Source: a virus
Lineage: Duplodnaviria > Caudoviricetes
Direction: 5' to 3' (one strand)
Virus record (IMG/VR): IMGVR_UViG_3300027193_000501
Span: 101,922 to 165,921 of that record
Length of the DNA stretch: 64,000 nucleotides
The position numbers and the translations under genes were made by a program. Below are positions 1-64,000 of this stretch, one piece after another. Below the pieces are notes generated by a model, which worked only from the letters and a program-made list of their open reading frames with translations, ran no database searches and was not told the DNA's origin. How positions within the stretch are numbered: the stretch's first letter is position 1; each line of letters starts with the position of its first letter.

Positions 1-3000
1 GACAAACAATATAAAATTGATTCAGCTGTTAAATATTTACCTGATGGTCATGCTAAAAAACTATTTTCAGAATATTTATATTATCATTCTAATCCAGAAA
101 ATTTAGGTCAAATATTTAATGATCTTATGAATCTTTATGATTTAGCTGATTATTTTGAAAATTCATCGGAACTTCAAGCTTACTTAAATGATGCGTCTGC
201 ATTTGATTCTAAAATTCCTGAAATGAATAAAGAGGAAATTGTAAATTTCAAAAAAGCTGGATTATCTTTTTTACCTGGAAAAAATAACTACCAAGAACAA
301 CTTAACATCCGATGCCAAGATAATAAGATATATTATTTTATAAAAAATATTATTTTTTTTAGAGGCATACAAGAACCTGTTCAAATCAGCAACAATGTGT
401 TAGAACGATTGACTGCGCATTATTCTCCTGAACAAGTCAGAGTAATTTTTGATAATATTAAAAGTCTAATGAGAGATTCTGATGCAGAACATATCATCAG
501 AATAAATACAATACTTCCATTTGATCAAGCTATCGCTAAGTATAAAGAATTACAACATGATGGAACTGAACTAAACCTATATTACAAACAAGTTCTGGGC
601 AAAGATTATGAATTATTTAATTTAGAGCCTGATCAAGTAAACCAGACCCTATATTTAGTTTTGATAGAAGCTGACAAAGAAAAAGCAGAAATATACATAG
701 GATCATTATCTGATCTTTTAAATAATTATGTTAGAAGTGCTATCACAAAATCTAATGCTAAATATTTCTTGGATTATATTACACAATTTGACAGAGACTA
801 TGTTCAACAATATTTAAAAACTTATTATCTTTCTACTTACATCAAATTTCGCCCTGACAGATTACAAGAAATTCATCCTATTGAGATTCTGAAGCATAAT
901 AATCCTGACATTGTTTTAGCCTATCATAAATCTAATCCAGAATTTTCAAGCTTAAGTGTAGATGATATTGAAAAGTATTCAGAATTTTATAAAAATAATT
1001 CAAATGCTGTAGATATTCCATATAAAGATTTAGAACCTCATATTGCAAATAAGAATGTTCAAAATTATATTTTGTTTGGTTCTACTGACCCTAATAAAGC
1101 TAAAATAGCTGACAAGATTTATAAAGCTAACAGTTATAGATCAAGAGAAATCGCAGCTCGTTTTAAAGACAGTGATATTATCGATATATCTAAGATAGGT
1201 TTACTAAATATAAGTAATCCAAGATTTGCACATTTATCATTAACTGAATTAAATTTACTTTCTGATAAAGTAAACCATTTTGAGACATTAGAAAGAATTA
1301 AATTAGTTAAAGATAGTTTCAAGAATCCTAGAAATACAGCATATCATAACTTTGAAGAAGGAAGTGCTGATTACAATAAGCTCTTATATATTTTATTTCA
1401 TAATTATGATCTAAGAGGGCGAAATCCTCAATTGCTTATCAAACTTTTAGATCTTCATGCAAAAGATGAAATGATAACAGAATTAGGACTAGATGATGTT
1501 AATCATATGATCCGTAATAGGGTTGCTTGTGATTTACCAAATATTAATGTTTCAGATGCAAAAATACATGTAAGAAATAGAAAAACTATTATACATGATA
1601 TAGAAGTTAAAGTATACAATAAATACCATACAGCAATTAAAGCACAAAACACTGAGATCGCTAAATATCCTATAAATCAAATATTAGATTTCGTAACAAA
1701 ATATGATAATGCTTTAAATACAGATGAAGATGCTGAAAGTTATTTACCTAAAGGTGTAACAGCTAATCAAGCTGGTGATGCATTGCAAGCTATAAATGAT
1801 GGGCATGGTTTATTAATTTATTTAAATAGAGAATCAATGATAAAATTTTATAAATTAATAATGGATAAAATTATTGGGATTAATCCTGATTATTCTGACT
1901 CTACTACTAAACTTATGCCTATATATGCAGCAACAGCTGCTACTGCAGATATAAATTATTATTTACCTGATGTCATAACAGAAGATTTTATAAAAGAAAT
2001 TACAAGTACTCAAATTCCCAATAAATTAAATATAGACTTTTCAAAAGCTGAAGTAAGGTTAAATTCAAATACACAACTAGAATATGTAAATGAATCTATG
2101 GCACTTCTCAGATTATTTAATAAATCATTACCTAATTTTCTTGATAAATTTATTATCGCATCAGGAAAAGATTACGGTAAGATATTTAAATTTTCGGAAA
2201 TGGATGATTATGTTCAAAGTATTGTAATACATTCTGCTGCGCAAAAGTTTGACAAAATTGATCCTGGTCCGGGTTTATCTGATTATATCATTCAGCAAAT
2301 GAATAATAAAAATTTATTTCAACTTGCTAAAGTAGCGAGAATGTGGAATAAAGAAATAAATATTGCTGATGAAAAAATGAGTATAGCCTCCAAATCTCTC
2401 GTGTCTGAATTATCTAAAATGTATGATGTAAGTGAACTCTCTGATTTAATTAAAACTTCATCATCATTAATTTTCTTCAGTAAGATTGAAGTGCAAGAAC
2501 CTAGATTAGCAAAAGAATTTGATAAACATTTTGAATTTTCTGATAAACCGGATTTTCATGATCATTTAGGTATGGATGAAAATGATAGATTATTAAAAAT
2601 GTATCAAAATATAGAAATATTATACAAACATAGAACTAACTTTCCTCAGCCAGAGTGGTCAGATATTGAAGAAGAATATTACGGATATACAGCTAGATTC
2701 TTACACAGAAATGACACAAGAGGTATGTTTATAGGAAATTATGCTGGATGCTGTCAACATCCAGATAGTTATGCTGCAACTCTTGCATTAGATGGTCAAA
2801 TATCAGATAAATCTTCGTTCTTTATAATAGAAGATCAAAAAGGTCAAATGATCCTGGGTAGTTATGTTTGGGAAGATGATAACGGCAATATCTGTTTTGA
2901 TAGTTTTGAAACAATTGGAAGCAAATTATTCGGTAGCGTAGAAGCACAAACAATAGTTGACAAACTTATTTATGATGTAGCAAAAAAAATGAACACTAAT

Positions 3001-3201
3001 GTTAATTTTGGTTCTCAATCTAGCGGTGCATATAGACCAAGACAATTTAAGAAAGACACAAAAACACCATTTAAGAATAACGCTAGACCATGGGAAAATC
3101 CATACGTAAAAACTATATTAGATTTAAATTCAAAACAAATTAATACTAAGGACTTGTATGTAGCTGATTCTGAAAGCCAAATAATTATTATTCAACGATA
3201 A
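1..3201 (+). CDS. Large phage protein, 5'-truncated; C-terminal 'GxxxxCCQ...W...DSxE' (PcfJ/GNAT-like) domain
   Basis: Frame is open from base 1; C-terminal motif FIGNYAGCCQ...SYVW...FDSFE is shared with 17481..19856. Confidence 0.7.
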   Translation, partial: DKQYKIDSAVKYLPDGHAKKLFSEYLYYHSNPENLGQIFNDLMNLYDLADYFENSSELQAYLNDASAFDSKIPEMNKEEIVNFKKAGLSFLPGKNNYQEQLNIRCQDNKIYYFIKNIIFFRGIQEPVQISNNVLERLTAHYSPEQVRVIFDNIKSLMRDSDAEHIIRINTILPFDQAIAKYKELQHDGTELNLYYKQVLGKDYELFNLEPDQVNQTLYLVLIEADKEKAEIYIGSLSDLLNNYVRSAITKSNAKYFLDYITQFDRDYVQQYLKTYYLSTYIKFRPDRLQEIHPIEILKHNNPDIVLAYHKSNPEFSSLSVDDIEKYSEFYKNNSNAVDIPYKDLEPHIANKNVQNYILFGSTDPNKAKIADKIYKANSYRSREIAARFKDSDIIDISKIGLLNISNPRFAHLSLTELNLLSDKVNHFETLERIKLVKDSFKNPRNTAYHNFEEGSADYNKLLYILFHNYDLRGRNPQLLIKLLDLHAKDEMITELGLDDVNHMIRNRVACDLPNINVSDAKIHVRNRKTIIHDIEVKVYNKYHTAIKAQNTEIAKYPINQILDFVTKYDNALNTDEDAESYLPKGVTANQAGDALQAINDGHGLLIYLNRESMIKFYKLIMDKIIGINPDYSDSTTKLMPIYAATAATADINYYLPDVITEDFIKEITSTQIPNKLNIDFSKAEVRLNSNTQLEYVNESMALLRLFNKSLPNFLDKFIIASGKDYGKIFKFSEMDDYVQSIVIHSAAQKFDKIDPGPGLSDYIIQQMNNKNLFQLAKVARMWNKEINIADEKMSIASKSLVSELSKMYDVSELSDLIKTSSSLIFFSKIEVQEPRLAKEFDKHFEFSDKPDFHDHLGMDENDRLLKMYQNIEILYKHRTNFPQPEWSDIEEEYYGYTARFLHRNDTRGMFIGNYAGCCQHPDSYAATLALDGQISDKSSFFIIEDQKGQMILGSYVWEDDNGNICFDSFETIGSKLFGSVEAQTIVDKLIYDVAKKMNTNVNFGSQSSGAYRPRQFKKDTKTPFKNNARPWENPYVKTILDLNSKQINTKDLYVADSESQIIIIQR

Positions 3202-3406
3202 TACATTCTGCTTCATCATGTCTTAAAATAATGTAATATCCTCTGATAAGTATTTCTATCGGGCCTTTATTATTTATATGTCTCACTATCATAACTATGG
3301 TATTTTTAGTAAATCCAAGTTCAGACAATCTATTTCTAAAAGGCCCAACAACAGACGTTACTTTATATTCATGACCATCTGTCCCGCAGCATAATTTTGT
3401 AGACAT
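3188..3406 (-). CDS. feoA: FeoA-domain protein
   Basis: RNRLSELGF...GPIEILIRGYYIILRHDEAECIIVE is the typical FeoA SH3-like pattern; start placed at MSTKL. Confidence 0.8.
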   Translation of the reverse strand: MSTKLCCGTDGHEYKVTSVVGPFRNRLSELGFTKNTIVMIVRHINNKGPIEILIRGYYIILRHDEAECIIVE

Positions 3407-3514
3407 ATTAGTATATTCTATTTTATTGTGAGCTGTAGACGGTTTAGCAAGAAGAAAATCAAACACAGGTCTATAATATCATAATCCTGTAAAATATAGT
3501 AGGACAAAACAATT

Positions 3515-6028
3515 ATGTGGTATCAAAAAATAGTAGAAGCTGGTGCGTTAGATGAGTTGGCTGGTGGAATGGATACTAGTAAATCACCAGAAGATATATT
3601 ATGGGAAATACGACATAATTATTCTATTTCAAAATTACCAAATTTTGAACATCTTTATAAATATCTTCTTGACTTGATTGACAACAAGTATACGAGTGAT
3701 TATTTAACATCTGTTATAACACACTTGATTTATATGTATTCGAAAGATGCTGAAACTGTACATAGAGCTAATAGATTAGTTCCGTTAATGATAAAGAATA
3801 ATAAAATTTCTCAAAACGAAGAAATGATGTTATTGCCTGACACTTTCTCACATATGGGTAGTACATTAGAGACACATAACACTGTATATAATTTCGGATA
3901 TAATAAACTCTTAGCATACACAAAAGAAGGCATTGATCTTCCAAAGCGTGTTCGTATATATATAATGATGAATATGGACACACTATCTAGTTCAAGCATG
4001 CAACAGAGTGAAGCAAGAACAGAAATTAAAAAATATATTACGGATAAAGATCCTATGTATGAATTTCTTAATGCTGATAAATATTCTGGAGAACAAATAC
4101 TTAAAAATATTATTGATAACATACAATCAGATGCTGGTAGGCAACTTTATTATGATGTTGTCCAATATTCTGGATTACCTATTGACGATTATTTATATTT
4201 ATTAGATGAAGCTCACAATGAAAGAGTAATGGATGATCTACCCAAAGTTTATGATCTTTTAATAAATGATCAAAAATTTGATAAATATATAGAATATTTA
4301 GATAAAAATAAAAATAAATTTAGTCCAGAGCATTTTGAAAATAGATTCGTTGGTGCTTTCAAATACGGAATGACTTATTTTATGGGTGATTTTTGGTATG
4401 AAATATTTAAAAACAATAGACAAATTATAAATGAAAAAATTTATCCTTCTTGTGAATATTATTACAAACCTTATTTACACAGATTAGGTGTTGGACCGAA
4501 AGAAGAAATAATCAAAGAATACATAAAAGCTTCATTGGAAAATAAAGATTTAGCAAATAGGAAATTTAAAGAAATACCCACAAAAGAAGAAATTGATGCT
4601 TATGTGCAAAAAAACTCTGAAAAACTTAATTCATATCAGTCTCAACGAGCTCAAAATACACAAACTCAAAATACAACACCACAAAGTGCTAATTCTCCTA
4701 TACTCGATATATTTCAAAAAAATCTACAAAATGGATATATTGAAAAACATGATATTACTGGAGAATATGAAAAATTACTAAATGATATTCTAAATTCATT
4801 TGGATTCAATTCAGATGATCAAAATATCATAAGTGATATTAAATCAAGATTAAAGATTTATGTATTTAAAAATTCTGAATTTTATAAAGATTTATTAAAT
4901 ACATCACTTCAAGAATATGGTTTTATCACACCTACATTAATGAACTCTTGTGGATATTTTGTTCCTAGATTTTCGGATAACAATAATGGTCCTTCAATAT
5001 TTATCAACGAATTTATATCTGAAGACTATGTAAATAGTGACAATATTATTAACAATCTTGGAATAACCAAAGACATGATTAATATGTCTACAGCTGCTCA
5101 TGAATTAGCCCATTTAGCAGATTATGTTATCAAAGGCGGATCAGAAGTATTCAGTAATGTAGATCCTAAAACATCCTTAAAAGAAGGCGAAGCATACAAT
5201 CAATCTAGATTGTATTTATCAGACATTAGAGAAATTGTTGCAAGAGTATATGGAAATACTTCTTATATGATTGAAATTCTGCATAAAAGAATTGAAGAAA
5301 TGAGAACATCGGAAATCATTAGAAAAGCTGTTGTAGAAGAATTATCAGATATGCTGATGAGTAATGAAGCAAGCTGGTTGAATGCTACTCCTATGGTATC
5401 TGAACAAAAACTTCAAGAATGGGCAGAAAAAAGATTTGGACCTTATGAAAATTCTGAACAACCTTATACCCAAGCTACTGAAGATTACCTAAAACAAAAA
5501 CAACTAGCAATTAAATTTTATGAAGAAGCTGGTAAGGTCAATCGAGAAGACATAAAAAAAGCTACTATCGAAGAAATACAATCATTAGAAGATCAAGCTG
5601 AAATATTAAAAACAAGAGTAAGTGAAGATAGCGAAGAATATAAAAAACTTCAAGAAGACATCAAAAAGTTAAAATTAAAAATCAGAAATATTGAAGCGGG
5701 TGCATTTGATCATGATATTTATACTATCGTTAAATCTGTAGCGTCTTATATAGCATTTAAAGATATCAAAATAACTAATGAAATAGCTGCTGATCCTAAT
5801 TATGTTTCTCCAATATCAATTAGAAAAGACCAGATGGCCGCAAATACAACGGGAGATACAACACCACTTTCAAATCAAGAACTTAAAACTATGAGAGATT
5901 TTGATTTAGGACAGGTCGCTCAAGGTACAGAAGGTGGTAAAACTTTAAAAGAACCTAAACCTTCATTTATGTCATATGATATCTATAATCCTAAATGGAG
6001 AGAAGAATATCCAGACACATTCAAATAA
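3515..6028 (+). CDS. Large protein with zincin-like HExxH motif; MWY leader
   Basis: AAHELAH plus downstream E (REIVAR); C-terminal coiled coil. Confidence 0.6.
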   Translation: MWYQKIVEAGALDELAGGMDTSKSPEDILWEIRHNYSISKLPNFEHLYKYLLDLIDNKYTSDYLTSVITHLIYMYSKDAETVHRANRLVPLMIKNNKISQNEEMMLLPDTFSHMGSTLETHNTVYNFGYNKLLAYTKEGIDLPKRVRIYIMMNMDTLSSSSMQQSEARTEIKKYITDKDPMYEFLNADKYSGEQILKNIIDNIQSDAGRQLYYDVVQYSGLPIDDYLYLLDEAHNERVMDDLPKVYDLLINDQKFDKYIEYLDKNKNKFSPEHFENRFVGAFKYGMTYFMGDFWYEIFKNNRQIINEKIYPSCEYYYKPYLHRLGVGPKEEIIKEYIKASLENKDLANRKFKEIPTKEEIDAYVQKNSEKLNSYQSQRAQNTQTQNTTPQSANSPILDIFQKNLQNGYIEKHDITGEYEKLLNDILNSFGFNSDDQNIISDIKSRLKIYVFKNSEFYKDLLNTSLQEYGFITPTLMNSCGYFVPRFSDNNNGPSIFINEFISEDYVNSDNIINNLGITKDMINMSTAAHELAHLADYVIKGGSEVFSNVDPKTSLKEGEAYNQSRLYLSDIREIVARVYGNTSYMIEILHKRIEEMRTSEIIRKAVVEELSDMLMSNEASWLNATPMVSEQKLQEWAEKRFGPYENSEQPYTQATEDYLKQKQLAIKFYEEAGKVNREDIKKATIEEIQSLEDQAEILKTRVSEDSEEYKKLQEDIKKLKLKIRNIEAGAFDHDIYTIVKSVASYIAFKDIKITNEIAADPNYVSPISIRKDQMAANTTGDTTPLSNQELKTMRDFDLGQVAQGTEGGKTLKEPKPSFMSYDIYNPKWREEYPDTFK

Positions 6029-6030
6029 AT

Positions 6031-6060
6031 AAAAGCCAGAGAATATTCTCTGGCTTTCTT
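6031..6060. terminator. Bidirectional intrinsic terminator
   Basis: aaagccagagaa-ta-ttctctggcttt between convergent genes. Confidence 0.75.
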
Positions 6061-6061
6061 A

Positions 6062-6316
6062 TTATTCGTCAAATATTATCCAATCATCATTAACAATATC
6101 TTGAAGGTATGGACAATAAGCTTCAATACCATCCTGAAGATTGATTAAGAAAAATGTAGCATAATCAATCTCACTGGTATCTACAATAGTTTCATCAAAT
6201 TCACCCTCATCATCTTGTTTTGTATTACCTAAAGCAATCCAAGATACTTCATCCCAGCAAGTTCTACGAGCTTTGTATCCTTGCTTCAAATATTTAAGAG
6301 TCTGCACAAATTTCAT
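6062..6316 (-). CDS. Tad2/DUF2829-like protein
   Basis: MKF..L..LKQGYKARR..W ... YCPYLQDIVNDDW. Confidence 0.75.
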   Translation of the reverse strand: MKFVQTLKYLKQGYKARRTCWDEVSWIALGNTKQDDEGEFDETIVDTSEIDYATFFLINLQDGIEAYCPYLQDIVNDDWIIFDE

Positions 6317-6384
6317 ATCTCACCTCTATGTATCTATTATATCATAGAAAGGTCATAAATGATTATATCTGTAAAAAAAGAACT

Positions 6385-6948
6385 ATGTGGTACAGATACG
6401 CAGCAATTACAATTAACAATAAAGAAATTCCAGAAGAAGATTTTTTTAATTCTTTTTCCAATGTTGCTTCTAATGAAAATGAACAACACTTCTGGATAGT
6501 AAATGGTGAGAAATATGCACCACCTAAAAATTATGGTCATCAACATACTTCAATGATGTTAAAATTAAAACATGGAATGATGCCAGGTGATGCAGATTTT
6601 GAAGAACATCCTATTGAATTTGTAGGGAGAGGCTTAGGACAATTTGCTCAAGGCGGAACAGTCAGAGTTACTAAAATGATAGATATGGCTGACATAACTA
6701 TCTATGGCCCAACAAATGATCTCACCCTAAATAATATTATAAAATTTGTTACTCCAGATTCAATCAACAAATGGGAAATATTAAATGTACCTAATAATCC
6801 GCATGGCAGAGGCTTTGATTCCTTAAAACAATCTATAAACAATCTCTCATTACAAAATACCACAAATGTAAAAGAAGATATTAATATTGCCCCTATACAA
6901 AGAGTTGATAATACACAATCTTTCTATAAAGGAAGATCAGGAGACTAA
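6385..6948 (+). CDS. Hypothetical protein, MWY leader
   Basis: Start reassigned to MWYRYAA by analogy with neighbours. Confidence 0.65.
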   Translation: MWYRYAAITINNKEIPEEDFFNSFSNVASNENEQHFWIVNGEKYAPPKNYGHQHTSMMLKLKHGMMPGDADFEEHPIEFVGRGLGQFAQGGTVRVTKMIDMADITIYGPTNDLTLNNIIKFVTPDSINKWEILNVPNNPHGRGFDSLKQSINNLSLQNTTNVKEDINIAPIQRVDNTQSFYKGRSGD

Positions 6949-6951
6949 GAT

Positions 6952-7650
6952 ATGTGGTACAGGACAGCAATTGATTTTGGAAAATTATTTGGTATTGAAC
7001 AACCACAACAAACAAATACTCCTGAACCTATGGAAAAACCCGGAGTGCCTGATGATGTTTTTAGAGAAGTGGTGAGATCAAATATCCCTGATCCAGTAAA
7101 TCAAATAGATCATTCCAAAGGCGATTATCATTTAATTCTCACTGGAACTGGAGCTATTCATCAAGGTTCAAGCCATAGCAACTATATAGATAAAATATTA
7201 GATCAATCTCGTAAAAGTCTTCGTAATAATCCAGAAATATCAGAAAAATATAATATCAGAAACTTGCCAGACAAAGCTTATGGTCCAATGGATTATGCAG
7301 AAAGAATAAATTTTGATTCTGGACCTGATCAACCTTTTTTAGCACAAGAAGATGCTGTCACTGAAATTCTACATGATTATTTTGACAAAGGTATAAGAAT
7401 CAGTCACATGGGTTCAATGATGTCTGTAAATTCTGTACACGTTCCAACATATACACAAATGCAAAAGTTATTTGAAATTATTAATTTAATACAACCCGCA
7501 AATATAAGATTTAAAATTAATACTGGAAAAGGTTTGTTTGATAGAGTATATAATGTAAATAAAGTTGCTGATTTTAAAAATGACATTAAAGATTTTGAAA
7601 TGAATAGAAAAAAAATACCATCTCTTATGAGTCAATGGAGAGATTATTAA
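6952..7650 (+). CDS. Hypothetical protein, MWY leader
   Basis: 232 aa ORF, tightly packed operon. Confidence 0.7.
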   Translation: MWYRTAIDFGKLFGIEQPQQTNTPEPMEKPGVPDDVFREVVRSNIPDPVNQIDHSKGDYHLILTGTGAIHQGSSHSNYIDKILDQSRKSLRNNPEISEKYNIRNLPDKAYGPMDYAERINFDSGPDQPFLAQEDAVTEILHDYFDKGIRISHMGSMMSVNSVHVPTYTQMQKLFEIINLIQPANIRFKINTGKGLFDRVYNVNKVADFKNDIKDFEMNRKKIPSLMSQWRDY

Positions 7651-7651
7651 T

Positions 7652-8011
7652 ATGTGGTATAGAATATCAGCAGACAATATAGATATCAAAAAAACATGGA
7701 CAAAAACATCAAATAACCAAGAATCAAATGAAGAATGGCTAGAAAGACATAAAGTAGATAGAGAAGGCGATAAATACGTTTTTTATCATGGCTCTAGATT
7801 AGACTTAGAAGAGCTTAGATCAGGCTCTTTATTAGCTACATCTCCACAAGAAGCTGAAGATTTTGGTAATACTAACTTTTGGAATGATAAAAGAAAAACA
7901 TTCAAAGTATATAAAGTAGTAGTAAATGCGGATGAAATACACCCAGGATATTGGGCTAGTCTTGTAAATGATCATCCAGTAGAAATATTATATAAGAAAA
8001 GAAATATATAA
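7652..8011 (+). CDS. Putative ADP-ribosyltransferase-like fold protein, MWY leader
   Basis: VFYHGS...LATSPQEAEDF...VYKV resembles the ART-like H-G-S/T strand pattern. Confidence 0.4.
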   Translation: MWYRISADNIDIKKTWTKTSNNQESNEEWLERHKVDREGDKYVFYHGSRLDLEELRSGSLLATSPQEAEDFGNTNFWNDKRKTFKVYKVVVNADEIHPGYWASLVNDHPVEILYKKRNI

Positions 8012-8012
8012 A

Positions 8013-8240
8013 ATGTGGTATTCATTAGCTGCTAGAACTAAAACATATATCTACAATGAAGAAGAAAAAACATTGGCTGAACATTTAGAAGATATATTCC
8101 CTTATGCAAATTCGGTAGATATATATTATCTTAAATCAAATGTTCAAAAATTAGCTATGAATGATGAAGATGTAATTAGAATACTCAGAAAAGCAGATTA
8201 CGGAGATATTTTTCCTACATATCAAAAAAGATGTAGATAG
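8013..8240 (+). CDS. Hypothetical protein, MWY leader
   Basis: 75 aa ORF starting MWYSLAA. Confidence 0.6.
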   Translation: MWYSLAARTKTYIYNEEEKTLAEHLEDIFPYANSVDIYYLKSNVQKLAMNDEDVIRILRKADYGDIFPTYQKRCR

Positions 8241-8243
8241 TAT

Positions 8244-8690
8244 TTACCACCAAAGTTCAAACCATAATTTAGAAAGATAGTCTACTGCTTTTCTAACATC
8301 ATCAGTAAGTTGCTTTCTTTCTTCAATATCAGTAGATTCATAATATTTATTAGTAGTATAATAGTTTTCAAAAGCACTAATGATGAAATTTAGTTTTTCA
8401 TTATAAGATTCTACTGTCTCACCAGTAGGGATACCATTATTAACTTCAATAAATCTCTTGAGTCTAGGAATAATAAATAATGCCATAGTGCGGTCAATAT
8501 GCCACGTTTCAGTGTCGTCAAAACCATTCTCAAATCTTTGTTGCTTGTACATTTCAAGTGTTGTAGGGTCCTTGCCATAACATTCTTCTGCAACACTGAA
8601 ATTAATATTCTTAAGACCCTCTGGCTTTATAGATAATTGCAAGTAGTCTTTTGATTTCTTCAAGGTCGATTTTGATTTGTTTTCGCTCAT
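8244..8690 (-). CDS. Conserved hypothetical phage protein
   Basis: GFDDTETW..D..MA.FI.PRL motif; C-terminal LWW. Confidence 0.65.
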   Translation of the reverse strand: MSENKSKSTLKKSKDYLQLSIKPEGLKNINFSVAEECYGKDPTTLEMYKQQRFENGFDDTETWHIDRTMALFIIPRLKRFIEVNNGIPTGETVESYNEKLNFIISAFENYYTTNKYYESTDIEERKQLTDDVRKAVDYLSKLWFELWW

Positions 8691-8998
8691 CCAAGATCTT
8701 CCGCTTTTCTAAAATATGCTGATGCTGTACGAATAGCCCAAGCACATAATGCACCAAGAATAAAATCAGAAGTTAATCCACCAATCTTATTCCATGTAGA
8801 AATACCAATCATAATTCCACCAACCATGAGAAGCCAGCCCATAGTACGTAGGTCATCGATTTTAGATTTTACTGTTTTTTCATGAACAACTAGCTTTTCA
8901 ATTCTATCTTGTTCTTCAGGGGATAACTGCAAAAAATCAGCTACAGAACCTACTTGAAATCCAGCTTCTTCTAATCGATTTTTCTTATCTTCATTCAT
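8687..8998 (-). CDS. Membrane protein with antitoxin-like N-terminal segment
   Basis: KKNRLEEAGFQVGSVADFLQLSPEE followed by two hydrophobic helices. Confidence 0.55.
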   Translation of the reverse strand: MNEDKKNRLEEAGFQVGSVADFLQLSPEEQDRIEKLVVHEKTVKSKIDDLRTMGWLLMVGGIMIGISTWNKIGGLTSDFILGALCAWAIRTASAYFRKAEDLG

Positions 8999-9401
8999 CT
9001 TCATTAGCCTCTTCAGAATCACCGTTAATAAAATCAATCAAATCTCCAGGAACCATATCCCACATTAGACCTTTTTCTTCAATCGTTTCTGTATCCCATT
9101 GGTCTAACTGGTCTAGCCAATCTGTATAGTCCTCATATTCTTCATCGAATTTTTCCTGAAGAGTATCAAAGTCTAATTGGAATTCTTTCTTGTAAAACTT
9201 CATAGCTTTATCAAAAATACCACAGTCAGAATCAATCTCCAAATAAGCATAACCCTCTTCGTTGAGAGTATCATTACTATTACCAAGATAAGAATATTCT
9301 GAAATAGCTTCGATAATATTAAGCTCGTTCAATAATTCTAAACTGACTTTCCAATAATCATGTCTATAGCAATCAATCGCCGGAATCGTAATCTTGCTCA
9401 T
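8991..9401 (-). CDS. Acidic hypothetical protein
   Basis: ORF coupled within the operon. Confidence 0.6.
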   Translation of the reverse strand: MSKITIPAIDCYRHDYWKVSLELLNELNIIEAISEYSYLGNSNDTLNEEGYAYLEIDSDCGIFDKAMKFYKKEFQLDFDTLQEKFDEEYEDYTDWLDQLDQWDTETIEEKGLMWDMVPGDLIDFINGDSEEANEDE

Positions 9402-9826
9402 TAATCTTCCCATTTCTTTAGCATATCAATAATTACATGCTCAGGAACATTATGCGTTCTTTTTTGTCTTTCCGCAAGCTCTTTAATAAAATCATCTGAA
9501 TAATTTGTAGGATCTAAAGTTTCAAATTTTACTTCATATCCTAATTCTTCAGCAGCATCAATATATTTTTCATATTGCCAACGCTGAACATTAGTATTAT
9601 CGATTATTACAGGAGAAACACCATCCTTCATAGATTGAATGGCTGCTTCTAAATTTTGCTGATGATAATCCTTAATTTTGTCAGGATTAAATTTGTATTC
9701 ACCTGTATTTGGATCTGTTAAGAAAGAATCTGTAGAATGAATAACACCCTCTTCTAATAATTCTTTTGCTCTTGTTGATTTACCACTTCCAGGTAAACCT
9801 CTCATAATAATTAAAGTTTTATTCAT
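9401..9826 (-). CDS. AAA_33 P-loop (polynucleotide kinase-like) protein
   Basis: MRGLPGSGKST, VIIDNTN, HNVP motifs. Confidence 0.85.
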   Translation of the reverse strand: MNKTLIIMRGLPGSGKSTRAKELLEEGVIHSTDSFLTDPNTGEYKFNPDKIKDYHQQNLEAAIQSMKDGVSPVIIDNTNVQRWQYEKYIDAAEELGYEVKFETLDPTNYSDDFIKELAERQKRTHNVPEHVIIDMLKKWED

Positions 9827-9828
9827 AA

Positions 9829-9981
9829 TTATTCTTCTCTCTTTTTTGCCATTTTAACAAGCTTGATTATAATATTAACTAGTAAGGCAATTATTGCAAC
9901 AGGTATTGCTAGCAAAACAATTAAAATAAAAGGTCCAAAAGGAATTATAAGCCAATGAGCAGTGTTAAGAAAATCTTCCAT
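9829..9981 (-). CDS. Small membrane protein (50 aa; absent from ORF track)
   Basis: MEDFLNTAHWLIIPFGPFILIVLLAIPVAII... fills the operon gap exactly. Confidence 0.55.
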   Translation of the reverse strand: MEDFLNTAHWLIIPFGPFILIVLLAIPVAIIALLVNIIIKLVKMAKKREE

Positions 9982-9982
9982 A

Positions 9983-10195
9983 TTATTCGTCACTACATAC
10001 TTTCTGTGGCTTGATTTCTAAACTATAAGCCACTTTTTCTTCTTCAAAACAATATCTCAAAGCTTCAAGAAATTCTTTTCTATCATTGTAATAAAGGGAT
10101 TGAAGCATCTTAACCATCTCTTCTTCTGGCACTTCTGAATCTTCATCAGCAGTAATATCAATATCAAAAGATAAGTTTAATCTGTACTTAGGCAT
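9983..10195 (-). CDS. Hypothetical protein
   Basis: ORF within the coupled operon. Confidence 0.55.
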   Translation of the reverse strand: MPKYRLNLSFDIDITADEDSEVPEEEMVKMLQSLYYNDRKEFLEALRYCFEEEKVAYSLEIKPQKVCSDE

Positions 10196-10401
10196 TCTAC
10201 TATTTCCCAATCATCACTCAAAAATTCAGTAGCATCAACAACTTTACTAGTCCAAATAAGTCTTCCGCCAAAACCCCACCTTATTTCATTATGTTGATCT
10301 AAAACACCAAGCATCTGAAACAAATACTCGCCTTTTTTCCAATGAATTCTTCGCACTTGATATCCTTTACGAATTGCTTTAAGTGCTTTTATTCCAGTCA
10401 T
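10177..10401 (-). CDS. Tad2/DUF2829-like protein
   Basis: MTGIKALKAIRKGYQVRRIHW...EFLSDDWEIVE. Confidence 0.7.
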   Translation of the reverse strand: MTGIKALKAIRKGYQVRRIHWKKGEYLFQMLGVLDQHNEIRWGFGGRLIWTSKVVDATEFLSDDWEIVECLSTD

Positions 10402-10676
10402 TCTACTATTTGCCAATCATCGTGTAAGAACTCACCCGCTTCTATCTTATCAAATAATCCAAAGAAATCATCAAAAGTAGTCTTAGTAAATGCAAAACTA
10501 TTTTGAAATATTTTCTCTATTTCTTTATCTAAAATTTTATCATCCTGTACTTTTTCCAGATGTATAATCCATTTACCAAAGAAATCTAAGGCTTTACATT
10601 TTTCATGAGCTTCCCAGGATGTTCTTCTTAATGTTTTGCCATCTTTTAAAAGGGACAAAGCTTCGATTCCAGTCAT
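10398..10676 (-). CDS. Tad2/DUF2829-like protein
   Basis: MTGIEALSLLKDGKTLRRTSW...EFLHDDWQIVE. Confidence 0.7.
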   Translation of the reverse strand: MTGIEALSLLKDGKTLRRTSWEAHEKCKALDFFGKWIIHLEKVQDDKILDKEIEKIFQNSFAFTKTTFDDFFGLFDKIEAGEFLHDDWQIVE

Positions 10677-10891
10677 TCTACAACCTCCCAGAAGTCAGAC
10701 ATCAAATCTTTAGGAGTAAGATCTAGTGTTGAATAAAATTGTGTCCTACATACTTCTCCATCTAAGACTTCGTAGAAATCAAAAGTGTTATCTTCCTTGT
10801 CGTAGATTAAGAAAGCAGTAGTACTTTCCCAATTGGTCTTACGCACACGCTTGCCAGACATTAATGAGTCAATGACATCAGCAAATTTCAT
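10673..10891 (-). CDS. Tad2/DUF2829-like protein
   Basis: MKFADVIDSLMSGKRVRKTNW...DLMSDFWEVVE. Confidence 0.72.
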   Translation of the reverse strand: MKFADVIDSLMSGKRVRKTNWESTTAFLIYDKEDNTFDFYEVLDGEVCRTQFYSTLDLTPKDLMSDFWEVVE

Positions 10892-10911
10892 TCTACTTCC
10901 TCCCAGTCCTG

Positions 10912-11178
10912 TCATTCTTCATCTACCTTTTTGTTAGCGTCAACAATATGGTCTAAATCCCAAGTATCAATATCCCAATCTTCAGCAACAACATCACGGG
11001 GTTCTAAATCAAGACCGAATGTCCCTAATTCATAACCGTTTTCTGAATCATCTGCATAATATACATACACAAAAGAATCTTCTTCTTTGTCATAATACAT
11101 ATATTTGCCATTTTCCCAACCAGTGCGAGAAATTGGTTTACCTTCCATTAATGAATCAACTACTTCAGAGAATTTCAT
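10912..11178 (-). CDS. Tad2/DUF2829-like protein
   Basis: MKFSEVVDSLMEGKPISRTGWENGKYMY...DVVAEDW. Confidence 0.75.
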   Translation of the reverse strand: MKFSEVVDSLMEGKPISRTGWENGKYMYYDKEEDSFVYVYYADDSENGYELGTFGLDLEPRDVVAEDWDIDTWDLDHIVDANKKVDEE

Positions 11179-11393
11179 ATTAAAACATCCCAATCTTCAG
11201 CAATAATATCTTCTGGTTTTAAATCAAGTCTATAGGTGATAAATTCGTAATCATCTTCTTCGTAATCTTCTTTGATATGATAAGCAAACCAATTTTGTTC
11301 TTTATCAAGATACAAAAATTTACCATCAGGCCAAACGCTTCTCGATATTGGCTTGTATTGCATCAAAGAATCAATTACTTCAGAGAATTTCAT
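11175..11393 (-). CDS. Tad2/DUF2829-like protein
   Basis: MKFSEVIDSLMQYKPISRSVW...EDIIAEDW. Confidence 0.75.
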   Translation of the reverse strand: MKFSEVIDSLMQYKPISRSVWPDGKFLYLDKEQNWFAYHIKEDYEEDDYEFITYRLDLKPEDIIAEDWDVLI

Positions 11394-11658
11394 CTACAAC
11401 TTCCCAATCGTCTTCTAATAAATCCCCATTATCAATAACATCATAATAACTTACATAGCTGGAAAATTCAGGCTTTTCAGGAACCCATTGTGGAACTAAA
11501 TGCGTGTCTAAAGCAAATAATATAGGGTCATCAATATTAATCTTAACAGACTTCATATCATCACTGAAATAAGCCTTACATTTTATATCAGGTTCCCAAG
11601 CTTTACGCCTAAGAATATATCCAGCTCGTAAAAGAGTTAATGCATCAGTTCCATTCAT
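11380..11658 (-). CDS. Tad2/DUF2829-like protein
   Basis: MNGTDALTLLRAGYILRRKAW...DLLEDDWEVV. Confidence 0.7.
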   Translation of the reverse strand: MNGTDALTLLRAGYILRRKAWEPDIKCKAYFSDDMKSVKINIDDPILFALDTHLVPQWVPEKPEFSSYVSYYDVIDNGDLLEDDWEVVDEIL

Positions 11659-11878
11659 TTTTATTTTTTGTAACAGGCTCAAAACTATAAGAAGCATTAG
11701 GATCAAGAATCAATACATCTGCTGTAACCCAATTAGCCTCGATCAGATTCTCACCAAAAAAACAAGTCTCAAGCTTTTCGTCTAAGATTCTCCACTTAGA
11801 AATTCCATTATCATGTTTTTGAACGACGATAAACCCCATTTTCAATTTATATGTAACATCAAAAGAAATATTAAACAT
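11645..11878 (-). CDS. Hypothetical protein
   Basis: ORF inside the Tad2-like array, unrelated sequence. Confidence 0.55.
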   Translation of the reverse strand: MFNISFDVTYKLKMGFIVVQKHDNGISKWRILDEKLETCFFGENLIEANWVTADVLILDPNASYSFEPVTKNKNEWN

Positions 11879-12127
11879 CTAATCCACTAGCTCCCATTCA
11901 TTTTCAAATATATCACGCAAGAATTCTTCTATAATTTCTTGATTATGTAAGTTAGTCCAAGGTGTAGAAGGATTCAAATTTGGAACCCTTGGAAACTCTT
12001 CTGACCTAACTGAAAAAGCATATCCAGAATAATCAGAATAATACAAATACCAATCCTTATTTTCCCAAGCTTTACATCTGATTTTACATCCTTTTTTAAT
12101 AAATTGCAATGCTTCTAAACCATTCAT
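11879..12127 (-). CDS. Tad2/DUF2829-like protein (divergent)
   Basis: MNGLEALQFIKKGCKIRCKAW...IFENEWELVD. Confidence 0.65.
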   Translation of the reverse strand: MNGLEALQFIKKGCKIRCKAWENKDWYLYYSDYSGYAFSVRSEEFPRVPNLNPSTPWTNLHNQEIIEEFLRDIFENEWELVD

Positions 12128-12384
12128 TGATTTATATAATTCTCAATATTACCTTTGATATCTTTATCCCACAAATAACAAGCATCAAAGCCAAATTCAC
12201 TATCTTCAAATGTCACCCAAATAAAATCACCTTTAGGATCAAGACGTACAGATTTAAAATCACCAAAATTTAATTCATCACATACAATTTTAGCAATAGA
12301 TTCCATATACTTTTGAAACTTAAGATAACTGTAAATTCTTCCACGGACAAAATCCTCAGAATAAATAAATTGTTCAGTACTCAT
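12124..12384 (-). CDS. Hypothetical protein
   Basis: Coupled ORF. Confidence 0.6.
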   Translation of the reverse strand: MSTEQFIYSEDFVRGRIYSYLKFQKYMESIAKIVCDELNFGDFKSVRLDPKGDFIWVTFEDSEFGFDACYLWDKDIKGNIENYINQ

Positions 12385-13072
12385 TTCTATCTTTCATAAT
12401 CTGATCTTGCATTTCATCAACTTCAGCTACAACATCAACAACTTCCCAATCGTCTGCTAACAAATCTTCATATTTTATCATTAGTGAATTTGTATACATT
12501 CCAATACCCAAGTCAGAATGCCAACTCTTACGTCTAATTGTTTTTCCAGCATACATATCATCTAATACATCCTTGAATGTTTTAAAATGAAAAATCTCCC
12601 AATCCTCAGCGAATAAATCTTCAGCAGTGATTTTAACATTAGAATTATCATAGTTATCAGGAGGAAATAAATAAATCTTTGGATTGCCTTCTCTTGTAAC
12701 GATCTTCCCATGTTTAAGCATATCAAGAGCCCAATTAATATCTCTTTTCAACCTAATATCATTCTCTTCAGCAAAAGTATCAAAATCACTACCAACGAAC
12801 TTATTATTAAATTTATTCTTAGGCATAGGTAAAATCTTCCAATTATTATAGTTCTTCCAATGATCAAACCTTACAGGAATCAAAAAATCTTGTGTATTTA
12901 AATCGTACAGGTAGAAATCTTTAAATTTACAAGCGATTACAGAGGATGAATGATTATCTTCACCAAAAGCAAAATATCTTCCAGAGAGTAGAATTCTTTT
13001 AGCTTCTTCAAAAGTAAAATTTCTTCCCTTATAATCTATCTCATTTAAATAACCAAAATATTTCTTTGACAT
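12374..13072 (-). CDS. Multi-domain Tad2/DUF2829-like protein (2 clear repeats, 1 degenerate)
   Basis: ALDMLKHGKIVTR...EDLFAEDW followed by FKDVLDDMYAGKTIRRKSW...EDLLADDW. Confidence 0.7.
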   Translation of the reverse strand: MSKKYFGYLNEIDYKGRNFTFEEAKRILLSGRYFAFGEDNHSSSVIACKFKDFYLYDLNTQDFLIPVRFDHWKNYNNWKILPMPKNKFNNKFVGSDFDTFAEENDIRLKRDINWALDMLKHGKIVTREGNPKIYLFPPDNYDNSNVKITAEDLFAEDWEIFHFKTFKDVLDDMYAGKTIRRKSWHSDLGIGMYTNSLMIKYEDLLADDWEVVDVVAEVDEMQDQIMKDRNEY

Positions 13073-13131
13073 TTAAGCCTCATAACATTCTACCACAAAA
13101 AAATAAAGGCCTGATTTCTCAAGCCTTTTTT

Positions 13132-13377
13132 TCACATATTCTTTTTAGCTTCTTGGAGAGCTTCAATAAGTAGATCAAGTTCTTCTTTATCTAAAACAAC
13201 TAAATCTGAATAAGCAAATCCATCAAAAAGAATTTTCAATCTTTTCTTCCAATTTAACTTGCCATCATTGAAACCATAATTCCAAAGAGAAATGTCTACA
13301 GTTTTGGATTCTGTATCAGGACGTATATGTAAAGAATGACATAAACAGTCACAATTAATAATAGTAGTTTTATCCAC
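13132..13377 (-). CDS. Hypothetical protein
   Basis: CDCLCH motif; followed by terminator. Confidence 0.6.
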   Translation of the reverse strand: MDKTTIINCDCLCHSLHIRPDTESKTVDISLWNYGFNDGKLNWKKRLKILFDGFAYSDLVVLDKEELDLLIEALQEAKKNM

Positions 13378-13960
13378 TTGTATATCCTATGTTTAACCTA
13401 CGAATAAGATGAGTGAATCTATAATTAAGCACAAGATGATAAAGAAAATAAGCACGTCTACCTAATGAAAAAGCACGGAATTCTTCTTGTGTTTTAAATA
13501 CCTGAGTTCCATCCTCATATTGACTAGGAACTCTAATACCCTCTTTAGCCCAATCTTTCTGCTTATTAAATCTTTTTTCAATTACAGATAAAAGAAACTC
13601 CCATTCTTCTTGAGTATATCGTTTTTCTTTTGGCTCTAAAAACTCATCAAATTCAATCTTCTTGTGAGAAAATGAACTTCTATGAATTACTACATAAATT
13701 TCTTGTTTGTTAGCTTTTTCTACAGGAGGTAAACTAAGATTAAAACCAACATACTTGGATACACAATACTCAGGAGCAGAATGATTTTTTACTCTCATTT
13801 GACCTGTTACTAAATCTACTACCTGATCGATACAATAATGATCATGGAATTCAGGAACAGCATCAGAATCTGTTTCAATCGATTCTACAAATTTAAACTC
13901 AGATTTAAACTTTTCTGTACTAGGAACATATCGCCAAAAAGAATGCCTAAACTTTGACAT
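13370..13960 (-). CDS. Hypothetical protein
   Basis: Long ORF, start MSKFRH abutting upstream stop. Confidence 0.6.
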   Translation of the reverse strand: MSKFRHSFWRYVPSTEKFKSEFKFVESIETDSDAVPEFHDHYCIDQVVDLVTGQMRVKNHSAPEYCVSKYVGFNLSLPPVEKANKQEIYVVIHRSSFSHKKIEFDEFLEPKEKRYTQEEWEFLLSVIEKRFNKQKDWAKEGIRVPSQYEDGTQVFKTQEEFRAFSLGRRAYFLYHLVLNYRFTHLIRRLNIGYTSG

Positions 13961-14490
13961 TAAATCATCTCCAAAGAATAGGAACAAAGAGAAGACCAAT
14001 AACTAAGAGCTTTTTCCAAATTACTAAGATCAACTTCTTCATCCTTGTACTTCCATAACATTGCTTGAAATACACAATGAAAAGAAAGGTTAAATAAATC
14101 TTCCTGGGCTTTTTCAGATAAATCCCAATAATAAACTGAATGAGGTGGTTTAATCTCTTCAATTAAACAAGACATAAGAATAGCATAATTAGCCAAATCA
14201 ATTACTGTATCTTCAGCCTTTTCAGAAATAACCAAATATTCTTTTTCTTTGAGGAAATTTTCAAGGCGGGACATCTTATCACCAATTCTAACTAAACATC
14301 CTCGCCAAGCATCAATACCAGCATCCTCACACTTGCGCAAATTACCCATAGGAAGACCAGTAGCAGAATAATCATTATCCTTAGCCTCATAAACACTCTG
14401 CATGTTATCAAGAATATCTAAAGCTGTTTCATTAGTAAATTTAGCTTTCATATTACTTATTGTTTGATCATAAAATTTATTTCTTGACAT
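13960..14490 (-). CDS. Nucleotide-modification-associated domain 1 (Nmad1/DUF1599) protein
   Basis: KDNDY...N...VRIGDKMSRL...EDTVIDLANYAIL. Confidence 0.75.
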   Translation of the reverse strand: MSRNKFYDQTISNMKAKFTNETALDILDNMQSVYEAKDNDYSATGLPMGNLRKCEDAGIDAWRGCLVRIGDKMSRLENFLKEKEYLVISEKAEDTVIDLANYAILMSCLIEEIKPPHSVYYWDLSEKAQEDLFNLSFHCVFQAMLWKYKDEEVDLSNLEKALSYWSSLCSYSLEMI

Positions 14491-14944
14491 CTAATACCTC
14501 AATACTGTCTGCAAATTGTATCATGCACTTTTGAATTTTATCTAATCCCACTTTACCTTGAGAAAAATAAAGATGCCAACTAATAACACAATAAATATCG
14601 TCTTCAACACCTTGCGAAATTCCATACCAAAATCCATTACTATATATAGGGAACTTTAAATTAGCTTCTTTAGGGAATGAAAGATGAATTATATAAAATA
14701 ATCTATCTAAATATTTCTTATCTACAATGAAAGTAAAATAAGGGATTGAACCTTTTTCTCTTCCTAATAAATGACCCTGACAACTCCAAATAGTCCAAAG
14801 CCAACCACTACTATTAATCTTATAAATAGAATCTTTAATCTTTGGATCTAATTTTACTCTTTGTTTTTTAAGAGATCTAGGATCATACTTCGATGGATGA
14901 TCTATGTAATTTAAAAAACTAGTTAAGTTGTCAGGGTTATTCAT
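14477..14944 (-). CDS. TYW3-like domain protein
   Basis: LDPKI...IN...WT.WSCQGH resembles the TYW3 D..I...IN...TTSSC.G motif; paralog at 25296. Confidence 0.45.
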   Translation of the reverse strand: MNNPDNLTSFLNYIDHPSKYDPRSLKKQRVKLDPKIKDSIYKINSSGWLWTIWSCQGHLLGREKGSIPYFTFIVDKKYLDRLFYIIHLSFPKEANLKFPIYSNGFWYGISQGVEDDIYCVISWHLYFSQGKVGLDKIQKCMIQFADSIEVLDVKK

Positions 14945-14945
14945 G

Positions 14946-15926
14946 TTATCTCTTAGGTGGTAATGAATTTTGCTTTACTTCAAAAACACCATTACCAACA
15001 AAATCACCAAGCGTTTTATATCCACTGTACGAAACTGCTGAAGATAGCCCACCCCAAAGCTCATCTACAAGAACTTCAAGAGGACGCAATTCATCAACAA
15101 TAGCTACTTCTTTACCCTCAGAATGACGATATACTTTACCAGTGGAGAGAATCTGTTGCTTATGAGATGCACCACCCCAATAGTTTCCGTCTCCTCTTAA
15201 ATGAGTTTCTGCTTCAAACGCTCTAGCAAAATACCCACCCATCATAACATAATCCGCTCCAGCACCAAATGCCTTAGCAGCATATCCAGCATTCTTAATA
15301 CCACCGTCAGCAATTACAAATGGACCTGAATCATAAGTATATTCTTCAATTTCCATGATTTCAGTAATTGGACCACGATTGTATCCAGTAGAATCATTAG
15401 TAGCACAAGGACTTCCACCAGCAATACCTACACGAATATATTTATCATGCTTGGAATTTAATTTAATTTTTGAAAGCAACTCAAATCCAAGAGCTGAATG
15501 AACATTACCCAACATTAAATCATACACTGGAGCAATCTGTTCTAGCTTTTCAGTACATTCAGTAATTTCTTTGTGCATATAACCATTAGCCATATCAATT
15601 AGCCATTTATCAGCACCACAATCTTTTAATGCCTTGACCCTATCCCAATCATTCAAACCGATAGATACAAATACATTAGCTTTATTAGGTAAAGAATTAT
15701 AAAGCTCAACCTGCTCCTCAATAGAACAAAAACGATGAAGACAAACTGTAAGACCAAGCTCATTAGCCTTTAGAGCAAATGTTTTACCAACAATAGCTTC
15801 CATAGGAGAAACTATGATTCTATTTAACTCTACAGGAATATCTTTACGAGACTTAACTTTACAAGGTTGAGCTACAAGATTTACATCATTATAATAAATA
15901 GACTTAGACTTGAGAATTTCTGCCAT
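14946..15926 (-). CDS. GMP reductase / IMP dehydrogenase family protein (no CBS domains)
   Basis: RVGIAGGSPCAT catalytic loop, IADGGI, KAFGAGADYVMMGG, SEG. Confidence 0.85.
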   Translation of the reverse strand: MAEILKSKSIYYNDVNLVAQPCKVKSRKDIPVELNRIIVSPMEAIVGKTFALKANELGLTVCLHRFCSIEEQVELYNSLPNKANVFVSIGLNDWDRVKALKDCGADKWLIDMANGYMHKEITECTEKLEQIAPVYDLMLGNVHSALGFELLSKIKLNSKHDKYIRVGIAGGSPCATNDSTGYNRGPITEIMEIEEYTYDSGPFVIADGGIKNAGYAAKAFGAGADYVMMGGYFARAFEAETHLRGDGNYWGGASHKQQILSTGKVYRHSEGKEVAIVDELRPLEVLVDELWGGLSSAVSYSGYKTLGDFVGNGVFEVKQNSLPPKR

Positions 15927-16503
15927 TTTTCTTACTTTCAATTACACAATCAATAACACCATACGTTTTGGCTTCTTCCGCACTCATGTAATAATCTCTA
16001 TCACAGTCTTTAGCAATCTGCTTCTTCGTTTTACCAGTGGAGAGAGAAAGAATATCGAATAATTGATCTTCCAACTTATTTGTCTCATTAACCTGAATAC
16101 GAATGTCAGCAGATGTACCACGAAAACCAGAAGATACCTGATGAATCATAATACGAGAATGAGGCAAAGCAGATCGAGTACCAGTACCACCAGCTAAAAG
16201 AATAGCTCCCATACTAGCTGCCATACCTACACAAGTGGTATTAACAGGAGCAGAAATTGTATTAATAACATCATACAAAGCTAATCCCGCACTAACACTA
16301 CCACCAGGACTATTAATATAAAACTCAATCGGTCTATGACTATCTTCCTTGTCTAAAAATAACATCTGAGCGATAATCAAATTAATAATATAATCATCTA
16401 CCTCTTGCCCTAAAAAGATAATTCGGTCTTTAAGTAATCTAGACCAAATATCATAAGCACGTTCACCGGTAGATGATTTTTCTAATACTGTAGGAATAAT
16501 CAT
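15904..16503 (-). CDS. clpP: ATP-dependent Clp protease proteolytic subunit
   Basis: DIWSRLLKDRIIFL, YINSPGG, AASMG, MIHQ, DRDYYMSAEEA. Confidence 0.95.
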   Translation of the reverse strand: MIIPTVLEKSSTGERAYDIWSRLLKDRIIFLGQEVDDYIINLIIAQMLFLDKEDSHRPIEFYINSPGGSVSAGLALYDVINTISAPVNTTCVGMAASMGAILLAGGTGTRSALPHSRIMIHQVSSGFRGTSADIRIQVNETNKLEDQLFDILSLSTGKTKKQIAKDCDRDYYMSAEEAKTYGVIDCVIESKKNGRNSQV

Positions 16504-16572
16504 AAACCTATTTTACCACACACAAAAAAAGAGAGGCATAAAATACCTCTCTTCCTTAAGTAAAATTATGAT

Positions 16573-17076
16573 TTACTTAATTTTAATTTTCTTTACTGTT
16601 TCTTTAAGCTCTTCTTCTTTAAAAACAATCTTCTTAAAAGCTAATTTAAGAATACCAGCTTCTAAATGACAAACTTCAGGGTCAAGCTCAAGATTGTCTG
16701 GTAATTGAATTGTTCTTGTAAAAGCAGATTGCTTCAATTCTTTAAGATGATAGAAATAACTCTTCTCTCTAAGGATTCTTGAATTTCCAGTGATTGTTAA
16801 AAGCTTAGTTTCTTTGACAACTTCAATGTCAAGATCTTTTTCTTCAACACCGGGTACAGCAAAGTCCAAACAGAAATAAGAATCATCTTCAAAGATATCC
16901 ATTTTTGGATAAGAAGTGTTGGAATGAATAAAGTTTTTACGATTACCTAAAAAATCGTCAAAAAACTTGTTGATAATCTGTTCATGTTGATCCATGATCA
17001 CATTACGATTGGGCATTAAAATTCTACGCTGAGGTAGATTCAATACATCATCAATACTAGCCATATAATTCTCCAT
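16573..17076 (-). CDS. Small heat-shock protein (Hsp20)
   Basis: YPKMDIFE...AVPGV...FTRTIQLP...GILKL. Confidence 0.88.
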   Translation of the reverse strand: MENYMASIDDVLNLPQRRILMPNRNVIMDQHEQIINKFFDDFLGNRKNFIHSNTSYPKMDIFEDDSYFCLDFAVPGVEEKDLDIEVVKETKLLTITGNSRILREKSYFYHLKELKQSAFTRTIQLPDNLELDPEVCHLEAGILKLAFKKIVFKEEELKETVKKIKIK

Positions 17077-17169
17077 TTGCGCCCATAAGGTACGCTCTAA
17101 AATAGGTGTCTAAAAGATCACCTTGGTTAATAACCTATATATATAATACAACAAATAACAAGATTTTAT

Positions 17170-17433
17170 TCACCAAGAACCCAAATGCTTAGTAATTACA
17201 CCATCAGGATTTCTACTAATACTCGCAACCCACTCACTACCATCAAACACCATAGGAAAATAAACCCTACCCTTAGTCCAAAGAGTAAATGGCTCTCCCT
17301 CAATAGAACCATATGTATCATCAAATAAATAATCTAACCACTTACCATCATCTGGAACATAACTAACTACATCTTCCCATTTCTCATTATATTCAGACAT
17401 ACAATAAACTATCAAATCTCTCCATCTAACCAT
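17170..17433 (-). CDS. Conserved hypothetical phage protein
   Basis: FDDTYGSIEGEPFTLWT..RVYFP..FDGSEWV.S.SRNP. Confidence 0.65.
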   Translation of the reverse strand: MVRWRDLIVYCMSEYNEKWEDVVSYVPDDGKWLDYLFDDTYGSIEGEPFTLWTKGRVYFPMVFDGSEWVASISRNPDGVITKHLGSW

Positions 17434-17480
17434 AACACACCCCCAAGGATAATATACCTTTTATAAATAAATTAAAGATT

Positions 17481-19856
17481 ATGAACAGATATAGCCAGAT
17501 GCAAAATAAACTAGTAAATCTACACACGATGATTCAAGGTTTTGATTTCCAAATTAGAGACCTTAATATATCTCAAGAACAAAAAGAAATTGCTAAACAA
17601 ACAATAAGAAAAATAGAAGATAAATTATCACAAGCAAAATATGTATTCTCTATATCAAGCCAGGTATCTATTCATCATATATTACTAGACGGTATTGCTA
17701 ACCCAGAACAAGAAATAACAGACCTACTATCCCCAGATGAATTGTCAGCAGCATTATTACTAGATATTAATAAAATGGGTATAACTGACCTAATAACACA
17801 AAAATATAATCCTAGAGAAACATACACGAATAATAAAATACAAGATGCAAAAAAATTAACATTAGAATTCTTTAATCACATAAAAGAAATAAATAAAGGC
17901 AAAGAAAAATATCTACCTGAATTCCTTATCCTAGCATCTACATTAACAAAAGATATAAACGAAAAATATACAGAAGAAAATAAAAACCACATATTCTTCA
18001 ACTCACCAATAATACCAGAATTGTTTAACGTATTACAAGAACAAAATTTATCTGGAGCAAGTGTACCAGAAGATATGGGATACCTAATCAAAACAGCTAA
18101 AACACTAAACACCGATACAAAAGAAATATGGGAAAATCCTTACAGCCCTTACTATAACACAAGACCATATACCGCTGTTCACTTCTTTGGAGCTAATATA
18201 AAAGATAATAATTTCTCATTTAACAAAGAAAGAAAAAAATATGTGCTCGATAACTTAAAAGCACCTGTACCCCTAAAAGAAATTAAAGATAAATTAATCC
18301 GCCAAGGAATAAATTACCCAGATCTACAACCAGATGAAAAACAAATAAAAGAATATACTGCTAGAATAAAAAAAGAAACACTGAGAAGCACACTAACAAC
18401 ATCACAACATTTAGACGAAATTATAAATGTCATTAAAGATGGACAAGTGAAAAAAATAGCTGTAAGAGACCTAATAAGAACATCAACACCCAAAGCTACA
18501 GAAGAAGCTATAGCTATGGACAAATTAATAAAAGAATTAAAACCAGAAGATATAAAAGATCAAACATTCTTCAAAATGTATTATAACTATACTAAACCAT
18601 ATTTTAATGCTAAAAACTTCATCAGCTTACAAAATCTATACCTAGAAAATAAAAATCAAATACCTATAAGAGATATTAATATAATATACCCAGATACAAA
18701 AAACGATAAAGTATACACAGCTAAATTATTACCTAAAAATAATCCTACATATCTCTTTGCTGGAAATATAACCGACTGCTGCCAAAAAATAAATGGAGAA
18801 GCTGAATCCGTGGTTTGGGACACTGCACAAAATATGGACTCCTGGATATTCGCTATCTTCGACGACTCTAATAAAATAATCGTGCAATCCTATATATGGA
18901 AATCTGAAGATACATACACAATAGACAGCATAGAATCACAAATAAAAACTGTAGCTGAAGACAATATAATATTACAAGACTTCTTTAAAATACATCTAGC
19001 AAATATATATAAACAATTTGCAGCAGAATTAGGTGACCTCGTATTTATAGGAAATAATAATACACCAGCTACAAATATTAAAACATTATCACCAAAAGTA
19101 TACGAAAGAGAATTCAAAAACCAAACCGGAATATATAAAGGCGACTCAAGTAAGAAAAAACTATTCCATATGGACTATTCTAGTATAAACCTAAACGATA
19201 AACCAGATAACACAAAAGATAAAGAATTGTACCTATATAAATTATTCGCCGCATTTAGAAATTCAAATTATCAACAAGGCAAATATATATATGAACTAGG
19301 TAAAACTAAAACTGACTTTACAAGCATGGATCGAATTACACTAGAAATAGATCTATTCCAAAAAGCACTTAAAGAAGAATTCAATACAGAACAATTAAAA
19401 CAAACAGACCTCTACCAAAACTTTACACCTAACGCTGACCAAAAAATATATGATGAAATTATGAGATTGATTATAAATGACATAGAAACAAATTATCTAT
19501 ATGAACTAATCAACCTATATATAAGAACAGACGCAAAACAAAGATTACTTAAAATATTACGAGAATGCTTTGAATGGGGTCAAGAAAATCAAATATCCAC
19601 TAATATCAAAACTAAATATCAAGACATAATACAAGATCCAAAAATAACAATATATCAATACCTAAAAGATAATAATATCAAATACGTAGCAACATCAGGA
19701 AATATACACATACTCGATACAAGACCAATAACACTAAGCCAAAGAATACTAGACATAGCTTACTTTAATAAAATCAATATCACACAAAGATCCGGCGACA
19801 TAGAAAACCCAATAGAACATAAAAAAATATTACCTAACAAAATAGAAATAGAATAA
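17481..19856 (+). CDS. Large protein with 'CCQ' PcfJ/GNAT-like domain, paralog of 1..3201
   Basis: LFAGNITDCCQ...QSYIW...IDSIE. Confidence 0.7.
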   Translation: MNRYSQMQNKLVNLHTMIQGFDFQIRDLNISQEQKEIAKQTIRKIEDKLSQAKYVFSISSQVSIHHILLDGIANPEQEITDLLSPDELSAALLLDINKMGITDLITQKYNPRETYTNNKIQDAKKLTLEFFNHIKEINKGKEKYLPEFLILASTLTKDINEKYTEENKNHIFFNSPIIPELFNVLQEQNLSGASVPEDMGYLIKTAKTLNTDTKEIWENPYSPYYNTRPYTAVHFFGANIKDNNFSFNKERKKYVLDNLKAPVPLKEIKDKLIRQGINYPDLQPDEKQIKEYTARIKKETLRSTLTTSQHLDEIINVIKDGQVKKIAVRDLIRTSTPKATEEAIAMDKLIKELKPEDIKDQTFFKMYYNYTKPYFNAKNFISLQNLYLENKNQIPIRDINIIYPDTKNDKVYTAKLLPKNNPTYLFAGNITDCCQKINGEAESVVWDTAQNMDSWIFAIFDDSNKIIVQSYIWKSEDTYTIDSIESQIKTVAEDNIILQDFFKIHLANIYKQFAAELGDLVFIGNNNTPATNIKTLSPKVYEREFKNQTGIYKGDSSKKKLFHMDYSSINLNDKPDNTKDKELYLYKLFAAFRNSNYQQGKYIYELGKTKTDFTSMDRITLEIDLFQKALKEEFNTEQLKQTDLYQNFTPNADQKIYDEIMRLIINDIETNYLYELINLYIRTDAKQRLLKILRECFEWGQENQISTNIKTKYQDIIQDPKITIYQYLKDNNIKYVATSGNIHILDTRPITLSQRILDIAYFNKINITQRSGDIENPIEHKKILPNKIEIE

Positions 19857-19863
19857 AACAATA

Positions 19864-19900
19864 ACACCCCTACATAAAAATATAGGGGTGTTTCTTTTTT
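19864..19900 (+). terminator. Intrinsic terminator
   Basis: aacaccccta...taggggtgtt followed by T-run. Confidence 0.7.
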
Positions 19901-21330
19901 AATACCACTAACAAAAACATATAGATAAAATAAACATCACTGAGAAGAATAATACATCCAAAAAATAACCTGAAATCTTTACAATAGAGCAATAAAATAT
20001 ACCAAAGAATACAAATACCCTAAACGAATAAAATGTTGCTAGAGATACCCCTTTTTTATACTTAACACCTATAATTACCCCCGTAGTATAAATGAAATAA
20101 TAAAAAATCACATAAGGAAATATAACAAGAGACCGTAAACGAAATATAATAAAAAAATTATACAGATTAGCTTTAGGATTAGAAAGGAGCTGGGAAGTAT
20201 GAAAAATAAGATAATTAGACTAAACGTAAAAATATAATTCTTATATAGGATAATTAATAAAATTACAGTGGATAGTAAATGACATAGATAACCCAAATTC
20301 AAAATACTATATAGAAAAAAAGAATAAAAATAAAAATCACAATGGAGACTGAGTGGAGACTAAAACCCAATTACATAAGAAAGAAACAAAATAACCCATA
20401 TAACAAAAAACAAAAATTCGAGCAATTACAATATAACAATAATTAATTTCCCTATATAAGAAAATAAAAGAAATTCACTTGGTTCTCTACTAATAACAAT
20501 AAAACACATTACTACTAACTAATCACATAGGAAACGATTGATAATAGCTATTGATACATTTTAGCTTATGAGGATAAAGATTTTCGAGTGATTATAAGAT
20601 TTTCGAGCAATTATAAGAGAAGAATAAATAATTACATATAAGGGAGAATATTTAATTTACTATATAGAAGAAATACAAATTAACCTATATGAGAAAAAGA
20701 ATATTCTAAAAGATTATATTTATTACCTAAGAACGAATAATAACTAATAGACAATAAAATAAAATCTATCCAATACTACAAAACAAAAAACAATATACTA
20801 CAAATGAAGAAAAAAAAATAAATTAATACAATAGAGAAAAAACAAATAATAGAATAAATAAGAACAAATAAATATCTATGAAATAATACAATAATAACGA
20901 ATAAGTGGCTTTTTAATACGGGACGGTTAATCAGCACACATTCAAACGTCAAACAATAATCGACAGTTAAACTATAAAATTAACTGTAATTGTTAACATT
21001 CTGTGTAGCTTCAAATAATTCCTCTAAGCTTTATGTATATTTCCGAACCTATTCTTCAATACTTACTTATATGTTGTTCCGCCTTATGTTTATTTTTATT
21101 TACGTTCGATTAAAATATCCACTAATCTTATAGAATTTCGAAGCTAAATCATAAGCCCTATTCTTCTTCTATATATTTTTGTATTCTTTTAATGTCCCTT
21201 ATTATATATTATTATTTCTACACTGTATATTCTAGATACCTGCTAGACATATTTTGTATAATATTGTTACCTATGTAGAAGTGTCTATATATGTATTCTA
21301 TCCTAATTTGTTTTATACCTGCAACTTTTT
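19901..21330. other. Long AT-rich non-coding region with strand-skew inversion; candidate replication origin
   Basis: A/C-rich + strand up to ~20.95 kb, T-rich afterwards and G/T-rich in the following genes; tandem agattttcgagNNattata; inverted repeat acagttaa/ttaactgt. Confidence 0.5.
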
Positions 21331-21897
21331 ATGTTAACCGGCAATATCCATTCTTATATTTCGAGTTCTTTTGTTAATGGTCCTGGAAATCGTTTTGTAT
21401 TATGGTTTCAGGGTTGTTCTAAAGGTTGTCTCGGTTGTTTTAATCCTGAGACTTGGAACGATAGACCTGTTTCTCTTTATACTGTTCAAAGTTTAATTAC
21501 CATAATAGAAAAGATTAATCCTACTGGCATTACTATTTCTGGTGGTGATCCTTTCGAGCAATCTGAATTCCTATTAGAATTATTAAAAGAGTTATATAAG
21601 AAAGATTATAAGGATGGGATTATTGTATTTTCTGGTTTTACTATAGATGAGATTAATAGTGATAATACTATGAGGGATTGTTTAAATTATCTAGACGTTT
21701 TGATAGACGGTAGATTTGTTAAGGATTGTATAACTAAAGATGGTTTAAGAGGCAGTAGTAATCAGAATATAATTTATTTTTCGAGTAAGGTTAAAGATCT
21801 TTTAATTGATCAAGAAGTAGAAGTAGGTTTTGATTACGTTACTGGTTTTCCTCTTATAAATAGTGAATTAATAAAGTTAGGAATTCGAGTAAAGTGA
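21331..21897 (+). CDS. NrdG-like radical SAM activating enzyme
   Basis: VNGPGNR..LWFQGCSKGCLGCFNP (CxxxCxxC), GITISGGDP, DGRF, RGSSNQ. Confidence 0.85.
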   Translation: MLTGNIHSYISSSFVNGPGNRFVLWFQGCSKGCLGCFNPETWNDRPVSLYTVQSLITIIEKINPTGITISGGDPFEQSEFLLELLKELYKKDYKDGIIVFSGFTIDEINSDNTMRDCLNYLDVLIDGRFVKDCITKDGLRGSSNQNIIYFSSKVKDLLIDQEVEVGFDYVTGFPLINSELIKLGIRVK

Positions 21898-22469
21898 CTG
21901 AAACAAGTAAGAGTTATAATTTAAGAATTAGAGAGTGTCATTTCGAGAAGTATTTAAATGGTAAGGGAATTGATATTGGTTCTGGTCCTGATCCTTTAGT
22001 AGTATTAGATGGCACTGTTAAGAGTTATGATTTTAAGCAGGGTGATGCGAATTTTATGGAAGATCAGAAAGACAACATTTATGATTTTGTTTATTCGAGT
22101 CATTGTTTAGAGCATATGAAGAGTGTTAGAACAAGTTTATTTAATTGGTGTAGAATTTTAAAGCCTGGTGGATATTTATATATTACAATTCCAGATTTCG
22201 AGTTATATGAGAAATGTAATTGGCCGAGTAATTTTAATCTAGATCACAAATTTTCTTTTTCGAGTAATTATAAGAGAAGTGATGTTAATAGAATTAATCA
22301 TTATAATATCTCCGAGGATTTAGAGCCGTTATTAAATTCGTATAATGTTAATCTAATAGAAGCTGTATTACAAGATGAAGGTTATGATTATTCTTTACCA
22401 GCTAAGATAGATCAAACTTTAAATGGTGCTTTGGTGCAGATTAATATTATTGGACAAAAAAGATTATAA
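21894..22469 (+). CDS. Class I SAM-dependent methyltransferase
   Basis: GIDIGSG; YDFVYSSHCLEH; RILKPGGYL. Confidence 0.88.
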   Translation: MTETSKSYNLRIRECHFEKYLNGKGIDIGSGPDPLVVLDGTVKSYDFKQGDANFMEDQKDNIYDFVYSSHCLEHMKSVRTSLFNWCRILKPGGYLYITIPDFELYEKCNWPSNFNLDHKFSFSSNYKRSDVNRINHYNISEDLEPLLNSYNVNLIEAVLQDEGYDYSLPAKIDQTLNGALVQINIIGQKRL

Positions 22470-22479
22470 GGGGGATAAT

Positions 22480-22977
22480 ATGGGTAGATTAAAGAAAGTT
22501 GTTGAAGAGACTACTGTAGAAGCTGTGGAAGTTTTCGAAGATGTTGAAACTGTAGAAAACGTAGAAGTAATGGAAGATACAGTAGAAGCGTTAAGGGAGC
22601 CTGTTAATATTAGTACAGGTGAGTTTTATGCTGTTTTCGAGGATGATAGATTAATTGGATATGCTAGGGAAAATTCGAGTAGTTTAGCAAGATATCAAGA
22701 ATCTAATTATAATGAGTTAAGTGATATGTTAGAGAGATATAGTATTCCTTTCGAGAATGAGAAGGATATTTTATTTGCTAACCTTGGATCTGATGCTAAT
22801 TTATATCAATCATGGGCACAGTATCAGCATCAAACGGGAGTAGCGCCTTCTGTTCCACCTATTGTTAACTTACTAGGGTATCACGGTAAGAGACTTAATA
22901 TCCAGGATCCAGAAGAAATTGTTGTTAGATCACATGCTTTTAAATATGTGTTCCAGGTTATTGAAGAACTTGATTAA
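22480..22977 (+). CDS. Hypothetical protein
   Basis: RBS aggggg before MGRLKK. Confidence 0.65.
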   Translation: MGRLKKVVEETTVEAVEVFEDVETVENVEVMEDTVEALREPVNISTGEFYAVFEDDRLIGYARENSSSLARYQESNYNELSDMLERYSIPFENEKDILFANLGSDANLYQSWAQYQHQTGVAPSVPPIVNLLGYHGKRLNIQDPEEIVVRSHAFKYVFQVIEELD

Positions 22978-22987
22978 TATAGTAGAG

Positions 22988-23194
22988 ATGACTGTTTATA
23001 GTTATAGTATTAAATTAAAATACTATAACTATACTAATGAGTTTTTCGAGTATTTAAAAGGTAAAGAAGATAAGAATGATATTTATGATTTGCGATTTGA
23101 TAACCATACAATATTTTTCTTTTCGAAGAGTAAATATACCGGCAATAAATTAATTCAAGAATTCGAGAAGAACAAATTAGAAGACATGGTATAA
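22988..23194 (+). CDS. Hypothetical protein
   Basis: Operon-filling ORF. Confidence 0.45.
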   Translation: MTVYSYSIKLKYYNYTNEFFEYLKGKEDKNDIYDLRFDNHTIFFFSKSKYTGNKLIQEFEKNKLEDMV

Positions 23195-23202
23195 TGTGTT
23201 AG

Positions 23203-23658
23203 ATGAAGCCAGATTATTTAGAACATAGAAATTATTTGGTTAATTATCTTTCTCTTATTTCGAGGGATAGATTATTAGCTGAAGATTTAGTTCAAAGTGT
23301 TTTAATTAATTATTGGATTAATAAACCTGTAGTAAATAATGTTCGAGGTTATCTTAAAATGATGGCTAAAAACTCTTATATAGATTATTACAGGATTAAG
23401 AAACTTAGCATTGTAGATTTAGAGCAAGCTTATCTTATAAATAATGATGTAAATATTTCGAGAGAAGTGGAAGCTAAGGAAACGTTAAGATCTTTAAAAA
23501 TCGAGATTGAAAAATTCGAGTCTATAGATCGTGATATAATGTTATGTTTGTTAGAGGGATATAGTCTTAACGAAATAGCTGTTAATATGAATCTTAATTA
23601 TAATACAGTTAAGGTTAAAGTATTTCGAGCTAGGAAGAAGTTAAGTGCTATATTATAA
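23203..23658 (+). CDS. ECF-type sigma-70 family RNA polymerase sigma factor
   Basis: Region 2 (AEDLVQ...AKNSYIDYYR) and region 4 (EGYSLNEIA...TVKVKVFRARKKL). Confidence 0.88.
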   Translation: MKPDYLEHRNYLVNYLSLISRDRLLAEDLVQSVLINYWINKPVVNNVRGYLKMMAKNSYIDYYRIKKLSIVDLEQAYLINNDVNISREVEAKETLRSLKIEIEKFESIDRDIMLCLLEGYSLNEIAVNMNLNYNTVKVKVFRARKKLSAIL

Positions 23659-23669
23659 AAGGAAAAAAT

Positions 23670-24122
23670 ATGAAGATCTTTTTATCTATTGCAGCTTTAT
23701 TGGCTGTTTCTAATTGTTATGCTTTAGAGTATGGTCCAGCAGCTCCACCTAAGGCACAATCATTTTTTGTCAAGCCTGGTTTTAAGGACGGCAAGATTCA
23801 GAGTGTTTCCATGGGTGTATCTTTAGATGGCCGAAACAGTAATGCTCTTCTTGTTACTAATCTTGATTCTTACAAGGTTTTTAATCGTACAGTAGAAACC
23901 GTAGCTACCGTTAGTACAGATCGCTATGGTAATAAGGCTGCTGTTGGTGCTGGTCTATTACTTCCATTAGGTGAGCATTTCGGTGTATCTCTTAAAGCTG
24001 GGGCCTATTTCGAAGGTACAGATTTAGCTGATAAGGGTCGTATTAGTAATCGTGTCGTTCCCGCAGTTACATGTAGAATCGATTTGAATAAGACACTATC
24101 CGTATTAGGTGTTCGTCTCTAA
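23670..24122 (+). CDS. Secreted/envelope protein with signal peptide
   Basis: MKIFLSIAALLAVSNCYA signal peptide; amphipathic beta-strand pattern. Confidence 0.6.
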   Translation: MKIFLSIAALLAVSNCYALEYGPAAPPKAQSFFVKPGFKDGKIQSVSMGVSLDGRNSNALLVTNLDSYKVFNRTVETVATVSTDRYGNKAAVGAGLLLPLGEHFGVSLKAGAYFEGTDLADKGRISNRVVPAVTCRIDLNKTLSVLGVRL

Positions 24123-24156
24123 AGTGTAACCGTACTTAATCTGGAAATTATTATAT

Positions 24157-24471
24157 ATGATAATTTCCAGTTACACATTAAAATCTAAATGGGATCTCTG
24201 CAAAATTTGTGGAGATCCTTTTCTTACATGTACGTTTAGTAACATTTGTAAAAACTGTGAAAAATATGAAAAAGACAGAATAATAATAATAGCTAAATTA
24301 AAATTCATCTTATTATTATTTATTATTATATATCCGATATTTGCTACAGGATTATTTTTCTTATTAGATTATTTTAAATCTAGTCTTATTCACAAGCTGG
24401 CCGGTCTATTATTTTTAATTCCGCCATTTGGATATATATTAAACAAGAAAATAAATAATACAACATTATGA
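24157..24471 (+). CDS. Zn-ribbon plus 2-TM membrane protein
   Basis: CKIC...CKNC and two hydrophobic helices. Confidence 0.5.
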   Translation: MIISSYTLKSKWDLCKICGDPFLTCTFSNICKNCEKYEKDRIIIIAKLKFILLLFIIIYPIFATGLFFLLDYFKSSLIHKLAGLLFLIPPFGYILNKKINNTTL

Positions 24472-25082
24472 ATATTATCGTTTTATATACTCAAGCGAAA
24501 TTATTAGCCCATATTGTAGGATCTTTTAAAAACGTAATAAAAGGAGATTTAATTTCTATTATCCCTTTATTAGAACAAAACATTACCGCAGCTGTTAATG
24601 AAGGTGAACTGGAAGAGATATTCATTTTAAGATTACATAACTTAAAATATAATCTATACACAATACAAAAAGAAATAAAATATCTAAATGTATTACAGGA
24701 GAATAAAGTTATATTAGATCTTAAACATAGATTAATACAATTCTCTAATAAGAATAAAAATAATCCTAATGTTGGTGAATCTTTTTATATAACATTAGAG
24801 GAACTGGACATTATAAGGGATTCATTAAATTTCTATATTAATATTATGCTGGGAGATTTAGGTTCTGCTTTTAATATAGTAAAACCTTATAGAGATTTCT
24901 TCGTTGATTTTTCTATATATAATAATCTCGCAAGTGGTTTTTTAGACAACGTTACCTTCCATAAAATAACATCAAAAAAGATATTCCGCAAAGTTAGATG
25001 GGGGTATGATATATATAGAGGATTACTTCAGGAAGACCATAAATTAATTGGAACCTTACCTGGAATAAAAATAACAAGATGA
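24468..25082 (+). CDS. Hypothetical protein
   Basis: ATGA-coupled ORF. Confidence 0.6.
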   Translation: MNIIVLYTQAKLLAHIVGSFKNVIKGDLISIIPLLEQNITAAVNEGELEEIFILRLHNLKYNLYTIQKEIKYLNVLQENKVILDLKHRLIQFSNKNKNNPNVGESFYITLEELDIIRDSLNFYINIMLGDLGSAFNIVKPYRDFFVDFSIYNNLASGFLDNVTFHKITSKKIFRKVRWGYDIYRGLLQEDHKLIGTLPGIKITR

Positions 25083-25303
25083 CATTATTAGATTTGACCG
25101 CTATTGATAGATTAATAGATTTATATGGAGATGACCAGTTAGTACGATTTTTAGAAAATGATAATGTGTACAGCCTTGAAGATTTCAGATTATTGTGTGA
25201 AGATAATAACTGGAATTTCTCTATTGATGAGTTCCAAGTATCTGTCTCTGATTTCCCATTATCCCAAGAAGAACCAATTTTAGCCCTTGTAAAAAATGAC
25301 TAG
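25079..25303 (+). CDS. Hypothetical protein
   Basis: Coupled ORF. Confidence 0.55.
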   Translation: MTLLDLTAIDRLIDLYGDDQLVRFLENDNVYSLEDFRLLCEDNNWNFSIDEFQVSVSDFPLSQEEPILALVKND

Positions 25304-25769
25304 CGATCTTTATCAACACGAATATAATAACTTAAATCATTACAACCATAATCACTTGTCTAGATTTTTAGATAAGATTAATTACCCAGACCCAAGAAAT
25401 GTAAACCCAAAAAACATAGATAAAAAGATTAGAGACGGTATAGTAAGAATCAATAAAAGCAATTGGGTTTGGACTGTATACTCATGTTCAGGTCATATGA
25501 ATAAATTTTCTCATCCTTATATCGTATTTATTGTAGATAATAAATATAAAGGACTACTGTTAGAGAATATATATAATTCATTTAATAAAGACATTGATGA
25601 TATTAACTTTCCTCTATTTGGCGGAAGAACATTTGAAATCTCTACCGGCTATTCTGATAATAAATTCTCTATGCTTTCTCTACATATATCTGGTTACAAA
25701 CGAAGCCGACTAAAAGAATACCAATCTATACTAAATAATATACTTTTGAACATTCTCCTTTCACCATAG
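25296..25769 (+). CDS. TYW3-like domain protein (paralog of 14477..14944)
   Basis: IDKKI...IN..NWVWTVYSCSGH...PYIVFIVD. Confidence 0.5.
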   Translation: MTSDLYQHEYNNLNHYNHNHLSRFLDKINYPDPRNVNPKNIDKKIRDGIVRINKSNWVWTVYSCSGHMNKFSHPYIVFIVDNKYKGLLLENIYNSFNKDIDDINFPLFGGRTFEISTGYSDNKFSMLSLHISGYKRSRLKEYQSILNNILLNILLSP

Positions 25770-25840
25770 ATATATTATCATATGCTACATAGGATGCAAT
25801 ATAATCCCTAATTTATTTTAGGGATTTTTTGTTTTAATCC

Positions 25841-25863
25841 ACAAGCCTAACCTCCAGTGTAAC
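25841..25863 (+). repeat. Half-site of the 22-bp cassette palindrome
   Basis: acaagcctaa-cctc-cagtgt matches one arm plus flank of the 47.9-58.2 kb repeats. Confidence 0.65.
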
Positions 25864-25915
25864 ATAATAGAAATTTAGTGTTGCTAGTGTTATAGTAAAT
25901 GTGATATATTAGGGC

Positions 25916-26167
25916 ATGAGAAAAATGCGAGTGGTTTTTACAGCAGAGTTTGAAATACCAGATAATGTTGTAATTCATGACGGCGGAATATTCGAATGTG
26001 AAGGCGTAGTATTTGAACCTGAATTAAACTTTAATTGTGTCGAAGTGGATGTTAATAATCCAGAAGAATTGATTCAGTTTCCTAATGATATCTGGTCTGT
26101 TAGTGAATATGAAATTAAACATATTCGAGTAAATTCAACAATAGAGGTAGAGAATAATGAAGATTAA
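25916..26167 (+). CDS. Hypothetical protein (leaderless)
   Basis: -10 box just before ATG. Confidence 0.6.
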   Translation: MRKMRVVFTAEFEIPDNVVIHDGGIFECEGVVFEPELNFNCVEVDVNNPEELIQFPNDIWSVSEYEIKHIRVNSTIEVENNED

Positions 26168-26393
26168 TTTTTCAGTTACCGGCACTATGGAAATTCCTGA
26201 TGATGCAGTTTTTCATCAAGATATTTTAAATCAATTATATGCAGTTGAGTTTAATAATAAAATGTATATGCTTCAGGTATGTTTAGTTGCTGAAAGTCCT
26301 AATGGTGAATATGAAATGTTACACCAATATGACGACATGGAAAAACATGATATTAAAAATGTTCGTTATGATTCAGCAGAGTTTAGCGAATAA
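26157..26393 (+). CDS. Hypothetical protein
   Basis: RBS gagg; terminator follows. Confidence 0.6.
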   Translation: MKINFSVTGTMEIPDDAVFHQDILNQLYAVEFNNKMYMLQVCLVAESPNGEYEMLHQYDDMEKHDIKNVRYDSAEFSE

Positions 26394-26486
26394 AATATAG
26401 CCCAGAAAATAATCTGGGCTTTTTCTTGCTATCGTATGTAACAGGTGATACTATTCTTTGTTGGTGATTTTGATTAGGAGAATAAA

Positions 26487-27140
26487 ATGCCGAACTGGGT
26501 AATGAACGAACTAACCTGCATCTTCCAAACTAAGGAAGAGTGCGATTCTTTTATGAGCAAGGTAGATGAAGATAATTTATATCATTCTTTCTTCCCTATG
26601 CCTGAGATTTTGAGCGAAACACAAAGTCCTGATGTTAATGTAAATGCATTGATTCTTGATTACAATCGGGAAACAAATTCTACAGCAATGGGTCTCACTG
26701 AAATTATCAACAGTGGTCATTCTTTGTTTACAAGTATTGCACAACAGGCTCTCAAGAATCAACAAGCACAAATCGCTACTGGATTCACTAACTGGTACGA
26801 TTGGTCTGTTGATAATTGGGGTGTCAAGTGGGATGCTTCTCAAGTTATAGTAAAAAAACTACCTGATTTCAATACAGTAATTTATTCTTTCAATAGTCCT
26901 TGGGATACTCCAGAGAAATTTGTAGAAGGATTGTCTAAACTGTATCCTAATGTTGTATTCGAGATGGTATCGGGTTCTATTGAAAATGATAACCATTATG
27001 AGTTTACCTGTAAGGATGGCAAACTTGAAATAACCTGTTGCTATGGTTCATTTCGAGAAGCCGTAGAATGTGGTAAATGGGGCGGTATGGCTGAATGGGC
27101 TGAAGTATTTGAGGAGAGTGAAGAAAGTGACGCTGAGTAA
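26487..27140 (+). CDS. DUF1281/YubB ferredoxin-like domain protein
   Basis: MPNW..N; WYDW...NWG.KW; F.SPW..P. Confidence 0.8.
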   Translation: MPNWVMNELTCIFQTKEECDSFMSKVDEDNLYHSFFPMPEILSETQSPDVNVNALILDYNRETNSTAMGLTEIINSGHSLFTSIAQQALKNQQAQIATGFTNWYDWSVDNWGVKWDASQVIVKKLPDFNTVIYSFNSPWDTPEKFVEGLSKLYPNVVFEMVSGSIENDNHYEFTCKDGKLEITCCYGSFREAVECGKWGGMAEWAEVFEESEESDAE

Positions 27141-27336
27141 ACTTATCGCAGAACTCCAGAAAATTAAAAAAGAGTATGGAGACGTTGATTGTGTCCTCTC
27201 TATTGACACATCTGATGCTTTTAATGAGACTAACCTTCTTGATGTTGTAGTAAATAAATATGAAGCAATGGACACTAATGATGGTTATGTCTATAGTGTA
27301 TGTCTTCACGGTGAACTGACCCAACAAGAAGACTAA
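27127..27336 (+). CDS. Hypothetical protein
   Basis: GTG start, LSKLIAELQKIKKEYGD. Confidence 0.55.
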   Translation: MTLSKLIAELQKIKKEYGDVDCVLSIDTSDAFNETNLLDVVVNKYEAMDTNDGYVYSVCLHGELTQQED

Positions 27337-27388
27337 AAGATATTGGGGAGATGCTTGCATCTCCCCTTATCATATGTTATAATAAGCC

Positions 27389-27586
27389 ATGGAAAACCTT
27401 AAGTGGATATCAGCAATGTCAGAACGATTGAGAGATGAACTTTCAAAAGAGTATGATGACGAAACTAAAGATTTAATTATTAGAGCATTTCGTAACGGGC
27501 TATTCCAAAATCCCGGTATTGTGGAAGAATTAAAATCTTCTTCTCTAATTGAATCAGATTATTTCGAGGATGCAGATGAAGATTGA
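27389..27586 (+). CDS. Hypothetical protein (leaderless)
   Basis: TTGCAT-N17-TATAAT-5nt-ATG. Confidence 0.6.
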   Translation: MENLKWISAMSERLRDELSKEYDDETKDLIIRAFRNGLFQNPGIVEELKSSSLIESDYFEDADED

Positions 27587-27797
27587 AAAATTTATCTATA
27601 TGGCTGATGGCTTCTATGTTTATAAAATGGAAGATGGATATGCAGTCAAAGACCAATTCGGCTATACATTAAAAACAGCCAAGACAGTTAAGACTTGCGA
27701 GAGATATGTCCAACTACAATTACAAACAAGAAGAGTAGCAGAAAGATATGCAATTGAAAAAATTAATGACGAACACAAAAAAAATCGAGCAAGTTAA
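27576..27797 (+). CDS. Hypothetical protein
   Basis: RBS gagga. Confidence 0.55.
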   Translation: MKIEKFIYMADGFYVYKMEDGYAVKDQFGYTLKTAKTVKTCERYVQLQLQTRRVAERYAIEKINDEHKKNRAS

Positions 27798-27827
27798 AGA
27801 ACTAAAAGAACAAGGTATAATTTAAAT

Positions 27828-28076
27828 ATGTTGCCTATAATCAGTGTATTAATTTTATCTTCCTTAAACCCGATTAAGAATTTCGTATCATTAAAAACTT
27901 ATATCTCTGAGAATGCTAAGATTCATTGTCAAGTATATTTTATTGATGAAAATATCGCAGACTATCCTAGAGTAAATATAATCGAAAAATCCAAAGATGA
28001 TTTTTTTATATATCTAGATTCTATTGGGGTAGAACACAAACAACTAGGCGGATACTATTTTTTTAAGAAGAAATAA
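27828..28076 (+). CDS. Hypothetical protein
   Basis: TATAAT just upstream of ATG. Confidence 0.5.
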   Translation: MLPIISVLILSSLNPIKNFVSLKTYISENAKIHCQVYFIDENIADYPRVNIIEKSKDDFFIYLDSIGVEHKQLGGYYFFKKK

Positions 28077-28177
28077 TTCACAATGATGTATATTATTTTA
28101 TTTGATATTATTGTAACAATTGTTATACTTTTTGTTATTACTAGGTTGAAATCTAGATTGCGGTGATATAATACCTT

Positions 28178-29074
28178 ATGAACCTCTCCTTGTGTTGTAT
28201 ATCTAATGTCTTGGCTGAACAGGGATATAAATTCCGCACCATGACATATAAATCTTTTTCTTCCAAACCGAGAGAGGAATCATTAGAAAAGTTATCTTCT
28301 ATAATAAGTAATAATTTTTCTGTTGCTGAGAAGATAGTAAAGCATTGTTCTTCTTCTGGTATTAAAGGTTATCGTTTGTCTTCTGATTTATGTCCAGTAA
28401 TTAAGCATCCTGATGTTATGTTAAATTTAGAAGATTTGCCTAACTATGGATTTATTAAGTATGAGATAGATAAATTAAAAAGAACTATTAAAGAAACAGG
28501 TATTCGTGTTTCTGCTCATCCATCAGAATATATTACTCTTACTTCTGATGACCCTGTGAAAGTAAATCATTCTATTGTTGATTTGGAATTTCATGGGGAG
28601 ATATTTGATAGATTAGAATTATCCCAAACGTATTATAATCCACTTAATATCCATGTACGAAAAGAAGGCGAAGCAGATGCATTAGCCAAAACATTCATGG
28701 ATAATTATAATAAGTTATCTGACAGTGTAAAGAATAGACTTGTATTAGAAAATAATGATACAGGTAATACTTGGACTGTTGCTAATCTAAAGAAATATTT
28801 TTATTCTTCTCACGGTATTCCAGTAACATTTGATAATTTACATCACGAAATGTTAAATCATGGAACATCTTATTATGATGCTTTTTATGATGCTCTTTCT
28901 ACTTGGACAGTTCAGCCTTTATTCCATTACAGTGAAGGAAAGAACGGTACAAGAGCGCACAAGGATATGGCGGAGCATTTACCTACACATTATGATGAAG
29001 ATGTAATGTTTGATGTAGAGCTTAAGAGTAAAGACTATGCTATACTGGATATGTTGAGGAAAAACAATGGATAA
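28178..29074 (+). CDS. uvsE: UV-damage endonuclease (UvsE/UvdE)
   Basis: YRLSSDL.P, RVSAHP, LNIH, RLVLEN, FDNLHH, PLFHYSE, AH, DVELKSKD. Confidence 0.92.
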   Translation: MNLSLCCISNVLAEQGYKFRTMTYKSFSSKPREESLEKLSSIISNNFSVAEKIVKHCSSSGIKGYRLSSDLCPVIKHPDVMLNLEDLPNYGFIKYEIDKLKRTIKETGIRVSAHPSEYITLTSDDPVKVNHSIVDLEFHGEIFDRLELSQTYYNPLNIHVRKEGEADALAKTFMDNYNKLSDSVKNRLVLENNDTGNTWTVANLKKYFYSSHGIPVTFDNLHHEMLNHGTSYYDAFYDALSTWTVQPLFHYSEGKNGTRAHKDMAEHLPTHYDEDVMFDVELKSKDYAILDMLRKNNG

Positions 29075-29288
29075 AGTAATCTCGCAGTTAAAATCTTTTG
29101 ATATCGTAAATAAGAATGAAGGTTTACAGACACAATCTATTTCATTCAGAGACAAAGATAATAATCTCCATATGATGATTCGAAATAGGATGACTTTTGA
29201 TTCCTGTTCTCTTTATAGCAATGTGGATGGTGAGAATGTTAATATTGTAATTCCTAGAATCCATTTTGACACATATTGGAATTTCTAA
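29067..29288 (+). CDS. Hypothetical protein
   Basis: RBS gagga. Confidence 0.55.
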   Translation: MDKVISQLKSFDIVNKNEGLQTQSISFRDKDNNLHMMIRNRMTFDSCSLYSNVDGENVNIVIPRIHFDTYWNF

Positions 29289-29802
29289 TGTGGATATTAC
29301 ATTAAAAGAATTATATGATAGATTAAATAATGAACCTTGGGGATGGGCAGTCTCTCCTATTTTAAATACAATAGGCGGGTCAGGCTTATTCCCCACTGTT
29401 GCTTTCTTCTTGTTAAAAGAACATAAAGCAATATTAGGTTTAGGCGATAGAAATGAATCATCTGTCTTCGCATTACCAGATTTAGATTTGTCATCCACAG
29501 AAGCAACAAAATTATCTGTAAATATGATGCAGTTAACCGCATTTGAAAAAGAAGCAGACGGTGTTGCTATTATTGGTGTGGGATACAAAGACGATGATAC
29601 AGAAGAATATACCGCTTATTGTAGAATAGAAATGCCTAACAAACATTATTTATCTAAAACAAACAGCAATATAAAGAATAATAAATTAATATTCAACTTA
29701 TCTAATCTATTCAATTTTATCGAATATGATAATTTAAACTTAGATATGACATACTCCAGAATATTACCAAATAACTATATTGAAATAAATCCAGAAATTT
29801 GA
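29266..29802 (+). CDS. Hypothetical protein
   Basis: Long ORF, start uncertain. Confidence 0.55.
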   Translation: MTHIGISNVDITLKELYDRLNNEPWGWAVSPILNTIGGSGLFPTVAFFLLKEHKAILGLGDRNESSVFALPDLDLSSTEATKLSVNMMQLTAFEKEADGVAIIGVGYKDDDTEEYTAYCRIEMPNKHYLSKTNSNIKNNKLIFNLSNLFNFIEYDNLNLDMTYSRILPNNYIEINPEI

Positions 29803-29808
29803 TACACT

Positions 29809-30045
29809 ATGCAAGAATACAAATTCTTAGTGGCTGGAACTATGAAGTCTAATCTAAAACCTCATAAAGACGAAAATGGGAATGTTATGTTAGAAGATGA
29901 ATGTGGGAATTTATATCTCCCATGCTTAGGTGTAGTAAAATTAGATTCAAATAATAAAGAACATTTTATTAATGAATCTATACTAAACTCTATTGGTCTT
30001 GAATCAATAGAATATAATCAGAAAACAGGAATCTATGGGAAATAA
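29809..30045 (+). CDS. Hypothetical protein
   Basis: Operon ORF. Confidence 0.5.
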   Translation: MQEYKFLVAGTMKSNLKPHKDENGNVMLEDECGNLYLPCLGVVKLDSNNKEHFINESILNSIGLESIEYNQKTGIYGK

Positions 30046-30397
30046 TTATATCACTTACAATTCAAAAGGTGCTAAACCACAACCTGAAAGAATCGGAACT
30101 CATGCTAAACTAAATAGAGTAAGATTAATTTATAACCAAAGAGTTCGTGAATTAAATTATAATAACGTTTCTGTATGCGATGTTATTACACAGAATGGCT
30201 ACGTTATATCTTATCATAATCTACTAACAATTTTATCAAGAGGAACGATGAACGCAAATCATATTAAACAATTGGCAAAAGCAATACAAGTAGATGAACA
30301 TATGCTAGCAGAAGCCTGTATTAAAACATACAATAATTGGAAAAATAAAATAGTAGAAGACTATGGTGATGTTGACCAGTTTATAGATAACTTTTAA
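30035..30397 (+). CDS. Putative HTH-type DNA-binding protein
   Basis: XRE-like pattern (ISYHNLLTILSRG...IKQLAKAIQVD). Confidence 0.4.
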   Translation: MGNNYITYNSKGAKPQPERIGTHAKLNRVRLIYNQRVRELNYNNVSVCDVITQNGYVISYHNLLTILSRGTMNANHIKQLAKAIQVDEHMLAEACIKTYNNWKNKIVEDYGDVDQFIDNF

Positions 30398-30490
30398 ATT
30401 ATAAGAGAGACAATAATATGTCTCTCTTTTTTTGTCCCTACCTTGCAATGTGTAGCATATGTGGTAATATATGTGTGAAGGGATTTTATT

Positions 30491-32491
30491 ATGATAGCAG
30501 AAACAACCAACAATGTTATTATTCGTAGTAACAATAGCGTAGAGACATTTTTCTCCATTAAAGAAGAGAATACAGCGCATATTTTCTCAATTCTCAGGGG
30601 ACAACTATATTCTGATAAGATAATGGCTATTATTCGTGAATACAGCACGAATGCCTTAGATGCTCATGTTGCTTCTGGTATTACAAAGCCTATCAACATT
30701 AGCCTACCGTCTTATTGGGGCGATGGTAAGTTTGTAGTTCGTGATTATGGCACTGGTTTGTCCGATGATGATATTAAAAATGTCTTTGCATCCTATGGCG
30801 AATCTACAAAGCGAAATACAAATAATCAAGTAGGTATGCTTGGTCTGGGTAGTAAATCCGCTTTTGCATATACTAGCACATTCCTTATTACCTCTTATCA
30901 CAATGGTATTAAAAATGTATACAATGCTTTTATCGATGAATCCAATAAAGGTGTAGTATCGCTCGTTTCATCTTCCGAAACAGATGAAACTGGATTAGAA
31001 ATTACAATCCCAATAAAAGCACAAGACGCTAAAATATTATCTGATAAATGTTATTTCTTCTTCCGATATTGGGATAATATTCCTACCTTCAATAATGATA
31101 ATATCGTCCGGCAGATTAACACATTCAAGTCTTCATTCAAAACCCTAGAAGGCAATAACTGGTATATTGTTAAAAAGCACTATGGTGAACCGACTCTTAT
31201 CGTTCATATGGGAAATATCGCTTATCCTGTATCTACTGAAAATATTAATCTAGAATCTGATGATAGAAAAATATTAGACCAAAACGGTTACACTATTCAT
31301 CTTAAAGCAGAAATTGGTGATGTTACAAATTCAGCGTCTAGGGAATCATTAGAATTAAATGATAAAACCCAAAAATGGATTATCAACGCTATCAATAATA
31401 TCAACGTGGAAGTGCAAAAAGTAATACAGCAGAAGGTTACTAAATGCCGTAGTATCTTTGAAGCAAAATCAATCTATTATGATGTTTCGTTTGCAAGTAT
31501 GGGAATTCCGTCTTATAAATATAATGCTCATACTATAACAAATAATAATCTTTCATTAGACGGAGCGAAAGTAAAAGTATATTATAGTACTCTTGCTAAT
31601 CGGGCTAGAATTCAAAAATATATTATTTGCCAATCGAATACAGTCTATTATGTTGCTAGTCCTTGTACTCCAGAATATACTATTAAACAAAGATTAATCC
31701 AACATCTAGGTGATAGTGAAAAGCCTACATTAATATATTTCTCATCTGATGCAAAAGCGCAAGAATTTATTAATAGTCCAGATATGATTGGAGCAAATCT
31801 AGTTCATGTCAAAACCTTACCTGCTGTTCAATCGGTCAAATCCAAAACACCGAGAGTAGCAATGGCAGATGCAGAATATTATTCTTTCAATAGATATGGT
31901 AGTACTAACAGCGACCATTGGAAAGTTGCGAAAGAAGTAGACTTGGATGAACAGCGAATTTATGTTGTTATTTCCAGATTCTCCCCTGAACGCAACGGAT
32001 TGAAATTTGATATCACTAACAGCACTATTAACGATTTAGAACAATATGGTATTAAAAATATCATCGGTGTTAAACCAAAACATATTAAATCTGTAGGTGA
32101 TTCTTGGCTTAGTCTTACAGAAGCGTTAAAGAAAAGTGCAGACGAACTATATTATAATAATGAACAGGAGATTAATAAACTCTTAGAAGCAGAACGTGTA
32201 GATGATTTATTCAAGTCCATTCATAGATATAAAACGTCAAATACTAGTATCACAAATCCTGAATTGAAATATATTATGGAATTGCTTGATTTCGCTGATA
32301 ATGATTACAAAAGCGCAAATGCTCTTCATAATATTAAAATGATAAAAGCGTATATTAATTATAATATTCCATACGAACCTTACATTGTTAAAGAAAAACA
32401 AGAAGTTCTAATGAAGGATGAAAAGATTAATATTATCTCCCAATACATTAGAAGCCCATTTTCAATATATAATCAAATAATGGAAATGTAA
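30491..32491 (+). CDS. rIIA: rIIA-like protein (GHKL ATPase N-terminus)
   Basis: LYSDKIMAIIREYSTNALDAH, RDYGTGL, STKR...GMLGLGSKSAFAY; adjacent rIIB. Confidence 0.85.
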   Translation: MIAETTNNVIIRSNNSVETFFSIKEENTAHIFSILRGQLYSDKIMAIIREYSTNALDAHVASGITKPINISLPSYWGDGKFVVRDYGTGLSDDDIKNVFASYGESTKRNTNNQVGMLGLGSKSAFAYTSTFLITSYHNGIKNVYNAFIDESNKGVVSLVSSSETDETGLEITIPIKAQDAKILSDKCYFFFRYWDNIPTFNNDNIVRQINTFKSSFKTLEGNNWYIVKKHYGEPTLIVHMGNIAYPVSTENINLESDDRKILDQNGYTIHLKAEIGDVTNSASRESLELNDKTQKWIINAINNINVEVQKVIQQKVTKCRSIFEAKSIYYDVSFASMGIPSYKYNAHTITNNNLSLDGAKVKVYYSTLANRARIQKYIICQSNTVYYVASPCTPEYTIKQRLIQHLGDSEKPTLIYFSSDAKAQEFINSPDMIGANLVHVKTLPAVQSVKSKTPRVAMADAEYYSFNRYGSTNSDHWKVAKEVDLDEQRIYVVISRFSPERNGLKFDITNSTINDLEQYGIKNIIGVKPKHIKSVGDSWLSLTEALKKSADELYYNNEQEINKLLEAERVDDLFKSIHRYKTSNTSITNPELKYIMELLDFADNDYKSANALHNIKMIKAYINYNIPYEPYIVKEKQEVLMKDEKINIISQYIRSPFSIYNQIMEM

Positions 32492-32558
32492 CAAATGATG
32501 ACAGGAGGGCTTGCATCCCTCCTGTCATATGATATACTATTCTTGAAAGGAAATTAGT

Positions 32559-33830
32559 ATGGAACCTTCATTCACTTGTAATCCCGCCCCATCATCCGGA
32601 TTCCTCACCGTGTTCATTGATTCTGAACAGTACACCATTACAGCGGAGAACGTAAACTTTCGTAATGCTATCAAGTTTCTCTCCGAAAAGAATTGGGAGG
32701 AACTGAAATTCGTTCTCAACCCTACTCTTAAGTTTAATTCCCTCTACGCACAATATGAGAATATTATTGTTAAAGACGGCAATGTAACAATCGATGGGGA
32801 AATGGTAAACGGCATTATCGCATCTCGTATTATTAATCTCATGGCTAATAATATCGACTGTACACCGATTTTCAAGTTCATGACCCGACTACAATTAAAT
32901 CCTAGCAAAAGAGCAGTGGATGAATTGTATACATTCTTAGAGCATAGGAATTTGCCCATTACATCCAATGGCACAATTCAAGCCTACAAAGCAGTGAGAG
33001 CAAATTACACCGATTGTCATACTGGAACGTTTAATAATACGGTTGGTAATACTCTTCAAATGCCTCGTAACAAGGTCGATGATAACAAGGACGTAGGATG
33101 CTCCCACGGCTTCCATGCAGGGACATTTGATTACGCCAAAGACTTTATGCCTGAAGGCGGTCATCTGCTCATCGTGGAAATCGACCCTGCTGATGTTGTA
33201 AGTATTCCAACAGATTGTAATTTCCAGAAATTGCGTACCTGTAAATATAAGGTTACACAAGAATATAATGTAACCTTGGATGAAAATAAAATTCAGGATT
33301 CATATCTGGAAACAGACAATGATACTTATGTTAATCAGAAATGGGAAAACAAACCATTAATGATGGATGTAATATCTGTATCCGATGTTGTTAATCTTCT
33401 TGACAAATGGGGAGAAGATGAAGCAGTACAAGATATTAAAAAAATATCCCCGACAGAAGATGTAATGCCTCTGGGTGTATTAAAAGATACTATATCTGAA
33501 AACCTCTTTGATGAACTAATGGAAGAATTCGAGGAGCAAGACCCTGAAGAATTCGAGCCGGAAGAACAAGACTCCGAGGAATTCGAGGATGATGAGGATG
33601 AGGATTCTTACGAGGAGATTACTGTAGACCTATCATCTCATATTGATATGAAGGCTACATTAAAGAACCTTGATGAAGCACAATATGTTAAGCTGAAGAA
33701 CGCATTGGAAAAGGAATACAAAGATTTCGAGTCTGTTCAAATGGGAGAAGTATTAAAATATATTGATTCCATCTATGACGATTCAGATTATATTTTCGAT
33801 ATCCTTCTGCAATATAAAGTAGACGCATAA
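32559..33830 (+). CDS. rIIB: rIIB-like protein with acidic tail
   Basis: NPS..AV.ELY.FL, AYKAV, CSHGFHAG, DPADVVSIP.D...KLRTCKY.V. Confidence 0.85.
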   Translation: MEPSFTCNPAPSSGFLTVFIDSEQYTITAENVNFRNAIKFLSEKNWEELKFVLNPTLKFNSLYAQYENIIVKDGNVTIDGEMVNGIIASRIINLMANNIDCTPIFKFMTRLQLNPSKRAVDELYTFLEHRNLPITSNGTIQAYKAVRANYTDCHTGTFNNTVGNTLQMPRNKVDDNKDVGCSHGFHAGTFDYAKDFMPEGGHLLIVEIDPADVVSIPTDCNFQKLRTCKYKVTQEYNVTLDENKIQDSYLETDNDTYVNQKWENKPLMMDVISVSDVVNLLDKWGEDEAVQDIKKISPTEDVMPLGVLKDTISENLFDELMEEFEEQDPEEFEPEEQDSEEFEDDEDEDSYEEITVDLSSHIDMKATLKNLDEAQYVKLKNALEKEYKDFESVQMGEVLKYIDSIYDDSDYIFDILLQYKVDA

Positions 33831-33884
33831 AGAATTTCGAGGGAGATTGCTTGCAGTCTCCCTCTTTCCATGTTACACTACATT

Positions 33885-34253
33885 ATGATTCACTACCTCA
33901 AGAACTATGATACTAGCCTTGAAGAACGCAAGGATGATATAGAATATTTAAAATCTTATGTTCTAGACACATCCAAGTTGTATCATGTAGCGTCAGGTAA
34001 TATAGCCTTCCCTGAGAACGACATCATATCCCCGAAGAGATTGTGGATTGAATCACTATGCCTCTTCACCGATTCAGACATCCCGTTCTATGAAAGAAAT
34101 ATAATCACCCTATACCATTCCAACCCAATAGGAATTAAATATGGTGATGTGATTGGGAATAATAAAATAGGATACGCTCTACGAATCCCATACCCAAATA
34201 TATTCTTCCCAATTAAAATGATAGATTTCTCATTCGACCCTTGCAACCTGTAG
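33885..34253 (+). CDS. Hypothetical protein (leaderless)
   Basis: TTGCAG-N17-TACACT-5nt-ATG. Confidence 0.55.
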   Translation: MIHYLKNYDTSLEERKDDIEYLKSYVLDTSKLYHVASGNIAFPENDIISPKRLWIESLCLFTDSDIPFYERNIITLYHSNPIGIKYGDVIGNNKIGYALRIPYPNIFFPIKMIDFSFDPCNL

Positions 34254-34284
34254 CATATGTGATAATATATGTGTGGAGGAAATA

Positions 34285-34974
34285 ATGGAACCAAATCAAA
34301 ACATCATCGAGAAGATTAAGAAACTACTCGCCCTTTCAGCATCCCCTAATGAGAACGAAGCATCCACCGCCCTGAGAATGGCAATGGATATGCTCTCTAA
34401 ACATAACCTCTCTATGACAGAAATCAACGTAGAGAAAAAAGAATCTGTAGAACACGAAGAAGTAAAGTTCACCGGCAAGAGATTTTCTACATGGCGAACA
34501 GAATTGCTTAACTCTGTATCTGATGCTCACTATTGTCACATCCTAAAAGTATCTGGCACTGGAGTATATTATATTATCGGCAAGCAAACGAACAGACAAG
34601 CAACTATCTTGATGTTTACATACTTAGCCAATGTTGTAGAATTTGAATGCAAAAGTCATATGGCTAGCCTGTCCCTTACCAAACAAGAAGGCAAGACATA
34701 TGCTAACAGTTTCAAACTAGGCATGGTTCATAGACTACGACAAAGATTGATGGAAAAGAAGAATTCTATTATCTTAGAGTCAAAGTCCAATGCTCTTATT
34801 AAAGTAGACCCATATACGCTTTCTAAGGCTGAAAACAACGACTACATAAGAAGCAAGTTTAGAGTAACACAACAGCAGGAGAGCAACAGTAGAATCAACG
34901 GTAGTGCTTATGCTCAAGGCGATAGAGCAGGTAATAGAGTTGGGCTTAATGGCTCTAGAGCGATAACAGCTTAA
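34285..34974 (+). CDS. DUF2786-domain protein
   Basis: IEKIKKLLALS.SPNENEA..A...A..ML.KHNL; ends AY..G..AG..V.L. Confidence 0.82.
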   Translation: MEPNQNIIEKIKKLLALSASPNENEASTALRMAMDMLSKHNLSMTEINVEKKESVEHEEVKFTGKRFSTWRTELLNSVSDAHYCHILKVSGTGVYYIIGKQTNRQATILMFTYLANVVEFECKSHMASLSLTKQEGKTYANSFKLGMVHRLRQRLMEKKNSIILESKSNALIKVDPYTLSKAENNDYIRSKFRVTQQQESNSRINGSAYAQGDRAGNRVGLNGSRAITA

Positions 34975-35084
34975 TAATAAAAACCTAATAGAAGGAGAGG
35001 CTAATACCCTCTCCTTATTTTTTTTAAAGGATTATTCCCTAAGCAACAGCCAAAAATAACAATATTACTCTTTGGAGATTACAT

Positions 35085-36041
35085 ATGGCTTTTGTATATG
35101 ACCCGGCAACAATATTATCAATCACTACAAATATAGGTAATGCGGATGCGACATTACAGGCAGAGGTTAATACTCTTCCTTCTACTTATATCATTGGAAC
35201 TGTATCTGTTAGTAATACAGTAGTAACAGGAACAGGAACAACATGGCAAGTATCACCCTTTTTATCAGGGGCTAGAATTGGATTCGGTAGTACTAACCCA
35301 GATTTAATTTCTACTTGGTATGATGTAACAGTGATTAATACAAATACACAAATCACATTATTATCCTCTGCTGGTATTATTGGTTCTGGTTCCTCCTATG
35401 TATTACAACAGAAAAGAAGCGGATTAAAGCTTGGAACTGAAAATAGATTAACAGTAGCAGATTGTATTGCTGATAATAATATTGTTAATGCTGATTTTGA
35501 TAGTAGCACAATATTAGCACAGAGCATGAGAACATCAGAAAACGCATTGTCCAGCACTTTGTCTTCTGTTTACGCATCTTATCAAACAGCATTAGATACA
35601 TATGTTAACGCTAATAAATCAGCAACAGTAAGAAATTATTATAATTCCTTATCCGTAGAAAGATCAGTAGCATTTACAGAAAATTATCGTAGTTTCTATA
35701 GAAGAATTAAATCAGAAGAATTGATTGTAAAATTATATTCTAATACCAAATCCGTAGGTGTCTGGGGTTCTACTGTTAACCACTACTCTACTACTAATAT
35801 GCTTGCTACTCTGCTGGAAGTTAGAACAGGGTCTCTCATCGGTGCTTCTGATGTTGTTGTTACCCTAGTGCCAATCAAATCAGATGGAACTAACGATTCA
35901 CCAAAGACTTTAAATATACCAGCAACAACAGCAAATAAAACTCAATACGCAATCAATGATACTACAAAATATAAAGGAATATTTTCTATTGGAATCACAG
36001 GCGGAACCAATGGAGATATTATTGAAGTTTGGATTAAATAA
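35085..36041 (+). CDS. Probable virion structural protein
   Basis: T/S/G-rich beta sequence, GTVSVSNTVVTGTGTTW. Confidence 0.5.
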   Translation: MAFVYDPATILSITTNIGNADATLQAEVNTLPSTYIIGTVSVSNTVVTGTGTTWQVSPFLSGARIGFGSTNPDLISTWYDVTVINTNTQITLLSSAGIIGSGSSYVLQQKRSGLKLGTENRLTVADCIADNNIVNADFDSSTILAQSMRTSENALSSTLSSVYASYQTALDTYVNANKSATVRNYYNSLSVERSVAFTENYRSFYRRIKSEELIVKLYSNTKSVGVWGSTVNHYSTTNMLATLLEVRTGSLIGASDVVVTLVPIKSDGTNDSPKTLNIPATTANKTQYAINDTTKYKGIFSIGITGGTNGDIIEVWIK

Positions 36042-36228
36042 AATAATATAGTATTACATCCTAAACCCTTATATTATTTTTAATATAGGGGTTTTTCTTT
36101 ACCTAACCACCAGCACAAAATAATACGAATATCTCAAAATATCTGCTAATTGTCCTTGCATTGTCTGTAGCATTTGATACTATAGGACATCCAACCAATC
36201 TGGGCGGAGAACTTTGGGAGAAAAAAAG

Positions 36229-36900
36229 ATGAGTAATATTTTGAGCGAAATGACTGCTCTTGTGGACTATAAGAAAAAAGTCCAAGACACGACGAAGAAG
36301 GCTGTAACTGAGATTAACACATTGGCTAGTGTTAACACAAATCTTTCACGTAGTCTTGATAAAATCCAGAGCAAAGCAGACAAGAAGAAGCAGACTATTC
36401 AACGGAACTACGAAAAGCAACTGTTGAATATTGATAGCGAATTCAAAACCAAAATCCAGACCATCAGCAAGCAGATTGAAGAAAATAAACTTACAATCAC
36501 TTCCCTCTATTCTGGTATTGAAAATCTCAACGGCAGTATTGGTTTCGTTACTAGCGTAGAACCAGCATCTGATACTACAGAAGCCAAGCCCCGCCAAAAG
36601 TATGTCCGATATCAGTCTCAACTAACAACACAAATGATTAAAAATATTATCATTGAACTTGTCAACAATGAAGAGAAAGGTGCTATCAAGATTAAGGTTG
36701 TTATGACCCAACTTGAAAAACGACACGGCAATATTATCACACATGAAGAACGTACGGGTGGTAGTAATAGCAGGTTGTATGGTCGTGTATATGCCATTCT
36801 GGGCAAAATGAGGAAAGATGGCGAACTATACAAGGGAACTGGCGATGGTATTGTTGTCCGGAAAGTTTCTTCATTGGAACCCTTGACAGAGACAGCCTAG
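36229..36900 (+). CDS. Coiled-coil protein with possible C-terminal winged helix
   Basis: Heptad N-terminal half; RVYAILGKMRKDGEL...GIV. Confidence 0.55.
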   Translation: MSNILSEMTALVDYKKKVQDTTKKAVTEINTLASVNTNLSRSLDKIQSKADKKKQTIQRNYEKQLLNIDSEFKTKIQTISKQIEENKLTITSLYSGIENLNGSIGFVTSVEPASDTTEAKPRQKYVRYQSQLTTQMIKNIIIELVNNEEKGAIKIKVVMTQLEKRHGNIITHEERTGGSNSRLYGRVYAILGKMRKDGELYKGTGDGIVVRKVSSLEPLTETA

Positions 36901-37030
36901 TCTGGTAATATTAGTTGTCGCTGATATACAAAATACTAAAAGAAAGTAAACCTTGCTTTAAAAGTTTTGTGCGATAAAATATCAGCGACAACTTTGGAAT
37001 GATGGTATAATAGATATGTAAGTTTGGTGA

Positions 37031-37112
37031 GGCACCTTGGCGAAATTGGCATATGCGACAGCCTTAAAAGTTGTTGGGGCAACCCATGAGAGTTCGACCC
37101 TCTCAGGTGCTA
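37031..37112 (+). tRNA. tRNA-Leu(TAA)
   Basis: Cloverleaf, ACAGC-CTTAAAA-GTTGT anticodon arm, long variable arm, GTTCGA T-loop. Confidence 0.88.
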
Positions 37113-37118
37113 TGGTTT

Positions 37119-37191
37119 GGGACGGTAACTCAGTGGCTAGAGTAGTCGCCTTTTAAGCGATTTGTCGTGGTTTCGAATACCACCCGTCCCA
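37119..37191 (+). tRNA. tRNA-Lys(TTT)
   Basis: GGGACGG/CCGTCCC acceptor stem, loop CTTTTAA. Confidence 0.9.
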
Positions 37192-37221
37192 TTGTTTGAT
37201 TAAATTCTTTGGGAGATTAAA

Positions 37222-37518
37222 ATGGAAGTTTCTTTTAGTACTTTGGAAGATTTAAATACAGGATTACAAGGAAAGATGGATGAAGCGAAACGTCTTCATA
37301 AATCAGATGGCTTGTATAATGCTGAAGATATTAAAGTATACGTTGATATGTATCGCAAGTCAATTGTAAAGCATCAAGGTTCTGACTTTGCTTCTGGAAG
37401 AGTCAATCCTAATCAACTTGTTAGTGGAGCCAACTCTTACTTTGGTAAGGTCTTTGAGGTTACTAGGGTAGATGAATTTGATGCCTATCCTACAGTATGG
37501 CTTAAAGAAGTAAAATAA
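37222..37518 (+). CDS. Hypothetical protein
   Basis: RBS gggag. Confidence 0.6.
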   Translation: MEVSFSTLEDLNTGLQGKMDEAKRLHKSDGLYNAEDIKVYVDMYRKSIVKHQGSDFASGRVNPNQLVSGANSYFGKVFEVTRVDEFDAYPTVWLKEVK

Positions 37519-37633
37519 TATCCCACTTTCGTTTGGTTTACTCTTTTTCCAAACGAATAAAAAATCCCCCATTTTGTGTATGTGATGGGGGATTTTTTCT
37601 TGACATCATTGTAGCAGATGATATACTATAGCC

Positions 37634-37900
37634 ATGAACACAAAACACCGCCTGACAGATGAGATGATTGGTTTGCTTCTCGTCTCCTCTATCACTCTCG
37701 TCTCTATTATTCTTTTGTCTTTAGAGATTAAGAAGACACAATCTATCGCCAGAGCATATTATTATAAATATACTTTGGAAACATCTGAGAATCGATATAT
37801 GCCGCAGATTGAAGATGCTCAAGTTATCAAATATCTTGATATCGAGAACCGAAAACAATTGGAAAATGATATCAAAAACTTGCAAGAGAACTATAGATAG
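37634..37900 (+). CDS. Single-TM hypothetical protein (leaderless)
   Basis: TTGACA-spacer-TATACT-6nt-ATG; N-terminal TM helix. Confidence 0.6.
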   Translation: MNTKHRLTDEMIGLLLVSSITLVSIILLSLEIKKTQSIARAYYYKYTLETSENRYMPQIEDAQVIKYLDIENRKQLENDIKNLQENYR

Positions 37901-37914
37901 GATAAGATTAGCAT

Positions 37915-38400
37915 ATGACAAACACCCCTACCTATAAAGTTGAAGTAGAGTTTGCTTGGAGTTATCCAAGCAAACCTATTCGAGTTATTAATAAATCAGG
38001 TTTACTACAGACAACAGAAACCGAAGATAGATTAATCGCTGAGAAGTTTATTAATTCTTTTATCAATGACTACAAGCATGGAATCTGTGAAGTTCGTGAT
38101 TTGAGAATCTTGTCCATTAAAAGAATATATACTTTTGATGACTGGATTGAAAAATATAATCCTGTTAAGAATGAATTTGAAAATACTAGTACATTGCAAG
38201 GCTTTGTGTTTGATTACACAGAGGAAGACCAATGGAAGTATATTAAAAAACAGAAAGCAGAAAACGTCTGGACTCTGGTTTGTACTGGAGACGATGATTA
38301 TATTATTCCCGGTCTTCATTGGGTAAATAGAGAAAATTATCTTATCTCAAACGTCCCTGTAAAAGACGAAGATAAATATCAGGAATTCCTTGTAATCTGA
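37915..38400 (+). CDS. Conserved hypothetical phage protein
   Basis: W..KY.P..N...VWTL......I.PG.HWVNR..Y.I. Confidence 0.65.
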   Translation: MTNTPTYKVEVEFAWSYPSKPIRVINKSGLLQTTETEDRLIAEKFINSFINDYKHGICEVRDLRILSIKRIYTFDDWIEKYNPVKNEFENTSTLQGFVFDYTEEDQWKYIKKQKAENVWTLVCTGDDDYIIPGLHWVNRENYLISNVPVKDEDKYQEFLVI

Positions 38401-38440
38401 TTAGCATATGATATACTACTCTTGAAAGGTTGGATAGACG

Positions 38441-38767
38441 ATGCAAACTTTTGTTAGAGGTATTGTTACTGTTCATTTTGAGTTAGAAATTGATACAGAT
38501 AAGTTTGAAGAGATTTGTGAAATTTTTTCATTAAAAGCCGAGAATCATCAATCATTTACAGCAGACGATTGGGTGAAGATTCGTAAAGAATTCTTAGATA
38601 CCTGTATTGATAATGAACTGCACCTTTCATACAACGACATTCACGACTATTCTAGGATGAGTGTAGACGAGGTTGCTATTGAACTAAAAGGCGATGTTAC
38701 AGCAGTTCAATACGATGTAGAAAATAAAGTAGATTCTGTTTACATTAACGACGAACAGATTATATAG
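38441..38767 (+). CDS. Hypothetical protein
   Basis: Own promoter and RBS. Confidence 0.6.
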   Translation: MQTFVRGIVTVHFELEIDTDKFEEICEIFSLKAENHQSFTADDWVKIRKEFLDTCIDNELHLSYNDIHDYSRMSVDEVAIELKGDVTAVQYDVENKVDSVYINDEQII

Positions 38768-39113
38768 GATTTACAAGAGGAACCGCTCATAGCCTCTTGT
38801 AACGCCCCCTTCTTCCGCTCATAAGGAAGGGGGCAACCCTTTCTCATCCTGTATTGCCTTTGGGGTAGGATATTAATATTTTAAAACAGGATGAGTATAT
38901 CCCCTTATAGATTTATTTTCTATAAGGGTTTTTTATGAAAGATAGTTTGAAATTCACCTTGACATCTTCAGTAGACATGATAATATAAGGGTGTTCAAGA
39001 TGACTACAGCATCAAGAACAAAATCCAGAATGTGGTGATTCTGGTATCAATGTGAGAAGAATGGTTATACTCCTTTCCGGTTGTGTTTTCCGCCCCATTC
39101 TTCTCACACCCTT

Positions 39114-39183
39114 AGGTGGTTAGCTTAATAGTAGAGCAAAGGAACATAAGCCTTCTGTATGGGTGCGAATCCTATACCACCTT
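39114..39183 (+). pseudogene. Degenerate tRNA-like gene (possible CAT anticodon)
   Basis: AGGTGGT/ACCACCT acceptor, D arm and T arm intact; anticodon loop one nt short. Confidence 0.5.
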
Positions 39184-39249
39184 TTTCCTGATTGATGGTT
39201 TGAAAATTTACTTGTAGGGGTATGAGTAAGGTCAATCAGGAAGGCAATT

Positions 39250-39780
39250 TTATAATATTAAGTCTGGATTGTGTCTTTCTCTATGGCAATTCGCACAGAC
39301 TAATACACACTTGTTTACTTCTTCTACTAACCTATCCCATTTTGAACAAGAACATTTTCTTAAGTCAATACCAAATGATTTTTCTTCTGGATTAAGATGG
39401 TGAAATTCAAGGGCTGATATATTTTTATTATATCCGCAATCGCAACATTTTCCTCCAGCAATTTCAATCAATTGTTTTTTTCTTTCCAATCCTCTTGCTT
39501 GTTGTGCAGTATATACTTGATGTTTATGATTAGTGCTTTTTACTTTGCATTTAACTGAACAAAATTTAGTTTGATTTCCTGTTAGAGGAGTTTTACATAT
39601 CTCGCAATTAATATTATTGATTTTTCCTAATTCATATTTTGCTACCCAATATCTGATAGAGGTCAGACTTTTGCCTGTGATTTTTGATATTTGAATTAAG
39701 GATTTATTTTCTCTTATCATGTTTACTAATAATTCTTTTTCCATTTGTTTTCCTTTTACATAGATTATGAACATTGTCAT
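39250..39780 (-). CDS. HNH homing endonuclease
   Basis: CCDCGY...LEFHH...KCVLVCANCHRERH; N-terminal HTH and Zn finger; sits between tRNA genes. Confidence 0.88.
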   Translation of the reverse strand: MTMFIIYVKGKQMEKELLVNMIRENKSLIQISKITGKSLTSIRYWVAKYELGKINNINCEICKTPLTGNQTKFCSVKCKVKSTNHKHQVYTAQQARGLERKKQLIEIAGGKCCDCGYNKNISALEFHHLNPEEKSFGIDLRKCSCSKWDRLVEEVNKCVLVCANCHRERHNPDLIL

Positions 39781-39849
39781 AATTTTTTATACAAAAAAGT
39801 TAATTGATATTCCTTGCATTCAGTTTTAGATATGGTAATATATTGATAT

Positions 39850-39927
39850 GGCAGTTTAGCTTAGTTGTCCTAAAGCACTCGACTCATAATCGAAATATCG
39901 TAGGTTAGAATCCTACAACTGCCACCA
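39850..39927 (+). tRNA. tRNA-Met(CAT) (or Ile2), encoded CCA
   Basis: GGCAGTT/AACTGCC acceptor stem, loop CTCATAA, ACCA end. Confidence 0.88.
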
Positions 39928-39952
39928 ATTTTTGTTAGAAAGATATAAAAAA

Positions 39953-40156
39953 ATGCCAAACGATACTCTCTCATATCTAGAAAATAAATCAGAACATGAT
40001 TTACTGGTGATTCTTGAAGGTTTTAAAATGCTGTTGGCTGATTCAGAATTATTTGATATTTTGGCTGAGAAGTTAGATTATCCTGATGAGATGTTGTTGG
40101 AATTACGTGAGGATGTTAATAATTTTATTTCAGATATTCCTGATTCTGAACTATAA
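39953..40156 (+). CDS. Hypothetical acidic protein
   Basis: ORF downstream of the tRNA. Confidence 0.55.
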   Translation: MPNDTLSYLENKSEHDLLVILEGFKMLLADSELFDILAEKLDYPDEMLLELREDVNNFISDIPDSEL

Positions 40157-40280
40157 AAGATTTGTTTCTGGTTGGTGTTTGTTCTAATCTCCTTTCACTC
40201 ATCCCCATATTAATTACTACAGAGATAGTAAATATGGGGATTTTTTTTGACAACTACAATAACATATGATACATTAGATT

Positions 40281-40499
40281 ATGAAACTTGAACAAGTACT
40301 ACCGATGCTTAGAAATGGTGAAACGATTACTAGGACTAGGCTTTGGAACGGTCGTAGCAGAGTAGTTTATTTTGTCAAGATTATGGATGAACAACTAAAA
40401 TTCAAGTTCATCGCTAGAGACGGAACAACTACTTCTTGGCATATGTACAGTATGCGAGAACAAGATATTTTAGCAGAAGACTGGGAGATAGCAGGATGA
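40281..40499 (+). CDS. Tad2/DUF2829-like protein (leaderless, early promoter)
   Basis: MKLEQVLPMLRNGETITR.RLWNG...QDILAEDWEI. Confidence 0.72.
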   Translation: MKLEQVLPMLRNGETITRTRLWNGRSRVVYFVKIMDEQLKFKFIARDGTTTSWHMYSMREQDILAEDWEIAG

Positions 40500-40816
40500 C
40501 ACAAGAGATTATTCAAAGAGCAATGCAGGTTTTTCTATACACTGGTGGATTTCTAGCGTTTTGGCAGATTACAAAGAATATGCCAAAAGTACTATTTAAC
40601 CTATTGGAATTCCTGATTGTTACTCCATTTTATCTTTTATGGATGTTTCCAATTGCAGGTTTGATAGAATACATCTTGGGTGGAAACTTTGACATGACAT
40701 TCAATTTTGTCGGATGTCTTTGTGGAGTTAGTTTATTATCTGCTTTGTGGTTAGTATTTGTAGTTCTCTCCCGTGAATGGCAAGGCAAGAAACAATACAA
40801 ATATAATCTGTTGTAA
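40496..40816 (+). CDS. Multi-TM membrane protein
   Basis: Three hydrophobic helices; ATGA-coupled. Confidence 0.6.
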   Translation: MTQEIIQRAMQVFLYTGGFLAFWQITKNMPKVLFNLLEFLIVTPFYLLWMFPIAGLIEYILGGNFDMTFNFVGCLCGVSLLSALWLVFVVLSREWQGKKQYKYNLL

Positions 40817-40827
40817 AGGCGATAGAG

Positions 40828-41175
40828 ATGACAATAAAAGAATTGTGGGAATCGTCACCTATTAAATATAATCCTTGGCGATATGTTTATGAGAGAAATA
40901 CACCATCTTTTAAAATAGAATGGAATGGATTTCTTTTTCATAGTCCAAAAGTTCTAAGACATGAATCAGGTACGTTTATTTTAAAAGTACATTGTAGAGA
41001 CGGAAGAACAGCATTAGTAAAAATATCTTCTAATCATCCTGTCCTACCATATAGTTTTAATTTCTATGATGAGGAACCAATCATACCTGAATCTGTTTTC
41101 CATAGTTTAGGAATATTAAAAAAAGAAGACGCTCCTAAATTTCAATATCAAGAAAATACTATCTGCGTCTTGTAA
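40828..41175 (+). CDS. Hypothetical protein
   Basis: ORF. Confidence 0.55.
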   Translation: MTIKELWESSPIKYNPWRYVYERNTPSFKIEWNGFLFHSPKVLRHESGTFILKVHCRDGRTALVKISSNHPVLPYSFNFYDEEPIIPESVFHSLGILKKEDAPKFQYQENTICVL

Positions 41176-41203
41176 TCCCTGTAGCATATGGTATACTACA
41201 TAC

Positions 41204-41395
41204 ATGAACAAAGTAGAGATTAGATACGTTACCAACTTCCCTAAGATGAAGTTTACTGCACATTATAATGGATTGCTTCTTTCCTCTGGTTCCAATGCTC
41301 AAGAACTAGGTGAGATGTATGCTAAGAAATATAATACAGAATGGGTTCTTTGTGATAATAATAATATTTATTCACAAAGAGGAGTAAATAAATAA
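41204..41395 (+). CDS. Hypothetical protein (leaderless)
   Basis: TGGTATACT-6nt-ATG. Confidence 0.55.
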   Translation: MNKVEIRYVTNFPKMKFTAHYNGLLLSSGSNAQELGEMYAKKYNTEWVLCDNNNIYSQRGVNK

Positions 41396-41796
41396 TGTCC
41401 ACTAGAAGCCGAATTGGAATGATGTTGTCAGATGGTACTATTAAAAGTATTTATTGCCATCATGACGGAGATGTAGAATCTGTTGGTGAAGCACTTTTAA
41501 ATCATTATAGTGATGAAGATAAAGTAAAAGAATTATTACTCTTTGGTAATCTTAGTGTATTAGAACAGAATATCTATCCAGAGGGTGAACATTCTTTTGA
41601 TAACCCAGAACCAGATGTATGTATTTTTTATAGCAGAGATAGAGGCGATGTAGATGAAGATGCTAGTATCCGCTCTATAGATGAATATTTAAATAATACA
41701 ATGATTGAATATTTATATTTATATTCTGGTAATGAATGGTCTGTCTACGATTGTTATGAAAAAGACGGTTGGAAAAAAGTAGAAGATTTGTTGTAA
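41395..41796 (+). CDS. Conserved hypothetical phage protein
   Basis: MSTRSRIG...SIYCHHDG...L..HY. Confidence 0.7.
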   Translation: MSTRSRIGMMLSDGTIKSIYCHHDGDVESVGEALLNHYSDEDKVKELLLFGNLSVLEQNIYPEGEHSFDNPEPDVCIFYSRDRGDVDEDASIRSIDEYLNNTMIEYLYLYSGNEWSVYDCYEKDGWKKVEDLL

Positions 41797-41837
41797 ATCT
41801 TCTTGCATTCTTCCCAGAGATGGCGTATTATATTGAT

Positions 41838-42115
41838 GTGAGGTTGGAGCCGAGAGTACAACCTCCACCCAGTAAGAGTCCAGAACGGCTAGAATCTATT
41901 GCGAGATTCAAATAAGGGTAGCAACCTTGGAGTAGTTAAATCTACAATCTCTTACTGATTCCTTGGCAGGGACTGACGCAAACTGTTATGTCAAGGCAAA
42001 TAATTTGTGGTTGGATACTATGCTCTCTTAGGAGACACGGGTATCATCGGAGGCAGAGACCATCGAAAGAACTGCCCTAGTGTTCCGTACTGGTTGAAAT
42101 CCAGCCAACCACAAA
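41838..42115 (+). ncRNA. Candidate structured ncRNA(s) ending in a tRNA-like acceptor/T-arm domain
   Basis: Upstream promoter; several stems; tttgtggttgg/ccaaccacaaa closing ctgg-ttgaaat-ccag. Confidence 0.5.
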
Positions 42116-42189
42116 TCCAATCTTTTCCAAAATATTTCTTGCTTCCATTTTAATACGTGATACAATGTTCTGTAAGAGAGGTAATAATC

Positions 42190-42519
42190 ATGTTGTCATT
42201 TAGAAAAGATTTCAAAGTATTTGAAACTACAGAAGAATTTGTCAAAGAAGCAATTTGGACAAAAAATGATTTGCTACTAAGGATTGAACACAACTACGGT
42301 CTCATTGATATTAAATTCAATCCTATCACTTGCCTTTTAGAAGGTGTTGTTTACGCTGATATTACAGATGCAAAAGAAATGGTATTATCGGTAAAATCTG
42401 TAGATATTGCTGATTGTATGTTATCTGCTTTACACATCTCATCAGCCCTTCATTCTTTTATTTCTGATGCTTATAAGATGGCTGGATTATTAAACGGTAT
42501 ACTCGTACAACCCAAATAA
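42190..42519 (+). CDS. Hypothetical protein
   Basis: RBS gaggt. Confidence 0.6.
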   Translation: MLSFRKDFKVFETTEEFVKEAIWTKNDLLLRIEHNYGLIDIKFNPITCLLEGVVYADITDAKEMVLSVKSVDIADCMLSALHISSALHSFISDAYKMAGLLNGILVQPK

Positions 42520-42644
42520 TCCAATCAAATCCCCCAAGTTTAGTGGTGTTTTCTTGGGGGATTTTTATTATTGGAGATATAAATATATTTTCTTGACATA
42601 CAGTTCCACTTACTATATACTATTGGTGTAAGGGAGATAGGACA

Positions 42645-42935
42645 ATGACAGTAGAATGTTGGAAACTGACAGATATCTTTCATGACTGTGGTATTGATAC
42701 AAAGTTCGCAGAGTCTTTTGTTACTTGGGCTGATTGGGAATTTTGTGAAGGTGAACACGTATTGGTGTATGCACGTACAGTAATTCCACAGTTGATTTCT
42801 TATGTAGTGTATAATTTTTCAGAAATCGTAGACACTAATGGCGAACAAATTGATGATACCGTAGTTCGCAAAGAAATTGAAAACTATTATGCTCAACATT
42901 TGTATGAAGGTTCACTAATCGACATTGCAAACTAA
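42645..42935 (+). CDS. Hypothetical protein
   Basis: TTGACA promoter, RBS and terminator. Confidence 0.65.
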   Translation: MTVECWKLTDIFHDCGIDTKFAESFVTWADWEFCEGEHVLVYARTVIPQLISYVVYNFSEIVDTNGEQIDDTVVRKEIENYYAQHLYEGSLIDIAN

Positions 42936-43015
42936 AAAGAACCCCAAGTGAAAATCTGGGGATTCCTATTGACAAGATTGTAGCATATGATATACTTAAT
43001 CCAAGGAGATAGGGT

Positions 43016-43171
43016 ATGAAGAATGCATACGGTAAGAAGTGTTGTTACTGTTCTTGCTGGGTAGAGCCAGAAGAGGGACGATGCTGGAGATGGGAAGAAG
43101 CGAAGCGTTGGATAGTAGCCTGTGAAGATTGCTACCAAGAGAAAAAAGAAGAACGCAAGAAACAAAAATAA
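43016..43171 (+). CDS. Small Cys-rich Zn-finger protein (51 aa; absent from ORF track)
   Basis: AAGGAG RBS; MKNAYGKKCCYCSCW...ACEDCYQE; own promoter and terminator. Confidence 0.65.
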   Translation: MKNAYGKKCCYCSCWVEPEEGRCWRWEEAKRWIVACEDCYQEKKEERKKQK

Positions 43172-43239
43172 TATACAGGGGAGACTAATCATCTCCCCTA
43201 TTTTCTTGACATCATTGTAGCAGGTGATATACTAAAGAT

Positions 43240-43482
43240 ATGAAAGACTACAACGGCTGGAAGAACCAAGAGACGTGGTGTGTGAGTATGTTTCATATGC
43301 TCCACGTTGAAGAAGCGGTGAGACGGAATATGGATATTGATGATATTAAATATTATATTATCAGCAAGAACAAAATGGATAAGATGAATATATTTGAAAG
43401 AGATATGTTTCAAATCGCTCTCGCTAATGTTGACTGGGAAACCTTAGCAAATCGAGCAAAGGAAAATATCGAGCAAAAATAA
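43240..43482 (+). CDS. Conserved hypothetical phage protein (leaderless)
   Basis: YNGW.N.ETW...V.W..LA motif. Confidence 0.7.
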   Translation: MKDYNGWKNQETWCVSMFHMLHVEEAVRRNMDIDDIKYYIISKNKMDKMNIFERDMFQIALANVDWETLANRAKENIEQK

Positions 43483-43527
43483 TATAGGTTTAGGATATAA
43501 TAGATTATCTTACTTTGAGAGAACTAT

Positions 43528-44385
43528 ATGTCCAAACCTTTATTCATATGGGCTGGCGGTAAAAATAAAATGTTAAAACATTATAAGCCGTGGATGCCTA
43601 AAACAGTAGATAAATATTTCGAGCCTTTCTTCGGTGGTGGCGCAATGTTTATCCACGTATTTAATAATTATAAACCTGATGAAATGGTGATTAATGATAT
43701 AAATACAGATATAGTTAGAATATACAAAACGATTAAATCAGATTGTAATTCTTTTATTAAAATATTAGACAATCTATCCCAACAATATTTACCATTAGAT
43801 AAAGAAAATCGAAAAGAATTTTATTATTCCTTACGACATACACACGCTTATGATTATTTAAAATGGGACGCAACAGAAGAAGCGGCTAATTTATATTTCT
43901 TAATGAAGACTGGATTCAACGGTATATTCCAAGTTAATATAAATACAAATAATCGTTTCGGAACACCATCAGGATTATTAAACCAAAAAGATAAGGTGTT
44001 CGATAAGGATGTTGTTCTCTGGTGGAATAAAGCACTACAAAATACCACCATTCTTTCTGGAGACTGGAAAGAAACAACATCACTAGTAAAAGATATCCCT
44101 GACACATTTGTATTCTTAGACCCACCGTATAGAGGCTCGTTTACTTCTTATGGTCAAACATTCAATGACAATGACCAAACAAACTTAGTAGAGTTCGCAA
44201 AGAAATTCGAGCATACTAGAGTGTTCTTATGTAATCGAGATATAGAAGATAATTTTTATGAAAATATCTTAGAGGACTTATTAATAAATAAATATCCTGT
44301 TACCTATACAGCAGGAAGAAGAAAAAAGACAGAAGATGGGTTTGAAGCGAAGAAAGCAACAGAAGTATTGATTAGAAATATGTAG
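43528..44385 (+). CDS. dam: DNA adenine methyltransferase (Dam/D12 class)
   Basis: WAGGK, EPFFGGGA, NDIN, FNG, FLDPPY. Confidence 0.9.
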   Translation: MSKPLFIWAGGKNKMLKHYKPWMPKTVDKYFEPFFGGGAMFIHVFNNYKPDEMVINDINTDIVRIYKTIKSDCNSFIKILDNLSQQYLPLDKENRKEFYYSLRHTHAYDYLKWDATEEAANLYFLMKTGFNGIFQVNINTNNRFGTPSGLLNQKDKVFDKDVVLWWNKALQNTTILSGDWKETTSLVKDIPDTFVFLDPPYRGSFTSYGQTFNDNDQTNLVEFAKKFEHTRVFLCNRDIEDNFYENILEDLLINKYPVTYTAGRRKKTEDGFEAKKATEVLIRNM

Positions 44386-44414
44386 AATTATATTTACATG
44401 AAGGGAGGATTATA

Positions 44415-45056
44415 ATGATATTACAAGTTAATCCTACAATCAATGTTTCTTTCAATGTGGCTCCCGGTTTGCTCATTAAACCTGAAGAAGTAATGGAGAT
44501 TCCTCACACTGTTTATGTTAATAACTTTGATGAGGAATCTTCTAAATTATTTTTAGAAGACTTTACTAGAGCAAGCAATTCATTTCAACCAATTATTCCT
44601 ATTATTATTGATTCTTACGGCGGAGATGTTTACTCATTATTATCTATGATTGATGTTATAGAAAATTCGAGTAAACCAGTAGCAACCGTATGTGTCGGTA
44701 AAGCAATGTCCTGTGGTGCTATTCTGCTGTCTTGTGGGCATAAAGGACATAGATACATAGGTAATCATGCAACAGTTATGATTCACGATGTATCAGCTTA
44801 TTCTGACGGTAAATTTGAAGAAGTAAAATCGAACGCTAGAGAAACTACTAGACTGCAAAAAGAAATGTTTAATATATTAGACAAAAACGCAGACAAGTTT
44901 ACTGGCTATTTCGATAGATTAGTTTTTCGAAGAGGCAGAAGTGATTGGTATATGAAAGCAGAAGACGCACTAAAACATGGAATAGCAGACCACATAGGCG
45001 TTCCAAAGTTTACCGTAGATATTCTTACTGTTTGCAAATTCTCCCTTGACAAATAA
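44415..45056 (+). CDS. ClpP-like protease (second copy)
   Basis: IDSYGG, GKAMSCG, MIHD, DWYM.AEDAL..GIADH. Confidence 0.85.
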   Translation: MILQVNPTINVSFNVAPGLLIKPEEVMEIPHTVYVNNFDEESSKLFLEDFTRASNSFQPIIPIIIDSYGGDVYSLLSMIDVIENSSKPVATVCVGKAMSCGAILLSCGHKGHRYIGNHATVMIHDVSAYSDGKFEEVKSNARETTRLQKEMFNILDKNADKFTGYFDRLVFRRGRSDWYMKAEDALKHGIADHIGVPKFTVDILTVCKFSLDK

Positions 45057-45104
45057 AAAATACAAAGATACAATACAACATACCAACCCTTATAAGGAAA
45101 TCGA

Positions 45105-45308
45105 ATGAAGAGCCAACACTTTTCACACATTAAAAAAACAGTGGGAGAAGACGAATATAAGAAATTGAGAACTATTGTTTTGCAGCAACCTCTCAACGTC
45201 GCAATCCCAGGAAATAAAATCGCCACTCATAGATTACTGCATATTCTTAAAGAACACACAGCATCTAAAATTATCAAATCTTGGAACGTTGATTTTATTG
45301 TTATGTAG
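45105..45308 (+). CDS. Hypothetical protein
   Basis: Promoter and RBS aagga. Confidence 0.55.
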   Translation: MKSQHFSHIKKTVGEDEYKKLRTIVLQQPLNVAIPGNKIATHRLLHILKEHTASKIIKSWNVDFIVM

Positions 45309-45399
45309 GAATTAAATCCTAACATATATAATAAAAATAATAAGCGACGAAGCCTATTAGAATTATCTAGTAGGCTTTTTGTCTTTTAAGGTGAAAACA

Positions 45400-45654
45400 A
45401 TGAATAAAAATCTAAAAGCGATTGATGTATTACTTGGACTATTTTTCTTGTCTATTGGCTGTTTTTCAGGCTATTCTTTTGCTAATATCGAGCAACCAAT
45501 TGAAAATAATAAACCATCTGTAGAAGCAATGGAATGTTATCGAGCAATGCATACATATTATAATAAAGAATATTTTGATAAATCGAGAAATGTTAAGACT
45601 CATATTACGAAGAAACAACCTTTATTAAGCGACAAATATACTCAACGCAATTGA
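45400..45654 (+). CDS. Hypothetical membrane-anchored protein
   Basis: RBS aaggtg; N-terminal TM helix. Confidence 0.55.
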   Translation: MNKNLKAIDVLLGLFFLSIGCFSGYSFANIEQPIENNKPSVEAMECYRAMHTYYNKEYFDKSRNVKTHITKKQPLLSDKYTQRN

Positions 45655-45877
45655 CACACACATATATTACAGGTAATATTAAGAGGATACTTGAAAATCT
45701 TATCGAGCCTAAGACAGAGTAAAGTATCATGGGGAAGAGGTAGAGCAATAGTTCCTTCTTCCCCTTTTTTCGAGTATAGATTATTTTCGAGTATTATTTC
45801 TCAATGTTTTCGAATATATAGTTTTCAAAATATGTCTTGACAACAGATTATTTGTGGTATAATATAGACGTAAATAA

Positions 45878-45949
45878 TCCAACTTAGCTCAGAGGTAGAG
45901 CAAACGGCTGTTAACCGTTCGGTCGATGGTTCGATCCCATCAGTTGGAG
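45878..45949 (+). tRNA. tRNA-Asn(GTT)
   Basis: TCCAACT/AGTTGGA acceptor stem, loop CTGTTAA, GGTTCGATCC. Confidence 0.92.
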
Positions 45950-46204
45950 TTTTTCTTTCGGTAGTGTAATCGTAGCACAAAGGTAACAATGGATACCTTT
46001 AGATAGAGCCAGAGAATATGCTTGATTAGTGCGGAATCTATATCAGGCTAGGGCAGAATGAGGTAGAATTCCTCTTTATCAACAGTGGTATTAATAACCC
46101 ACTTGCGCTTTATGGTGAACTCAAGCCATCAAAACAAGATTGAATTGGTTTTGCCTTTTCCCCATAGTAAAATATGGGGATTTATTATTTAAAAAGATAA
46201 TCCT

Positions 46205-46513
46205 ATGACAGAATTTCAAACTAGAATAATAAAAGATAAGGTGGAAGAAATAAATAATCTTTACTCACCTATCACTCTGCACTTTGATGCCGCCTGTATT
46301 AGAAAAGTGGAACAAGAAGATAATTGGTTCGTCACAATAATACATCTCATAACAGAAGAAGATTGGATTCAATTCGCATCTTTAGAATATAATTATCATA
46401 CTGTTATTGATAAACTAAAAGGCTGGGCTGATGCTTTAGAGGCAACCAAAGAATATATTAATATACATGGTTCCCTAAAAATAAATCCCAAGTCTGAAAG
46501 AAATGTGATATAA
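46205..46513 (+). CDS. Hypothetical protein
   Basis: ORF. Confidence 0.55.
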   Translation: MTEFQTRIIKDKVEEINNLYSPITLHFDAACIRKVEQEDNWFVTIIHLITEEDWIQFASLEYNYHTVIDKLKGWADALEATKEYINIHGSLKINPKSERNVI

Positions 46514-46691
46514 TAATAATATGAACAACCTTTACATTTATATTATCGGCGGAGTTTTATTTATGATGTATATTCCAGTCTTTTATGAAATTTATATGTT
46601 GCGAAAAATAATCAAATCAATCGCAAAAAAGACGGAAAAACTCGTAGACTAGTGGTATAATAGATTTGTAAGTTTGAAGAGACTTACATAC

Positions 46692-46765
46692 GCACCAGTA
46701 ACTCAGTGGATTAGAGTAACAAGCTTCTACCTTGTTTGTCGGGGGTTCGAATCCCTCCTGGTGTA
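46692..46765 (+). tRNA. tRNA-Arg(TCT)
   Basis: GCACCAG/CTGGTGT acceptor stem, ACAAG-CTTCTAC-CTTGT, GGTTCGAATCC. Confidence 0.92.
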
Positions 46766-46871
46766 TTTAATAACCTTAGACTAATAATCTAAGGTTATTT
46801 CTTTTAAATCTCCCATAAATAAAATCCCAAATCAATATACCAATCACACAAACATATGATACACTGACCTT

Positions 46872-47135
46872 ATGAGAAAAGACACCACAAAAATAATCGC
46901 TTTCATCTTGCTCTTTGTCACTTGGATTACTTTTGCTAAATTACAACAAGATAAGATTAATAATAGTAAAAATATTATTAAAGCACTATGGTATGAAAAT
47001 AAAATACTAAAAGAATCTCTCCAAGAACAAACATTACCAGAGTCTGAATACAAGATAATGAATTATTTTAATTATACGAATGAAGCAGACCTAAAACAAG
47101 AATATAATAATTATCTCAAATGGAAACTACAGTAG
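46872..47135 (+). CDS. Single-TM hypothetical protein
   Basis: N-terminal TM helix; leaderless start. Confidence 0.55.
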   Translation: MRKDTTKIIAFILLFVTWITFAKLQQDKINNSKNIIKALWYENKILKESLQEQTLPESEYKIMNYFNYTNEADLKQEYNNYLKWKLQ

Positions 47136-47483
47136 ATAACTAATTCTAACACAAGGGTCTCCAAATAAATATAATGTTCTAACTTCAACACCAGATATAT
47201 ATTTATTTGTATCATCAGGAAATACATTAGCCCTGACAAGCAAATCCATAACAGGTTTGATATAATTGTCAGGGTCGTTCTTCCTAGACCAAACATGATT
47301 CACCATTAATAATATTTCTACTTTAACAGGATATTCAGTAGGAGAAGACAAATCAACAAGAGGTAAGTTTGCTTCTATCCACTTATTATATTTCTTACTC
47401 TTACTCATAACCCCACGAGCCAATGGGACATACATATTATTAGCAGAAAATAAACTATATAACATACATGAAGTTTTTATCAT
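47127..47483 (-). CDS. rusA: RusA-family Holliday junction resolvase
   Basis: SANNMY...KNDPDNYIKPVMDLL....FPDD. Confidence 0.8.
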   Translation of the reverse strand: MIKTSCMLYSLFSANNMYVPLARGVMSKSKKYNKWIEANLPLVDLSSPTEYPVKVEILLMVNHVWSRKNDPDNYIKPVMDLLVRANVFPDDTNKYISGVEVRTLYLFGDPCVRISYLL

Positions 47484-47917
47484 GACCGCTTTATAACTTT
47501 CTGTCCTACAATTAAACCTAGATTAAAATCTTCTTTCTTAGTAACCCAGATTTTATTACCAGCAGACCAAACACTGTCAGGAGTATGAGAATAAAAAAAT
47601 GTTAATGGTATTTGATTCTGATACCAAATACCCTCGTCTATGATTACATTTAATAAATACTCTACTGCTCCTAAACTCTTGGCTCTTTTTACGTTAGAAT
47701 ATTGACAGGAGAGACGGTTATTATATTTATCAACCCAAGAACCTCCAGCAATATAAAAATCTGTATACGTAGCCATACTAGATATTTTTAAATAACAATA
47801 AACAGGGTCAGCATCTACTCTTGGTAATTTATTCATAATCTTCTTGGGGAATACGTCTTCACCATTTTCAATCATGTACCAGATTCTGTTTTTTAATAAC
47901 ATATAGAATTTATACAA
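47480..47917 (-). CDS. Hypothetical protein
   Basis: Coupled to rusA; start uncertain. Confidence 0.55.
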   Translation of the reverse strand: MYKFYMLLKNRIWYMIENGEDVFPKKIMNKLPRVDADPVYCYLKISSMATYTDFYIAGGSWVDKYNNRLSCQYSNVKRAKSLGAVEYLLNVIIDEGIWYQNQIPLTFFYSHTPDSVWSAGNKIWVTKKEDFNLGLIVGQKVIKRS

Positions 47918-48134
47918 ACTAGATTTATATTATATTACACTGGTACTTAGGCTTGTAAACAAGCCTAACCTACAGCCTTAAATAATAAGAATCGTTCCCA
48001 ACAATTCCTGTTATATTACACTGTCGGTTAGAGCCGGACGTTTAATGGAAAGTTAATATAAATATAATCTTGCTACACTGGCGAAGAATGATATAATTCT
48101 ATGTCGCACCCGTTGCGACGAGGAGATTTGGAAA

Positions 48135-49460
48135 ATGTCAGATAACAACAACCGTGCATCGTTCATCGAATTTGGCGATGCTGTGCCTGTAGCACAACCA
48201 AACAATTCTGTATTCGGCAATGAGACCGGTTTGCAGGTTCGTCCTGATTCTGTTGCAAAGCAGGACACCAACGGCAATTGGGTAAACGCTATCGGCTTGG
48301 CAAGCACGGAAGCGCACCGCCACGTTGCTAAGGTATGGCAGGACAAGTGCATCTCACTTGACGATGCATACACCGTCATCAAGCAGGAAGCAACAACAAA
48401 GTTTGACCTTACTGTACCAGAAGAGCAGGTACGCTTGGTCGAACCGTTCAAACTGGTGAACGGAACACCTATTAACGAATCCGGCTTGGAGGCTCTGCGT
48501 TTGCTTACCGGTAACGTCAACAACCCTGCCGTACCGGGCAAAACCGTGGAATTCCAATTGGAGCATGGTTACACTGGTGACCTTGTACGCTACATCAATG
48601 ACGGTCTTAACCGCCGGTCGGCAGATTATCGTGCGGGCAAAGAATTCCGCCTACGTTGCCGTAAGACCGATGATGGTTCGGATATCGTCCGGGCTATCGT
48701 ATCTGACCGCTACGGGGTCATAGATAACGATGAAGCACTAGGGATGGTAATTGACGCTTTGCCATCGTTGCAGGACGCTCTTGCATCACACTGGTGGAAT
48801 GACGGTGATTCGGTCATCGGTAACATTCTGTTGCCCGACCACATGAAAAGTCAACCGGATTCCGACTACGGTGTTGGCATCTCATTCCGCAACAGCGAGA
48901 TTCGCAAGTCGGCGTTTACCATTGCACCATTCTTATTCCGTGCCATCTGCCTTAACGGAATGATTTGGGGACGGCGTACATCTGCCATCGGCGTGAACAA
49001 AAAGCACTTAGGTATCATCAACAAGGATGACCTTAAGCAAAGCGTTGCCCATGCCATCGGCGTAGCCCTTACCGAAGGTAACGATATGTTAACCTTGATG
49101 GGCTACTCCAAGCAGGTAACGGTCAAAAACGTAGAGCAGACAATTGCACTGTTTGCCCGTGACCACAAGATGACCGTGGAACAAGGTAAGGCATGGCACA
49201 AGGGCTACTTGGAGACCCTACAAGAGCCAAACGGTGAGGTATCCGACCGTACCGCATTCGGCATCGTCAACGGTCTTACACGGTCTGCACAGGGCTACAC
49301 AGGGCATATGCGTGAACACATGGAAACGACCGCATCCATCATTCTCGCACCTGCCATCGATGCGACCTTGGATGCCATCCGCAAGCGTTGGAACACCGAA
49401 TCCAACAAGGCATCCACGCTTGATGCCCGTACCGTAGAGCAGTATGTGTACATCGGGTAG
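48135..49460 (+). CDS. DUF932-like protein, GC-rich cassette
   Basis: RAIVSDRY..IDN, GISFRNSE, FLFRAICLNGMI, T.FG.VNGLT. Confidence 0.7.
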   Translation: MSDNNNRASFIEFGDAVPVAQPNNSVFGNETGLQVRPDSVAKQDTNGNWVNAIGLASTEAHRHVAKVWQDKCISLDDAYTVIKQEATTKFDLTVPEEQVRLVEPFKLVNGTPINESGLEALRLLTGNVNNPAVPGKTVEFQLEHGYTGDLVRYINDGLNRRSADYRAGKEFRLRCRKTDDGSDIVRAIVSDRYGVIDNDEALGMVIDALPSLQDALASHWWNDGDSVIGNILLPDHMKSQPDSDYGVGISFRNSEIRKSAFTIAPFLFRAICLNGMIWGRRTSAIGVNKKHLGIINKDDLKQSVAHAIGVALTEGNDMLTLMGYSKQVTVKNVEQTIALFARDHKMTVEQGKAWHKGYLETLQEPNGEVSDRTAFGIVNGLTRSAQGYTGHMREHMETTASIILAPAIDATLDAIRKRWNTESNKASTLDARTVEQYVYIG

Positions 49461-49688
49461 GGCTTGGGAGGGAGGGGGAAACCCCTCCCTGTTTGACCAC
49501 ACATTCCCAGCTTTGTCAAGAAAATATTTCAATTATTTTTTACTGGCGGTTAGGTTTGTTTACAAACCTAAGATACAGCCTTAAATAATAGAATTCTGTA
49601 ACGATCGGATCGCTATCACGAAAAATCTATTTTGTCAAATTTATTTTTTAGTGTTGCATATGTTATTTAAATGCTGTAAGATAGAGAC

Positions 49689-49985
49689 ATGAGCCTAGAA
49701 ACCACATGGAACGCCTCGTTCCAATATATCCCCGTCTTGGAAATGACCTTGGTCAAATCCACCGCTGTAAAAGCATTGGCAATCGTAGAGGATTGTGTCT
49801 ACGTAGAATTTAACAAAAGTCGCAAAGTTTACATCTACCAGTGTGGAGAAGGATTCTGCGACCTGATAAAGCAAACCGTAACGAACGGTGGCTCCTTGGG
49901 CAGACTGATGCGTCTGCTGTACACTGAAGACCCGGCAGAATTCTCTTGTTGGGGCGGTGAAGTATCTTACAAAAATACATTGTAA
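49689..49985 (+). CDS. KTSC-like domain protein
   Basis: VKSTAV...VYVEF....VYIY...GSLGR. Confidence 0.5.
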   Translation: MSLETTWNASFQYIPVLEMTLVKSTAVKALAIVEDCVYVEFNKSRKVYIYQCGEGFCDLIKQTVTNGGSLGRLMRLLYTEDPAEFSCWGGEVSYKNTL

Positions 49986-50185
49986 GATACTTAGTAAAAC
50001 CCTCTGGAGAAATTCAGAGGGATTCTTTTTATTTAAGGCTGTATCTTAGGTTTGTAAACAAACCTAACCTTCAGTAGAAAATAATAAGATTATCATCAAT
50101 TTATTTCTACATCACCCCTTGCACTATAGCATCTGTTAGCCTATAATACGTTGTAGATAAATTCTACACGGAGATAGTAACAAAG

Positions 50186-50770
50186 ATGGCAATCGGAATT
50201 CAACCCGGCTCAAGAGGAACGGCTCATCCTCAGAGCGTTCAGCAGATGTTGGCACTCGGTCACATTGTTGACCATTATGTACAGGAAGCATCTAAGCATT
50301 ATCCTACCATTGGATTCAAAACCAAAATTTCGAGTGTGGACTATCCCGGAGGTCTTGGTCTTATCGACTTTGGCACGGGTATTCGATACACCGGTGAAGG
50401 TGTTGTAACGATGGACAATGACCCTATCCTTATGATTACACGGGTTCATTGTGAGAGCGGAGCGGATGCATCAAAGAAATGGTTCCACAAGAATTTCTGG
50501 TATGAAACAATTCGAGCATCCAAGGAAACTCATTTCACCCACCTTACATTTGTTTCTTGTAATGACTCCGGCTTGTACGATGACCTGAAGCGTATTTTCC
50601 ATGTTGTTGTAAATCGTGAGAATTCGAGTCACGGTTTCAATCAAGTTAGAATCGGCAAGAATGTCATTATGATTTCCGACTGTAGTTTTACTAGCAAGGA
50701 AATCGAAAACACCGTTCGAGAGGTGTTGATGGATTGTGCTGAATTTCATAATCTGTCGAAAAAGCTGTAA
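50186..50770 (+). CDS. Possible degenerate EcoRI-like restriction-endonuclease-fold protein
   Basis: Resembles the EcoRI pattern (..HKN..E.HF..L.F) but lacks PD...EAK. Confidence 0.35.
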   Translation: MAIGIQPGSRGTAHPQSVQQMLALGHIVDHYVQEASKHYPTIGFKTKISSVDYPGGLGLIDFGTGIRYTGEGVVTMDNDPILMITRVHCESGADASKKWFHKNFWYETIRASKETHFTHLTFVSCNDSGLYDDLKRIFHVVVNRENSSHGFNQVRIGKNVIMISDCSFTSKEIENTVREVLMDCAEFHNLSKKL

Positions 50771-50885
50771 TCTGTAGAACTTTCCTGTTCACTCTTAAAT
50801 CCCTTGTTCGAGTAGCAAGGGATTCTTTTTATTTAACACTGGTGCTTAGGCTTGTAAACAAGCCTAACATACAGTAGAATATAAT

Positions 50886-51212
50886 ATGAATGAAAAACAA
50901 TGGATAGATAAAATAATTCGAGAGTGTTATTTGAACATTGGAAATTTCGATATCAAATTCGCAATCCAATTAAAAGGAAAAAGAAATTCGAATATCGAGT
51001 TCGTATCTATTTCGAAAAGATTTATGAACGTTTCGATGATAGACAGAAAAAAGCATCAAAAGTTCTACAGTATGATGAGAGACAAGGATGCAAATTTAGA
51101 GTTACTATCAGAATATCACATTTCTCACAATATATCAAGTAACGGAGCAAAATATCTCTGGGAATATTACAACAAAATATACCAGAAATATCTCAAGTCT
51201 GGTAAAATGTAA
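50886..51212 (+). CDS. Hypothetical protein
   Basis: ORF directly after a palindrome. Confidence 0.5.
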   Translation: MNEKQWIDKIIRECYLNIGNFDIKFAIQLKGKRNSNIEFVSISKRFMNVSMIDRKKHQKFYSMMRDKDANLELLSEYHISHNISSNGAKYLWEYYNKIYQKYLKSGKM

Positions 51213-51213
51213 C

Positions 51214-51558
51214 ATGGAATCTAAAGTTTGGATTTATTTCTCTAAAACAGGAACAGGCTATGAAATGTCCGGTTCTGATATTATTTCAGGGATTGATGCT
51301 TTTATACTTAAGGATGGAACTTATCTTATTGAATATTCCCATAGTGAATTGATAAACGAGATGCATTTCTTTATTTATCAATGGGACAATTCTCAAAAGA
51401 GACGTAGAACTATTTATGAGGGATACCAAAAAGAAAAGATTCTAATGGGTATGGTTAAGGACATTGATAAATTACCTCTAAATGTATCTAGTAAAATTTT
51501 AACAATGTATTACAACGAAAATGAAGAATTGGATTTAGAGAAGAATGCAAACGTCTGA
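51214..51558 (+). CDS. Hypothetical protein
   Basis: Operon ORF. Confidence 0.55.
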   Translation: MESKVWIYFSKTGTGYEMSGSDIISGIDAFILKDGTYLIEYSHSELINEMHFFIYQWDNSQKRRRTIYEGYQKEKILMGMVKDIDKLPLNVSSKILTMYYNENEELDLEKNANV

Positions 51559-52051
51559 ACAAAAATTAAAATATCTATATAAAACTATAGAAACACTTTG
51601 GCATGGTACAGATACAAATACTGGTGATTATCCAAAGATTATTAACTTATATAAAGAAGTGTTAAAACTTAATCCCAAAGATAGAGATGCTTGGGAGAAT
51701 ATGATTTGGCTGTTCTGGTCTTTATCAATTAATAATAAAGATACTGGATTATTGTTAGAGGCAGAGAAATTTGCTAAGAGATATCTATCAGTAATGCCTA
51801 ATGGTTATAGGTCTTACGAATATTTAGGCATTGTATATCGTTCTATGGTTAAAGATGAAAGATTAGCCATTAGATATTATGAGAGTGCTGTTCGATGGAA
51901 AGATTGTCCAGCATCTACATATAATTCTCTTGTAGCATTATGTATCAAGAATAAAGAAAAAATAAGAGCGAAGGATTATTGTATCCTCGCCCTTAAAAAA
52001 TATCCCAAAGATAATTATTCCATTATGAGATTAAAAGAAGTTAATCAATAA
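51545..52051 (+). CDS. Tetratricopeptide-repeat protein
   Basis: YKEVLKLNPKD..AW; YEYLGIVY...AIRYYESA; ALKKYP. Confidence 0.8.
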   Translation: MQTSEQKLKYLYKTIETLWHGTDTNTGDYPKIINLYKEVLKLNPKDRDAWENMIWLFWSLSINNKDTGLLLEAEKFAKRYLSVMPNGYRSYEYLGIVYRSMVKDERLAIRYYESAVRWKDCPASTYNSLVALCIKNKEKIRAKDYCILALKKYPKDNYSIMRLKEVNQ

Positions 52052-52457
52052 TAGTAATCTTATCAAAACCTACTGTGAAATAACGTCCAGTAGGTTTATT
52101 TTTTTTAAGACCTCTAACCACCACTAAATGATTATTAGATGTGTTAAAACTATCATAAACAATACCAAACTCTTCTTCCCCAGATTTATCTATCCACTTT
52201 ACTTTGAGACCGGGTTCGATTAATACTTTTTCCTGTTTATTTAATATCTCTTGTAATTTAAAATTCATTTCATCTGATTCATGGGACAGTTTATTAATAT
52301 CAGCCCAAAGAGATGAATTCTTTGCTCTTAATTCTGTTATTTGCTCAGATACAATATTATTCAATTTCATTAGAGAAAGGTTATCTTTCTTATGCTGAAT
52401 AATTACATAAATGGCAAAAAGTAATGATATACTTAACATTGCTAAGATTGTCGTCAT
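52041..52457 (-). CDS. TM plus coiled-coil plus SH3/Tudor-like protein
   Basis: N-terminal TM helix; PGLKVKW...GIV. Confidence 0.55.
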   Translation of the reverse strand: MTTILAMLSISLLFAIYVIIQHKKDNLSLMKLNNIVSEQITELRAKNSSLWADINKLSHESDEMNFKLQEILNKQEKVLIEPGLKVKWIDKSGEEEFGIVYDSFNTSNNHLVVVRGLKKNKPTGRYFTVGFDKITIID

Positions 52458-52761
52458 AATAGTACCTCTATTTATATTTTACTTTAATTGTTATACTAAT
52501 ACTTTGCAATAACCTTAAATGCTGATATAATACACTTGATGTTCGATACTGACATCTGTTTGTTATCTCCTTTCAAAAGAGAAAAGACAAGGTAAAAAAA
52601 TACCTTGTCTTTTCTCTTGCTATATTATGTTTGATGTCCTATAATACAGATGTTCATAGGTTTTCATGTTACTCGGTTGCTGTCCCTTAAAAAGATAGCA
52701 ACCTTTTTTTATTTGCATTTTATTTCTGGCGTGATATTATAGATGTAGGAGAAATAAAACA

Positions 52762-53070
52762 ATGGATTTTGTCAGATTGTTACTAGTGCTGATACCTGTA
52801 GGACTATTCATTTCCTACTATGTATTGTTTCATATGGTTGGAGCAGGTTCTATGACTGCTATCGGAATGGTTTCTACGGCTATTCTAGGTCTTGCTGTTG
52901 TAACCAAAGTTATCACTTTTGTATTGCATCGTGATTTCCCAGATATGTTCTTCTTGTGGAACCTTTGGGGAGTGATGTGTTTCCCTATCGGAATTGTTCT
53001 ATCAATATCACACCAAGAACATAAAAGCCTGTTGTGTAAATACCTTGATAAGATAAACGCTCCACAATAA
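52762..53070 (+). CDS. Membrane protein (3 TM)
   Basis: Promoter, RBS aggag, hydrophobic helices. Confidence 0.65.
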   Translation: MDFVRLLLVLIPVGLFISYYVLFHMVGAGSMTAIGMVSTAILGLAVVTKVITFVLHRDFPDMFFLWNLWGVMCFPIGIVLSISHQEHKSLLCKYLDKINAPQ

Positions 53071-53112
53071 AATTATATTGCAAAGGCTTGTTTTGTTTGA
53101 TAATATATAAAC

Positions 53113-53280
53113 ATGGAAAACACTACAAGCCCAATGTTCTCACTCTTCGTTACACAAGCTTTTGAAGAGTTGTCAAAACAACACCCTGATATGTCCAAAG
53201 AAAACCTCATGGAACAAGCGATAGAATTAGCATATGAACGATGGGATTCTTATGTAGAATCTGAATATTTCCAAGGCTAA
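53113..53280 (+). CDS. Small protein (55 aa; absent from ORF track), paralog of 54278 and 54694
   Basis: MENTTSPMF...HPD...L.E.A.E.A.ERWDS....EYFQG; leaderless. Confidence 0.65.
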   Translation: MENTTSPMFSLFVTQAFEELSKQHPDMSKENLMEQAIELAYERWDSYVESEYFQG

Positions 53281-53417
53281 TAATATACAACCCTGAATAA
53301 CATCAGGGTTTTTTTATTTAACACTGGAGGTTAGGTTTGTTTACAAACCTAAGATACAGCCTTAAATAATAAGAAATATAATTTGCAATATATCAAAATA
53401 TGGCTTATCATACAGGT

Positions 53418-53738
53418 ATGGAAAACACTACTATCAAGCCTGTCACTAAAAAGACCAAGGTAGAATTAACTTATCGTCAATGGATGCGAATTATCAATTA
53501 CTTTGCTTTGTCTGTATGCGGTATAACTGTCAGCCATATTTCAGATTGGTCTTGGAGAGATGAATTCTGCGAAGACCTGACAACTTTAGAAAACCACATC
53601 AACAATGCACGGGAAACTTTTGAAACTTTCCTCGCTGATGTAGAACCGGGACATTATAATCAGATGGTTAATGAATTTCCAAAGTTAACTGAAGACTTAC
53701 TCAAAAACAAAGACCTCTTGGGCAAGGTTGTAGCATAG
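53418..53738 (+). CDS. Cassette hypothetical protein (leaderless)
   Basis: TTGCAA-N17-TATCAT-6nt-ATG. Confidence 0.65.
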   Translation: MENTTIKPVTKKTKVELTYRQWMRIINYFALSVCGITVSHISDWSWRDEFCEDLTTLENHINNARETFETFLADVEPGHYNQMVNEFPKLTEDLLKNKDLLGKVVA

Positions 53739-53851
53739 GCTACAACCTTGTTTCTTTTATTTAACACTGGAGGTTAGGTTTGTTTACAAACCTAAGATAC
53801 AGCCTTAAATAAAAAGAAATATCCCTTGACTTTCATCAAGGGATATGGTCA

Positions 53852-54103
53852 TTAGAGGGAGGCTTGTTTTGCCTTTAATTCTTCAATCGCTTCTTTGTGC
53901 TTTATCGATTCTTGCTTTGCAGTTTCAAAAACATTTGCGATTTCAATAAGTGTAGCAGTGTCATACTTGTCTGCCTTGATTCTACCGCTCTCGATAAGAC
54001 TCTTAAGTCTATATATCGATGCTTCCATATATCCCAAACGAAACAAGTAATCAAAATTCTTTTCTTGATTACTCCGATACAGCTGTTCATAGAAACTTTC
54101 CAT
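53852..54103 (-). CDS. Cassette hypothetical protein
   Basis: Own promoter and terminator between palindromes. Confidence 0.6.
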   Translation of the reverse strand: MESFYEQLYRSNQEKNFDYLFRLGYMEASIYRLKSLIESGRIKADKYDTATLIEIANVFETAKQESIKHKEAIEELKAKQASL

Positions 54104-54277
54104 CTTCGTTACCAACCTTTCACTATCAATTTACAGCATTATGAGGCTGATTGCAAGAAATATGTTAATAATAATCTTATTATTTTCTGCTGTGTCTTAG
54201 GCTTGTTTACAAGCCTAACCTGCAGTGTTAAATAAAAAGAAATATCCCTTGATTTTCATCAAGGGATATGATAAGGA

Positions 54278-54484
54278 TTACTCTCCTTGAAAGTAGTCTG
54301 CGTTTTGTTCGCTGTCCCATGCTTCAAGGGCTTTTTCTTCTGCGTCTTGCAGAAGATCTTCCAGAGTTTGTTCTGGAAATTTGATCTTCATGTAATAAAG
54401 TTCTGCTGACACCAAAGTTTTGTATGCAGACTCGCCTGTGACGTGTGACCAGACAAACTGATCGATAGTAGGAGTGGTTTTCAT
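54278..54484 (-). CDS. Cassette hypothetical protein
   Basis: Leaderless; ends WDS...DYFQGE. Confidence 0.65.
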   Translation of the reverse strand: MKTTPTIDQFVWSHVTGESAYKTLVSAELYYMKIKFPEQTLEDLLQDAEEKALEAWDSEQNADYFQGE

Positions 54485-54693
54485 GACTATAGTTTACAAT
54501 ATAATTCTACATTCTGCCAATTTATTATTTTTCTTGACAACTGATCGGATCTGTGATAGAGATCCACGCTAGTGATCGGATCCTGATCATTATTCTTATT
54601 ATTATCTGCTGTGCCTTAGGCTTGTAAACAAGCCTAACCTGCAGTGTTAAATAAAAAGAAATATCCCTTGACTTTCATCAAGGGATATGATTT

Positions 54694-54909
54694 CTATGAA
54701 TACACTCTGTTGAAGTGTAGGTAATCTTTGTTTTTTTCCCATTGTTCGTTTGCATATTCTGTTGCATATGGGAGCAACTCTGAAAGTTGCTTTGTTGGAT
54801 ATTGGCTTACCAAGTCTTTCAAAGCATACACAACGTAAGCCTTGTAGTGTGAGCCTGTAGCACTGTTGACGTTTTCATCGACGAATTGGTTGATTGAAGT
54901 GTTTTTCAT
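54694..54909 (-). CDS. Cassette hypothetical protein
   Basis: Paralog of 54278 (I.QFV...YK..V...P...L.ELL..A...A...W). Confidence 0.65.
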   Translation of the reverse strand: MKNTSINQFVDENVNSATGSHYKAYVVYALKDLVSQYPTKQLSELLPYATEYANEQWEKNKDYLHFNRVYS

Positions 54910-54918
54910 AATTATAAT

Positions 54919-55173
54919 TTACAATGCCATTATCATATCAATGTCTTCAGCACTGATTTGAAGTGAAATATGTTGTTTGTGATTCTTGAAATATATAGCA
55001 GGAGTCCAACCCATAGCGTAGTACTCTTGGAATTTCACGGCGGCTAATTTCCAAAGTTCAACAGAATTTCCACTAAAAGGGAATTCAAGGTAAGCATCCA
55101 AATGTTGGATGTCATTATAATTTGAGACGCAAAGATGCCCAGAAAGTGCTGGTGCAGGAGTTTGAGTTTTCAT
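54919..55173 (-). CDS. Cassette hypothetical protein (leaderless)
   Basis: TTGCAA-N17-TAACAT-6nt-ATG. Confidence 0.65.
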   Translation of the reverse strand: MKTQTPAPALSGHLCVSNYNDIQHLDAYLEFPFSGNSVELWKLAAVKFQEYYAMGWTPAIYFKNHKQHISLQISAEDIDMIMAL

Positions 55174-55469
55174 GCCTGTATGTTACAGTGAATTTACAAA
55201 CATTGCAATAAATAATTTTATTCTATTCTCATATTTGCCATTACAGGCTTTATTTATTCATTACCATATAGTTATTCAATATCATTCATAACTCTTGTGT
55301 ATGAGCATTGTAGGGGCTTACAGAGGCATTTGTATTTGTTAGATTATCCTGTAATTGATTTAATGAATAATCTTATTATTATCTGCTGTCGGTTAGGCTT
55401 GTTTACAAGCCTAAGACACAGTGTTAAATAAAAAGAAATATCCCTTGATTTTCATCAAGGGATATGGTA

Positions 55470-55670
55470 CTAGCCTGGTAGGGTTTTGACTATTAGCAGG
55501 TTGTGAGACACATGGTAGGTGTGCTTGAACCTGTCTGTATAGATACTCTTACCTAACCGTGCGATGATGTCTGCTTCGGACATTGACGGGGTAATGCCAA
55601 TCTGTCCGAGGGTAAAGAAGTGCATATGGCCAGTCGGTTCTTCGACTTCCACTCTGGTGTTTGTGTTCAT
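55470..55670 (-). CDS. Cassette hypothetical protein (leaderless)
   Basis: TTGCAT-N17-TAAAAT-5nt-ATG. Confidence 0.6.
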   Translation of the reverse strand: MNTNTRVEVEEPTGHMHFFTLGQIGITPSMSEADIIARLGKSIYTDRFKHTYHVSHNLLIVKTLPG

Positions 55671-55821
55671 ACCTAATTTTACAGGCAATTGCAACATAAT
55701 GCAATGTATATTTAAATAATATTTCTATTATTTTCTGCTGTCGGTTAGGCTTGTTTACAAGCCTAAGACACAGTGTTAAATAAAAAGAATTCCCTTGAAT
55801 TTCTTCAAGGGAATATATCGT

Positions 55822-56064
55822 TTAGTCTTCGCCGTATGCGGAATCAATTCTTTGACTGCAATGTTCACAGTATAGTTGTTCAGATTCCCAATTAACGTCC
55901 CTATGTGTGACGTACCATTGGTCGTCATTTGTATCACTGCACAATTCCAAATTCTTGTTAACACATTCAGGACAGAGAGCGCATCTGTCTGTTGTGACGT
56001 AGAACAGCGGATATCCACCGTCTGCGCACACGTCTACTGGCTTGCCGTCAACTTTGAATTCCAT
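55822..56064 (-). CDS. Cassette Zn-binding phage protein
   Basis: GGYPLFY...LCPEC...VNWE...YCEHC...I.SAYG. Confidence 0.7.
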   Translation of the reverse strand: MEFKVDGKPVDVCADGGYPLFYVTTDRCALCPECVNKNLELCSDTNDDQWYVTHRDVNWESEQLYCEHCSQRIDSAYGED

Positions 56065-56243
56065 AGTTTCACCTAGGGTCAGAGTGAATTTCCATCATAG
56101 GATTATCTGACAATACTAATTTACAGCATTTCAAGAGAGAATGCAAATTATAATTCTATTATTTAAGGCTGTATGTTAGGCTTGTTTACAAGCCTAAGCA
56201 ACAGTGGAATATAACAGAAATTCTGCTATATTCCTTTGCTTGA

Positions 56244-56555
56244 CTACGATTGTACGCTTGTGACAATCGCCTTTGCAGTAGACAACCAGTTGGACGCTAC
56301 TGTCTTACGGGCTACAACCATGATACGTTGCGCCTTCAATTCTCTTACAACCTTGACCTGCTCTGCAACCATGGAGTCGATTTTAGCCTCACGGGTTGCT
56401 TCGTTGCTACCCAATTCCTTTGGGTCTACGGTGATGCGAATATGAGCCTTTGCATCTTCAAGGGCATTCTCTGCGTGAAACAGCTTGAGGTCGATTTCTG
56501 CCAATTGCTTGACGAGTTCGTTGGTTTCTTTGGTGATGGTGTTTAGTTCGGTCAT
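56244..56555 (-). CDS. Cassette coiled-coil protein
   Basis: RBS ggag; GSNEATREA. Confidence 0.65.
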   Translation of the reverse strand: MTELNTITKETNELVKQLAEIDLKLFHAENALEDAKAHIRITVDPKELGSNEATREAKIDSMVAEQVKVVRELKAQRIMVVARKTVASNWLSTAKAIVTSVQS

Positions 56556-56744
56556 TTGTTACTCCGGTCAGTGCAGGTCAATTCCTACATACTGATAATA
56601 TCTCACTGCAAACAAGACTGCAAGGAATTTATGAAAAATAATCTTATTATTATCTGCTGTGTCTTAGGCTTGTAAACAAGCCTAACCTGCAGTGTTAAAT
56701 AAAAAGAAATATCCCTTGACTTTCGCCAAGGGATATAATAAGGA

Positions 56745-57050
56745 TTACCCGAAAATTTGTGCTAGTGAGAGGTTATCCTCCGATAGCCTGTTACGGTTTG
56801 CGTTTTTGGCATCACGCACACGAGCGTAACACGCATCGTTATAGTCCTCGTCACCGTCATAATAAGACGAAGAATCGAAATTGCCCATTTCCGTGAGCAA
56901 ATTGGAAAATATCACTGCCTTGGCTTGGCGATGCTCAGGCAACTCGGAATAAGGCGAATTCCAGAAATTGTCAAATTCCGCCCTACCCTCCGCAAAACCG
57001 ATTGGGAATGACTTAACCCATAATCGTTGATAAATTTGTTCTACTTTCAT
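56745..57050 (-). CDS. Cassette hypothetical protein
   Basis: RBS aggag; promoter and terminator. Confidence 0.65.
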   Translation of the reverse strand: MKVEQIYQRLWVKSFPIGFAEGRAEFDNFWNSPYSELPEHRQAKAVIFSNLLTEMGNFDSSSYYDGDEDYNDACYARVRDAKNANRNRLSEDNLSLAQIFG

Positions 57051-57375
57051 GCTAACTCCTATCAACCAACTTACAATACTAGTATAGGATTAAATTACAC
57101 GCTTTGCAAGTTTATTTTTAAATTATTTTTCATACCAAATTTTGCCATTATAGACTAGATTTTATCAATACCAAGTAGTTATTCAATATCATACATAACT
57201 CTTGTGTATGGTCATTGTGGAGCCTTGTAGAGGTATTCACACTTGACAGAATATGTGTGTAACAACTGGATAGCATTCTTATTATTATCTGCTGTAGGTT
57301 AGGCTTGTAAACAAGCCTAACCTACAGTGTTAAATAAAAAAATCCCCCTGACATTTATCAGAGGGAATATCTAGA

Positions 57376-57615
57376 TTATACGAGGGTGTCTTTAAGAGTT
57401 CCGCCGTTTTTGAACAACTGCCAGAAAATTCTAAAGCGGATGTAGGTGACTGGGAGGTTAAGCCATTCTACAGGGGTTTCCTCGCCCTCTGGAGTTACAT
57501 AGTGGATATTACGCTCCTTTGTCGCTTCAACGAATTTGGTTATTTCATCACTAGCCAGACCCCGTTCTTTGTCAGAGGTCAATTCCGCATAGGTTTTGCT
57601 CAAAATTTCCTGCAT
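57376..57615 (-). CDS. Cassette hypothetical protein
   Basis: RBS aaggag. Confidence 0.65.
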   Translation of the reverse strand: MQEILSKTYAELTSDKERGLASDEITKFVEATKERNIHYVTPEGEETPVEWLNLPVTYIRFRIFWQLFKNGGTLKDTLV

Positions 57616-57812
57616 CTGGTTTCTCCTTGTAGACTGGAGCCTACATACCTATATTACATCATTTAAATAACATATGCAACACTGAATTTATATTATTATC
57701 TGCTGTGTCTTAGGCTTGTAAACAAGCCTAACCTGCAGTGTTAAATAATAAGATAATTAATTTGCATCCTATGTAGCATATGATATTATTATATTGAAAG
57801 TGAGATAGTCAG

Positions 57813-58070
57813 ATGATTGAACAATTGCACTATGTAGATGCATCCAATATCTTTACAGCTATTGAGATGGATCAGGGTGACGTGAATGAGTTCTTGGAGC
57901 GGTTTACATACAGTGATAACATTACAAAACCGATTATCCAAAAATTCGCTTTCATTCGTAGCCTTAATGGTTTCTTGGAATCTGTTGCTAATGGTGAACA
58001 AATTAAAAGCGATCTGAAGGAATACTCGCTATACAATCTTATGCAATGCGGGTTTGTTTGTATCGACTAG
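57813..58070 (+). CDS. Cassette hypothetical protein (inverted relative to neighbours)
   Basis: Promoter after site 57710; shared terminator before site 58129. Confidence 0.65.
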   Translation: MIEQLHYVDASNIFTAIEMDQGDVNEFLERFTYSDNITKPIIQKFAFIRSLNGFLESVANGEQIKSDLKEYSLYNLMQCGFVCID

Positions 58071-58266
58071 ACTTATCATATCCCTTGATCATTGTCAAGG
58101 GATATTTCTTTTTATTTAAAGCTGTGTCTTAGGTCTGTAAACAGCCCTAACCTGCAGTAGAATATAATAAGAATAATGGTAATAGGTATTATGAATAATA
58201 TATATGCTGTGTTAACAATGTGGGCAATCGTGTTTATAATATTAGTAGTGGAGAATATTATAGAAC

Positions 58267-58578
58267 ATGATAGTTAATTTGCTGGGCAGGACAGTTTCGG
58301 TTTATTCTAATAATCATTTTATCACATTATTAGCAGATATGCCAAAAGCAGAAATATTTTATTCTACCCTTGACACCATAGACATTTCAGGATATACTGT
58401 TAACATCAAAGAGATCAAAGAGATAAAGATACCTGAACCACAACAAGGCATATATTATTTAGTGGACAAAACAATAGCCTTATCTTTACACAGGGATGAT
58501 CTTTTATATCTGGGCAAGCCTCTCTTATATAATGATAAAGGTGAGCCCATATCTGCTTTTTTATTAGAGAAGTGTTAG
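58267..58578 (+). CDS. Conserved hypothetical protein
   Basis: IPEPQQGIYYLV...RDDLL...NDKG.I. Confidence 0.6.
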   Translation: MIVNLLGRTVSVYSNNHFITLLADMPKAEIFYSTLDTIDISGYTVNIKEIKEIKIPEPQQGIYYLVDKTIALSLHRDDLLYLGKPLLYNDKGEPISAFLLEKC

Positions 58579-58835
58579 GGGGGTATATTTGAATTTTAGA
58601 TACTATATGGATCCGCACACCGGCAATTTAATTTTCATACCCTCACTAATCGGCAAGTATATTCTCACAGACTATAGGGGGGGCTATATAAATAATTGAA
58701 TTCCCAGAAATAGCCTAGTATCTTTTCTGAAATTTCTGGAATTTAATTTTCTGGAATGTTATGGGGGGCTATAAATTTAATTGAATTCCCCAGAAATATA
58801 ACCATCCTTTTTTTTGTATGTGGTATTATAGAGAT

Positions 58836-59744
58836 ATGAATTTTTCAGAATTGAATCTAGTAAAACTAAACAATTATAATCATTTAGTTCCTGACCCGTA
58901 TATAGATGATTTTTTGGATAAGATGGTTGTTTTGCGTGAATTTGCCGAAAAATATGATAGTTCTATTAGCAAAAAAGAAAAATTATCATCTGATTATAAG
59001 AACACTCAAATATATATTGAAAAGTGCAAAAAAATCCATGGTAATAAGTATTGTTATCCCTACACTGTTTATCTTAATGAAAACACTGATGTAATCGTGT
59101 TTTGTAAGACTTGTGTAAGATTTTTCCATCAGACACCAAATGAGCATATTCAAAATGGTTGTTCATATTGTAAAAGAATGGATCAATTGGCAAGGAAAGA
59201 AATATCGCAATCAGATTTCGAAATAATAGCTAAAAAACGTCATAAACACACTAATTATGATTCTATTAGATTTAAATCTTATAATCATATTGTAGAGAAT
59301 ATTCTTTGCACTTTATGTGGTGAATATTTTGATATTTTAGGTCATGCTCACATTAGACCAGTAAAGCCTGATGGATGCCCTAATTGTAGTAGAAGTAAGG
59401 CTAAAATACGTGCTGAGAAATATTTGATTAAAAAAGGAATTAATTTTGATAAACAGTTTAAAGATCCAACATTAAATTTTGTAAATGATTTGAAGATAGA
59501 TTTCATGTTAAAATTTGATGATTTTATGTTAGCGATTGACTTAAATGGCAAGCATCATTATAAGCATGTCAATATAACTAAGAACATGGAATTGAATATA
59601 AGAAATTTAGAGCTATATAAGCATGGTGATACGTCTAAGGTTCATTGGTGTTTTAAGAGAGGTATACCTTTATTAGTGATTTCTTATTTGGATTTCAATA
59701 TAATACCAGAATTGATTGAAGAGTTTATTAAGGAAGATGTTTAA
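58836..59744 (+). CDS. Zn-ribbon-repeat / PD-(D/E)xK homing-endonuclease-like protein
   Basis: KKIHGNKY.Y..., GCPNC..SK, Q...L.IDF...AIDLNG.HHY. Confidence 0.7.
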   Translation: MNFSELNLVKLNNYNHLVPDPYIDDFLDKMVVLREFAEKYDSSISKKEKLSSDYKNTQIYIEKCKKIHGNKYCYPYTVYLNENTDVIVFCKTCVRFFHQTPNEHIQNGCSYCKRMDQLARKEISQSDFEIIAKKRHKHTNYDSIRFKSYNHIVENILCTLCGEYFDILGHAHIRPVKPDGCPNCSRSKAKIRAEKYLIKKGINFDKQFKDPTLNFVNDLKIDFMLKFDDFMLAIDLNGKHHYKHVNITKNMELNIRNLELYKHGDTSKVHWCFKRGIPLLVISYLDFNIIPELIEEFIKEDV

Positions 59745-59874
59745 AGAATCTTGGTGTCAGATATAATAAATGTTCCTAATTATGTCTTGGGCAATTTGTT
59801 ATATGAATTAAAGAAGATGAAGAAGATGTAAAAAAGAGAGATCTTAAGATCTCTCTTTTTGTTCTAATAACTTT

Positions 59875-60528
59875 TTACTTTGGTGTCTGCACTGGTTGTT
59901 GTGTTTGGTTAGGTTGATATTGTTTCATTATTGAATTATATTTATTTACAAGTTCAGACCATTTATATATAGTATTTTGTGAACTATTTAAACTTCTTTG
60001 ATAACCACTCATTGCAAGTGAATCATTTGGGTTGAATGGATTATGAAGTTTCAGTATTTGGTTAAACGCATTTTGCAATTGAGTTTGTAAGGTTTTGTTT
60101 TGATGCAAAATATTATTACACATCACAATAGATTGAAAACTATTTTGAGATTGTTGTAATGGTGCTCCCGAATCTCTTTTTCTATTTATTTCTTTCATTA
60201 TAGAATTAATTTTTCCAATATTATTGTAAATCTCGTAGTAAATTTTATTGAATTGATCACTTAATGGTTTATAGTTTCTATAATTTGATTCATTATTTTG
60301 ACCCTGACCCCAAAATTGTTGCATATTTCCAGGCTGTTGGGGTGCTTGATTAGGTTGTTGAGTAGTTTGCTGAAAATTGTTATATAGTGTATTGAGATTC
60401 GATTGCCCAGTTTGTTGTGCCACTCTTGTCATTATATTAGTAAGAGTATTTGCTTCTTCATATAATCCATTTTTATCTAGGTTATTAGCTATATTATTAA
60501 GAGAAGCTAATATTTGTTTTTTATTCAT
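59875..60528 (-). CDS. Q/N-rich protein with 'IANxLD' leader
   Basis: MNKKQILASLNNIANNLDKNGLYEEANTLTNIMTRVAQ. Confidence 0.7.
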   Translation of the reverse strand: MNKKQILASLNNIANNLDKNGLYEEANTLTNIMTRVAQQTGQSNLNTLYNNFQQTTQQPNQAPQQPGNMQQFWGQGQNNESNYRNYKPLSDQFNKIYYEIYNNIGKINSIMKEINRKRDSGAPLQQSQNSFQSIVMCNNILHQNKTLQTQLQNAFNQILKLHNPFNPNDSLAMSGYQRSLNSSQNTIYKWSELVNKYNSIMKQYQPNQTQQPVQTPK

Positions 60529-60634
60529 TCTAAGTTATTCCACTAAAGATCTTATTATATATATTCATTTGTAAATATTTATATCCTTTTATTTGGGAAG
60601 CTTTCGGGTCTCTCTTTTTTTGTATATATATGGT

Positions 60635-61432
60635 ATGGCTGCAATTATATCACCGGAAGAAATTGATTTACGTGCTTATGACAATAATAAGACTATAATT
60701 TGTGAAGTTGAAAAGAGACGTACATACAGATATTTTAAGACTAAATGTAATTTGTGTGGTATAGAAAAAGAACAACGAATAAATGAGTTTTATCTCTGTA
60801 AAGGATGTGCGATAAATAAATCGATAATTAAAAAAACTAAAGATACACCATTGTTTATAGAACAATCAATAAAAGTTCATGGATATAAATATGATTATAG
60901 TGGATCATATTATGAAAATTATAGTATACCGTTAGAAATAAAATGTAATGATTGTAATACTGTATTTTATCAAAGACCTTATATTCATATAAGAGGTTCG
61001 GGTTGTCCAATATGTAATGAATCTAAAGGTGAATTGTATTTAAAAAAGATATTAAAAGAAAATAATATAGAATTTAACCCTCAGCATCCATTTCCAGGTC
61101 TTAGAAATATAAACCCGCTCAAATGTGATGTATATATTCCAATTGTTAATCTAGTAATCGAAGTAGATGGAGACGGTCACAGAAAGGCTATTTTTGGATC
61201 CACTCCTGAAGCAAAACAAAAGAATTTAGAAGATACTATTAGAAACGATGCTATTAAAGATAAATATTGTGAAGAACATGAGATTAATATTTGTAGAATT
61301 CCTTATTCGAGTTCTGACAAGGATTTAAGTTTTATTGGAGAGATAGCAATGAATTGTTATAATGATCTTAGAATAAAATATAATATCAATATGTTAGATT
61401 TTAACAATGAGGAAAATGTAAATGTCTTATAA
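60635..61432 (+). CDS. Zn-ribbon / Vsr-like PD-(D/E)xK homing-endonuclease-like protein
   Basis: KVHGYKYDY, GCPICNESKGE, LKCDVYI...IEVDGDGH, D.IKD.YC...I.RIPY. Confidence 0.75.
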   Translation: MAAIISPEEIDLRAYDNNKTIICEVEKRRTYRYFKTKCNLCGIEKEQRINEFYLCKGCAINKSIIKKTKDTPLFIEQSIKVHGYKYDYSGSYYENYSIPLEIKCNDCNTVFYQRPYIHIRGSGCPICNESKGELYLKKILKENNIEFNPQHPFPGLRNINPLKCDVYIPIVNLVIEVDGDGHRKAIFGSTPEAKQKNLEDTIRNDAIKDKYCEEHEINICRIPYSSSDKDLSFIGEIAMNCYNDLRIKYNINMLDFNNEENVNVL

Positions 61433-61808
61433 AATATTAAAAGATTTAAACAAGGTTATTTTAGAGTTAGAGAGAGTTGGTAATAGAGAAGCATCAAAGT
61501 TGCACAGTTTATTTGTTAAAATTGCCGATGTAGATTTATTCTGTACTAAATGTGGTAAAGAGATGGGCAAATATTCATCTATGTGTGGTGCTTGTGGTAA
61601 TTTTGGAGCGGGGAAACCTTTTGATTATTCTGTAGGGGTAGAGCAAAAAGATCCAAATAGTGAGGAAGCTTTTTCTTGGAGACCTGGTACTAAAGATGAA
61701 AAAAAAGAATATTTAGAATTCGATCGAGGACAATTATTTTGTGAACATTGTGGAAATAAAACAAGTCCTTATTCATCCATGTGCTCTAAATGTGGTAAAA
61801 GTAAATAA
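61422..61808 (+). CDS. Double Zn-ribbon protein with divergent 'IANxLD'-type leader
   Basis: Two LFCxxCG....YSSMCxxCG repeats. Confidence 0.65.
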   Translation: MSYKILKDLNKVILELERVGNREASKLHSLFVKIADVDLFCTKCGKEMGKYSSMCGACGNFGAGKPFDYSVGVEQKDPNSEEAFSWRPGTKDEKKEYLEFDRGQLFCEHCGNKTSPYSSMCSKCGKSK

Positions 61809-61848
61809 TTTATTACAAAAAAGGGAGAATAAATTCTCCCTTTTTTAT

Positions 61849-62097
61849 TTAATCTCTCGGATCCCAGAATGGATTATTTCTTTTATATTTTTCTTCAGCT
61901 ATAGCCACCCCAATATTATTCTTATAGCCTTCGATCATTCTTTTTACGAGTGATTGCCATTGATCTAAAAAAGCGGTCATATTAGCGGCACCAGCATTGT
62001 TTTTATATTGTTCGAATGCTTTTACTATACCTTGTTCTGTTATAGCTTCATTTAGCTCATCTGTTGTATATTTGGTTTTAAGTAATTGATCTGTCAT
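61849..62097 (-). CDS. Hypothetical protein
   Basis: ORF between terminators. Confidence 0.6.
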   Translation of the reverse strand: MTDQLLKTKYTTDELNEAITEQGIVKAFEQYKNNAGAANMTAFLDQWQSLVKRMIEGYKNNIGVAIAEEKYKRNNPFWDPRD

Positions 62098-62179
62098 GTA
62101 TATATATTATCATAGATTATTAGGATCTGACAAAAAAAAGAGGGAGATTTTATTCTCCCTCTTTTTTATATATCTATAT

Positions 62180-62608
62180 TTATTCTTTGCTTCTCTTATT
62201 TGAAAGATATTGATTAAATAAGGCACCTAAAGCTTCTGATCCAACCGACACACCGAATTCTTTTAAGTCTTGGTTTAGTTTTGAAATAGCTTCTTGCATT
62301 CCTTCGCTTTCTAAGACATCAAGAATAGCTAATACTAAAGATTGTAAATTACCACCACGGAAATATTGTTTTGCTGCTTCATTACCTCTTAGTAATCTAG
62401 CAATTTTTTCCATAATTTCTCTTACGACGTTTTTATTTCTATCTCCGTATTCTTCTTTTTTTGGTTCCATGACAGCTAATTCCGGTGGCATACTTTGAGC
62501 TATTTTCTTCATAACTCCGGTGATTGATGTAGCTTCTTTATATGAGCCTGTATTATCTAATTCATTAGCAATCTTATTTAGGGATGCTAGAATTTGTCTT
62601 TTATTCAT
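62180..62608 (-). CDS. Protein with 'IANxLD' leader
   Basis: MNKRQILASLNKIANELDNTGSYKEATSITGVMKKIAQ. Confidence 0.75.
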   Translation of the reverse strand: MNKRQILASLNKIANELDNTGSYKEATSITGVMKKIAQSMPPELAVMEPKKEEYGDRNKNVVREIMEKIARLLRGNEAAKQYFRGGNLQSLVLAILDVLESEGMQEAISKLNQDLKEFGVSVGSEALGALFNQYLSNKRSKE

Positions 62609-62635
62609 ATTTTTTTCCTTTTTATTTGTGGCTGT

Positions 62636-62983
62636 TTAATTCAGTATTCTCTCAAGTTCATTCTTGATTTCTATTACTCTATTAAGTTCTTCTTCTGAAA
62701 TTGAAATACCAACCATATCTTCCATATCCTGTATAGCTTCATTTAATGCATCAATAACATTATTATTATTATTATTTGCTTTATACTTTTCAAAAAGGTT
62801 GTCAGAAGACTGTAAATCTATTCGATCAGTCATAAATCCATCAGGATCTTTTTTAAAAGCATCCATATCAGAAGCTAATCTTTTCATAACTTTTGTAACT
62901 GTACTAGCTTCTGCATAAAGTCTACTATTATCTAATTCATTCGCAATCTTATTTAAAGATGCTAAAATTTGTCTTTTATTCAT
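62636..62983 (-). CDS. Protein with 'IANxLD' leader
   Basis: MNKRQILASLNKIANELDNSRLYAEASTVTKVMKRLAS. Confidence 0.75.
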   Translation of the reverse strand: MNKRQILASLNKIANELDNSRLYAEASTVTKVMKRLASDMDAFKKDPDGFMTDRIDLQSSDNLFEKYKANNNNNNVIDALNEAIQDMEDMVGISISEEELNRVIEIKNELERILN

Positions 62984-63004
62984 TTGTTTTTCCTTTGGGT
63001 ATAA

Positions 63005-63637
63005 TTACTTTATATAATTTGTAAGAATATAAGTAATTCGGTCTGCTTTCTTGTATTGTTCGGTTTGATCATAATAAGCTGCTAACTTGACAATTTTATT
63101 ATAATTTTTGGATATTCTTCTGTTGAGAGCTTCATTAAAATTGTTCATATTTGGTGAGAACATTTCGGTTTCTGCTTCTGCTCTTGATTTTGATTCATCT
63201 ACATTATCAGCAACATCATCAAAATATGTTTTTTCAAATGTTTCTTTTTGTGTACTAAATATATCTATTAAGTAATTAATATCAGAGTTTGTAATTGTGA
63301 TATTTTTTAATTCGCTTAAGTACATATATAATTGTGTTGGGACATCATGTTTAGATAATTCAACTAGGGAATCAAAAATTGTTTTAATCACTTCTGGGTC
63401 ATTATTAGGTGTTTTTTTAAATTCTTGATATTGATTTAGCCATCCCATATAATTTTGTTCTAGCTTATCTACTTCATTTTGTAATTTAGTATTTGATTCA
63501 TCAGATGATAAGGCTTGTCTAGCTTCATTTAGATTTTTTAACCTATCATTCATCATCCATCTATAGAATTCTAACTTAGTTCTAATTCCGCCAGGTTTAT
63601 AAGTATCATTGTTATAATATTTGCTATATTTGTTCAT
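63005..63637 (-). CDS. Hypothetical protein with the leader-like motif at its C-terminus
   Basis: KIVKLAAYYDQTEQYKKADRIT. Confidence 0.65.
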   Translation of the reverse strand: MNKYSKYYNNDTYKPGGIRTKLEFYRWMMNDRLKNLNEARQALSSDESNTKLQNEVDKLEQNYMGWLNQYQEFKKTPNNDPEVIKTIFDSLVELSKHDVPTQLYMYLSELKNITITNSDINYLIDIFSTQKETFEKTYFDDVADNVDESKSRAEAETEMFSPNMNNFNEALNRRISKNYNKIVKLAAYYDQTEQYKKADRITYILTNYIK

Positions 63638-63640
63638 AAT

Positions 63641-64000
63641 TTAGTAATTGTATGGATTTAGGATATCTTCGTCTTCTTCTTCCATGATCGGATAATCTTT
63701 ATTATCTTTTTTATCTTTAATAAGATCAGGAATTATTTGTTTATCGTTAATTAAATCTTCTTCTTCATCTTCTTCAAAACTATCCCAATATGGTGGTTTT
63801 GGTGGTTGTCCTGCTCCGCCACCTGATAATTGTGGTTTAGGAGATTTTGGTTTCATTTCTTCATCTGGAAAAAATTCGCCTTTACCAAACATAGGCTCAT
63901 CATCTTCCATAAATAGTGGTTTATCAGCTATTTTTCTCATAACATTTGTAAGAGATGTAGCTTCTCTATGTAAACCTGTATTATCTAAATGATTAGCTAT
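63641..64000 (-). CDS. Protein with 'IANxLD' leader, 5'-truncated
   Basis: Frame reads IANHLDNTGLHREATSLTNVMRKIAD from the window edge. Confidence 0.7.
   Translation of the reverse strand: MANHLDNTGLHREATSLTNVMRKIADKPLFMEDDEPMFGKGEFFPDEEMKPKSPKPQLSGGGAGQPPKPPYWDSFEEDEEEDLINDKQIIPDLIKDKKDNKDYPIMEEEDEDILNPYNY

Follow-up and report, generated by a model that had tools for sequence, protein, structure and literature searches.

A diversified array of short Tad2-like genes in an uncultured jumbo phage

An uncultured jumbo phage of about 360 kb carries, within the 64-kb stretch of DNA analysed here (the window, part of a 165.9-kb record), a run of ten overlapping open reading frames on the minus strand (positions 10177-13072), eight of which encode short relatives of the immune-signal sponge Tad2. 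Together with two dispersed copies, at 6062 and 40281, these amount to 12 Tad2-like domains in ten genes, and they fall into a large class of short Tad2-like domains (~64 aa), in which two-domain fusions are common. Because nearly all the copies have replaced the residues with which proven sponges hold their ligands, the array is probably a varied counter-defence kit. To the fuller reading, in which a cassette-like coupled operon of old short-Tad2 paralogs most likely acts in counter-defence by sponging immune signals other than gcADPR, we give roughly even chances.

Layout of the array and its genes

The Tad2-like family PF11195 matches eight of the ten frames in the array with 24.6-42.3 bits (E 4e-5 to 1e-10), and all ten genes, the dispersed copies included, are matched over profile positions 1-72/73. 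The family cut-off is 25 bits; six genes lie at or above it (25.5-42.3) and four at 24.6-24.9. The two interleaved frames (11645-11878 and 12124-12384) have no PF11195 match, and a six-frame scan of the whole record found the matches confined to the window, with none in the remaining 100 kb. As adjacent genes share 4, 11 or 14 nt or lie end to end, with a single gap of 20 nt (c4/c3), the layout is that of a translationally coupled operon, which confirms the arrangement of eight coupled genes and two dispersed copies given in a preliminary description of this DNA. The upstream limit of the transcription unit may be marked by a terminator-like hairpin just upstream of the first gene (13105-13128, minus strand; a 10-pair stem and a T run detected by pattern scan, a consensus match only). 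No promoter is claimed, since the promoter scan returned 62 sites against 60.4 in shuffled sequence, i.e. no excess. The operon has mixed neighbours: an AAA_33 kinase and, at a greater distance upstream, genes for GMP reductase, ClpP and Hsp20. A host assignment from the GMP-reductase gene was rejected, as it led only to a 5-kb contig of a gammaproteobacterial MAG that may itself be phage DNA.

The first gene, m232 (12374-13072; 232 aa; Pfam 42.3 bits in two stretches), contains three Tad2-like domains. Two of them, at residues 111-163 and 165-214, are ultra-short (about 50 aa each; A2 profile E 1.9e-8 and 7.1e-11) and nearly invariant across five orthologues, and the third, at residues 18-82, is assigned by fold only (VIA Z 6.4 to ModTad2 and 6.3 to AcrIIA7, against 4.4 for the next row); it is this last domain that raises the count to 12, where at least 11 had been described. 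At pLDDT 42, the model of the whole protein is too poor for any claim about the packing of the three domains. Next comes o9 (12124-12384), an 86-aa frame that is not Tad2-like and has no Pfam or PHROG match, conserved in relatives (43% identity to the G003 orthologue, dN/dS 0.53). The MNG-type copy c8 (11879-12127; 82 aa; 24.9 bits, profile positions 1-73), with an orthologue in L020, is followed by o7 (11645-11878; 77 aa; no Pfam match), a member of a second small family with one to three paralogs in relatives (alignment A4); that this family might hide a Tad2-like domain was considered and dismissed (hhalign probability 3.7% against the array profile). Another MNG-type copy, c6 (11380-11658; 92 aa; 24.7 bits), has a long middle insertion and orthologues in four viral contigs at 71-80% identity. 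Three MKF-type copies follow: c5 (11175-11393; 72 aa; 29.1 bits; 56% identical to c4), c4 (10912-11178; 88 aa; 32.2 bits), whose C-terminal tail DHIVDANKKVDEE is conserved (alignment A3), and c3 (10673-10891; 72 aa; 24.6 bits; 38% identical to c4). The array ends with two MTG-type copies, c2 (10398-10676; 92 aa; 25.5 bits; 34% identical to c6) and the basic c1 (10177-10401; 74 aa; pI 7.9; 24.7 bits), which is 90% identical to its L020 orthologue. The dispersed copy d6062 (6062-6316, minus strand; 84 aa; 37.3 bits) has a terminator-like hairpin downstream, at 6031-6058, and its orthologue sits within the array operon of G004; d40281 (40281-40499; 72 aa; 39.7 bits) lies on the plus strand.

Family membership, fold and pocket residues

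The relationship to Tad2 is recovered in the reverse direction as well. A profile built from the array copies finds every solved Tad2 chain in the PDB with E-values of 5e-10 to 2e-4 and returns Tad2 only, the next match standing at 0.33. Each copy retains the same sequence frame, made up of helix α1, a glycine, (R/K)xxW and a C-terminal (D/E)hhxxDW. Fold modelling covered c4 and the N-terminal domain of m232, both of which are predicted to adopt the Tad2 fold. The c4 model (pLDDT 73) comprises a helix at residues 3-11, four strands, a helix at 60-63 and a strand at 68-70; Tad2 chains take the first 24 places among its PDB matches (probability 1.00, TM 0.53-0.67; next row at probability 0.38), and its matches in BFVD are Tad2-like proteins, the list pointing to the cultured Lactobacillus phages Iacchus and Semele as carriers of several of them. 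The membership in Tad2/DUF2829 that had been proposed from the letters of the sequence is thus upheld by both profile and structure. We found neither a published assay of any member of the short class nor a description of such Tad2-like arrays in the literature.

When c4 was co-folded as four copies, the score was 0.67, against 0.00 for the best of three controls, a value that may reflect memory of the solved Tad2 tetramers. In the calibration, which folded two copies, 20 of 30 proteins with a solved structure of two identical chains attained this mark, as did 1 of 23 with a solved single-chain structure; the c4 run departed from it in using a custom alignment and four copies. At least 65% of the contacts recur between runs, the partner's pLDDT is 73 or more, and the predicted contacts are located at residues 2-11 (α1) and 54-64.

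The main gcADPR contacts of SPO1 Tad2 are W25, N26, W73 and D79 (10.1101/2023.05.01.538930). W25 is retained in ten of the 12 domains, N26 in one, the 40281 copy, the residue after W25 being E, K, P, D or H elsewhere; W73 is retained in none (Y in three, the alignment of this region being uncertain), and the D79 position holds D in ten domains and E in two. The claim that the array encodes immune-signal sponges therefore stands in part: family and fold hold, and the complete canonical gcADPR pocket is found in none of the 12 domains. A sponge role would follow from homology. As had been noted, most copies have lost WNG (present only in the 40281 copy) and W-x-P-S-Q (W-x-P-S occurs in none), and the division into MKF and MTG/MNG types is borne out. 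In place of WNG and W-x-P-S-x-T-D, the MKF type carries LDLxPxD and the MTG/MNG type FDx(I/L)(D/E)xG(D/E), so that each subgroup has a conserved motif of its own at the pocket-forming loop; these motifs are kept even in unrelated complete phages of 32-59 kb. Judged by its sequence, d40281 is the copy nearest to canonical Tad2, being a direct phmmer match to solved Tad2 chains with the key residues W-N-G ... Y ... D, and of all the copies it is the likeliest binder of an ADPR-type signal.

Divergence and exchange of copies among related phages

The copies are 17-56% identical to one another, and in comparison with the related phage G004 their dN/dS is 0.15-0.38, although dS reaches 1.1; by these measures, the copies are old, diverged paralogs, and those with a G004 orthologue are under purifying selection. 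Orthologues occur in at least seven related contigs. Related phages of ~260-360 kb hold three to nine copies in other combinations and orders (about eight genes in G004, about six in G008, eight in L020, four to five in G003 and about three in others), and close relatives differ markedly in copy content but retain the flanking genes. Identity is mosaic: 84% to L009 over 11905-10408 and 91% to L020 over c1, compared with 65-80% in the flanks. Since the relatives carry shuffled sets with mosaic identity, the cassettes are exchanged; with the divergence and selection data, these sets support the notion of a diversified paralog repertoire. The chimera-like protein P0005 and the middle-deleted P0015 were dropped as evidence of recombination because the contigs that encode them are tiny (0.5-0.8 kb) and one has a coverage of ~1. 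Searching cultured-phage records at the DNA level and by tblastn gave no match for the region, c4 or c6 and one chance-level match for d40281, and no loci came from pattern scans based on m232, c8 or the loose alignment A1.

A possible substrate for such exchange is the repeated junction GAYTGGGARNTNGTAGAATGA, which encodes the DWExVE end of one gene while overlapping the start of the next, may double as a ribosome site for the downstream gene and could provide homology for gain, loss and recombination of copies. An orphan junction can be read directly from the sequence at 10888-10915 (minus strand), where ATGACAG, an MT-type start that overlaps the c4 stop, runs at once into GAC TGG GAG GAA GTA GAA TGA, that is, D-W-E-E-V-E-stop, overlapping the c3 start. 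This is likely the relic of a lost copy. A degenerate D-L-E-M-L-E-stop is found at the equivalent place in L009 and L013; we had considered a recent deletion, but as the same relic is present in decayed form in two relatives, the loss would be old.

Possible roles and comparison with known systems

According to published work, homologues of Tad2 block CBASS, Pycsar and Thoeris I, II and IV via two distinct interface pockets (10.1101/2025.08.24.671296; 10.1101/2023.11.15.567273). By the mechanism that we favour, each copy would assemble into a Tad2-like oligomer through helix α1 and the loop that precedes the DW strand, the inter-protomer pockets would be rebuilt with the subgroup-specific motifs, and there the copies would bind small molecules, sponging up immune signals of the host other than gcADPR as a counter-defence. 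A bolder version, which we hold to be decidedly unlikely, has the coupled paralogs forming mixed Tad2-like tetramers, so that the 15 or more domain types of this phage clade could yield combinatorial pockets for undiscovered immune or decoy signals; the acidic pocket loops suggest that these might include non-nucleotide or cationic ligands.

The same acidity can be read differently. The copies might be counter-defence proteins that bind host proteins, in which case the Tad2 fold would supply an oligomeric scaffold, stable and acidic, for blocking defence enzymes much as anti-CRISPRs or DNA mimics do; this has a modest chance of being right. Against the sponge reading, most copies have a pI of 4.0-5.0, whereas the pockets of published sponges have been described as positively charged (10.1101/2025.07.12.664507). 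Protein binding is favoured by the pI of 4.0-4.4 in c3-c6 and d6062 and by the net charge of -17 that c4 bears over its 88 residues. The loss of the canonical ligand contacts and the fast, accessory-like turnover between relatives fit protein binding as well, as does the history of AcrIIA7, a family member first published as a Cas9 inhibitor without known mechanism. However, AcrIIA7 is HgmTad2 and was later shown to be a sponge, canonical sponges are also acidic (SPO1 Tad2 pI 4.9, MoTad2 5.04; PMC13299392), and the subgroup motifs lie exactly at the pocket-forming loop, as a conserved cavity would predict.

It is unlikely that the short domain is instead a general module for ligand binding or oligomerisation in the phage's own regulation or metabolism, such as nucleotide buffering or metabolite sensing. 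That the domain can serve other ends is shown by its fusion to HTH_7 DNA-binding domains within arrays of unrelated phages (HTH_7 29.7 bits; array-profile E 9e-7), and the mixed neighbours of the operon point the same way, as do proteins such as P0002 with up to five of these domains in one chain. All characterised family members are nevertheless anti-defence sponges, and copy content that varies between constant flanks is typical of arms-race cargo rather than of housekeeping genes. That the array is functionless, decaying duplicate DNA, as the Pfam scores slightly below 25 bits and the copy loss evidenced by the relic junction might suggest, is extremely improbable given that every frame is open, orthologues persist, the fold frame is kept despite the divergence of the paralogs and the dN/dS values contradict it.

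Sponges have served as hooks for new immune signals, 3'cADPR via Tad1 and His-ADPR via MoTad2, and in a published survey of the Tad2 family, which tested single genes, about a quarter of the homologues inhibited none of seven systems. The array reveals a large short class of this family, expanded to ten genes per genome in one phage clade. Should the copies bind ligands, they could be used directly as a set of hooks for signals still to be discovered; should they bind proteins, a second function of the Tad2 fold would have come to light. Either outcome would change the reading of PF11195 matches in phage annotation, which are currently labelled anti-Thoeris by default.

A first reference is SPO1 Tad2 (gp34.65; PDB 8SME/8SMF/8SMG, 8WJE), the founding member of PF11195, formerly DUF2829. 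The copies have its sequence frame, align over the whole profile (E 2e-7), are predicted to share its fold (TM 0.58-0.67), may form an α1 homo-oligomer as it does, and keep equivalents of W25 and D79. Unlike SPO1 Tad2 (89 aa), the array copies are shorter (short-class median ~64 aa per domain), have N26/G27 and W73/S76/T78 replaced and number ten genes per genome rather than one. The best match to the array profile (E 5e-10), and the best fold match, is ModTad2/MoTad2 (PDB 9EIB, 8V3E), which binds His-ADPR and, in a second pocket, cUMP, and thus shows the family retuning its pockets and using two different interfaces; it keeps WNG and W-T-P-S-x-S-D, whereas the array copies do not. In HgmTad2 (AcrIIA7) and SptTad2 (PDB 8KBI-8KBM, 8WJC, 8WJD), cyclic dinucleotides are bound with a β2-β5 insertion, at the position of which the copies have their variable middle, long in c2 and c6; the insertions are dissimilar in sequence, however, and the middle is much shorter in most copies and near absent in the two C-terminal domains of m232. 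The sponge fusions Acb4-Tad2 and Tad2-Sequestin (10.1101/2025.07.12.664507) would exemplify the same principle of one phage with several sponge modules for several signals, and m232 and many relatives likewise link two to five Tad2-like domains in a single chain; but the fusions join different families, whereas the modules here are paralogs of one family, mostly in separate coupled genes. Finally, the array resembles phage anti-CRISPR and anti-defence islands in its run of small genes, its cassette exchange and its differing content between close relatives; such islands assemble unrelated families, while in the array one fold predominates.

The Tad2-like array and its protein family

The IMG/VR virus record from which the window comes is 165.9 kb long, with a CheckV completeness of 46%, and the window forms its final 64 kb. 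Given that completeness is put at 89% for a 358-kb relative, the genome size is roughly 360 kb, which makes this a jumbo phage. The G+C content of the window is ~30%, and five tRNA genes are present. On the minus strand, between 13072 and 10177, ten ORFs in the operon order m232, o9, c8, o7, c6, c5, c4, c3, c2, c1 overlap at their ends by 4, 11 or 14 nt or abut, the sole gap being 20 nt between c4 and c3. A terminator-like hairpin (13105-13128) lies just upstream. Eight of the ten ORFs match the Tad2-like family PF11195, formerly DUF2829, across the full 73-position Pfam profile (24.6–42.3 bits), and two dispersed copies, d6062 (6062-6316, minus strand) and d40281 (40281-40499, plus strand), match it as well; in a six-frame scan, all PF11195 matches of the full record fall within the window. 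The array proposed in the preliminary description is thus borne out, and its count of at least 11 domains is slightly enlarged: m232 (12374-13072, minus strand), the first gene of the operon, has an N-terminal domain and two ultra-short Tad2-like domains in its C-terminal part, which brings the total to 12 domains in 10 genes.

The assignment to the Tad2 family is sound, as it is supported by profile searches and by structure matches of c4 and of the m232 N-terminal domain. A hidden Markov model derived from the window copies and two orthologues (alignment A2) retrieved every solved Tad2 chain in the PDB (MoTad2, SPO1 gp34.65, HgmTad2/AcrIIA7 and SptTad2) with E-values of 5e-10 to 2e-4, the next match having an E-value of 0.33. 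For an AlphaFold2 model of c4 (17-row alignment, pLDDT 73), the best PDB matches were 24 Tad2 chains (probability 1.00, TM 0.53–0.67; next row, probability 0.38), and the matches among predicted viral structures were likewise Tad2-like proteins. The whole-protein model of m232 is poor (pLDDT 42); residues 18–82, modeled at pLDDT 55–75, have the same predicted order of elements as the Tad2 fold and, in a Foldseek-independent search of 48,161 chains, matched MoTad2 (Z 6.4 over 61 aligned residues, rmsd 2.4) and AcrIIA7 (Z 6.3); the score then drops to 4.4 in the next row.

When four copies of c4 were co-folded using our own alignment, the score was 0.67, compared with 0.00 for the best of three controls; in the calibration, which used two copies, the mark reached by c4 was attained for 20 of 30 one-chain pairs and 1 of 23 single chains, all with solved structures. 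At least 65% of contacts recur between runs, with partner pLDDT of at least 73, and the confident contacts are predicted to involve helix α1 (residues 2–11) and residues 54–64. Because Tad2 tetramers have already been solved, this score shows likeness and may derive from solved tetramers already known to the prediction method.

Divergence and turnover of the copies

Judging from their sequences, the array copies are old paralogs: identity is 56% between c4 and c5, 38% between c3 and c4, 34% between c2 and c6, 30% between c1 and c2, and lower for other pairs. Two subgroups can be recognized, the MKF type (c3, c4, c5) and the MTG/MNG type (c1, c2, c6, c8). Most copies are acidic (pI 4.0–5.0), only c1 and d40281 being basic. 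The gene junctions share the consensus GAYTGGGARNTNGTAGAATGA, which encodes a conserved D-W-E-x-V-E-stop and overlaps the following ATG; its TGGGAG stretch would sit at the expected position of a ribosome-binding site. At the orphan c4/c3 junction, ATGACAG overlapping the c4 stop is followed directly by D-W-E-E-V-E-stop overlapping the c3 start, apparently the remnant of a copy that has been lost. This loss would be old, as a degenerate form, D-L-E-M-L-E-stop, is found at the same site in two related genomes, G004 and G008.

In G004 (261 kb), an upstream copy is followed by m289, o9, o7a, o7b, c6, c5, c4, c3, c2 (fused to the next gene), o7c and the d6062 orthologue. The order in G003 is m281, a 62-aa type, o9, o7a, c6, c4, with the d40281 orthologue elsewhere, and that in locus L020 is m291, the 62-aa type, o9, c8, c6, a new 78-aa type, c1, c4 and a new 76-aa type. 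G008 has about 6 array genes in the fetched locus and 8 Pfam matches across the record, and fragments of the remaining relatives hold about 3 array genes each. The compared loci comprise at least 15 orthologous types. Nucleotide identity is mosaic, with 84% to G004 over 11905-10408, 91% to L020 in the c1 block and 65–80% in the flanks, and synonymous divergence of c2–c5 (0.27–0.49) is below that of the flanks (0.9–2.1). Since the closest relatives of different parts of the array lie in different phages, these comparisons point to exchange of array cassettes between phages.

Several features in and around the array deserve mention in their own right. At L009:8978-9691, in G004, the c2 orthologue continues in frame into that of the gene for a 140-aa acidic protein (window 8991-9413), yielding a 237-aa ORF, a candidate fusion that is possibly a sequencing error. 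The C-terminus of c4 (10912-10965) bears a tail conserved on c4-type copies, W-D-x-D-H-(I/V)-V-D-(A/T/V/D)-N-K-(K/M)-V-(D/E), which recurs at L013:8001-8264, L015:3872-4132, L016:7899-8240 and L018:7986-8249, unrelated complete phages included, and in L015 is attached to a c3-type body. The tail resembles a short linear motif that a partner would recognise. A second small family, represented by o7 (11645-11878, minus strand), accompanies the array with 1–3 paralogs per phage (L009:7556-7771, 7781-8011, 9691-9921; L004:6264-6482; L020:6588-6818); D7, L12, G15, W29-R30 and W50 are invariant, and neither Pfam or PHROG matches nor profile similarity to Tad2-like proteins were detected. The 86-aa o9 (12124-12384, minus strand), between m232 and c8, is kept in all relatives at 39–43% identity, has the highest dN/dS of the operon (0.53) and matches no family. 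Just downstream of the array, in the same minus-strand run, 9401-9826 encodes a P-loop protein of the AAA_33/polynucleotide-kinase-like kind, with a Pfam score of 60.9 bits and PHROG matches to ATPase and polynucleotide kinase. In a 116-aa ORF (8687-9037, minus strand) without Pfam or PHROG matches, a hydrophobic segment comes after an N-terminus of the type NRLEEAGFQVGSVADFLQLSPEEQ. Upstream of the array, in the region of the GMP reductase/IMPDH-like, ClpP and Hsp20 genes (14946-17076, minus strand), synteny with the 358-kb relative is interrupted by inserted sequence, a sigma-factor-like gene included (L003:10492-13269). Between 48001 and 50000, G+C rises to 0.48, compared with about 0.30–0.35 elsewhere, and a 441-aa ORF matches DUF932.

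Pocket residues and possible functions

In SPO1 Tad2, the immune signal gcADPR is held chiefly by W25, N26, W73 and D79 from two protomers, assisted by T78, S76, H71, D67, I63 and T65 (10.1101/2023.05.01.538930), and HgmTad2 loses binding in W21A/N22A and S90A/T92A/D93A mutants (10.1101/2023.11.15.567273). We aligned the 12 window domains to six canonical WNG-type domains from database matches. The W25 equivalent is retained in 10 of the 12, and the D79 position is D in 10 and E in two. N26 is retained in d40281 alone, being replaced by E in c2, c3, c4, c6 and c8 and by K, P, D or H in the others. W73 is found in none (Y in d40281, d6062 and m232 domain 1; otherwise L, D, K or V), in a region where the alignment is uncertain and HMMER puts the residue in an insertion. 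In place of the canonical W-x-P-S-x-T-D, the MKF type has LDLxPxD, a motif also retained in unrelated complete phages of 32–59 kb, and the MTG/MNG type has FDx(I/L)(D/E)xG(D/E); these segments coincide with the predicted c4 interface at residues 54–64.

The proposal that the copies are sponges is plausible but unproven: the record of the Tad2 family favours counter-defence by sequestration, but the canonical ADPR pocket is present in no domain, only d40281 being close. We would give about even chances to the copies being small-molecule sponges retuned to other ligands. Counter-defence by binding proteins is a distinctly less probable reading, and a module for a non-defence ligand or for oligomerisation somewhat less probable still. 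Decay of the array is very improbable, as dN/dS of 0.15–0.38 between the Tad2-like genes and their G004 orthologues indicates that selection maintains the copies, if perhaps a little less strictly than the four flanking genes (0.10–0.15).

The short class and known Tad2 proteins

A search of 1.84 billion proteins with the array profile yielded 1,849 cluster representatives with E ≤ 0.001. The best 150 of these contain 249 domains of median length 64 residues, with two domains in 87 proteins and three in 6 (array profile, domain E ≤ 0.01); WNG occurs in only 15 and W-x-(P/A)-S-x-x-(D/E) in only 11 of the 249. Up to four stretches per protein were found in a remote profile search, and five in one protein by Pfam. 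Some proteins (P0006 and P0039, for example) join a short non-canonical to a canonical domain, and complete phages of 32–59 kb with terminal repeats carry arrays of three to four short Tad2-like genes. By sequence, the array falls into a large and uncharacterised class of short domains within the Tad2-like family, in which multiple copies, as fused or neighbouring genes, are common. Inside the arrays of two unrelated phages (L016:7288-7692, L015:3484-3882), an HTH_7 or homeodomain-like DNA-binding domain is fused to a short Tad2-like domain, and this fusion could be a ligand-responsive regulator.

Later work on Tad2 described cyclic dinucleotides bound in a second pocket formed by a middle insertion, binding of His-ADPR and cUMP by MoTad2 in two pockets, and binding of N7-cADPR by Tad2_71. 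Tad2 is often fused to other sponge families (10.1101/2025.07.12.664507), and one survey, covering a single length class, estimated that ~1% of Tad2 proteins are without a functional gcADPR site. The Tad2 literature searched, which included few subscription journals, describes no array, and "tandem" and "paralog" are absent from it in the Tad2 context. Whereas the original description of Tad2 was of one 89-aa gene, with over 650 homologues, the phage analyzed here has ten genes and 12 domains which, compared with SPO1 Tad2, mostly retain W25 and D79 and keep N26 in one domain and W73 in none.

Follow-up and report, generated by a model that had tools for sequence, protein, structure and literature searches.

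Organization of the early gene block

The window analysed here, a 64,000-nt stretch of a 165,921-bp contig (G000) from a large tailed phage, contains a non-coding leader (19857–21330, + strand) that opens onto a co-oriented gene block including nrdG, a sigma factor, rIIA/rIIB, and tRNAs. Its gene content suggests that this block is expressed early. The leader consists of an A-rich half, a conserved block, and a T-rich half. TATA-like units (C-Y-ATATA-R-G) in the A-rich half are found 18–22 nt upstream of copies of the hexamer TTCGAG, the conserved block contains an inverted repeat (ACAGTTAA/TTAACTGT), and the T-rich half harbors a conserved promoter-like sequence, TAGATA-18-TATAAT, at 21233–21262. 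A genome-wide promoter role was considered for the CTATATAAG unit of the leader and rejected, as only 3 + 3 copies of this unit occur in 166 kb. In three lineages, GC and AT skews invert in the leader region independently of gene orientation.

A dense cluster of 21 exact TTCGAG copies (20417–23629, + strand) begins in the leader, which holds 3 of them, and continues through five + strand coding sequences, which hold the other 18. The first of these genes (21331–21897) encodes an NrdG-like radical-SAM activase and carries 4 sites, two of which occupy positions common to the lineages at 63–69% identity and one a position common to the lineage at 44–49%; the others have turned over. It is followed by a class-I SAM methyltransferase gene (21894–22469, 4 sites), missing from the L001 lineage, and by a gene for a conserved 165-aa protein with an acidic N-terminus (22480–22977, 3 sites). 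The latter protein served as the clade marker with which relatives were found. Its predicted structure is confident for residues 45–165, and the model has no match in the PDB. A 71-aa ORF and a gene for a sigma-70-family factor with regions 2 and 4 (23203–23658, 5 sites) complete the set. The proximal block is strikingly poor in C on its sense strand (9.6%), with a GC skew of +0.3 to +0.5, and this C-poor block ends at the stop codon of the sigma factor gene.

Beyond this point the word becomes sparse. The remainder of the zone (23659–50922) adds 21 copies on the + strand and none in the inverse orientation, with sub-clusters at 26124–27568, 33528–33841, 45769–45791, and 50329–50922. Some of these copies are associated with transcription signals. 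Downstream of rIIB, the copy at 33836–33841 (+ strand) contributes to a terminator hairpin, as its 5′ flank and a portion of its stem; another lies in a terminator loop (50807–50812), and two tandem TTTTCGAGTAT copies (45769–45791, + strand) are flanked by a terminator on one side and the tRNA-Asn consensus promoter on the other. The terminator-linked arrangement, with its UUCG-type loop, also occurs in the related records L056, L057, and L001.

Abundance and polarity of TTCGAG

The initial annotation of this DNA reported the 21-copy cluster and its passage through five genes, and every position listed there was recovered. Its rough estimate of fewer than one copy by chance is borne out by a computed expectation of ~0.3. 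In an unbiased k-mer scan of the 3.2-kb stretch, TTCGAG ranks first (21 observed against 0.31 expected; Poisson p = 2.5e-31). The first 20 kb of the window were described as free of the word, and positions 1–20416 indeed have no copy on either strand. The smaller clusters noted downstream are likewise present, with 5 sites at 33528–33841, 2 at 45769–45791, and 6 at 50329–50922. Over the whole window TTCGAG occurs 43 times on the + strand and never on the − strand; the inverse word CTCGAA, said to be essentially absent, is thus found nowhere on the + strand. Dinucleotide shuffles of the window yield 17.2 +/- 3.9 copies on both strands together, with a maximum of 26. The full contig has 45 copies on the + strand, all but 2 of them at or after genome position 122,338, and 7 on the − strand.

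Enrichment of one orientation is accompanied by depletion of the other. Coding sequences between ~23.7 and ~53 kb of the window contain 17 sense copies against 5.0 expected, and 0 antisense copies against 4.5 expected. Across the zone coding sequences of four lineages, CTCGAA was observed once on the same strand where 10.5 copies were expected, and none of 300 shuffles gave a count as low. The inverse orientation has been purged from the zone. Outside the zone the word is at chance level in both orientations, with no avoidance in late genes, whereas inside it is enriched 5- to 40-fold. This combination excludes an orientation bias of Type III or ISP restriction sites as the source of the pattern.

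The orientation of the word goes with the DNA zone rather than with the mRNA of individual genes, as is apparent from opposite-strand genes embedded in the zones of relatives. A convergent gene in G001 carries 2 copies on its antisense strand, a methyltransferase gene in G157 also has 2, and a 144-aa gene in L001, conserved in 13 proteins, has 2–3. In each case the zone-oriented word is spelled with rare codons, and its placement on the antisense strand leaves the mRNAs of these genes without it.

Selection on the nucleotide word

Because codon usage or peptide composition could generate such a cluster, synonymous codons were shuffled within its five coding sequences. The enrichment persists under this codon-preserving control: 18 copies are observed against 2.48 +/- 1.45, and the maximum in 2000 shuffles is 8. 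Phe-Glu is spelled TTCGAG at 8 of 9 occurrences in the cluster and at 1 of 86 in the first 121 kb. Copies occur in frames 0, 1, and 2 as well as in intergenic DNA, and coding DNA, which holds 79% of them over 10–30 kb, is used uniformly with non-coding DNA. The synonymous shuffles and frame counts together rule out a codon or peptide effect. TTCGAG is a strongly selected directional nucleic-acid signal, neither a coding nor a chance effect.

Trivial sources were also considered. The T-loop sequence of tRNA genes (GGTTCGAG) could contribute copies from a tRNA array, but none of the 5–6 tRNAs in the window overlaps one. A few TTCGAG copies in relatives are real tRNA T-loops. A periodic peptide repeat explains only 3 of the 43 copies, those at 33.5 kb that derive from an in-frame EEFE repeat. 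A contrast case is provided by L036, in which an AATGCA cluster with an 18-nt period stems from a hexapeptide-repeat protein.

The signal itself is short and exact. Its fuller form is WWTTCGAG-N-A, with information confined to the 6 bases and weak flanks. One-mismatch neighbors are not enriched, save for TTCGAA (3.8-fold) and TTCTAG (6-fold), which rules out a degenerate motif. A search from −45 to +35 of the word for a partner element, such as a −10/−35 box or a second half-site, found none, and no hairpin context in RNA or DNA and no bias toward unpaired RNA were detected. Spacing is random, with no helical or other periodicity. Copies are scattered about every 100–300 bp and reach a peak density of one per 150 bp, with the highest density over the ~3 kb that follow the promoter-bearing leader. 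The word works by density, not by position. No relevant report of TTCGAG or CTCGAA as a recognition word emerged from a literature search.

Conservation of the zone among related phages

Seventeen related records from at least seven lineages, including near-complete genomes of 358 kb and 347 kb, each have one polar TTCGAG zone. In the near-complete genomes this zone makes up ~4–7% of the genome. It follows the co-oriented early gene block for 10–30 kb, and wherever homologous genes were found it starts in the leader of that block (nrdG, sigma factor, rIIA/B). The dense proximal cluster is kept in every relative that covers the region; G001 has a second dense cluster 20 kb away, which is specific to its lineage. 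The word is conserved while its site positions turn over across the lineages, down to 34–36% protein identity, and it is retained even in phages that lack detectable protein similarity in the zone. Sister phages with a homologous rIIA have no TTCGAG zone. Other polar words in these sister phages (GAAGCA in L059, AGATGA in L058, and GCTAAG in L061) were set aside, as they look like in-frame coding words. The zone is a trait of a family of roughly 350-kb uncultured freshwater phages.

A megablast search against a phage collection gave no match. One 5.5-kb contig of the family is binned in a Ca. Kapaibacterium metagenome-assembled genome (MAG), the only MAG with a family contig, although binning is a weak link to a host. 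TTCGAG occurs 363 times in this MAG, against 909 for the reversed-word control.

Candidate readers of the word

The initial annotation took the cluster to be a directional protein-loading signal, recognized by an initiator, primase, or partition protein, next to a candidate origin. Directionality, selection, and a start at the skew-inversion tract all hold; the connection to an origin and to the proteins named does not. In three lineages the zone begins in or beside the non-coding tract in which GC and AT skews invert, and the leader has repeated units, as might be anticipated near an origin. The reading is nevertheless not supported because there is no mirror image of the zone across the skew switch, and no copy on the − strand to its left. 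The zone starts 0.5–5 kb before the switch (~0.5 kb for the dense cluster in this window, ~5 kb for the first sites in G157) and runs 10–30 kb beyond it. Random spacing and a largely coding location differ from replication iterons, and the lineage-specific second cluster of G001 is also at odds with an origin signal. We give this explanation the slightest credence of those considered. A flip of polarity at the origin, the hallmark of KOPS- or SRS-type sequences, is missing as well, since one polarity spans the skew switch.

The observations are better accommodated by a machine that moves one way through the early block and reads TTCGAG as it passes. As the likeliest such machine we tentatively propose the complex that transcribes the early genes, equipped with a NusG-type factor that reads the non-template strand. 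Every copy is on the sense (non-template) strand of the block, and density is highest close to the promoters of the leader, as would be expected of ops or NusG pause words; the very C-poor sense strand of the proximal block fits what is expected for evasion of Rho. G000 encodes a complete NusG homologue that has both the NGN and the KOW domain (85598–86188, − strand; PF02357 E = 1.8e-21; PHROG "transcription antiterminator"), and related NusG proteins are encoded by G157 and G158, the two other zone genomes complete enough to judge. The closest named cellular matches are from Patescibacteria, at 33–38% identity, which, like the MAG binning, is not decisive as to the host. No NusG was found in G001 and G002, fragments that are only 15–36% complete, and more distant NusG-bearing phage contigs have no TTCGAG zone. 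Shared ancestry confounds any link drawn from the joint presence of NusG and the zone. Within the proposed mechanism, a NusG-type factor would read TTCGAG on the exposed non-template strand of the early elongation complex and thereby change pausing or Rho-type termination in the early block. Early transcription might be kept processive by this means, or shut off, should the NusG homologue encoded by the phage appear only at a later stage. Under such a co-transcriptional model, avoidance of the inverse word could prevent recruitment onto antisense transcription. Leaving aside its agreement with the direction of transcription and the paucity of C in the proximal block, every feature of the word is equally expected of a DNA-tracking nuclease or translocase.

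A tracking helicase-nuclease or translocase, whether of the host RecBCD/AddAB type or from the phage, could take TTCGAG, or CTCGAA on the opposite strand, as a cue that switches or steers it, much like Chi or KOPS, and the dense array would then protect or guide first-entering or replicating DNA. We consider this possible but doubtful. The word is exact, short, polar, density-acting, and randomly spaced, its positions turn over, its polarity goes with the DNA strand, and each near-complete genome has a single zone covering a small part of its length. There is also published precedent for clustered Chi sites in one orientation, with 20 versus 3 sites in E. coli phage LLS and 32 versus 0 in Pseudomonas phage MD8 (PMC12315714). 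The boundaries of the TTCGAG zone, however, track the early gene block, loss of the inverse word would not be expected from Chi logic, and TTCGAG is not over-represented in the Ca. Kapaibacterium MAG, with the caveat that its host link is weak. Terminal repeats were sought in the family records, which are linear fragments, and none were found. An HNH endonuclease encoded in the distal cluster of G001 was rejected as the reader, being not conserved in G000.

Recognition at the RNA level is unlikely. It would make UUCGAG in early transcripts the target of a RegB-like endoribonuclease, or of an RNA-binding protein, that times mRNA decay or translation. The sense orientation of the word in all co-oriented early genes of every lineage, and its confinement to the early block, agree with such a tag, but the mRNAs of embedded opposite-strand genes lack it, several copies fall in terminator stems or loops and are partly paired, there is no preference for unpaired RNA, late genes do not avoid the word, and the avoidance of the inverse is left unexplained. 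No RegB family (PF10715) match was obtained in the 46%-complete contig, nor did control genomes give one. More improbable still is that a phage nickase cuts one strand at TTCGAG, akin to the interruptions in T5 and Pseudomonas phage tf. The exactness of the word is of restriction-enzyme grade, all copies are on one strand, and the inverse is purged only where direct sites are dense; a nicking enzyme would account for that purging since two nearby nicks, one in each strand, would amount to a double-strand break. A gene for a UvdE-type nicking endonuclease is moreover found in the zone, with 70–76% identity versus 35–50% for neighboring genes. Yet the sister phages L058 and L059, which are free of TTCGAG, have UvdE homologues too, these enzymes are to our knowledge damage-specific, no benefit of such dense nicking is evident, and one site per 150 bp far exceeds the few to some tens, spread over the genome, of known nicked phages. 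Very little probability attaches to an asymmetric methylation or epigenetic mark, or to a non-functional by-product, be it of avoiding CTCGAG, of C-to-T mutation biased toward one strand, or of peptide repeats. A D12-class adenine methyltransferase is encoded at 43528–44385, but it was not found in G001 or G002 and was therefore discarded as the reader. No CTCGAG occurs in the 166 kb, and a single C-to-T change would turn it into TTCGAG; the three copies at 33.5 kb do come from a peptide repeat. A roughly 40-fold local excess, however, cannot come from erasing a site expected ~10 times in 166 kb. The presence of copies in three frames and in non-coding DNA also opposes a by-product, which is already contradicted by the codon shuffles, the mismatch-neighbor counts, and the retention of the word through at least seven lineages.

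Relation to known systems and significance

Several known systems share parts of this behavior. RfaH reads ops on the non-template strand, as Bacillus subtilis NusG does TTNTTT, a pause word that acts at many dispersed sites. TTCGAG resembles both as a polar DNA word that is a candidate for non-template-strand reading in a phage that encodes a NusG homologue, although we know of no NusG-type factor that reads it. The known ops and nut signals are present in one or two promoter-proximal copies, not dozens; ops is a 12-mer that occurs once or twice in operon leaders. Stoperators of the Cluster A mycobacteriophages, bound by the L5 gp71 repressor, are many asymmetric sites oriented with transcription that silence transcription through them, and the likeness to TTCGAG lies in this number and orientation. 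They are 13–14 bp long, number ~24–30 per genome, and are mostly intergenic in temperate phages with a known repressor, whereas the present word, an exact 6-mer, runs through the coding sequence of a lytic-type jumbo phage. Identity with a stoperator was rejected on information content, which is confined to 6 bases and weak flanks as opposed to a 13–14-bp operator.

EcoP15I sites in T7, which evade Type III restriction, are likewise an asymmetric word pointing all one way with the inverse selected against, but there one orientation has been lost genome-wide, and here a 40-fold gain is local. T4 RegB endoribonuclease targets GGAG in early mRNAs, mainly in Shine-Dalgarno regions, and provides another instance of a short word enriched in early genes of a large lytic phage and tied to the timing of early expression. 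The copies of TTCGAG are instead uniform along genes, and their polarity follows the DNA zone through opposite-strand genes. T5 and phage tf have one-strand nicks, few to some tens in number and dispersed over the genome; they share with TTCGAG an exact asymmetric word on one strand. The Chi clusters of LLS and MD8 come close in form, being a short exact word in near-single orientation that is concentrated in one genome region and runs through genes. In those phages the word is the known Chi of the host, adjoins an open cos end, and occurs about once per 1–2 kb (PMC12315714). The density of TTCGAG, in contrast, reaches one per 150 bp, its zone is the early gene block, and its inverse is purged.

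Few genome-wide cis-codes are known, and short polar words read by density by a tracking machine, such as Chi, KOPS, ops, and NusG pause words, count among them. TTCGAG is an unusually clean example: an exact hexamer, enriched ~40-fold and purged of its inverse, in one early block of 10–30 kb. In contigs of uncultured jumbo phages it can serve to locate the early region and to tell which way it runs. A broader and rather speculative proposal is that large phages have clade-specific polar "zone words" that form a distributed cis-code, read on the non-template strand by a phage-encoded NusG-type or other elongation factor, with which a whole early block could be switched on or off. If true, such a zone-word code would constitute a new mode of temporal control.

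Polarity and density of TTCGAG

The hexamer TTCGAG occurs 43 times in the window, exclusively on the + strand, against 17.2 ± 3.9 copies, both strands summed, in dinucleotide-preserving shuffles. The window is the final 64 kb of a single viral contig of 165,921 bp (CheckV completeness 46%) that has no terminal repeats, and the + strand of the whole contig contains 45 copies of TTCGAG and 7 of the inverse word, CTCGAA. All but two of the direct copies (43/45) lie beyond contig position 122,338, and all seven inverse copies fall within the first 92 kb. The initial annotation had counted 21 copies at 20417-23629, with fewer than one expected by chance; these positions match, and an unbiased k-mer scan ranks TTCGAG first in this 3.2-kb stretch (21 copies vs 0.31 expected given the remaining genome, p = 2.5e-31). 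Its remarks that the first 20 kb lacks the word and that CTCGAA is essentially absent hold equally: 1-20416 is free of TTCGAG on both strands, and the + strand of the window is free of CTCGAA.

The five coding sequences under this dense cluster, encoding an NrdG-like activase, a class-I methyltransferase, a 165-aa protein, a 71-aa ORF and a sigma-70-family factor, contain 18 copies. The codon-shuffle check proposed by the first reading leaves the enrichment intact: synonymous shuffling yields 2.48 ± 1.45 copies (maximum 8 in 2000 shuffles), a conservative test because motif-inflated codon usage is retained. Phe-Glu is written TTCGAG in 8 of 9 instances in the cluster vs 1 of 86 in the first 121 kb, and the rare codons TCG and CGA are used to excess. 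Among 118 sites from five lineages, reading frames 0, 1 and 2 hold 47, 15 and 31 copies, placement within genes is uniform, and the intergenic share of 21% compares with a non-coding share of DNA of 22%. The enrichment is neither a coding nor a chance effect. By contrast, an unrelated phage (L036) carries 20 copies of AATGCA at 10786-12968 beside its NrdG gene with a strict 18-nt period; that cluster stems from two hexapeptide-repeat (beta-helix-like) proteins and is a useful negative control. tRNA genes were rejected as a source of TTCGAG, with ARAGORN and Rfam giving only 5-6 tRNAs and none at the sites.

Across 141 sites of five lineages, information does not extend beyond the hexamer; the flanks are weak (T/A at −1 in 95%, A/T at −2 in 86%, A at +7 in 59%) and no partner element is found from −45 to +35. 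The flanks show no complementarity, local folding energy is ordinary, and the word is not more unpaired than controls. Spacing has no period and is spread roughly exponentially, with a median nearest-neighbour distance of 109 nt. Of the one-mismatch neighbours, only TTCGAA (3.8-fold) and TTCTAG (6-fold) are enriched, and the word is therefore exact, like a restriction site; TTTGAG is seen 0 times vs 4.2 expected.

Purging of the inverse word

In block coding sequences past the dense cluster, the sense word occurs 17 times vs 5.0 expected and the inverse word 0 times vs 4.5. Across four lineages the coding sequences of the zone rich in TTCGAG (20417-50922 in the window) hold one inverse copy vs 10.5 expected, and none of 300 shuffles in which codons of direct sites were kept fixed gave so low a count; outside the zone both orientations are at chance (4 vs 6.2 and 5 vs 9.0). 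The inverse word is thus purged within the zone. The sole pairing of direct and inverse words is a palindrome, TTCGAG-CTCAG-CTCGAA, present twice, 256 bp apart, within identical longer repeats of the related phage record G158 (35109-35125 and 35365-35381; 5110-5126 and 5366-5382 of its locus L091). Separately, the contig wholly avoids the palindromes CGCG (0 vs 39-117 expected) and CTCGAG (0 vs about 10 expected), as restriction pressure would lead one to expect.

Three embedded genes opposing the block carry the zone-oriented word on their antisense strand, via rare codons. A convergent gene of G001, the 129-kb record of the relative L002, whose colinear homologue lies on the − strand of our contig, has two copies, each read gaC TCG AAn. 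Between leader and nrdG in the L001 lineage, a 144-aa gene is kept open, with 81-99% identity among 13 database proteins and an invariant Arg-Leu-Glu over one copy. A methyltransferase gene (PHROG E = 1.3e-15) amid the dense zone of the record G157 has two copies. The polarity of the word is a property of the DNA zone, not of each mRNA.

Leader and gene content of the block

Zone onset falls inside a 1.4-kb non-coding leader, not at a gene; the leader is made up of an A-rich half, a conserved block and a T-rich half. The A-rich half carries promoter-like C-Y-ATATA-R-G units 18-22 nt upstream of TTCGAG (window and contig L047), the conserved block (about 20930-21000) holds no more than a modest inverted repeat (folding z-score −1.6), and the T-rich half has a conserved promoter-like TAGATA-18-TATAAT about 70 nt before nrdG. 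GC and AT skews flip sharply in the leader regardless of gene orientation in three lineages, also between genes that share a strand; the flip is seen at window 19857-21330, L047 5118-6700, L002 about 4000-6500 and L057 (found via rIIA) about 2600-3400, and in the window it corresponds to the separately noted candidate origin. Left of the leader, the + strand is rich in A (up to 52%) and C; right of it, the + strand is rich in G and poor in C. Over the first 2.3 kb of genes the sense strand has extremely little C (9.6%, vs 20% G), and 18 of the 43 CpGs there (42%) lie within TTCGAG.

The block contains nrdG, a sigma-70-family factor, rIIA, rIIB, a UvdE-type endonuclease, a Dam-class methyltransferase, ClpP and tRNAs, together with numerous small ORFs arranged as promoter-terminator cassettes, a content that suggests an early-type gene set. 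In several lineages copies are fitted within UUCG-type terminator loops and stems or immediately 5' of TATAAT in tRNA promoters. The most conserved gene encodes the UvdE-type (UV-damage) nicking endonuclease (28178-29074), 65-89% identical to compared TTCGAG-bearing relatives and 70-76% to the distant L001 and G157, vs 42% to L058 and L059, sisters without the word. A DUF932-family gene (48135-49460), rich in GC (about 47%), is conserved at 56-58% identity; the dense zone ends upstream of it, at a distance of 0.6-0.7 kb in L057 and G001 and of 2.6-2.8 kb in L056 and G157. The Dam-like enzyme of the block, an orphan N6-adenine DNA methyltransferase of the D12 class (43528-44385), is not found in the G001 and G002 fragments and has a weak homologue (24.6% identity) in G157.

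Conservation across relatives

Counts here are given as module strand/other strand. The nearest IMG/VR relatives, L001 and L002 (NrdG 49% identical), have 24/0 in their loci, 19 of them inside 3.3 kb beginning just upstream of nrdG, and the whole G001 record has 55/13, with module-strand copies almost all at 101.3-123.5 kb. Nine metagenome contigs with the 165-aa marker (L044-L052, 62-97% identical) have 6-27/0 each, and L056 and L057, found via rIIA at 35-36% identity, 21/2 and 46/1. Two records were found via a NusG gene: G157 (358 kb, 89% complete), syntenic with the window, has a single zone at 173-197.5 kb with about 54 direct and no inverse copies, and G158 (347 kb, 99% complete) has one zone from 33.5 kb that uses the same word while sharing no protein with the window block at E = 1e-5. 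Sister phages of similarly divergent rIIA (L058-L065) lack the zone, with locus counts of 4/5, 6/3, 2/2 and fewer, and WTTCGAG counts of 5/4, 6/15 and 7/9 across whole 66-70-kb records.

Within nrdG, two positions of the word are common to three lineages and one is shared with the most distant lineage; the others differ. G001 has a second dense cluster of 19 copies at the far end of its zone, where the window counterpart (44.4-47.9 kb) holds only 3. Selection therefore maintains density, not position.

The 165-aa protein (22480-22977), kept in part of the family, begins with a disordered acidic stretch rich in Val and Glu, followed at residues 45-165 by a confidently modelled alpha/beta domain (block-mean pLDDT 87-95 from residue 51) for which Foldseek gave no PDB match. 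A MAG named Candidatus Kapaibacterium sp. includes one 5.5-kb contig of the family (L053, JALRHN010000140.1; 18/0), which either hints weakly at the host or results from misbinning.

Candidate readers of the word

The data call for a reader that recognizes the exact hexamer, acts on density and is direction-sensitive across a 10-30-kb domain matching the early block. NusG-family proteins are known readers of short non-template-strand words, as with RfaH at ops and B. subtilis NusG at TTNTTT. Outside the window, on the − strand at contig 85,598-86,188 (5598-6188 of locus L042), lies the gene for a NusG homologue that is full-length, with both NGN and KOW domains (PF02357, E = 1.8e-21); its nearest named cellular matches are Patescibacteria NusG (33-38% identity). 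Related genes occur in both near-complete zone-bearing genomes (347 and 358 kb); the zone is missing from more distant phage contigs with NusG, and the co-occurrence may reflect shared ancestry only. We tentatively favor reading of TTCGAG during early transcription, with this candidate NusG as a lead. Early transcription would supply one-way travel through the block, and such a reader could account for the promoter-proximal peak and the C-poor (Rho-evading) composition; the inverse word would be purged because it would draw that reader into antisense transcription.

Reading by a helicase-nuclease or translocase, as at Chi or KOPS, we consider rather unlikely; phages LLS and MD8 offer a clear precedent in the literature (PMC12315714). 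TTCGAG is not over-represented in the sole MAG with a contig of the family. A RegB-like RNA target is less probable still given the antisense copies in three opposite-strand genes; read-through from the block could still put those copies into RNA, so they weaken this reading without refuting it. Nick sites like those of T5/tf would readily explain why the inverse word is purged locally but leave the density of TTCGAG unexplained, and are distinctly improbable; methylation or a by-product, taken jointly, is more doubtful again. The main idea of the initial annotation, a loading signal linked to an origin, fares worst and is very improbable, as the array has neither a mirror image nor iteron-like order.

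Other polar words listed for early blocks of unrelated phages include ATAACAG, TAACAG, TTATATT, CGGGAG and AAACGGATT; TTCGAG is a new variant in a known class of polar, density-read words. Because it is exact, with a sharp zone, family-wide conservation and a candidate phage-encoded factor, it is well suited to reader discovery.

Follow-up and report, generated by a model that had tools for sequence, protein, structure and literature searches.

The window analysed here is a 64,000-nucleotide stretch of DNA from an uncultured jumbo phage with genes for rIIA and rIIB, and belongs to a 165,921-bp contig (about 166 kb) representing about 46% of the genome. Between positions 47947 and 58150 it carries an array of gene cassettes with a palindrome, TTAGGYTTGT-WW-ACAARCCTAA, at every cassette boundary. 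To the left, on the minus strand, are a gene for a RusA-like Holliday-junction resolvase of 118 amino acids (47127-47483; DPDN...K...DD motif), 0.5 kb from the first palindrome and kept beside the array in seven relatives, and the ORFan P0002 (47480-47917; 140-145 amino acids), the first gene of an operon diverging from that palindrome and conserved with the array. Pfam evidence for RusA is borderline, at 23.6 bits for a threshold of 22.8, and structure prediction from the single sequence gave a poor model (pLDDT 50). To the right, on the plus strand, follow an HNH endonuclease-like gene that varies among relatives (58818-59744) and a second HNH or homing endonuclease-like gene (60593-61432).

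The array opens with cassettes on the plus strand. Family 2 (47969-49549) encodes a DUF932 protein of 441 amino acids (48135-49460; 52% GC) behind its own sigma70-like promoter (48070-48097). It is followed by family 9 (49572-50045; a 98-amino-acid ORF at 49689-49985), which has the opposite orientation in seven related contigs, family 5 (50068-50845; a 194-amino-acid ORFan at 50186-50770), family 1 (50868-53330), whose six ORFs include a TPR protein (51545-52051) and one minus-strand ORF (52041-52457), and family 6 (53353-53773; a 112-amino-acid ORFan at 53400-53738). Eight minus-strand cassettes then occupy 53796-57709 (families 10, 11, 12, 15, 7, 3, 14 and 13), each made up of one or two small ORFans between a TTGCAW-N17-TAnnnT promoter and a terminator, and family 4 (57732-58128, plus strand; an 85-amino-acid ORFan at 57813-58070) completes the array. 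As the initial annotation had it, 12 of the 14 intervals hold a single ORF, and gene direction is convergent at 53774 and divergent at 57710. The two exceptions are 50846-53331 with six ORFs and 54616-55393 with two.

The fifteen sites first reported are all present, as 14 exact copies and one degenerate copy. Exact matches to TTAGGYTTGTWWACAARCCTAA number 14 against none expected (100 shuffles), and a search of the whole record placed the 22-base palindrome in this cluster and nowhere else. All 15 copies sit in the CTG-N4...N4-CAG frame originally described, and the tally of eight AA and seven TT cores was also right. C-type arms flank an AA core at site 1 (47947-47968; a promoter/promoter junction, with the P0002-RusA operon running leftward and cassette 1 rightward), site 4 (50846-50867), site 8 (54616-54637), site 12 (56664-56685), site 13 (57299-57320) and site 14 (57710-57731; a divergent promoter/promoter junction). 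They flank a TT core at site 7 (54197-54218), where the core is flipped relative to its own flanking four-base asymmetry, and at sites 9 (55393-55414), 10 (55745-55766) and 11 (56176-56197). T-type arms, carrying the T/A change on both sides just as had been claimed, occur at site 3 with an AA core (50046-50067) and with TT cores at sites 2 (49550-49571), 5 (53331-53352) and 6 (53774-53795), the last a convergent terminator/terminator junction. The degenerate site 15 (58129-58150) reads TTAGGTCTGTAAACAGCCCTAA, that is TTAGGTCTGT AA ACAGCCCTAA, where one double change preserves the symmetry and one position is left unpaired; one relative (L019) keeps this variant. Elsewhere, at 25841-25875 on the plus strand, a right half-site stands alone together with the flank of its promoter side (ACAAGCCTAA CCTC CAG ... 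CATAAT); similarity there begins exactly past the centre.

Over 85 sites, both arms are C-type in 42, both T-type in 38 and hybrid in five. The arms are completely associated with each other (Cramer's V = 1.0), compared with 0.78 for an arm and its nearer flank. Symmetric double changes in this lineage fall at arm positions 6/17 and 7/16. The four bases beside each arm are asymmetric, G-first on one side and CC-first on the other, and track core orientation (Fisher p = 7e-17), which gives each site an intrinsic polarity; this polarity does not follow the way the genes are transcribed (46/46 vs 34/44). As single-stranded DNA, the site is predicted to form a hairpin of -7.6 kcal/mol (36 nt), or -12.2 kcal/mol in its extended 66-nt form (z = -4.4).

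Each boundary bears one composite module, which runs from a terminator hairpin and T-run through CTG-N4, the 22-bp palindrome and N4-CAG into an A-rich run containing nATAAT, with a TTGCAW-N17-TAnnnT promoter further along. Every part of the cassette layout first proposed (terminator, palindrome, A-rich run, promoter, ORF, terminator) was recovered, and the module motifs were found in this array only. The near-identical terminator first described, ATATCCCTTGA-loop-TCAAGGGATAT plus TTCTTTTTATTT, is present in six copies, and other terminators fill the same position. On promoter sides ATAATAAGA comes after the palindrome, and the A-rich run mirrors the terminator T-run, making the full unit a near-palindrome of about 68 bp. 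Of 92 promoter sides, 83 have the nATAAT hexamer at a fixed distance, compared with AATAAA on 47 of 78 terminator sides; on promoter-facing sides the palindrome lies at about -35.5 relative to this conserved -10 element. In the window, TATAAT occurs exactly at those sites that have no other nearby promoter, such as site 4, where TTGTAA-N17-TAGAAT and TATAAT are the only promoter for the 2.5-kb cassette behind it; across all sites, which are not independent, the odds ratio for this link is 3 (p = 0.03). A promoter box alone is nonetheless insufficient to account for conservation of the palindrome, because it is equally intact at terminator/terminator junctions.

Palindrome arrays were found on 27 metagenome contigs, a 28th locus (L025) being a likely chance match, whereas none of 185,579 prokaryote genomes holds the 22-mer and the relatives search found the palindrome in no IMG/VR contig. 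Comparison of 18 cassette families revealed 33 junction types, with 18 cassette ends having more than one partner, and six arrangement classes of the same cassettes, each represented by at least two contigs from different assemblies. The relatives differ by cassette gain, loss, reordering and one inversion, and every boundary of these changes falls inside a palindrome-bearing module. Some relatives lack families 11, 14 and 15 or have 10/11/12 in altered order, the window's 2|9 junction recurs in one contig (L032), and the inversion of cassette 9, between sites of opposite core orientation, was confirmed by BLAST; otherwise cassettes almost never change direction, although the polarity of the sites is random. 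These arrangements were read from assemblies, and some mosaic junctions may be artefacts, since repeats of 70-110 bp are places where an assembler can jump between strains or put a segment in the wrong orientation. Because the same cassettes occur in six arrangements, the comparison supports the proposed shuffling platform.

Switch points, surveyed in 28 contig pairs, range from about -35 to +70 around the centre, which is not preferred, and sit at varied positions in the 70-110-bp module. Crossovers lie in the T-run or terminator stem, 15-45 nt off centre (L017 vs L031, and L019 vs the window), between the hexamer after CAG and ATAATAAGA (L019 vs L033), inside a 26-bp stretch that includes the palindrome (junction 3|13 of L019), and, at recombinant junction 10|3 (L019, L036), between arm position 6 and the centre. 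At 28 orthologous junctions with unchanged neighbours, the core is flipped in nine and the arm type of the whole site switched in five. The sequenced crossovers of PeSL mini-circles are likewise at variable positions inside the module (PMC2839356; PMC4122927).

In distant relatives, whose DUF932 proteins show about 59% amino-acid identity, the same place, after the terminator T-run and before a sigma70 promoter, is taken by other palindromes, which also stand ahead of syntenic core early genes, including rIIA and rIIB. In two of these relatives (L039, L041) the palindrome is AAAAATTC-N3-GAATTTTT, enclosed by an outer repeat (TTAACAT...GTGTTAA) similar to the TTTAACACTG...CAGTGTTAAA of the window. 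One of them (L040) has TTAGGG-N13-CCCTAA hairpins with compensatory stem changes and no G-T pairs. Different palindromes in the same position point to a clade-wide DNA-level boundary element and agree with an operator/insulator or hairpin signal, offered initially as an alternative, which fits better.

The region is best explained as a hyperplastic block of "morons", small genes with their own sigma70-type promoter and intrinsic terminator, whose boundary modules mark where the content, order and, in one case, orientation of cassettes vary between related phages. We give roughly even odds to the reading that these terminator-palindrome-promoter modules are a variant of the T4-type PeSL/PmSL elements that recombines by general homologous recombination, with the palindrome serving as a DNA-level boundary element and not as a crossover core. 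Homologous recombination is the mechanism described for PeSL/PmSL elements, and by analogy the repeated modules would supply phage or host functions with portable homology. Between like-oriented modules, deletion, insertion (possibly via excised circles) and allele replacement could then result, and the same exchanges may keep the repeats identical by concerted evolution. Inversions would be rare because inverted homology is confined to the palindrome and its mirrored flanks. We take the palindrome as a putative recognition site for a protein that works at the borders of transcription units, on either the symmetric duplex or an extruded hairpin, perhaps as an operator, insulator or promoter box.

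Several observations sit less easily with this boundary-module reading. P0002, which adjoins site 1, is an ORFan and points to no binding protein. The half-site at 25841 starts at the centre, as a break or exchange there would leave it, and the 10|3 crossover is confined to the stretch between arm position 6 and the centre. The arms show symmetric double changes, and the compensatory stems of L040, without G-T pairs, point to a pairing requirement (hairpin or cruciform), which a plain dimer-binding site does not have.

The initial annotation had favoured serine-recombinase or integron/shufflon-like exchange at the AA/TT core. In its broader form, an unrecognised enzyme encoded outside the 166-kb contig, either serine-type and acting on the 2-bp core or a hairpin reader like an integron integrase or HUH enzyme, excises, inserts and inverts cassettes at the palindrome. 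Ten-base arms around an asymmetric core, one site per boundary whatever the junction type, intrinsic polarity, and the inversion of cassette 9 between opposite cores speak in its favour; the half-site beginning at the centre and the 10|3 crossover a few bases from the core also agree with it. However, a search of the 166 kb for six families (Resolvase, Recombinase, Phage_integrase, Y1_Tnp, IS110 and ParB domains) returned none, though a recombinase may be encoded elsewhere, as the contig covers only about 46% of the genome. Several mapped crossovers fall outside the palindrome and the centre is not favoured, cores flip without rearrangement, and some deletions would need recombination between AA and TT cores. 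Hybrid arms number five of 85, against about half expected if C-type and T-type halves exchanged freely; cassette orientation is almost always kept despite random site polarity; and in distant relatives the element precedes syntenic core genes. We therefore consider this mechanism unlikely: of the original proposal of a gene-capture or shuffling platform, the plasticity of the array is supported, and dedicated exchange at the core is not.

A structure-driven hotspot, which we also regard as improbable, would see the palindrome extruded into a hairpin or cruciform, either under supercoiling or as the DNA replicates, and then cut, possibly by the adjacent RusA-like resolvase or an Mre11/Rad50-type hairpin nuclease. 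Repair of the break from another module would shuffle cassettes, and templated repair inside the palindrome would keep the arms symmetric and flip the core. E. coli RusA cuts 5' of CC, and AT-rich flanks, which the palindrome has, favour C-type cruciform extrusion. The retained RusA-like gene near site 1, the strict arm symmetry, core flips without rearrangement, the half-site ending at the centre, the stable hairpin and the compensatory stems of L040 are all consistent with such a hotspot. Yet ten-base arms are short for extrusion in vivo, mapped crossovers are not centred on the palindrome, and conservation of the whole palindrome is not required and would have to stem from concerted evolution. 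The RusA call is borderline, and the position of the gene may be coincidence, because RusA-type resolvases are general phage debranching enzymes.

A selfish miniature palindromic element of the MITE/REPIN type, spread into intergenic gaps in either orientation and functionless for the phage, would account for the mirrored ends of the 68-bp unit, its random polarity relative to genes and the replacement of whole sites as units at orthologous junctions. It is very improbable given that every boundary has a single copy and the rest of the 166 kb has none, that one arm is also the terminator T-run and the other carries a conserved -10-like element, and that analogous elements occupy the same position in distant relatives; Y1 and IS110 transposases were not found in the 166 kb, and no target duplications were noticed.

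T7 RNase III sites lie between genes, as these palindromes do, and the extended unit folds as a long interrupted hairpin. An RNA-level signal in read-through transcripts, either a processing hairpin of the RNase III type (as in T7 early mRNA) or a Racr-like CRISPR-repeat mimic, for which the part of the literature consulted offers a precedent in solitary repeat-like hairpins of phages (PMC10651486), nevertheless merits hardly any credence: the sites come after strong intrinsic terminators and before the promoters, with polarity indifferent to transcription, the palindromes lack the G-U type pairs that true terminators have, an Rfam search of the region gave no match, and there is no CRISPR array to mimic because no prokaryote genome searched holds the 22-mer.

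We read the boundaries in the array at 47947-58150, with a probability of about one in two, as composite modules like the PeSL and PmSL elements, the terminator-promoter cassettes of T4-type phages (Arbiol et al. 2010, PMC2839356; Comeau et al. 2014, PMC4122927), rearranged by general homologous recombination and carrying in addition a new palindromic boundary element. Within the 166-kb record this palindrome is confined to the array: the TTAGGYTTGTWWACAARCCTAA pattern has 14 matches, all at 47947-57731 where chance predicts none, and no match elsewhere, and a fifteenth site at 58129 is a degenerate copy. The counts in the initial annotation, namely eight AA and seven TT cores (the central dinucleotide), four sites changed on both arms and the one-ORF intervals, are confirmed, as are the points at which it had the genes converge and diverge.

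The window is the final 64 kb of a 165,921-bp IMG/VR virus record with a CheckV completeness of 46%, and the full phage genome is therefore probably ~360 kb. It has a GC content of ~32% and includes tRNA genes, rIIA and rIIB. A tblastn search with rIIA against the phage collection gave a top match of only 28% identity, that collection contained no DNA near-identical to the window, and IMG/VR yielded neither a match to the palindrome pattern nor relatives through ClpP and P0002, an ORFan product encoded beside the array. A DNA methyltransferase gene and a ClpP-like protease gene occupy 43528-45056, 3 kb left of the array; ClpP also occurs near the DUF932-rIIA region in two distant relatives (L039, L041). 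A search of metagenome contigs with the 22-mer returned 28 loci, of which 27, in assemblies of freshwater, estuarine and marine origin, were arrays or the ends of arrays. The remaining match (L025:593-614), in a GC-rich 1-kb contig with unrelated flanks, was set aside as a probable chance match, about one being expected in a collection of that size. None of 185,579 prokaryote genomes contains the 22-mer, and on this account a host regulator site or a CRISPR-repeat mimic was dropped as an explanation.

Both sides of the boundary have the same layout when read outward from the centre: the 10-bp arm, then four variable bases and CAG, then a variable hexamer and an A-rich run. The whole unit is thus a near-palindrome of ~68 bp, found only in the array. 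The A-rich run that faces a terminator is AAATAAAAAGA, the complement of the terminator T-run, and that facing a promoter is AAATAATAAGA. We pooled 85 distinct sites from the window and related contigs. At palindrome positions 35-40, 83 of their 92 promoter sides have the hexamer nATAAT, and 47 of their 78 terminator sides have AATAAA. Classing the sides by fold energy, a crude criterion, gives 48 terminator-promoter, 22 promoter-promoter and 15 terminator-terminator junctions, and at the last of these the palindrome is at least as well kept as elsewhere. The two arm variants are C/C at 42 sites, T/T at 38 and mixed at five; the arm-arm association is complete and that of an arm with its nearer flank 0.78, values that reflect few independent events. 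A second symmetric double change, at positions 7/16, is found at two junctions. Sites also have a polarity: in 74 of the 85, the flank beside one arm begins with G and that beside the other with CC, the AA core being linked to the CC side (Fisher p = 7e-17). The polarity shows no relation to which way the adjacent genes run.

Each interval between sites is self-contained, comprising a TTGCAW-N17-TAnnnT promoter, one or two small ORFs and an intrinsic terminator, with one 2.5-kb interval holding six ORFs; behind each of at least 11 boundary terminators comes a promoter-side flank and then a promoter of this form. Cassettes with their own promoter and terminator lie in both orientations, and the extra cassettes of relatives likewise contain one or two ORFs each. 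A near-identical promoter, GTGTTGCATATGTTATTTAAATGnTGTAA, serves two unrelated cassettes (49652-49681 and 57660-57690 (-)), so promoters, like terminators, are reused between cassettes. The encoded proteins are nearly all ORFans, the exceptions being a DUF932 protein and a TPR protein, and 18 of 20 have no Pfam match above the family cut-off. The DUF932 gene (48135-49460) is an array cassette in the window's lineage and sits directly upstream of rIIA-rIIB in more distant relatives (L039:10001-11323; L040:7633-8955). Its GC content was considered as a mark of recent foreign capture (0.52 vs 0.33 for the genome), an explanation rejected because the gene is equally GC-rich beside rIIA in the distant relatives (0.50 vs 0.38 in L039, 0.45 vs 0.34 in L040); high GC in three lineages is a property of the gene and no sign of recent capture.

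Cutting all loci at the palindrome centres and clustering the pieces gave 18 cassette families, numbered here, in six arrangements with 33 junction types and 18 cassette ends that have more than one partner. The window reads 8-2-9-5-1-6-10-11-12-15-7-3-14-13-4. Cassette 9 is inverted and cassettes 11 and 15 are missing in L026, L037 and L024; two additional cassettes (17 and 16) lie beside the inverted 9 in L020, L021 and L028. The remaining orders are 1-6-11-10-3-13-4 (L019, L036), 1-(12)-11-7-3-18-4 (L017, L031, L022, L033) and 10-(11-12)-15-7-3-18-4 (L016, L034, L035). BLAST confirmed the inversion of cassette 9, whose body aligns in the reverse direction to its flanks, with overlap between the alignments restricted to the palindromic sites; the window's 2-9 junction was found again in an independent contig. 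Every other cassette keeps one orientation across all contigs, despite the random polarity of the sites. Identity is also mosaic by cassette, L019 and L036 agreeing at 100% over four cassettes and at just 88% in the next. The plastic, shuffled platform proposed from the window's sequence is thus supported by the cassette families, the junction types, the inversion and the mosaic identities. The recurrence of every arrangement class in two or more contigs, each time of different assemblies, speaks against random chimeras; these are metagenome assemblies, in which short-read assemblers can switch strain or orientation at repeats this long, and single mosaic junctions are not to be over-read.

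Where the cassettes were joined can be located in several contigs. Three-way comparisons place the crossover between L017 (1-11) and L031 (1-12-11), and that between L019 (6-11) and the window, 15-45 nt away from the centre, within the T-run or the stem of the terminator; in both cases the other parent contributed the palindrome with its four-base flank. The cassette common to L019 and L033 is 100% identical, only from the A-rich run outward. The 3-13 crossover of L019 falls somewhere in a 26-bp stretch that includes the palindrome, and the 10-3 junction of L019 and L036 is the sole one requiring a crossover between arm position 6 and the core. In 28 contig pairs with an identity of 96% or more on one side and no relationship on the other, switch points extend from about -35, in the flank on the identical side of the palindrome, to ~+70, and none falls specifically between the two arms.

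These positions resemble those of PeSLs, in which ORFs are lost and gained by recombination between repeated terminator-promoter modules, and in which the mini-circle junctions that were sequenced lie at different points within the element (PMC2839356; PMC4122927). Both systems place a terminator stem-loop, an AT-rich stretch and a sigma70-like early promoter between small ORFans of a hyperplastic region, differ among close relatives by insertion, deletion and replacement of the ORFs between such elements as well as by displacements, and have crossovers at varying positions within the element; the PmSL form further includes a regulator box (the Mot box) and a -10 element. In contrast to these, the array has between terminator and promoter a perfect 22-bp palindrome, set in a 36-68-bp near-palindrome and almost invariant over the 85 sites, which is also present at convergent and divergent junctions, and it includes one cassette inversion. 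Its phage encodes rIIA and rIIB but is probably not close to T4, the rIIA protein being less than 30% identical to anything in the phage collection. Lambdoid morons are likewise independent promoter-gene-terminator units inserted between other genes, but they have no common repeated boundary site. Under the PeSL-like reading, general homologous recombination between the repeated modules would shuffle the cassettes, and the same recombination may keep the full 22 bp invariant within the lineage through concerted evolution.

The initial annotation had instead likened the sites to serine-recombinase crossover sites with an AA/TT core, in an array of the integron or shufflon type. In form the sites do resemble hix, gix, cix and the multiple-inversion sites mix, used by the invertases Hin, Gin, Cin and Min, with short inverted arms around an asymmetric 2-bp core, and as in those systems one segment is found in both orientations. 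Integrons similarly have single-gene cassettes separated by palindromic sites, with content and order varying among relatives. However, across the 166 kb at hand (~46% of the genome), none of the recombinase, transposase and ParB families tested was found: there were no Resolvase or Recombinase (PF00239 and PF07508), Phage_integrase (PF00589, the tyrosine recombinases IntI and Rci), Y1_Tnp (PF01797, the Y1 HUH transposase of RAYT), IS110-type or ParB (PF02195, the protein that goes with ParB/KorB-type dispersed palindromic operators) domains, and the genes adjoining the array are an ORFan and a RusA-like gene. Of the 28 junction types that recur among contigs, nine have the core in either orientation and five show a whole-site change of arm type, with neighbours unchanged in each case. 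Free half-site exchange at the core would yield many hybrids, and only five hybrid-arm sites are present, which argues against core exchange. Dispersed switch points, core flips at orthologous junctions, rare hybrids, constant cassette orientation and the lack of these domains together speak against a serine recombinase at the core, an integron and a shufflon, and the recombinase mechanism is not supported.

Relatives differ mostly by gain, loss and reordering and not by inversion, and whole genes move with their own signals, whereas invertase systems switch alternative gene ends and the sfx repeats of the Rci shufflon shuffle alternative ends of one gene. Integron cassettes are promoterless, in one orientation and dependent on a common promoter, unlike those of the array, and the integron attC site is imperfect, with extrahelical bases, and conserved in structure, whereas the array's palindrome is perfect over its 10-bp arms and conserved in sequence; nor are breakpoints in the array confined to the site. 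We consequently regard a dedicated site-specific recombination system as unlikely.

Two readings built on the folded structure of the site seem to us improbable to the same degree. In the first, the palindrome is a structure-driven hotspot for breaks. In the second, giant phages would use it in a cassette exchange system that depends on structure and has so far gone unrecognised, a "phage integron" lacking a classical integrase. A phage enzyme (the RusA-like resolvase with P0002, or one from the unseen half of the genome) would recognise a hairpin or cruciform that has a conserved TTAGG/CCTAA foot and would cut or exchange it, and the system would capture, reorder and invert promoter-gene-terminator cassettes. 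Directly beside the array, the operon diverging from its first site encodes P0002 (47480..47917, -), which has no family match, useful Atlas neighbour or remote homologue, and then a putative RusA-like Holliday-junction resolvase (47127-47483, -). The latter assignment is based on Pfam (23.6 bits vs a cut-off of 22.8), on matches to three PHROG RusA families (best E-value 5e-7) and on the motif NDPDNYIKP...PDD, containing the catalytic D-x-D-N...K...DD; comparison with solved structures and a single-sequence fold (pLDDT 50) were uninformative. Both genes are kept beside the array in seven relatives at 77-100% amino acid identity. To the right lie two HNH or homing endonuclease-like genes (58818-59744 and 60593-61432), variable among relatives at 28-76% amino acid identity vs 79-99% for the neighbouring ORF at 58267-58578. 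No other repeated palindromes were found in the window at 24-47.9 kb, where an isolated right half-site with a full promoter-side flank (25841-25875), placed between a terminator and a promoter, starts exactly after the centre, its left half being replaced by unrelated sequence. The RusA-like gene, the HNH-like genes and this half-site offer a lead for a structural reading with putative cutting at the palindrome. The 28 contig pairs, for their part, place no switch point specifically between the arms.

More distant phages, reached through DUF932 homologues of ~59% identity, some of them on contigs of up to 357 kb, have other palindromes in the same position, after a terminator T-run and before a sigma70 promoter, ahead of DUF932, rIIA, rIIB and their neighbours. 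In L039, AAAAATTC-N3-GAATTTTT occurs seven times within an outer repeat, TTAACAT...GTGTTAA, similar to the window's TTTAACACTG...CAGTGTTAAA; where this repeat faces the promoter it often has the form of an extended -10, TGTTAATAT. The full 60-bp intergenic module, TTAACAT-N9-(C)CTAAAAAAATTC-N3-GAATTTTTTAAG-N9-GTGTTAA, lies at ~9857, 11377, 13578, 14985, 16689, 18126 and 20585, in the terminator to sigma70 promoter gap of DUF932, rIIA, rIIB and four other genes. The palindrome of L039 recurs at the corresponding positions in L041, where the left outer repeat is more divergent. L040 has eight intergenic hairpins, TTAGGG-N13-CCCTAA, at 5857, 7457, 9022, 11255, 13488, 14536, 16438 and 18823, whose inner stems differ by compensatory changes with no G-T pairs and whose TTAGG/CCTAA foot is common with the window's site. 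Such placement points to a clade-wide boundary feature and not to one special to cassette capture. We read the palindrome as a putative protein recognition site at transcription-unit boundaries, which on promoter sides would form part of an outward promoter; the need for pairing would also fit a hairpin- or cruciform-dependent role.

Repeats of comparable form occur elsewhere. REP/BIME elements of enterobacteria are imperfect palindromes that follow terminators between genes, in either orientation and with compensatory pairing, and are bound by proteins such as gyrase and IHF. They are, however, a host-genome feature with hundreds of dispersed copies and a RAYT transposase, none of which is seen in the array, and we hold it very unlikely that the palindrome is a selfish miniature element. 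Cluster O mycobacteriophages have more than 30 copies of a 17-bp dyad-symmetric repeat of unknown function, TGTTCGG-NNN-CCGAACA, which is similarly short, invariant and mostly between genes, with an asymmetric centre (TTT/AAA) oriented independently of transcription and, in one phage, a gene between two copies that relatives lack; its copies are nevertheless genome-wide and not tied to terminator-promoter modules, and host and phage type differ (PMC4351075). An RNA-level signal is the least probable of the readings considered, since a polarity unrelated to transcription, the lack of wobble pairs and a location outside transcription units argue for action at the DNA level.

The ways in which large lytic phages acquire, lose and rearrange their many small accessory genes are understood only in part, and PeSLs, from a few cultured T4 relatives, are to our knowledge the one described mechanism for such shuffling. 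The array extends this picture to an uncultured jumbo-phage clade of fresh and brackish or marine waters, and its 18 cassette families, 33 junction types and six arrangements form an unusually clean natural data set. The new component is the strictly conserved palindrome at every boundary, with lineage-specific counterparts before core early genes in distant relatives. Should it be a protein-bound boundary or promoter element, it would represent a new regulatory signal of these phages; should it be a structure-dependent recombination site, it would represent a gene-capture system of a new kind. At its short length, the module can be synthesised and tested in laboratory E. coli.

Three further roles for the palindrome were dropped: a T4 MotA box, as the spacing does not fit; a second intrinsic terminator, as no T-run follows; and a classical sigma70 promoter, as flipping the core does not lower the mean promoter score. 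Strong promoter matches are commoner with the real orientation (21 vs 6 flipped), and the geometries TTTACA-N16-GATAAT and TTGTAA-N17-TAGAAT exist at some sites. The palindrome centre lies at ~-35.5 relative to the promoter-side, -10-like nATAAT, at a fixed distance. In the window, a perfect TATAAT occurs at the three places where no sigma70 promoter is close by (the P0002-RusA operon, the 2.5-kb cassette and right of site 15, the last of the array); over all sites, which are not independent, the association of TATAAT with a missing promoter is weaker (odds ratio 3, p = 0.03). Directly after site 15, a possible ORF for a 27-aa hydrophobic peptide (58183-58266) has the site-linked TATAAT as its sole preceding promoter signal.
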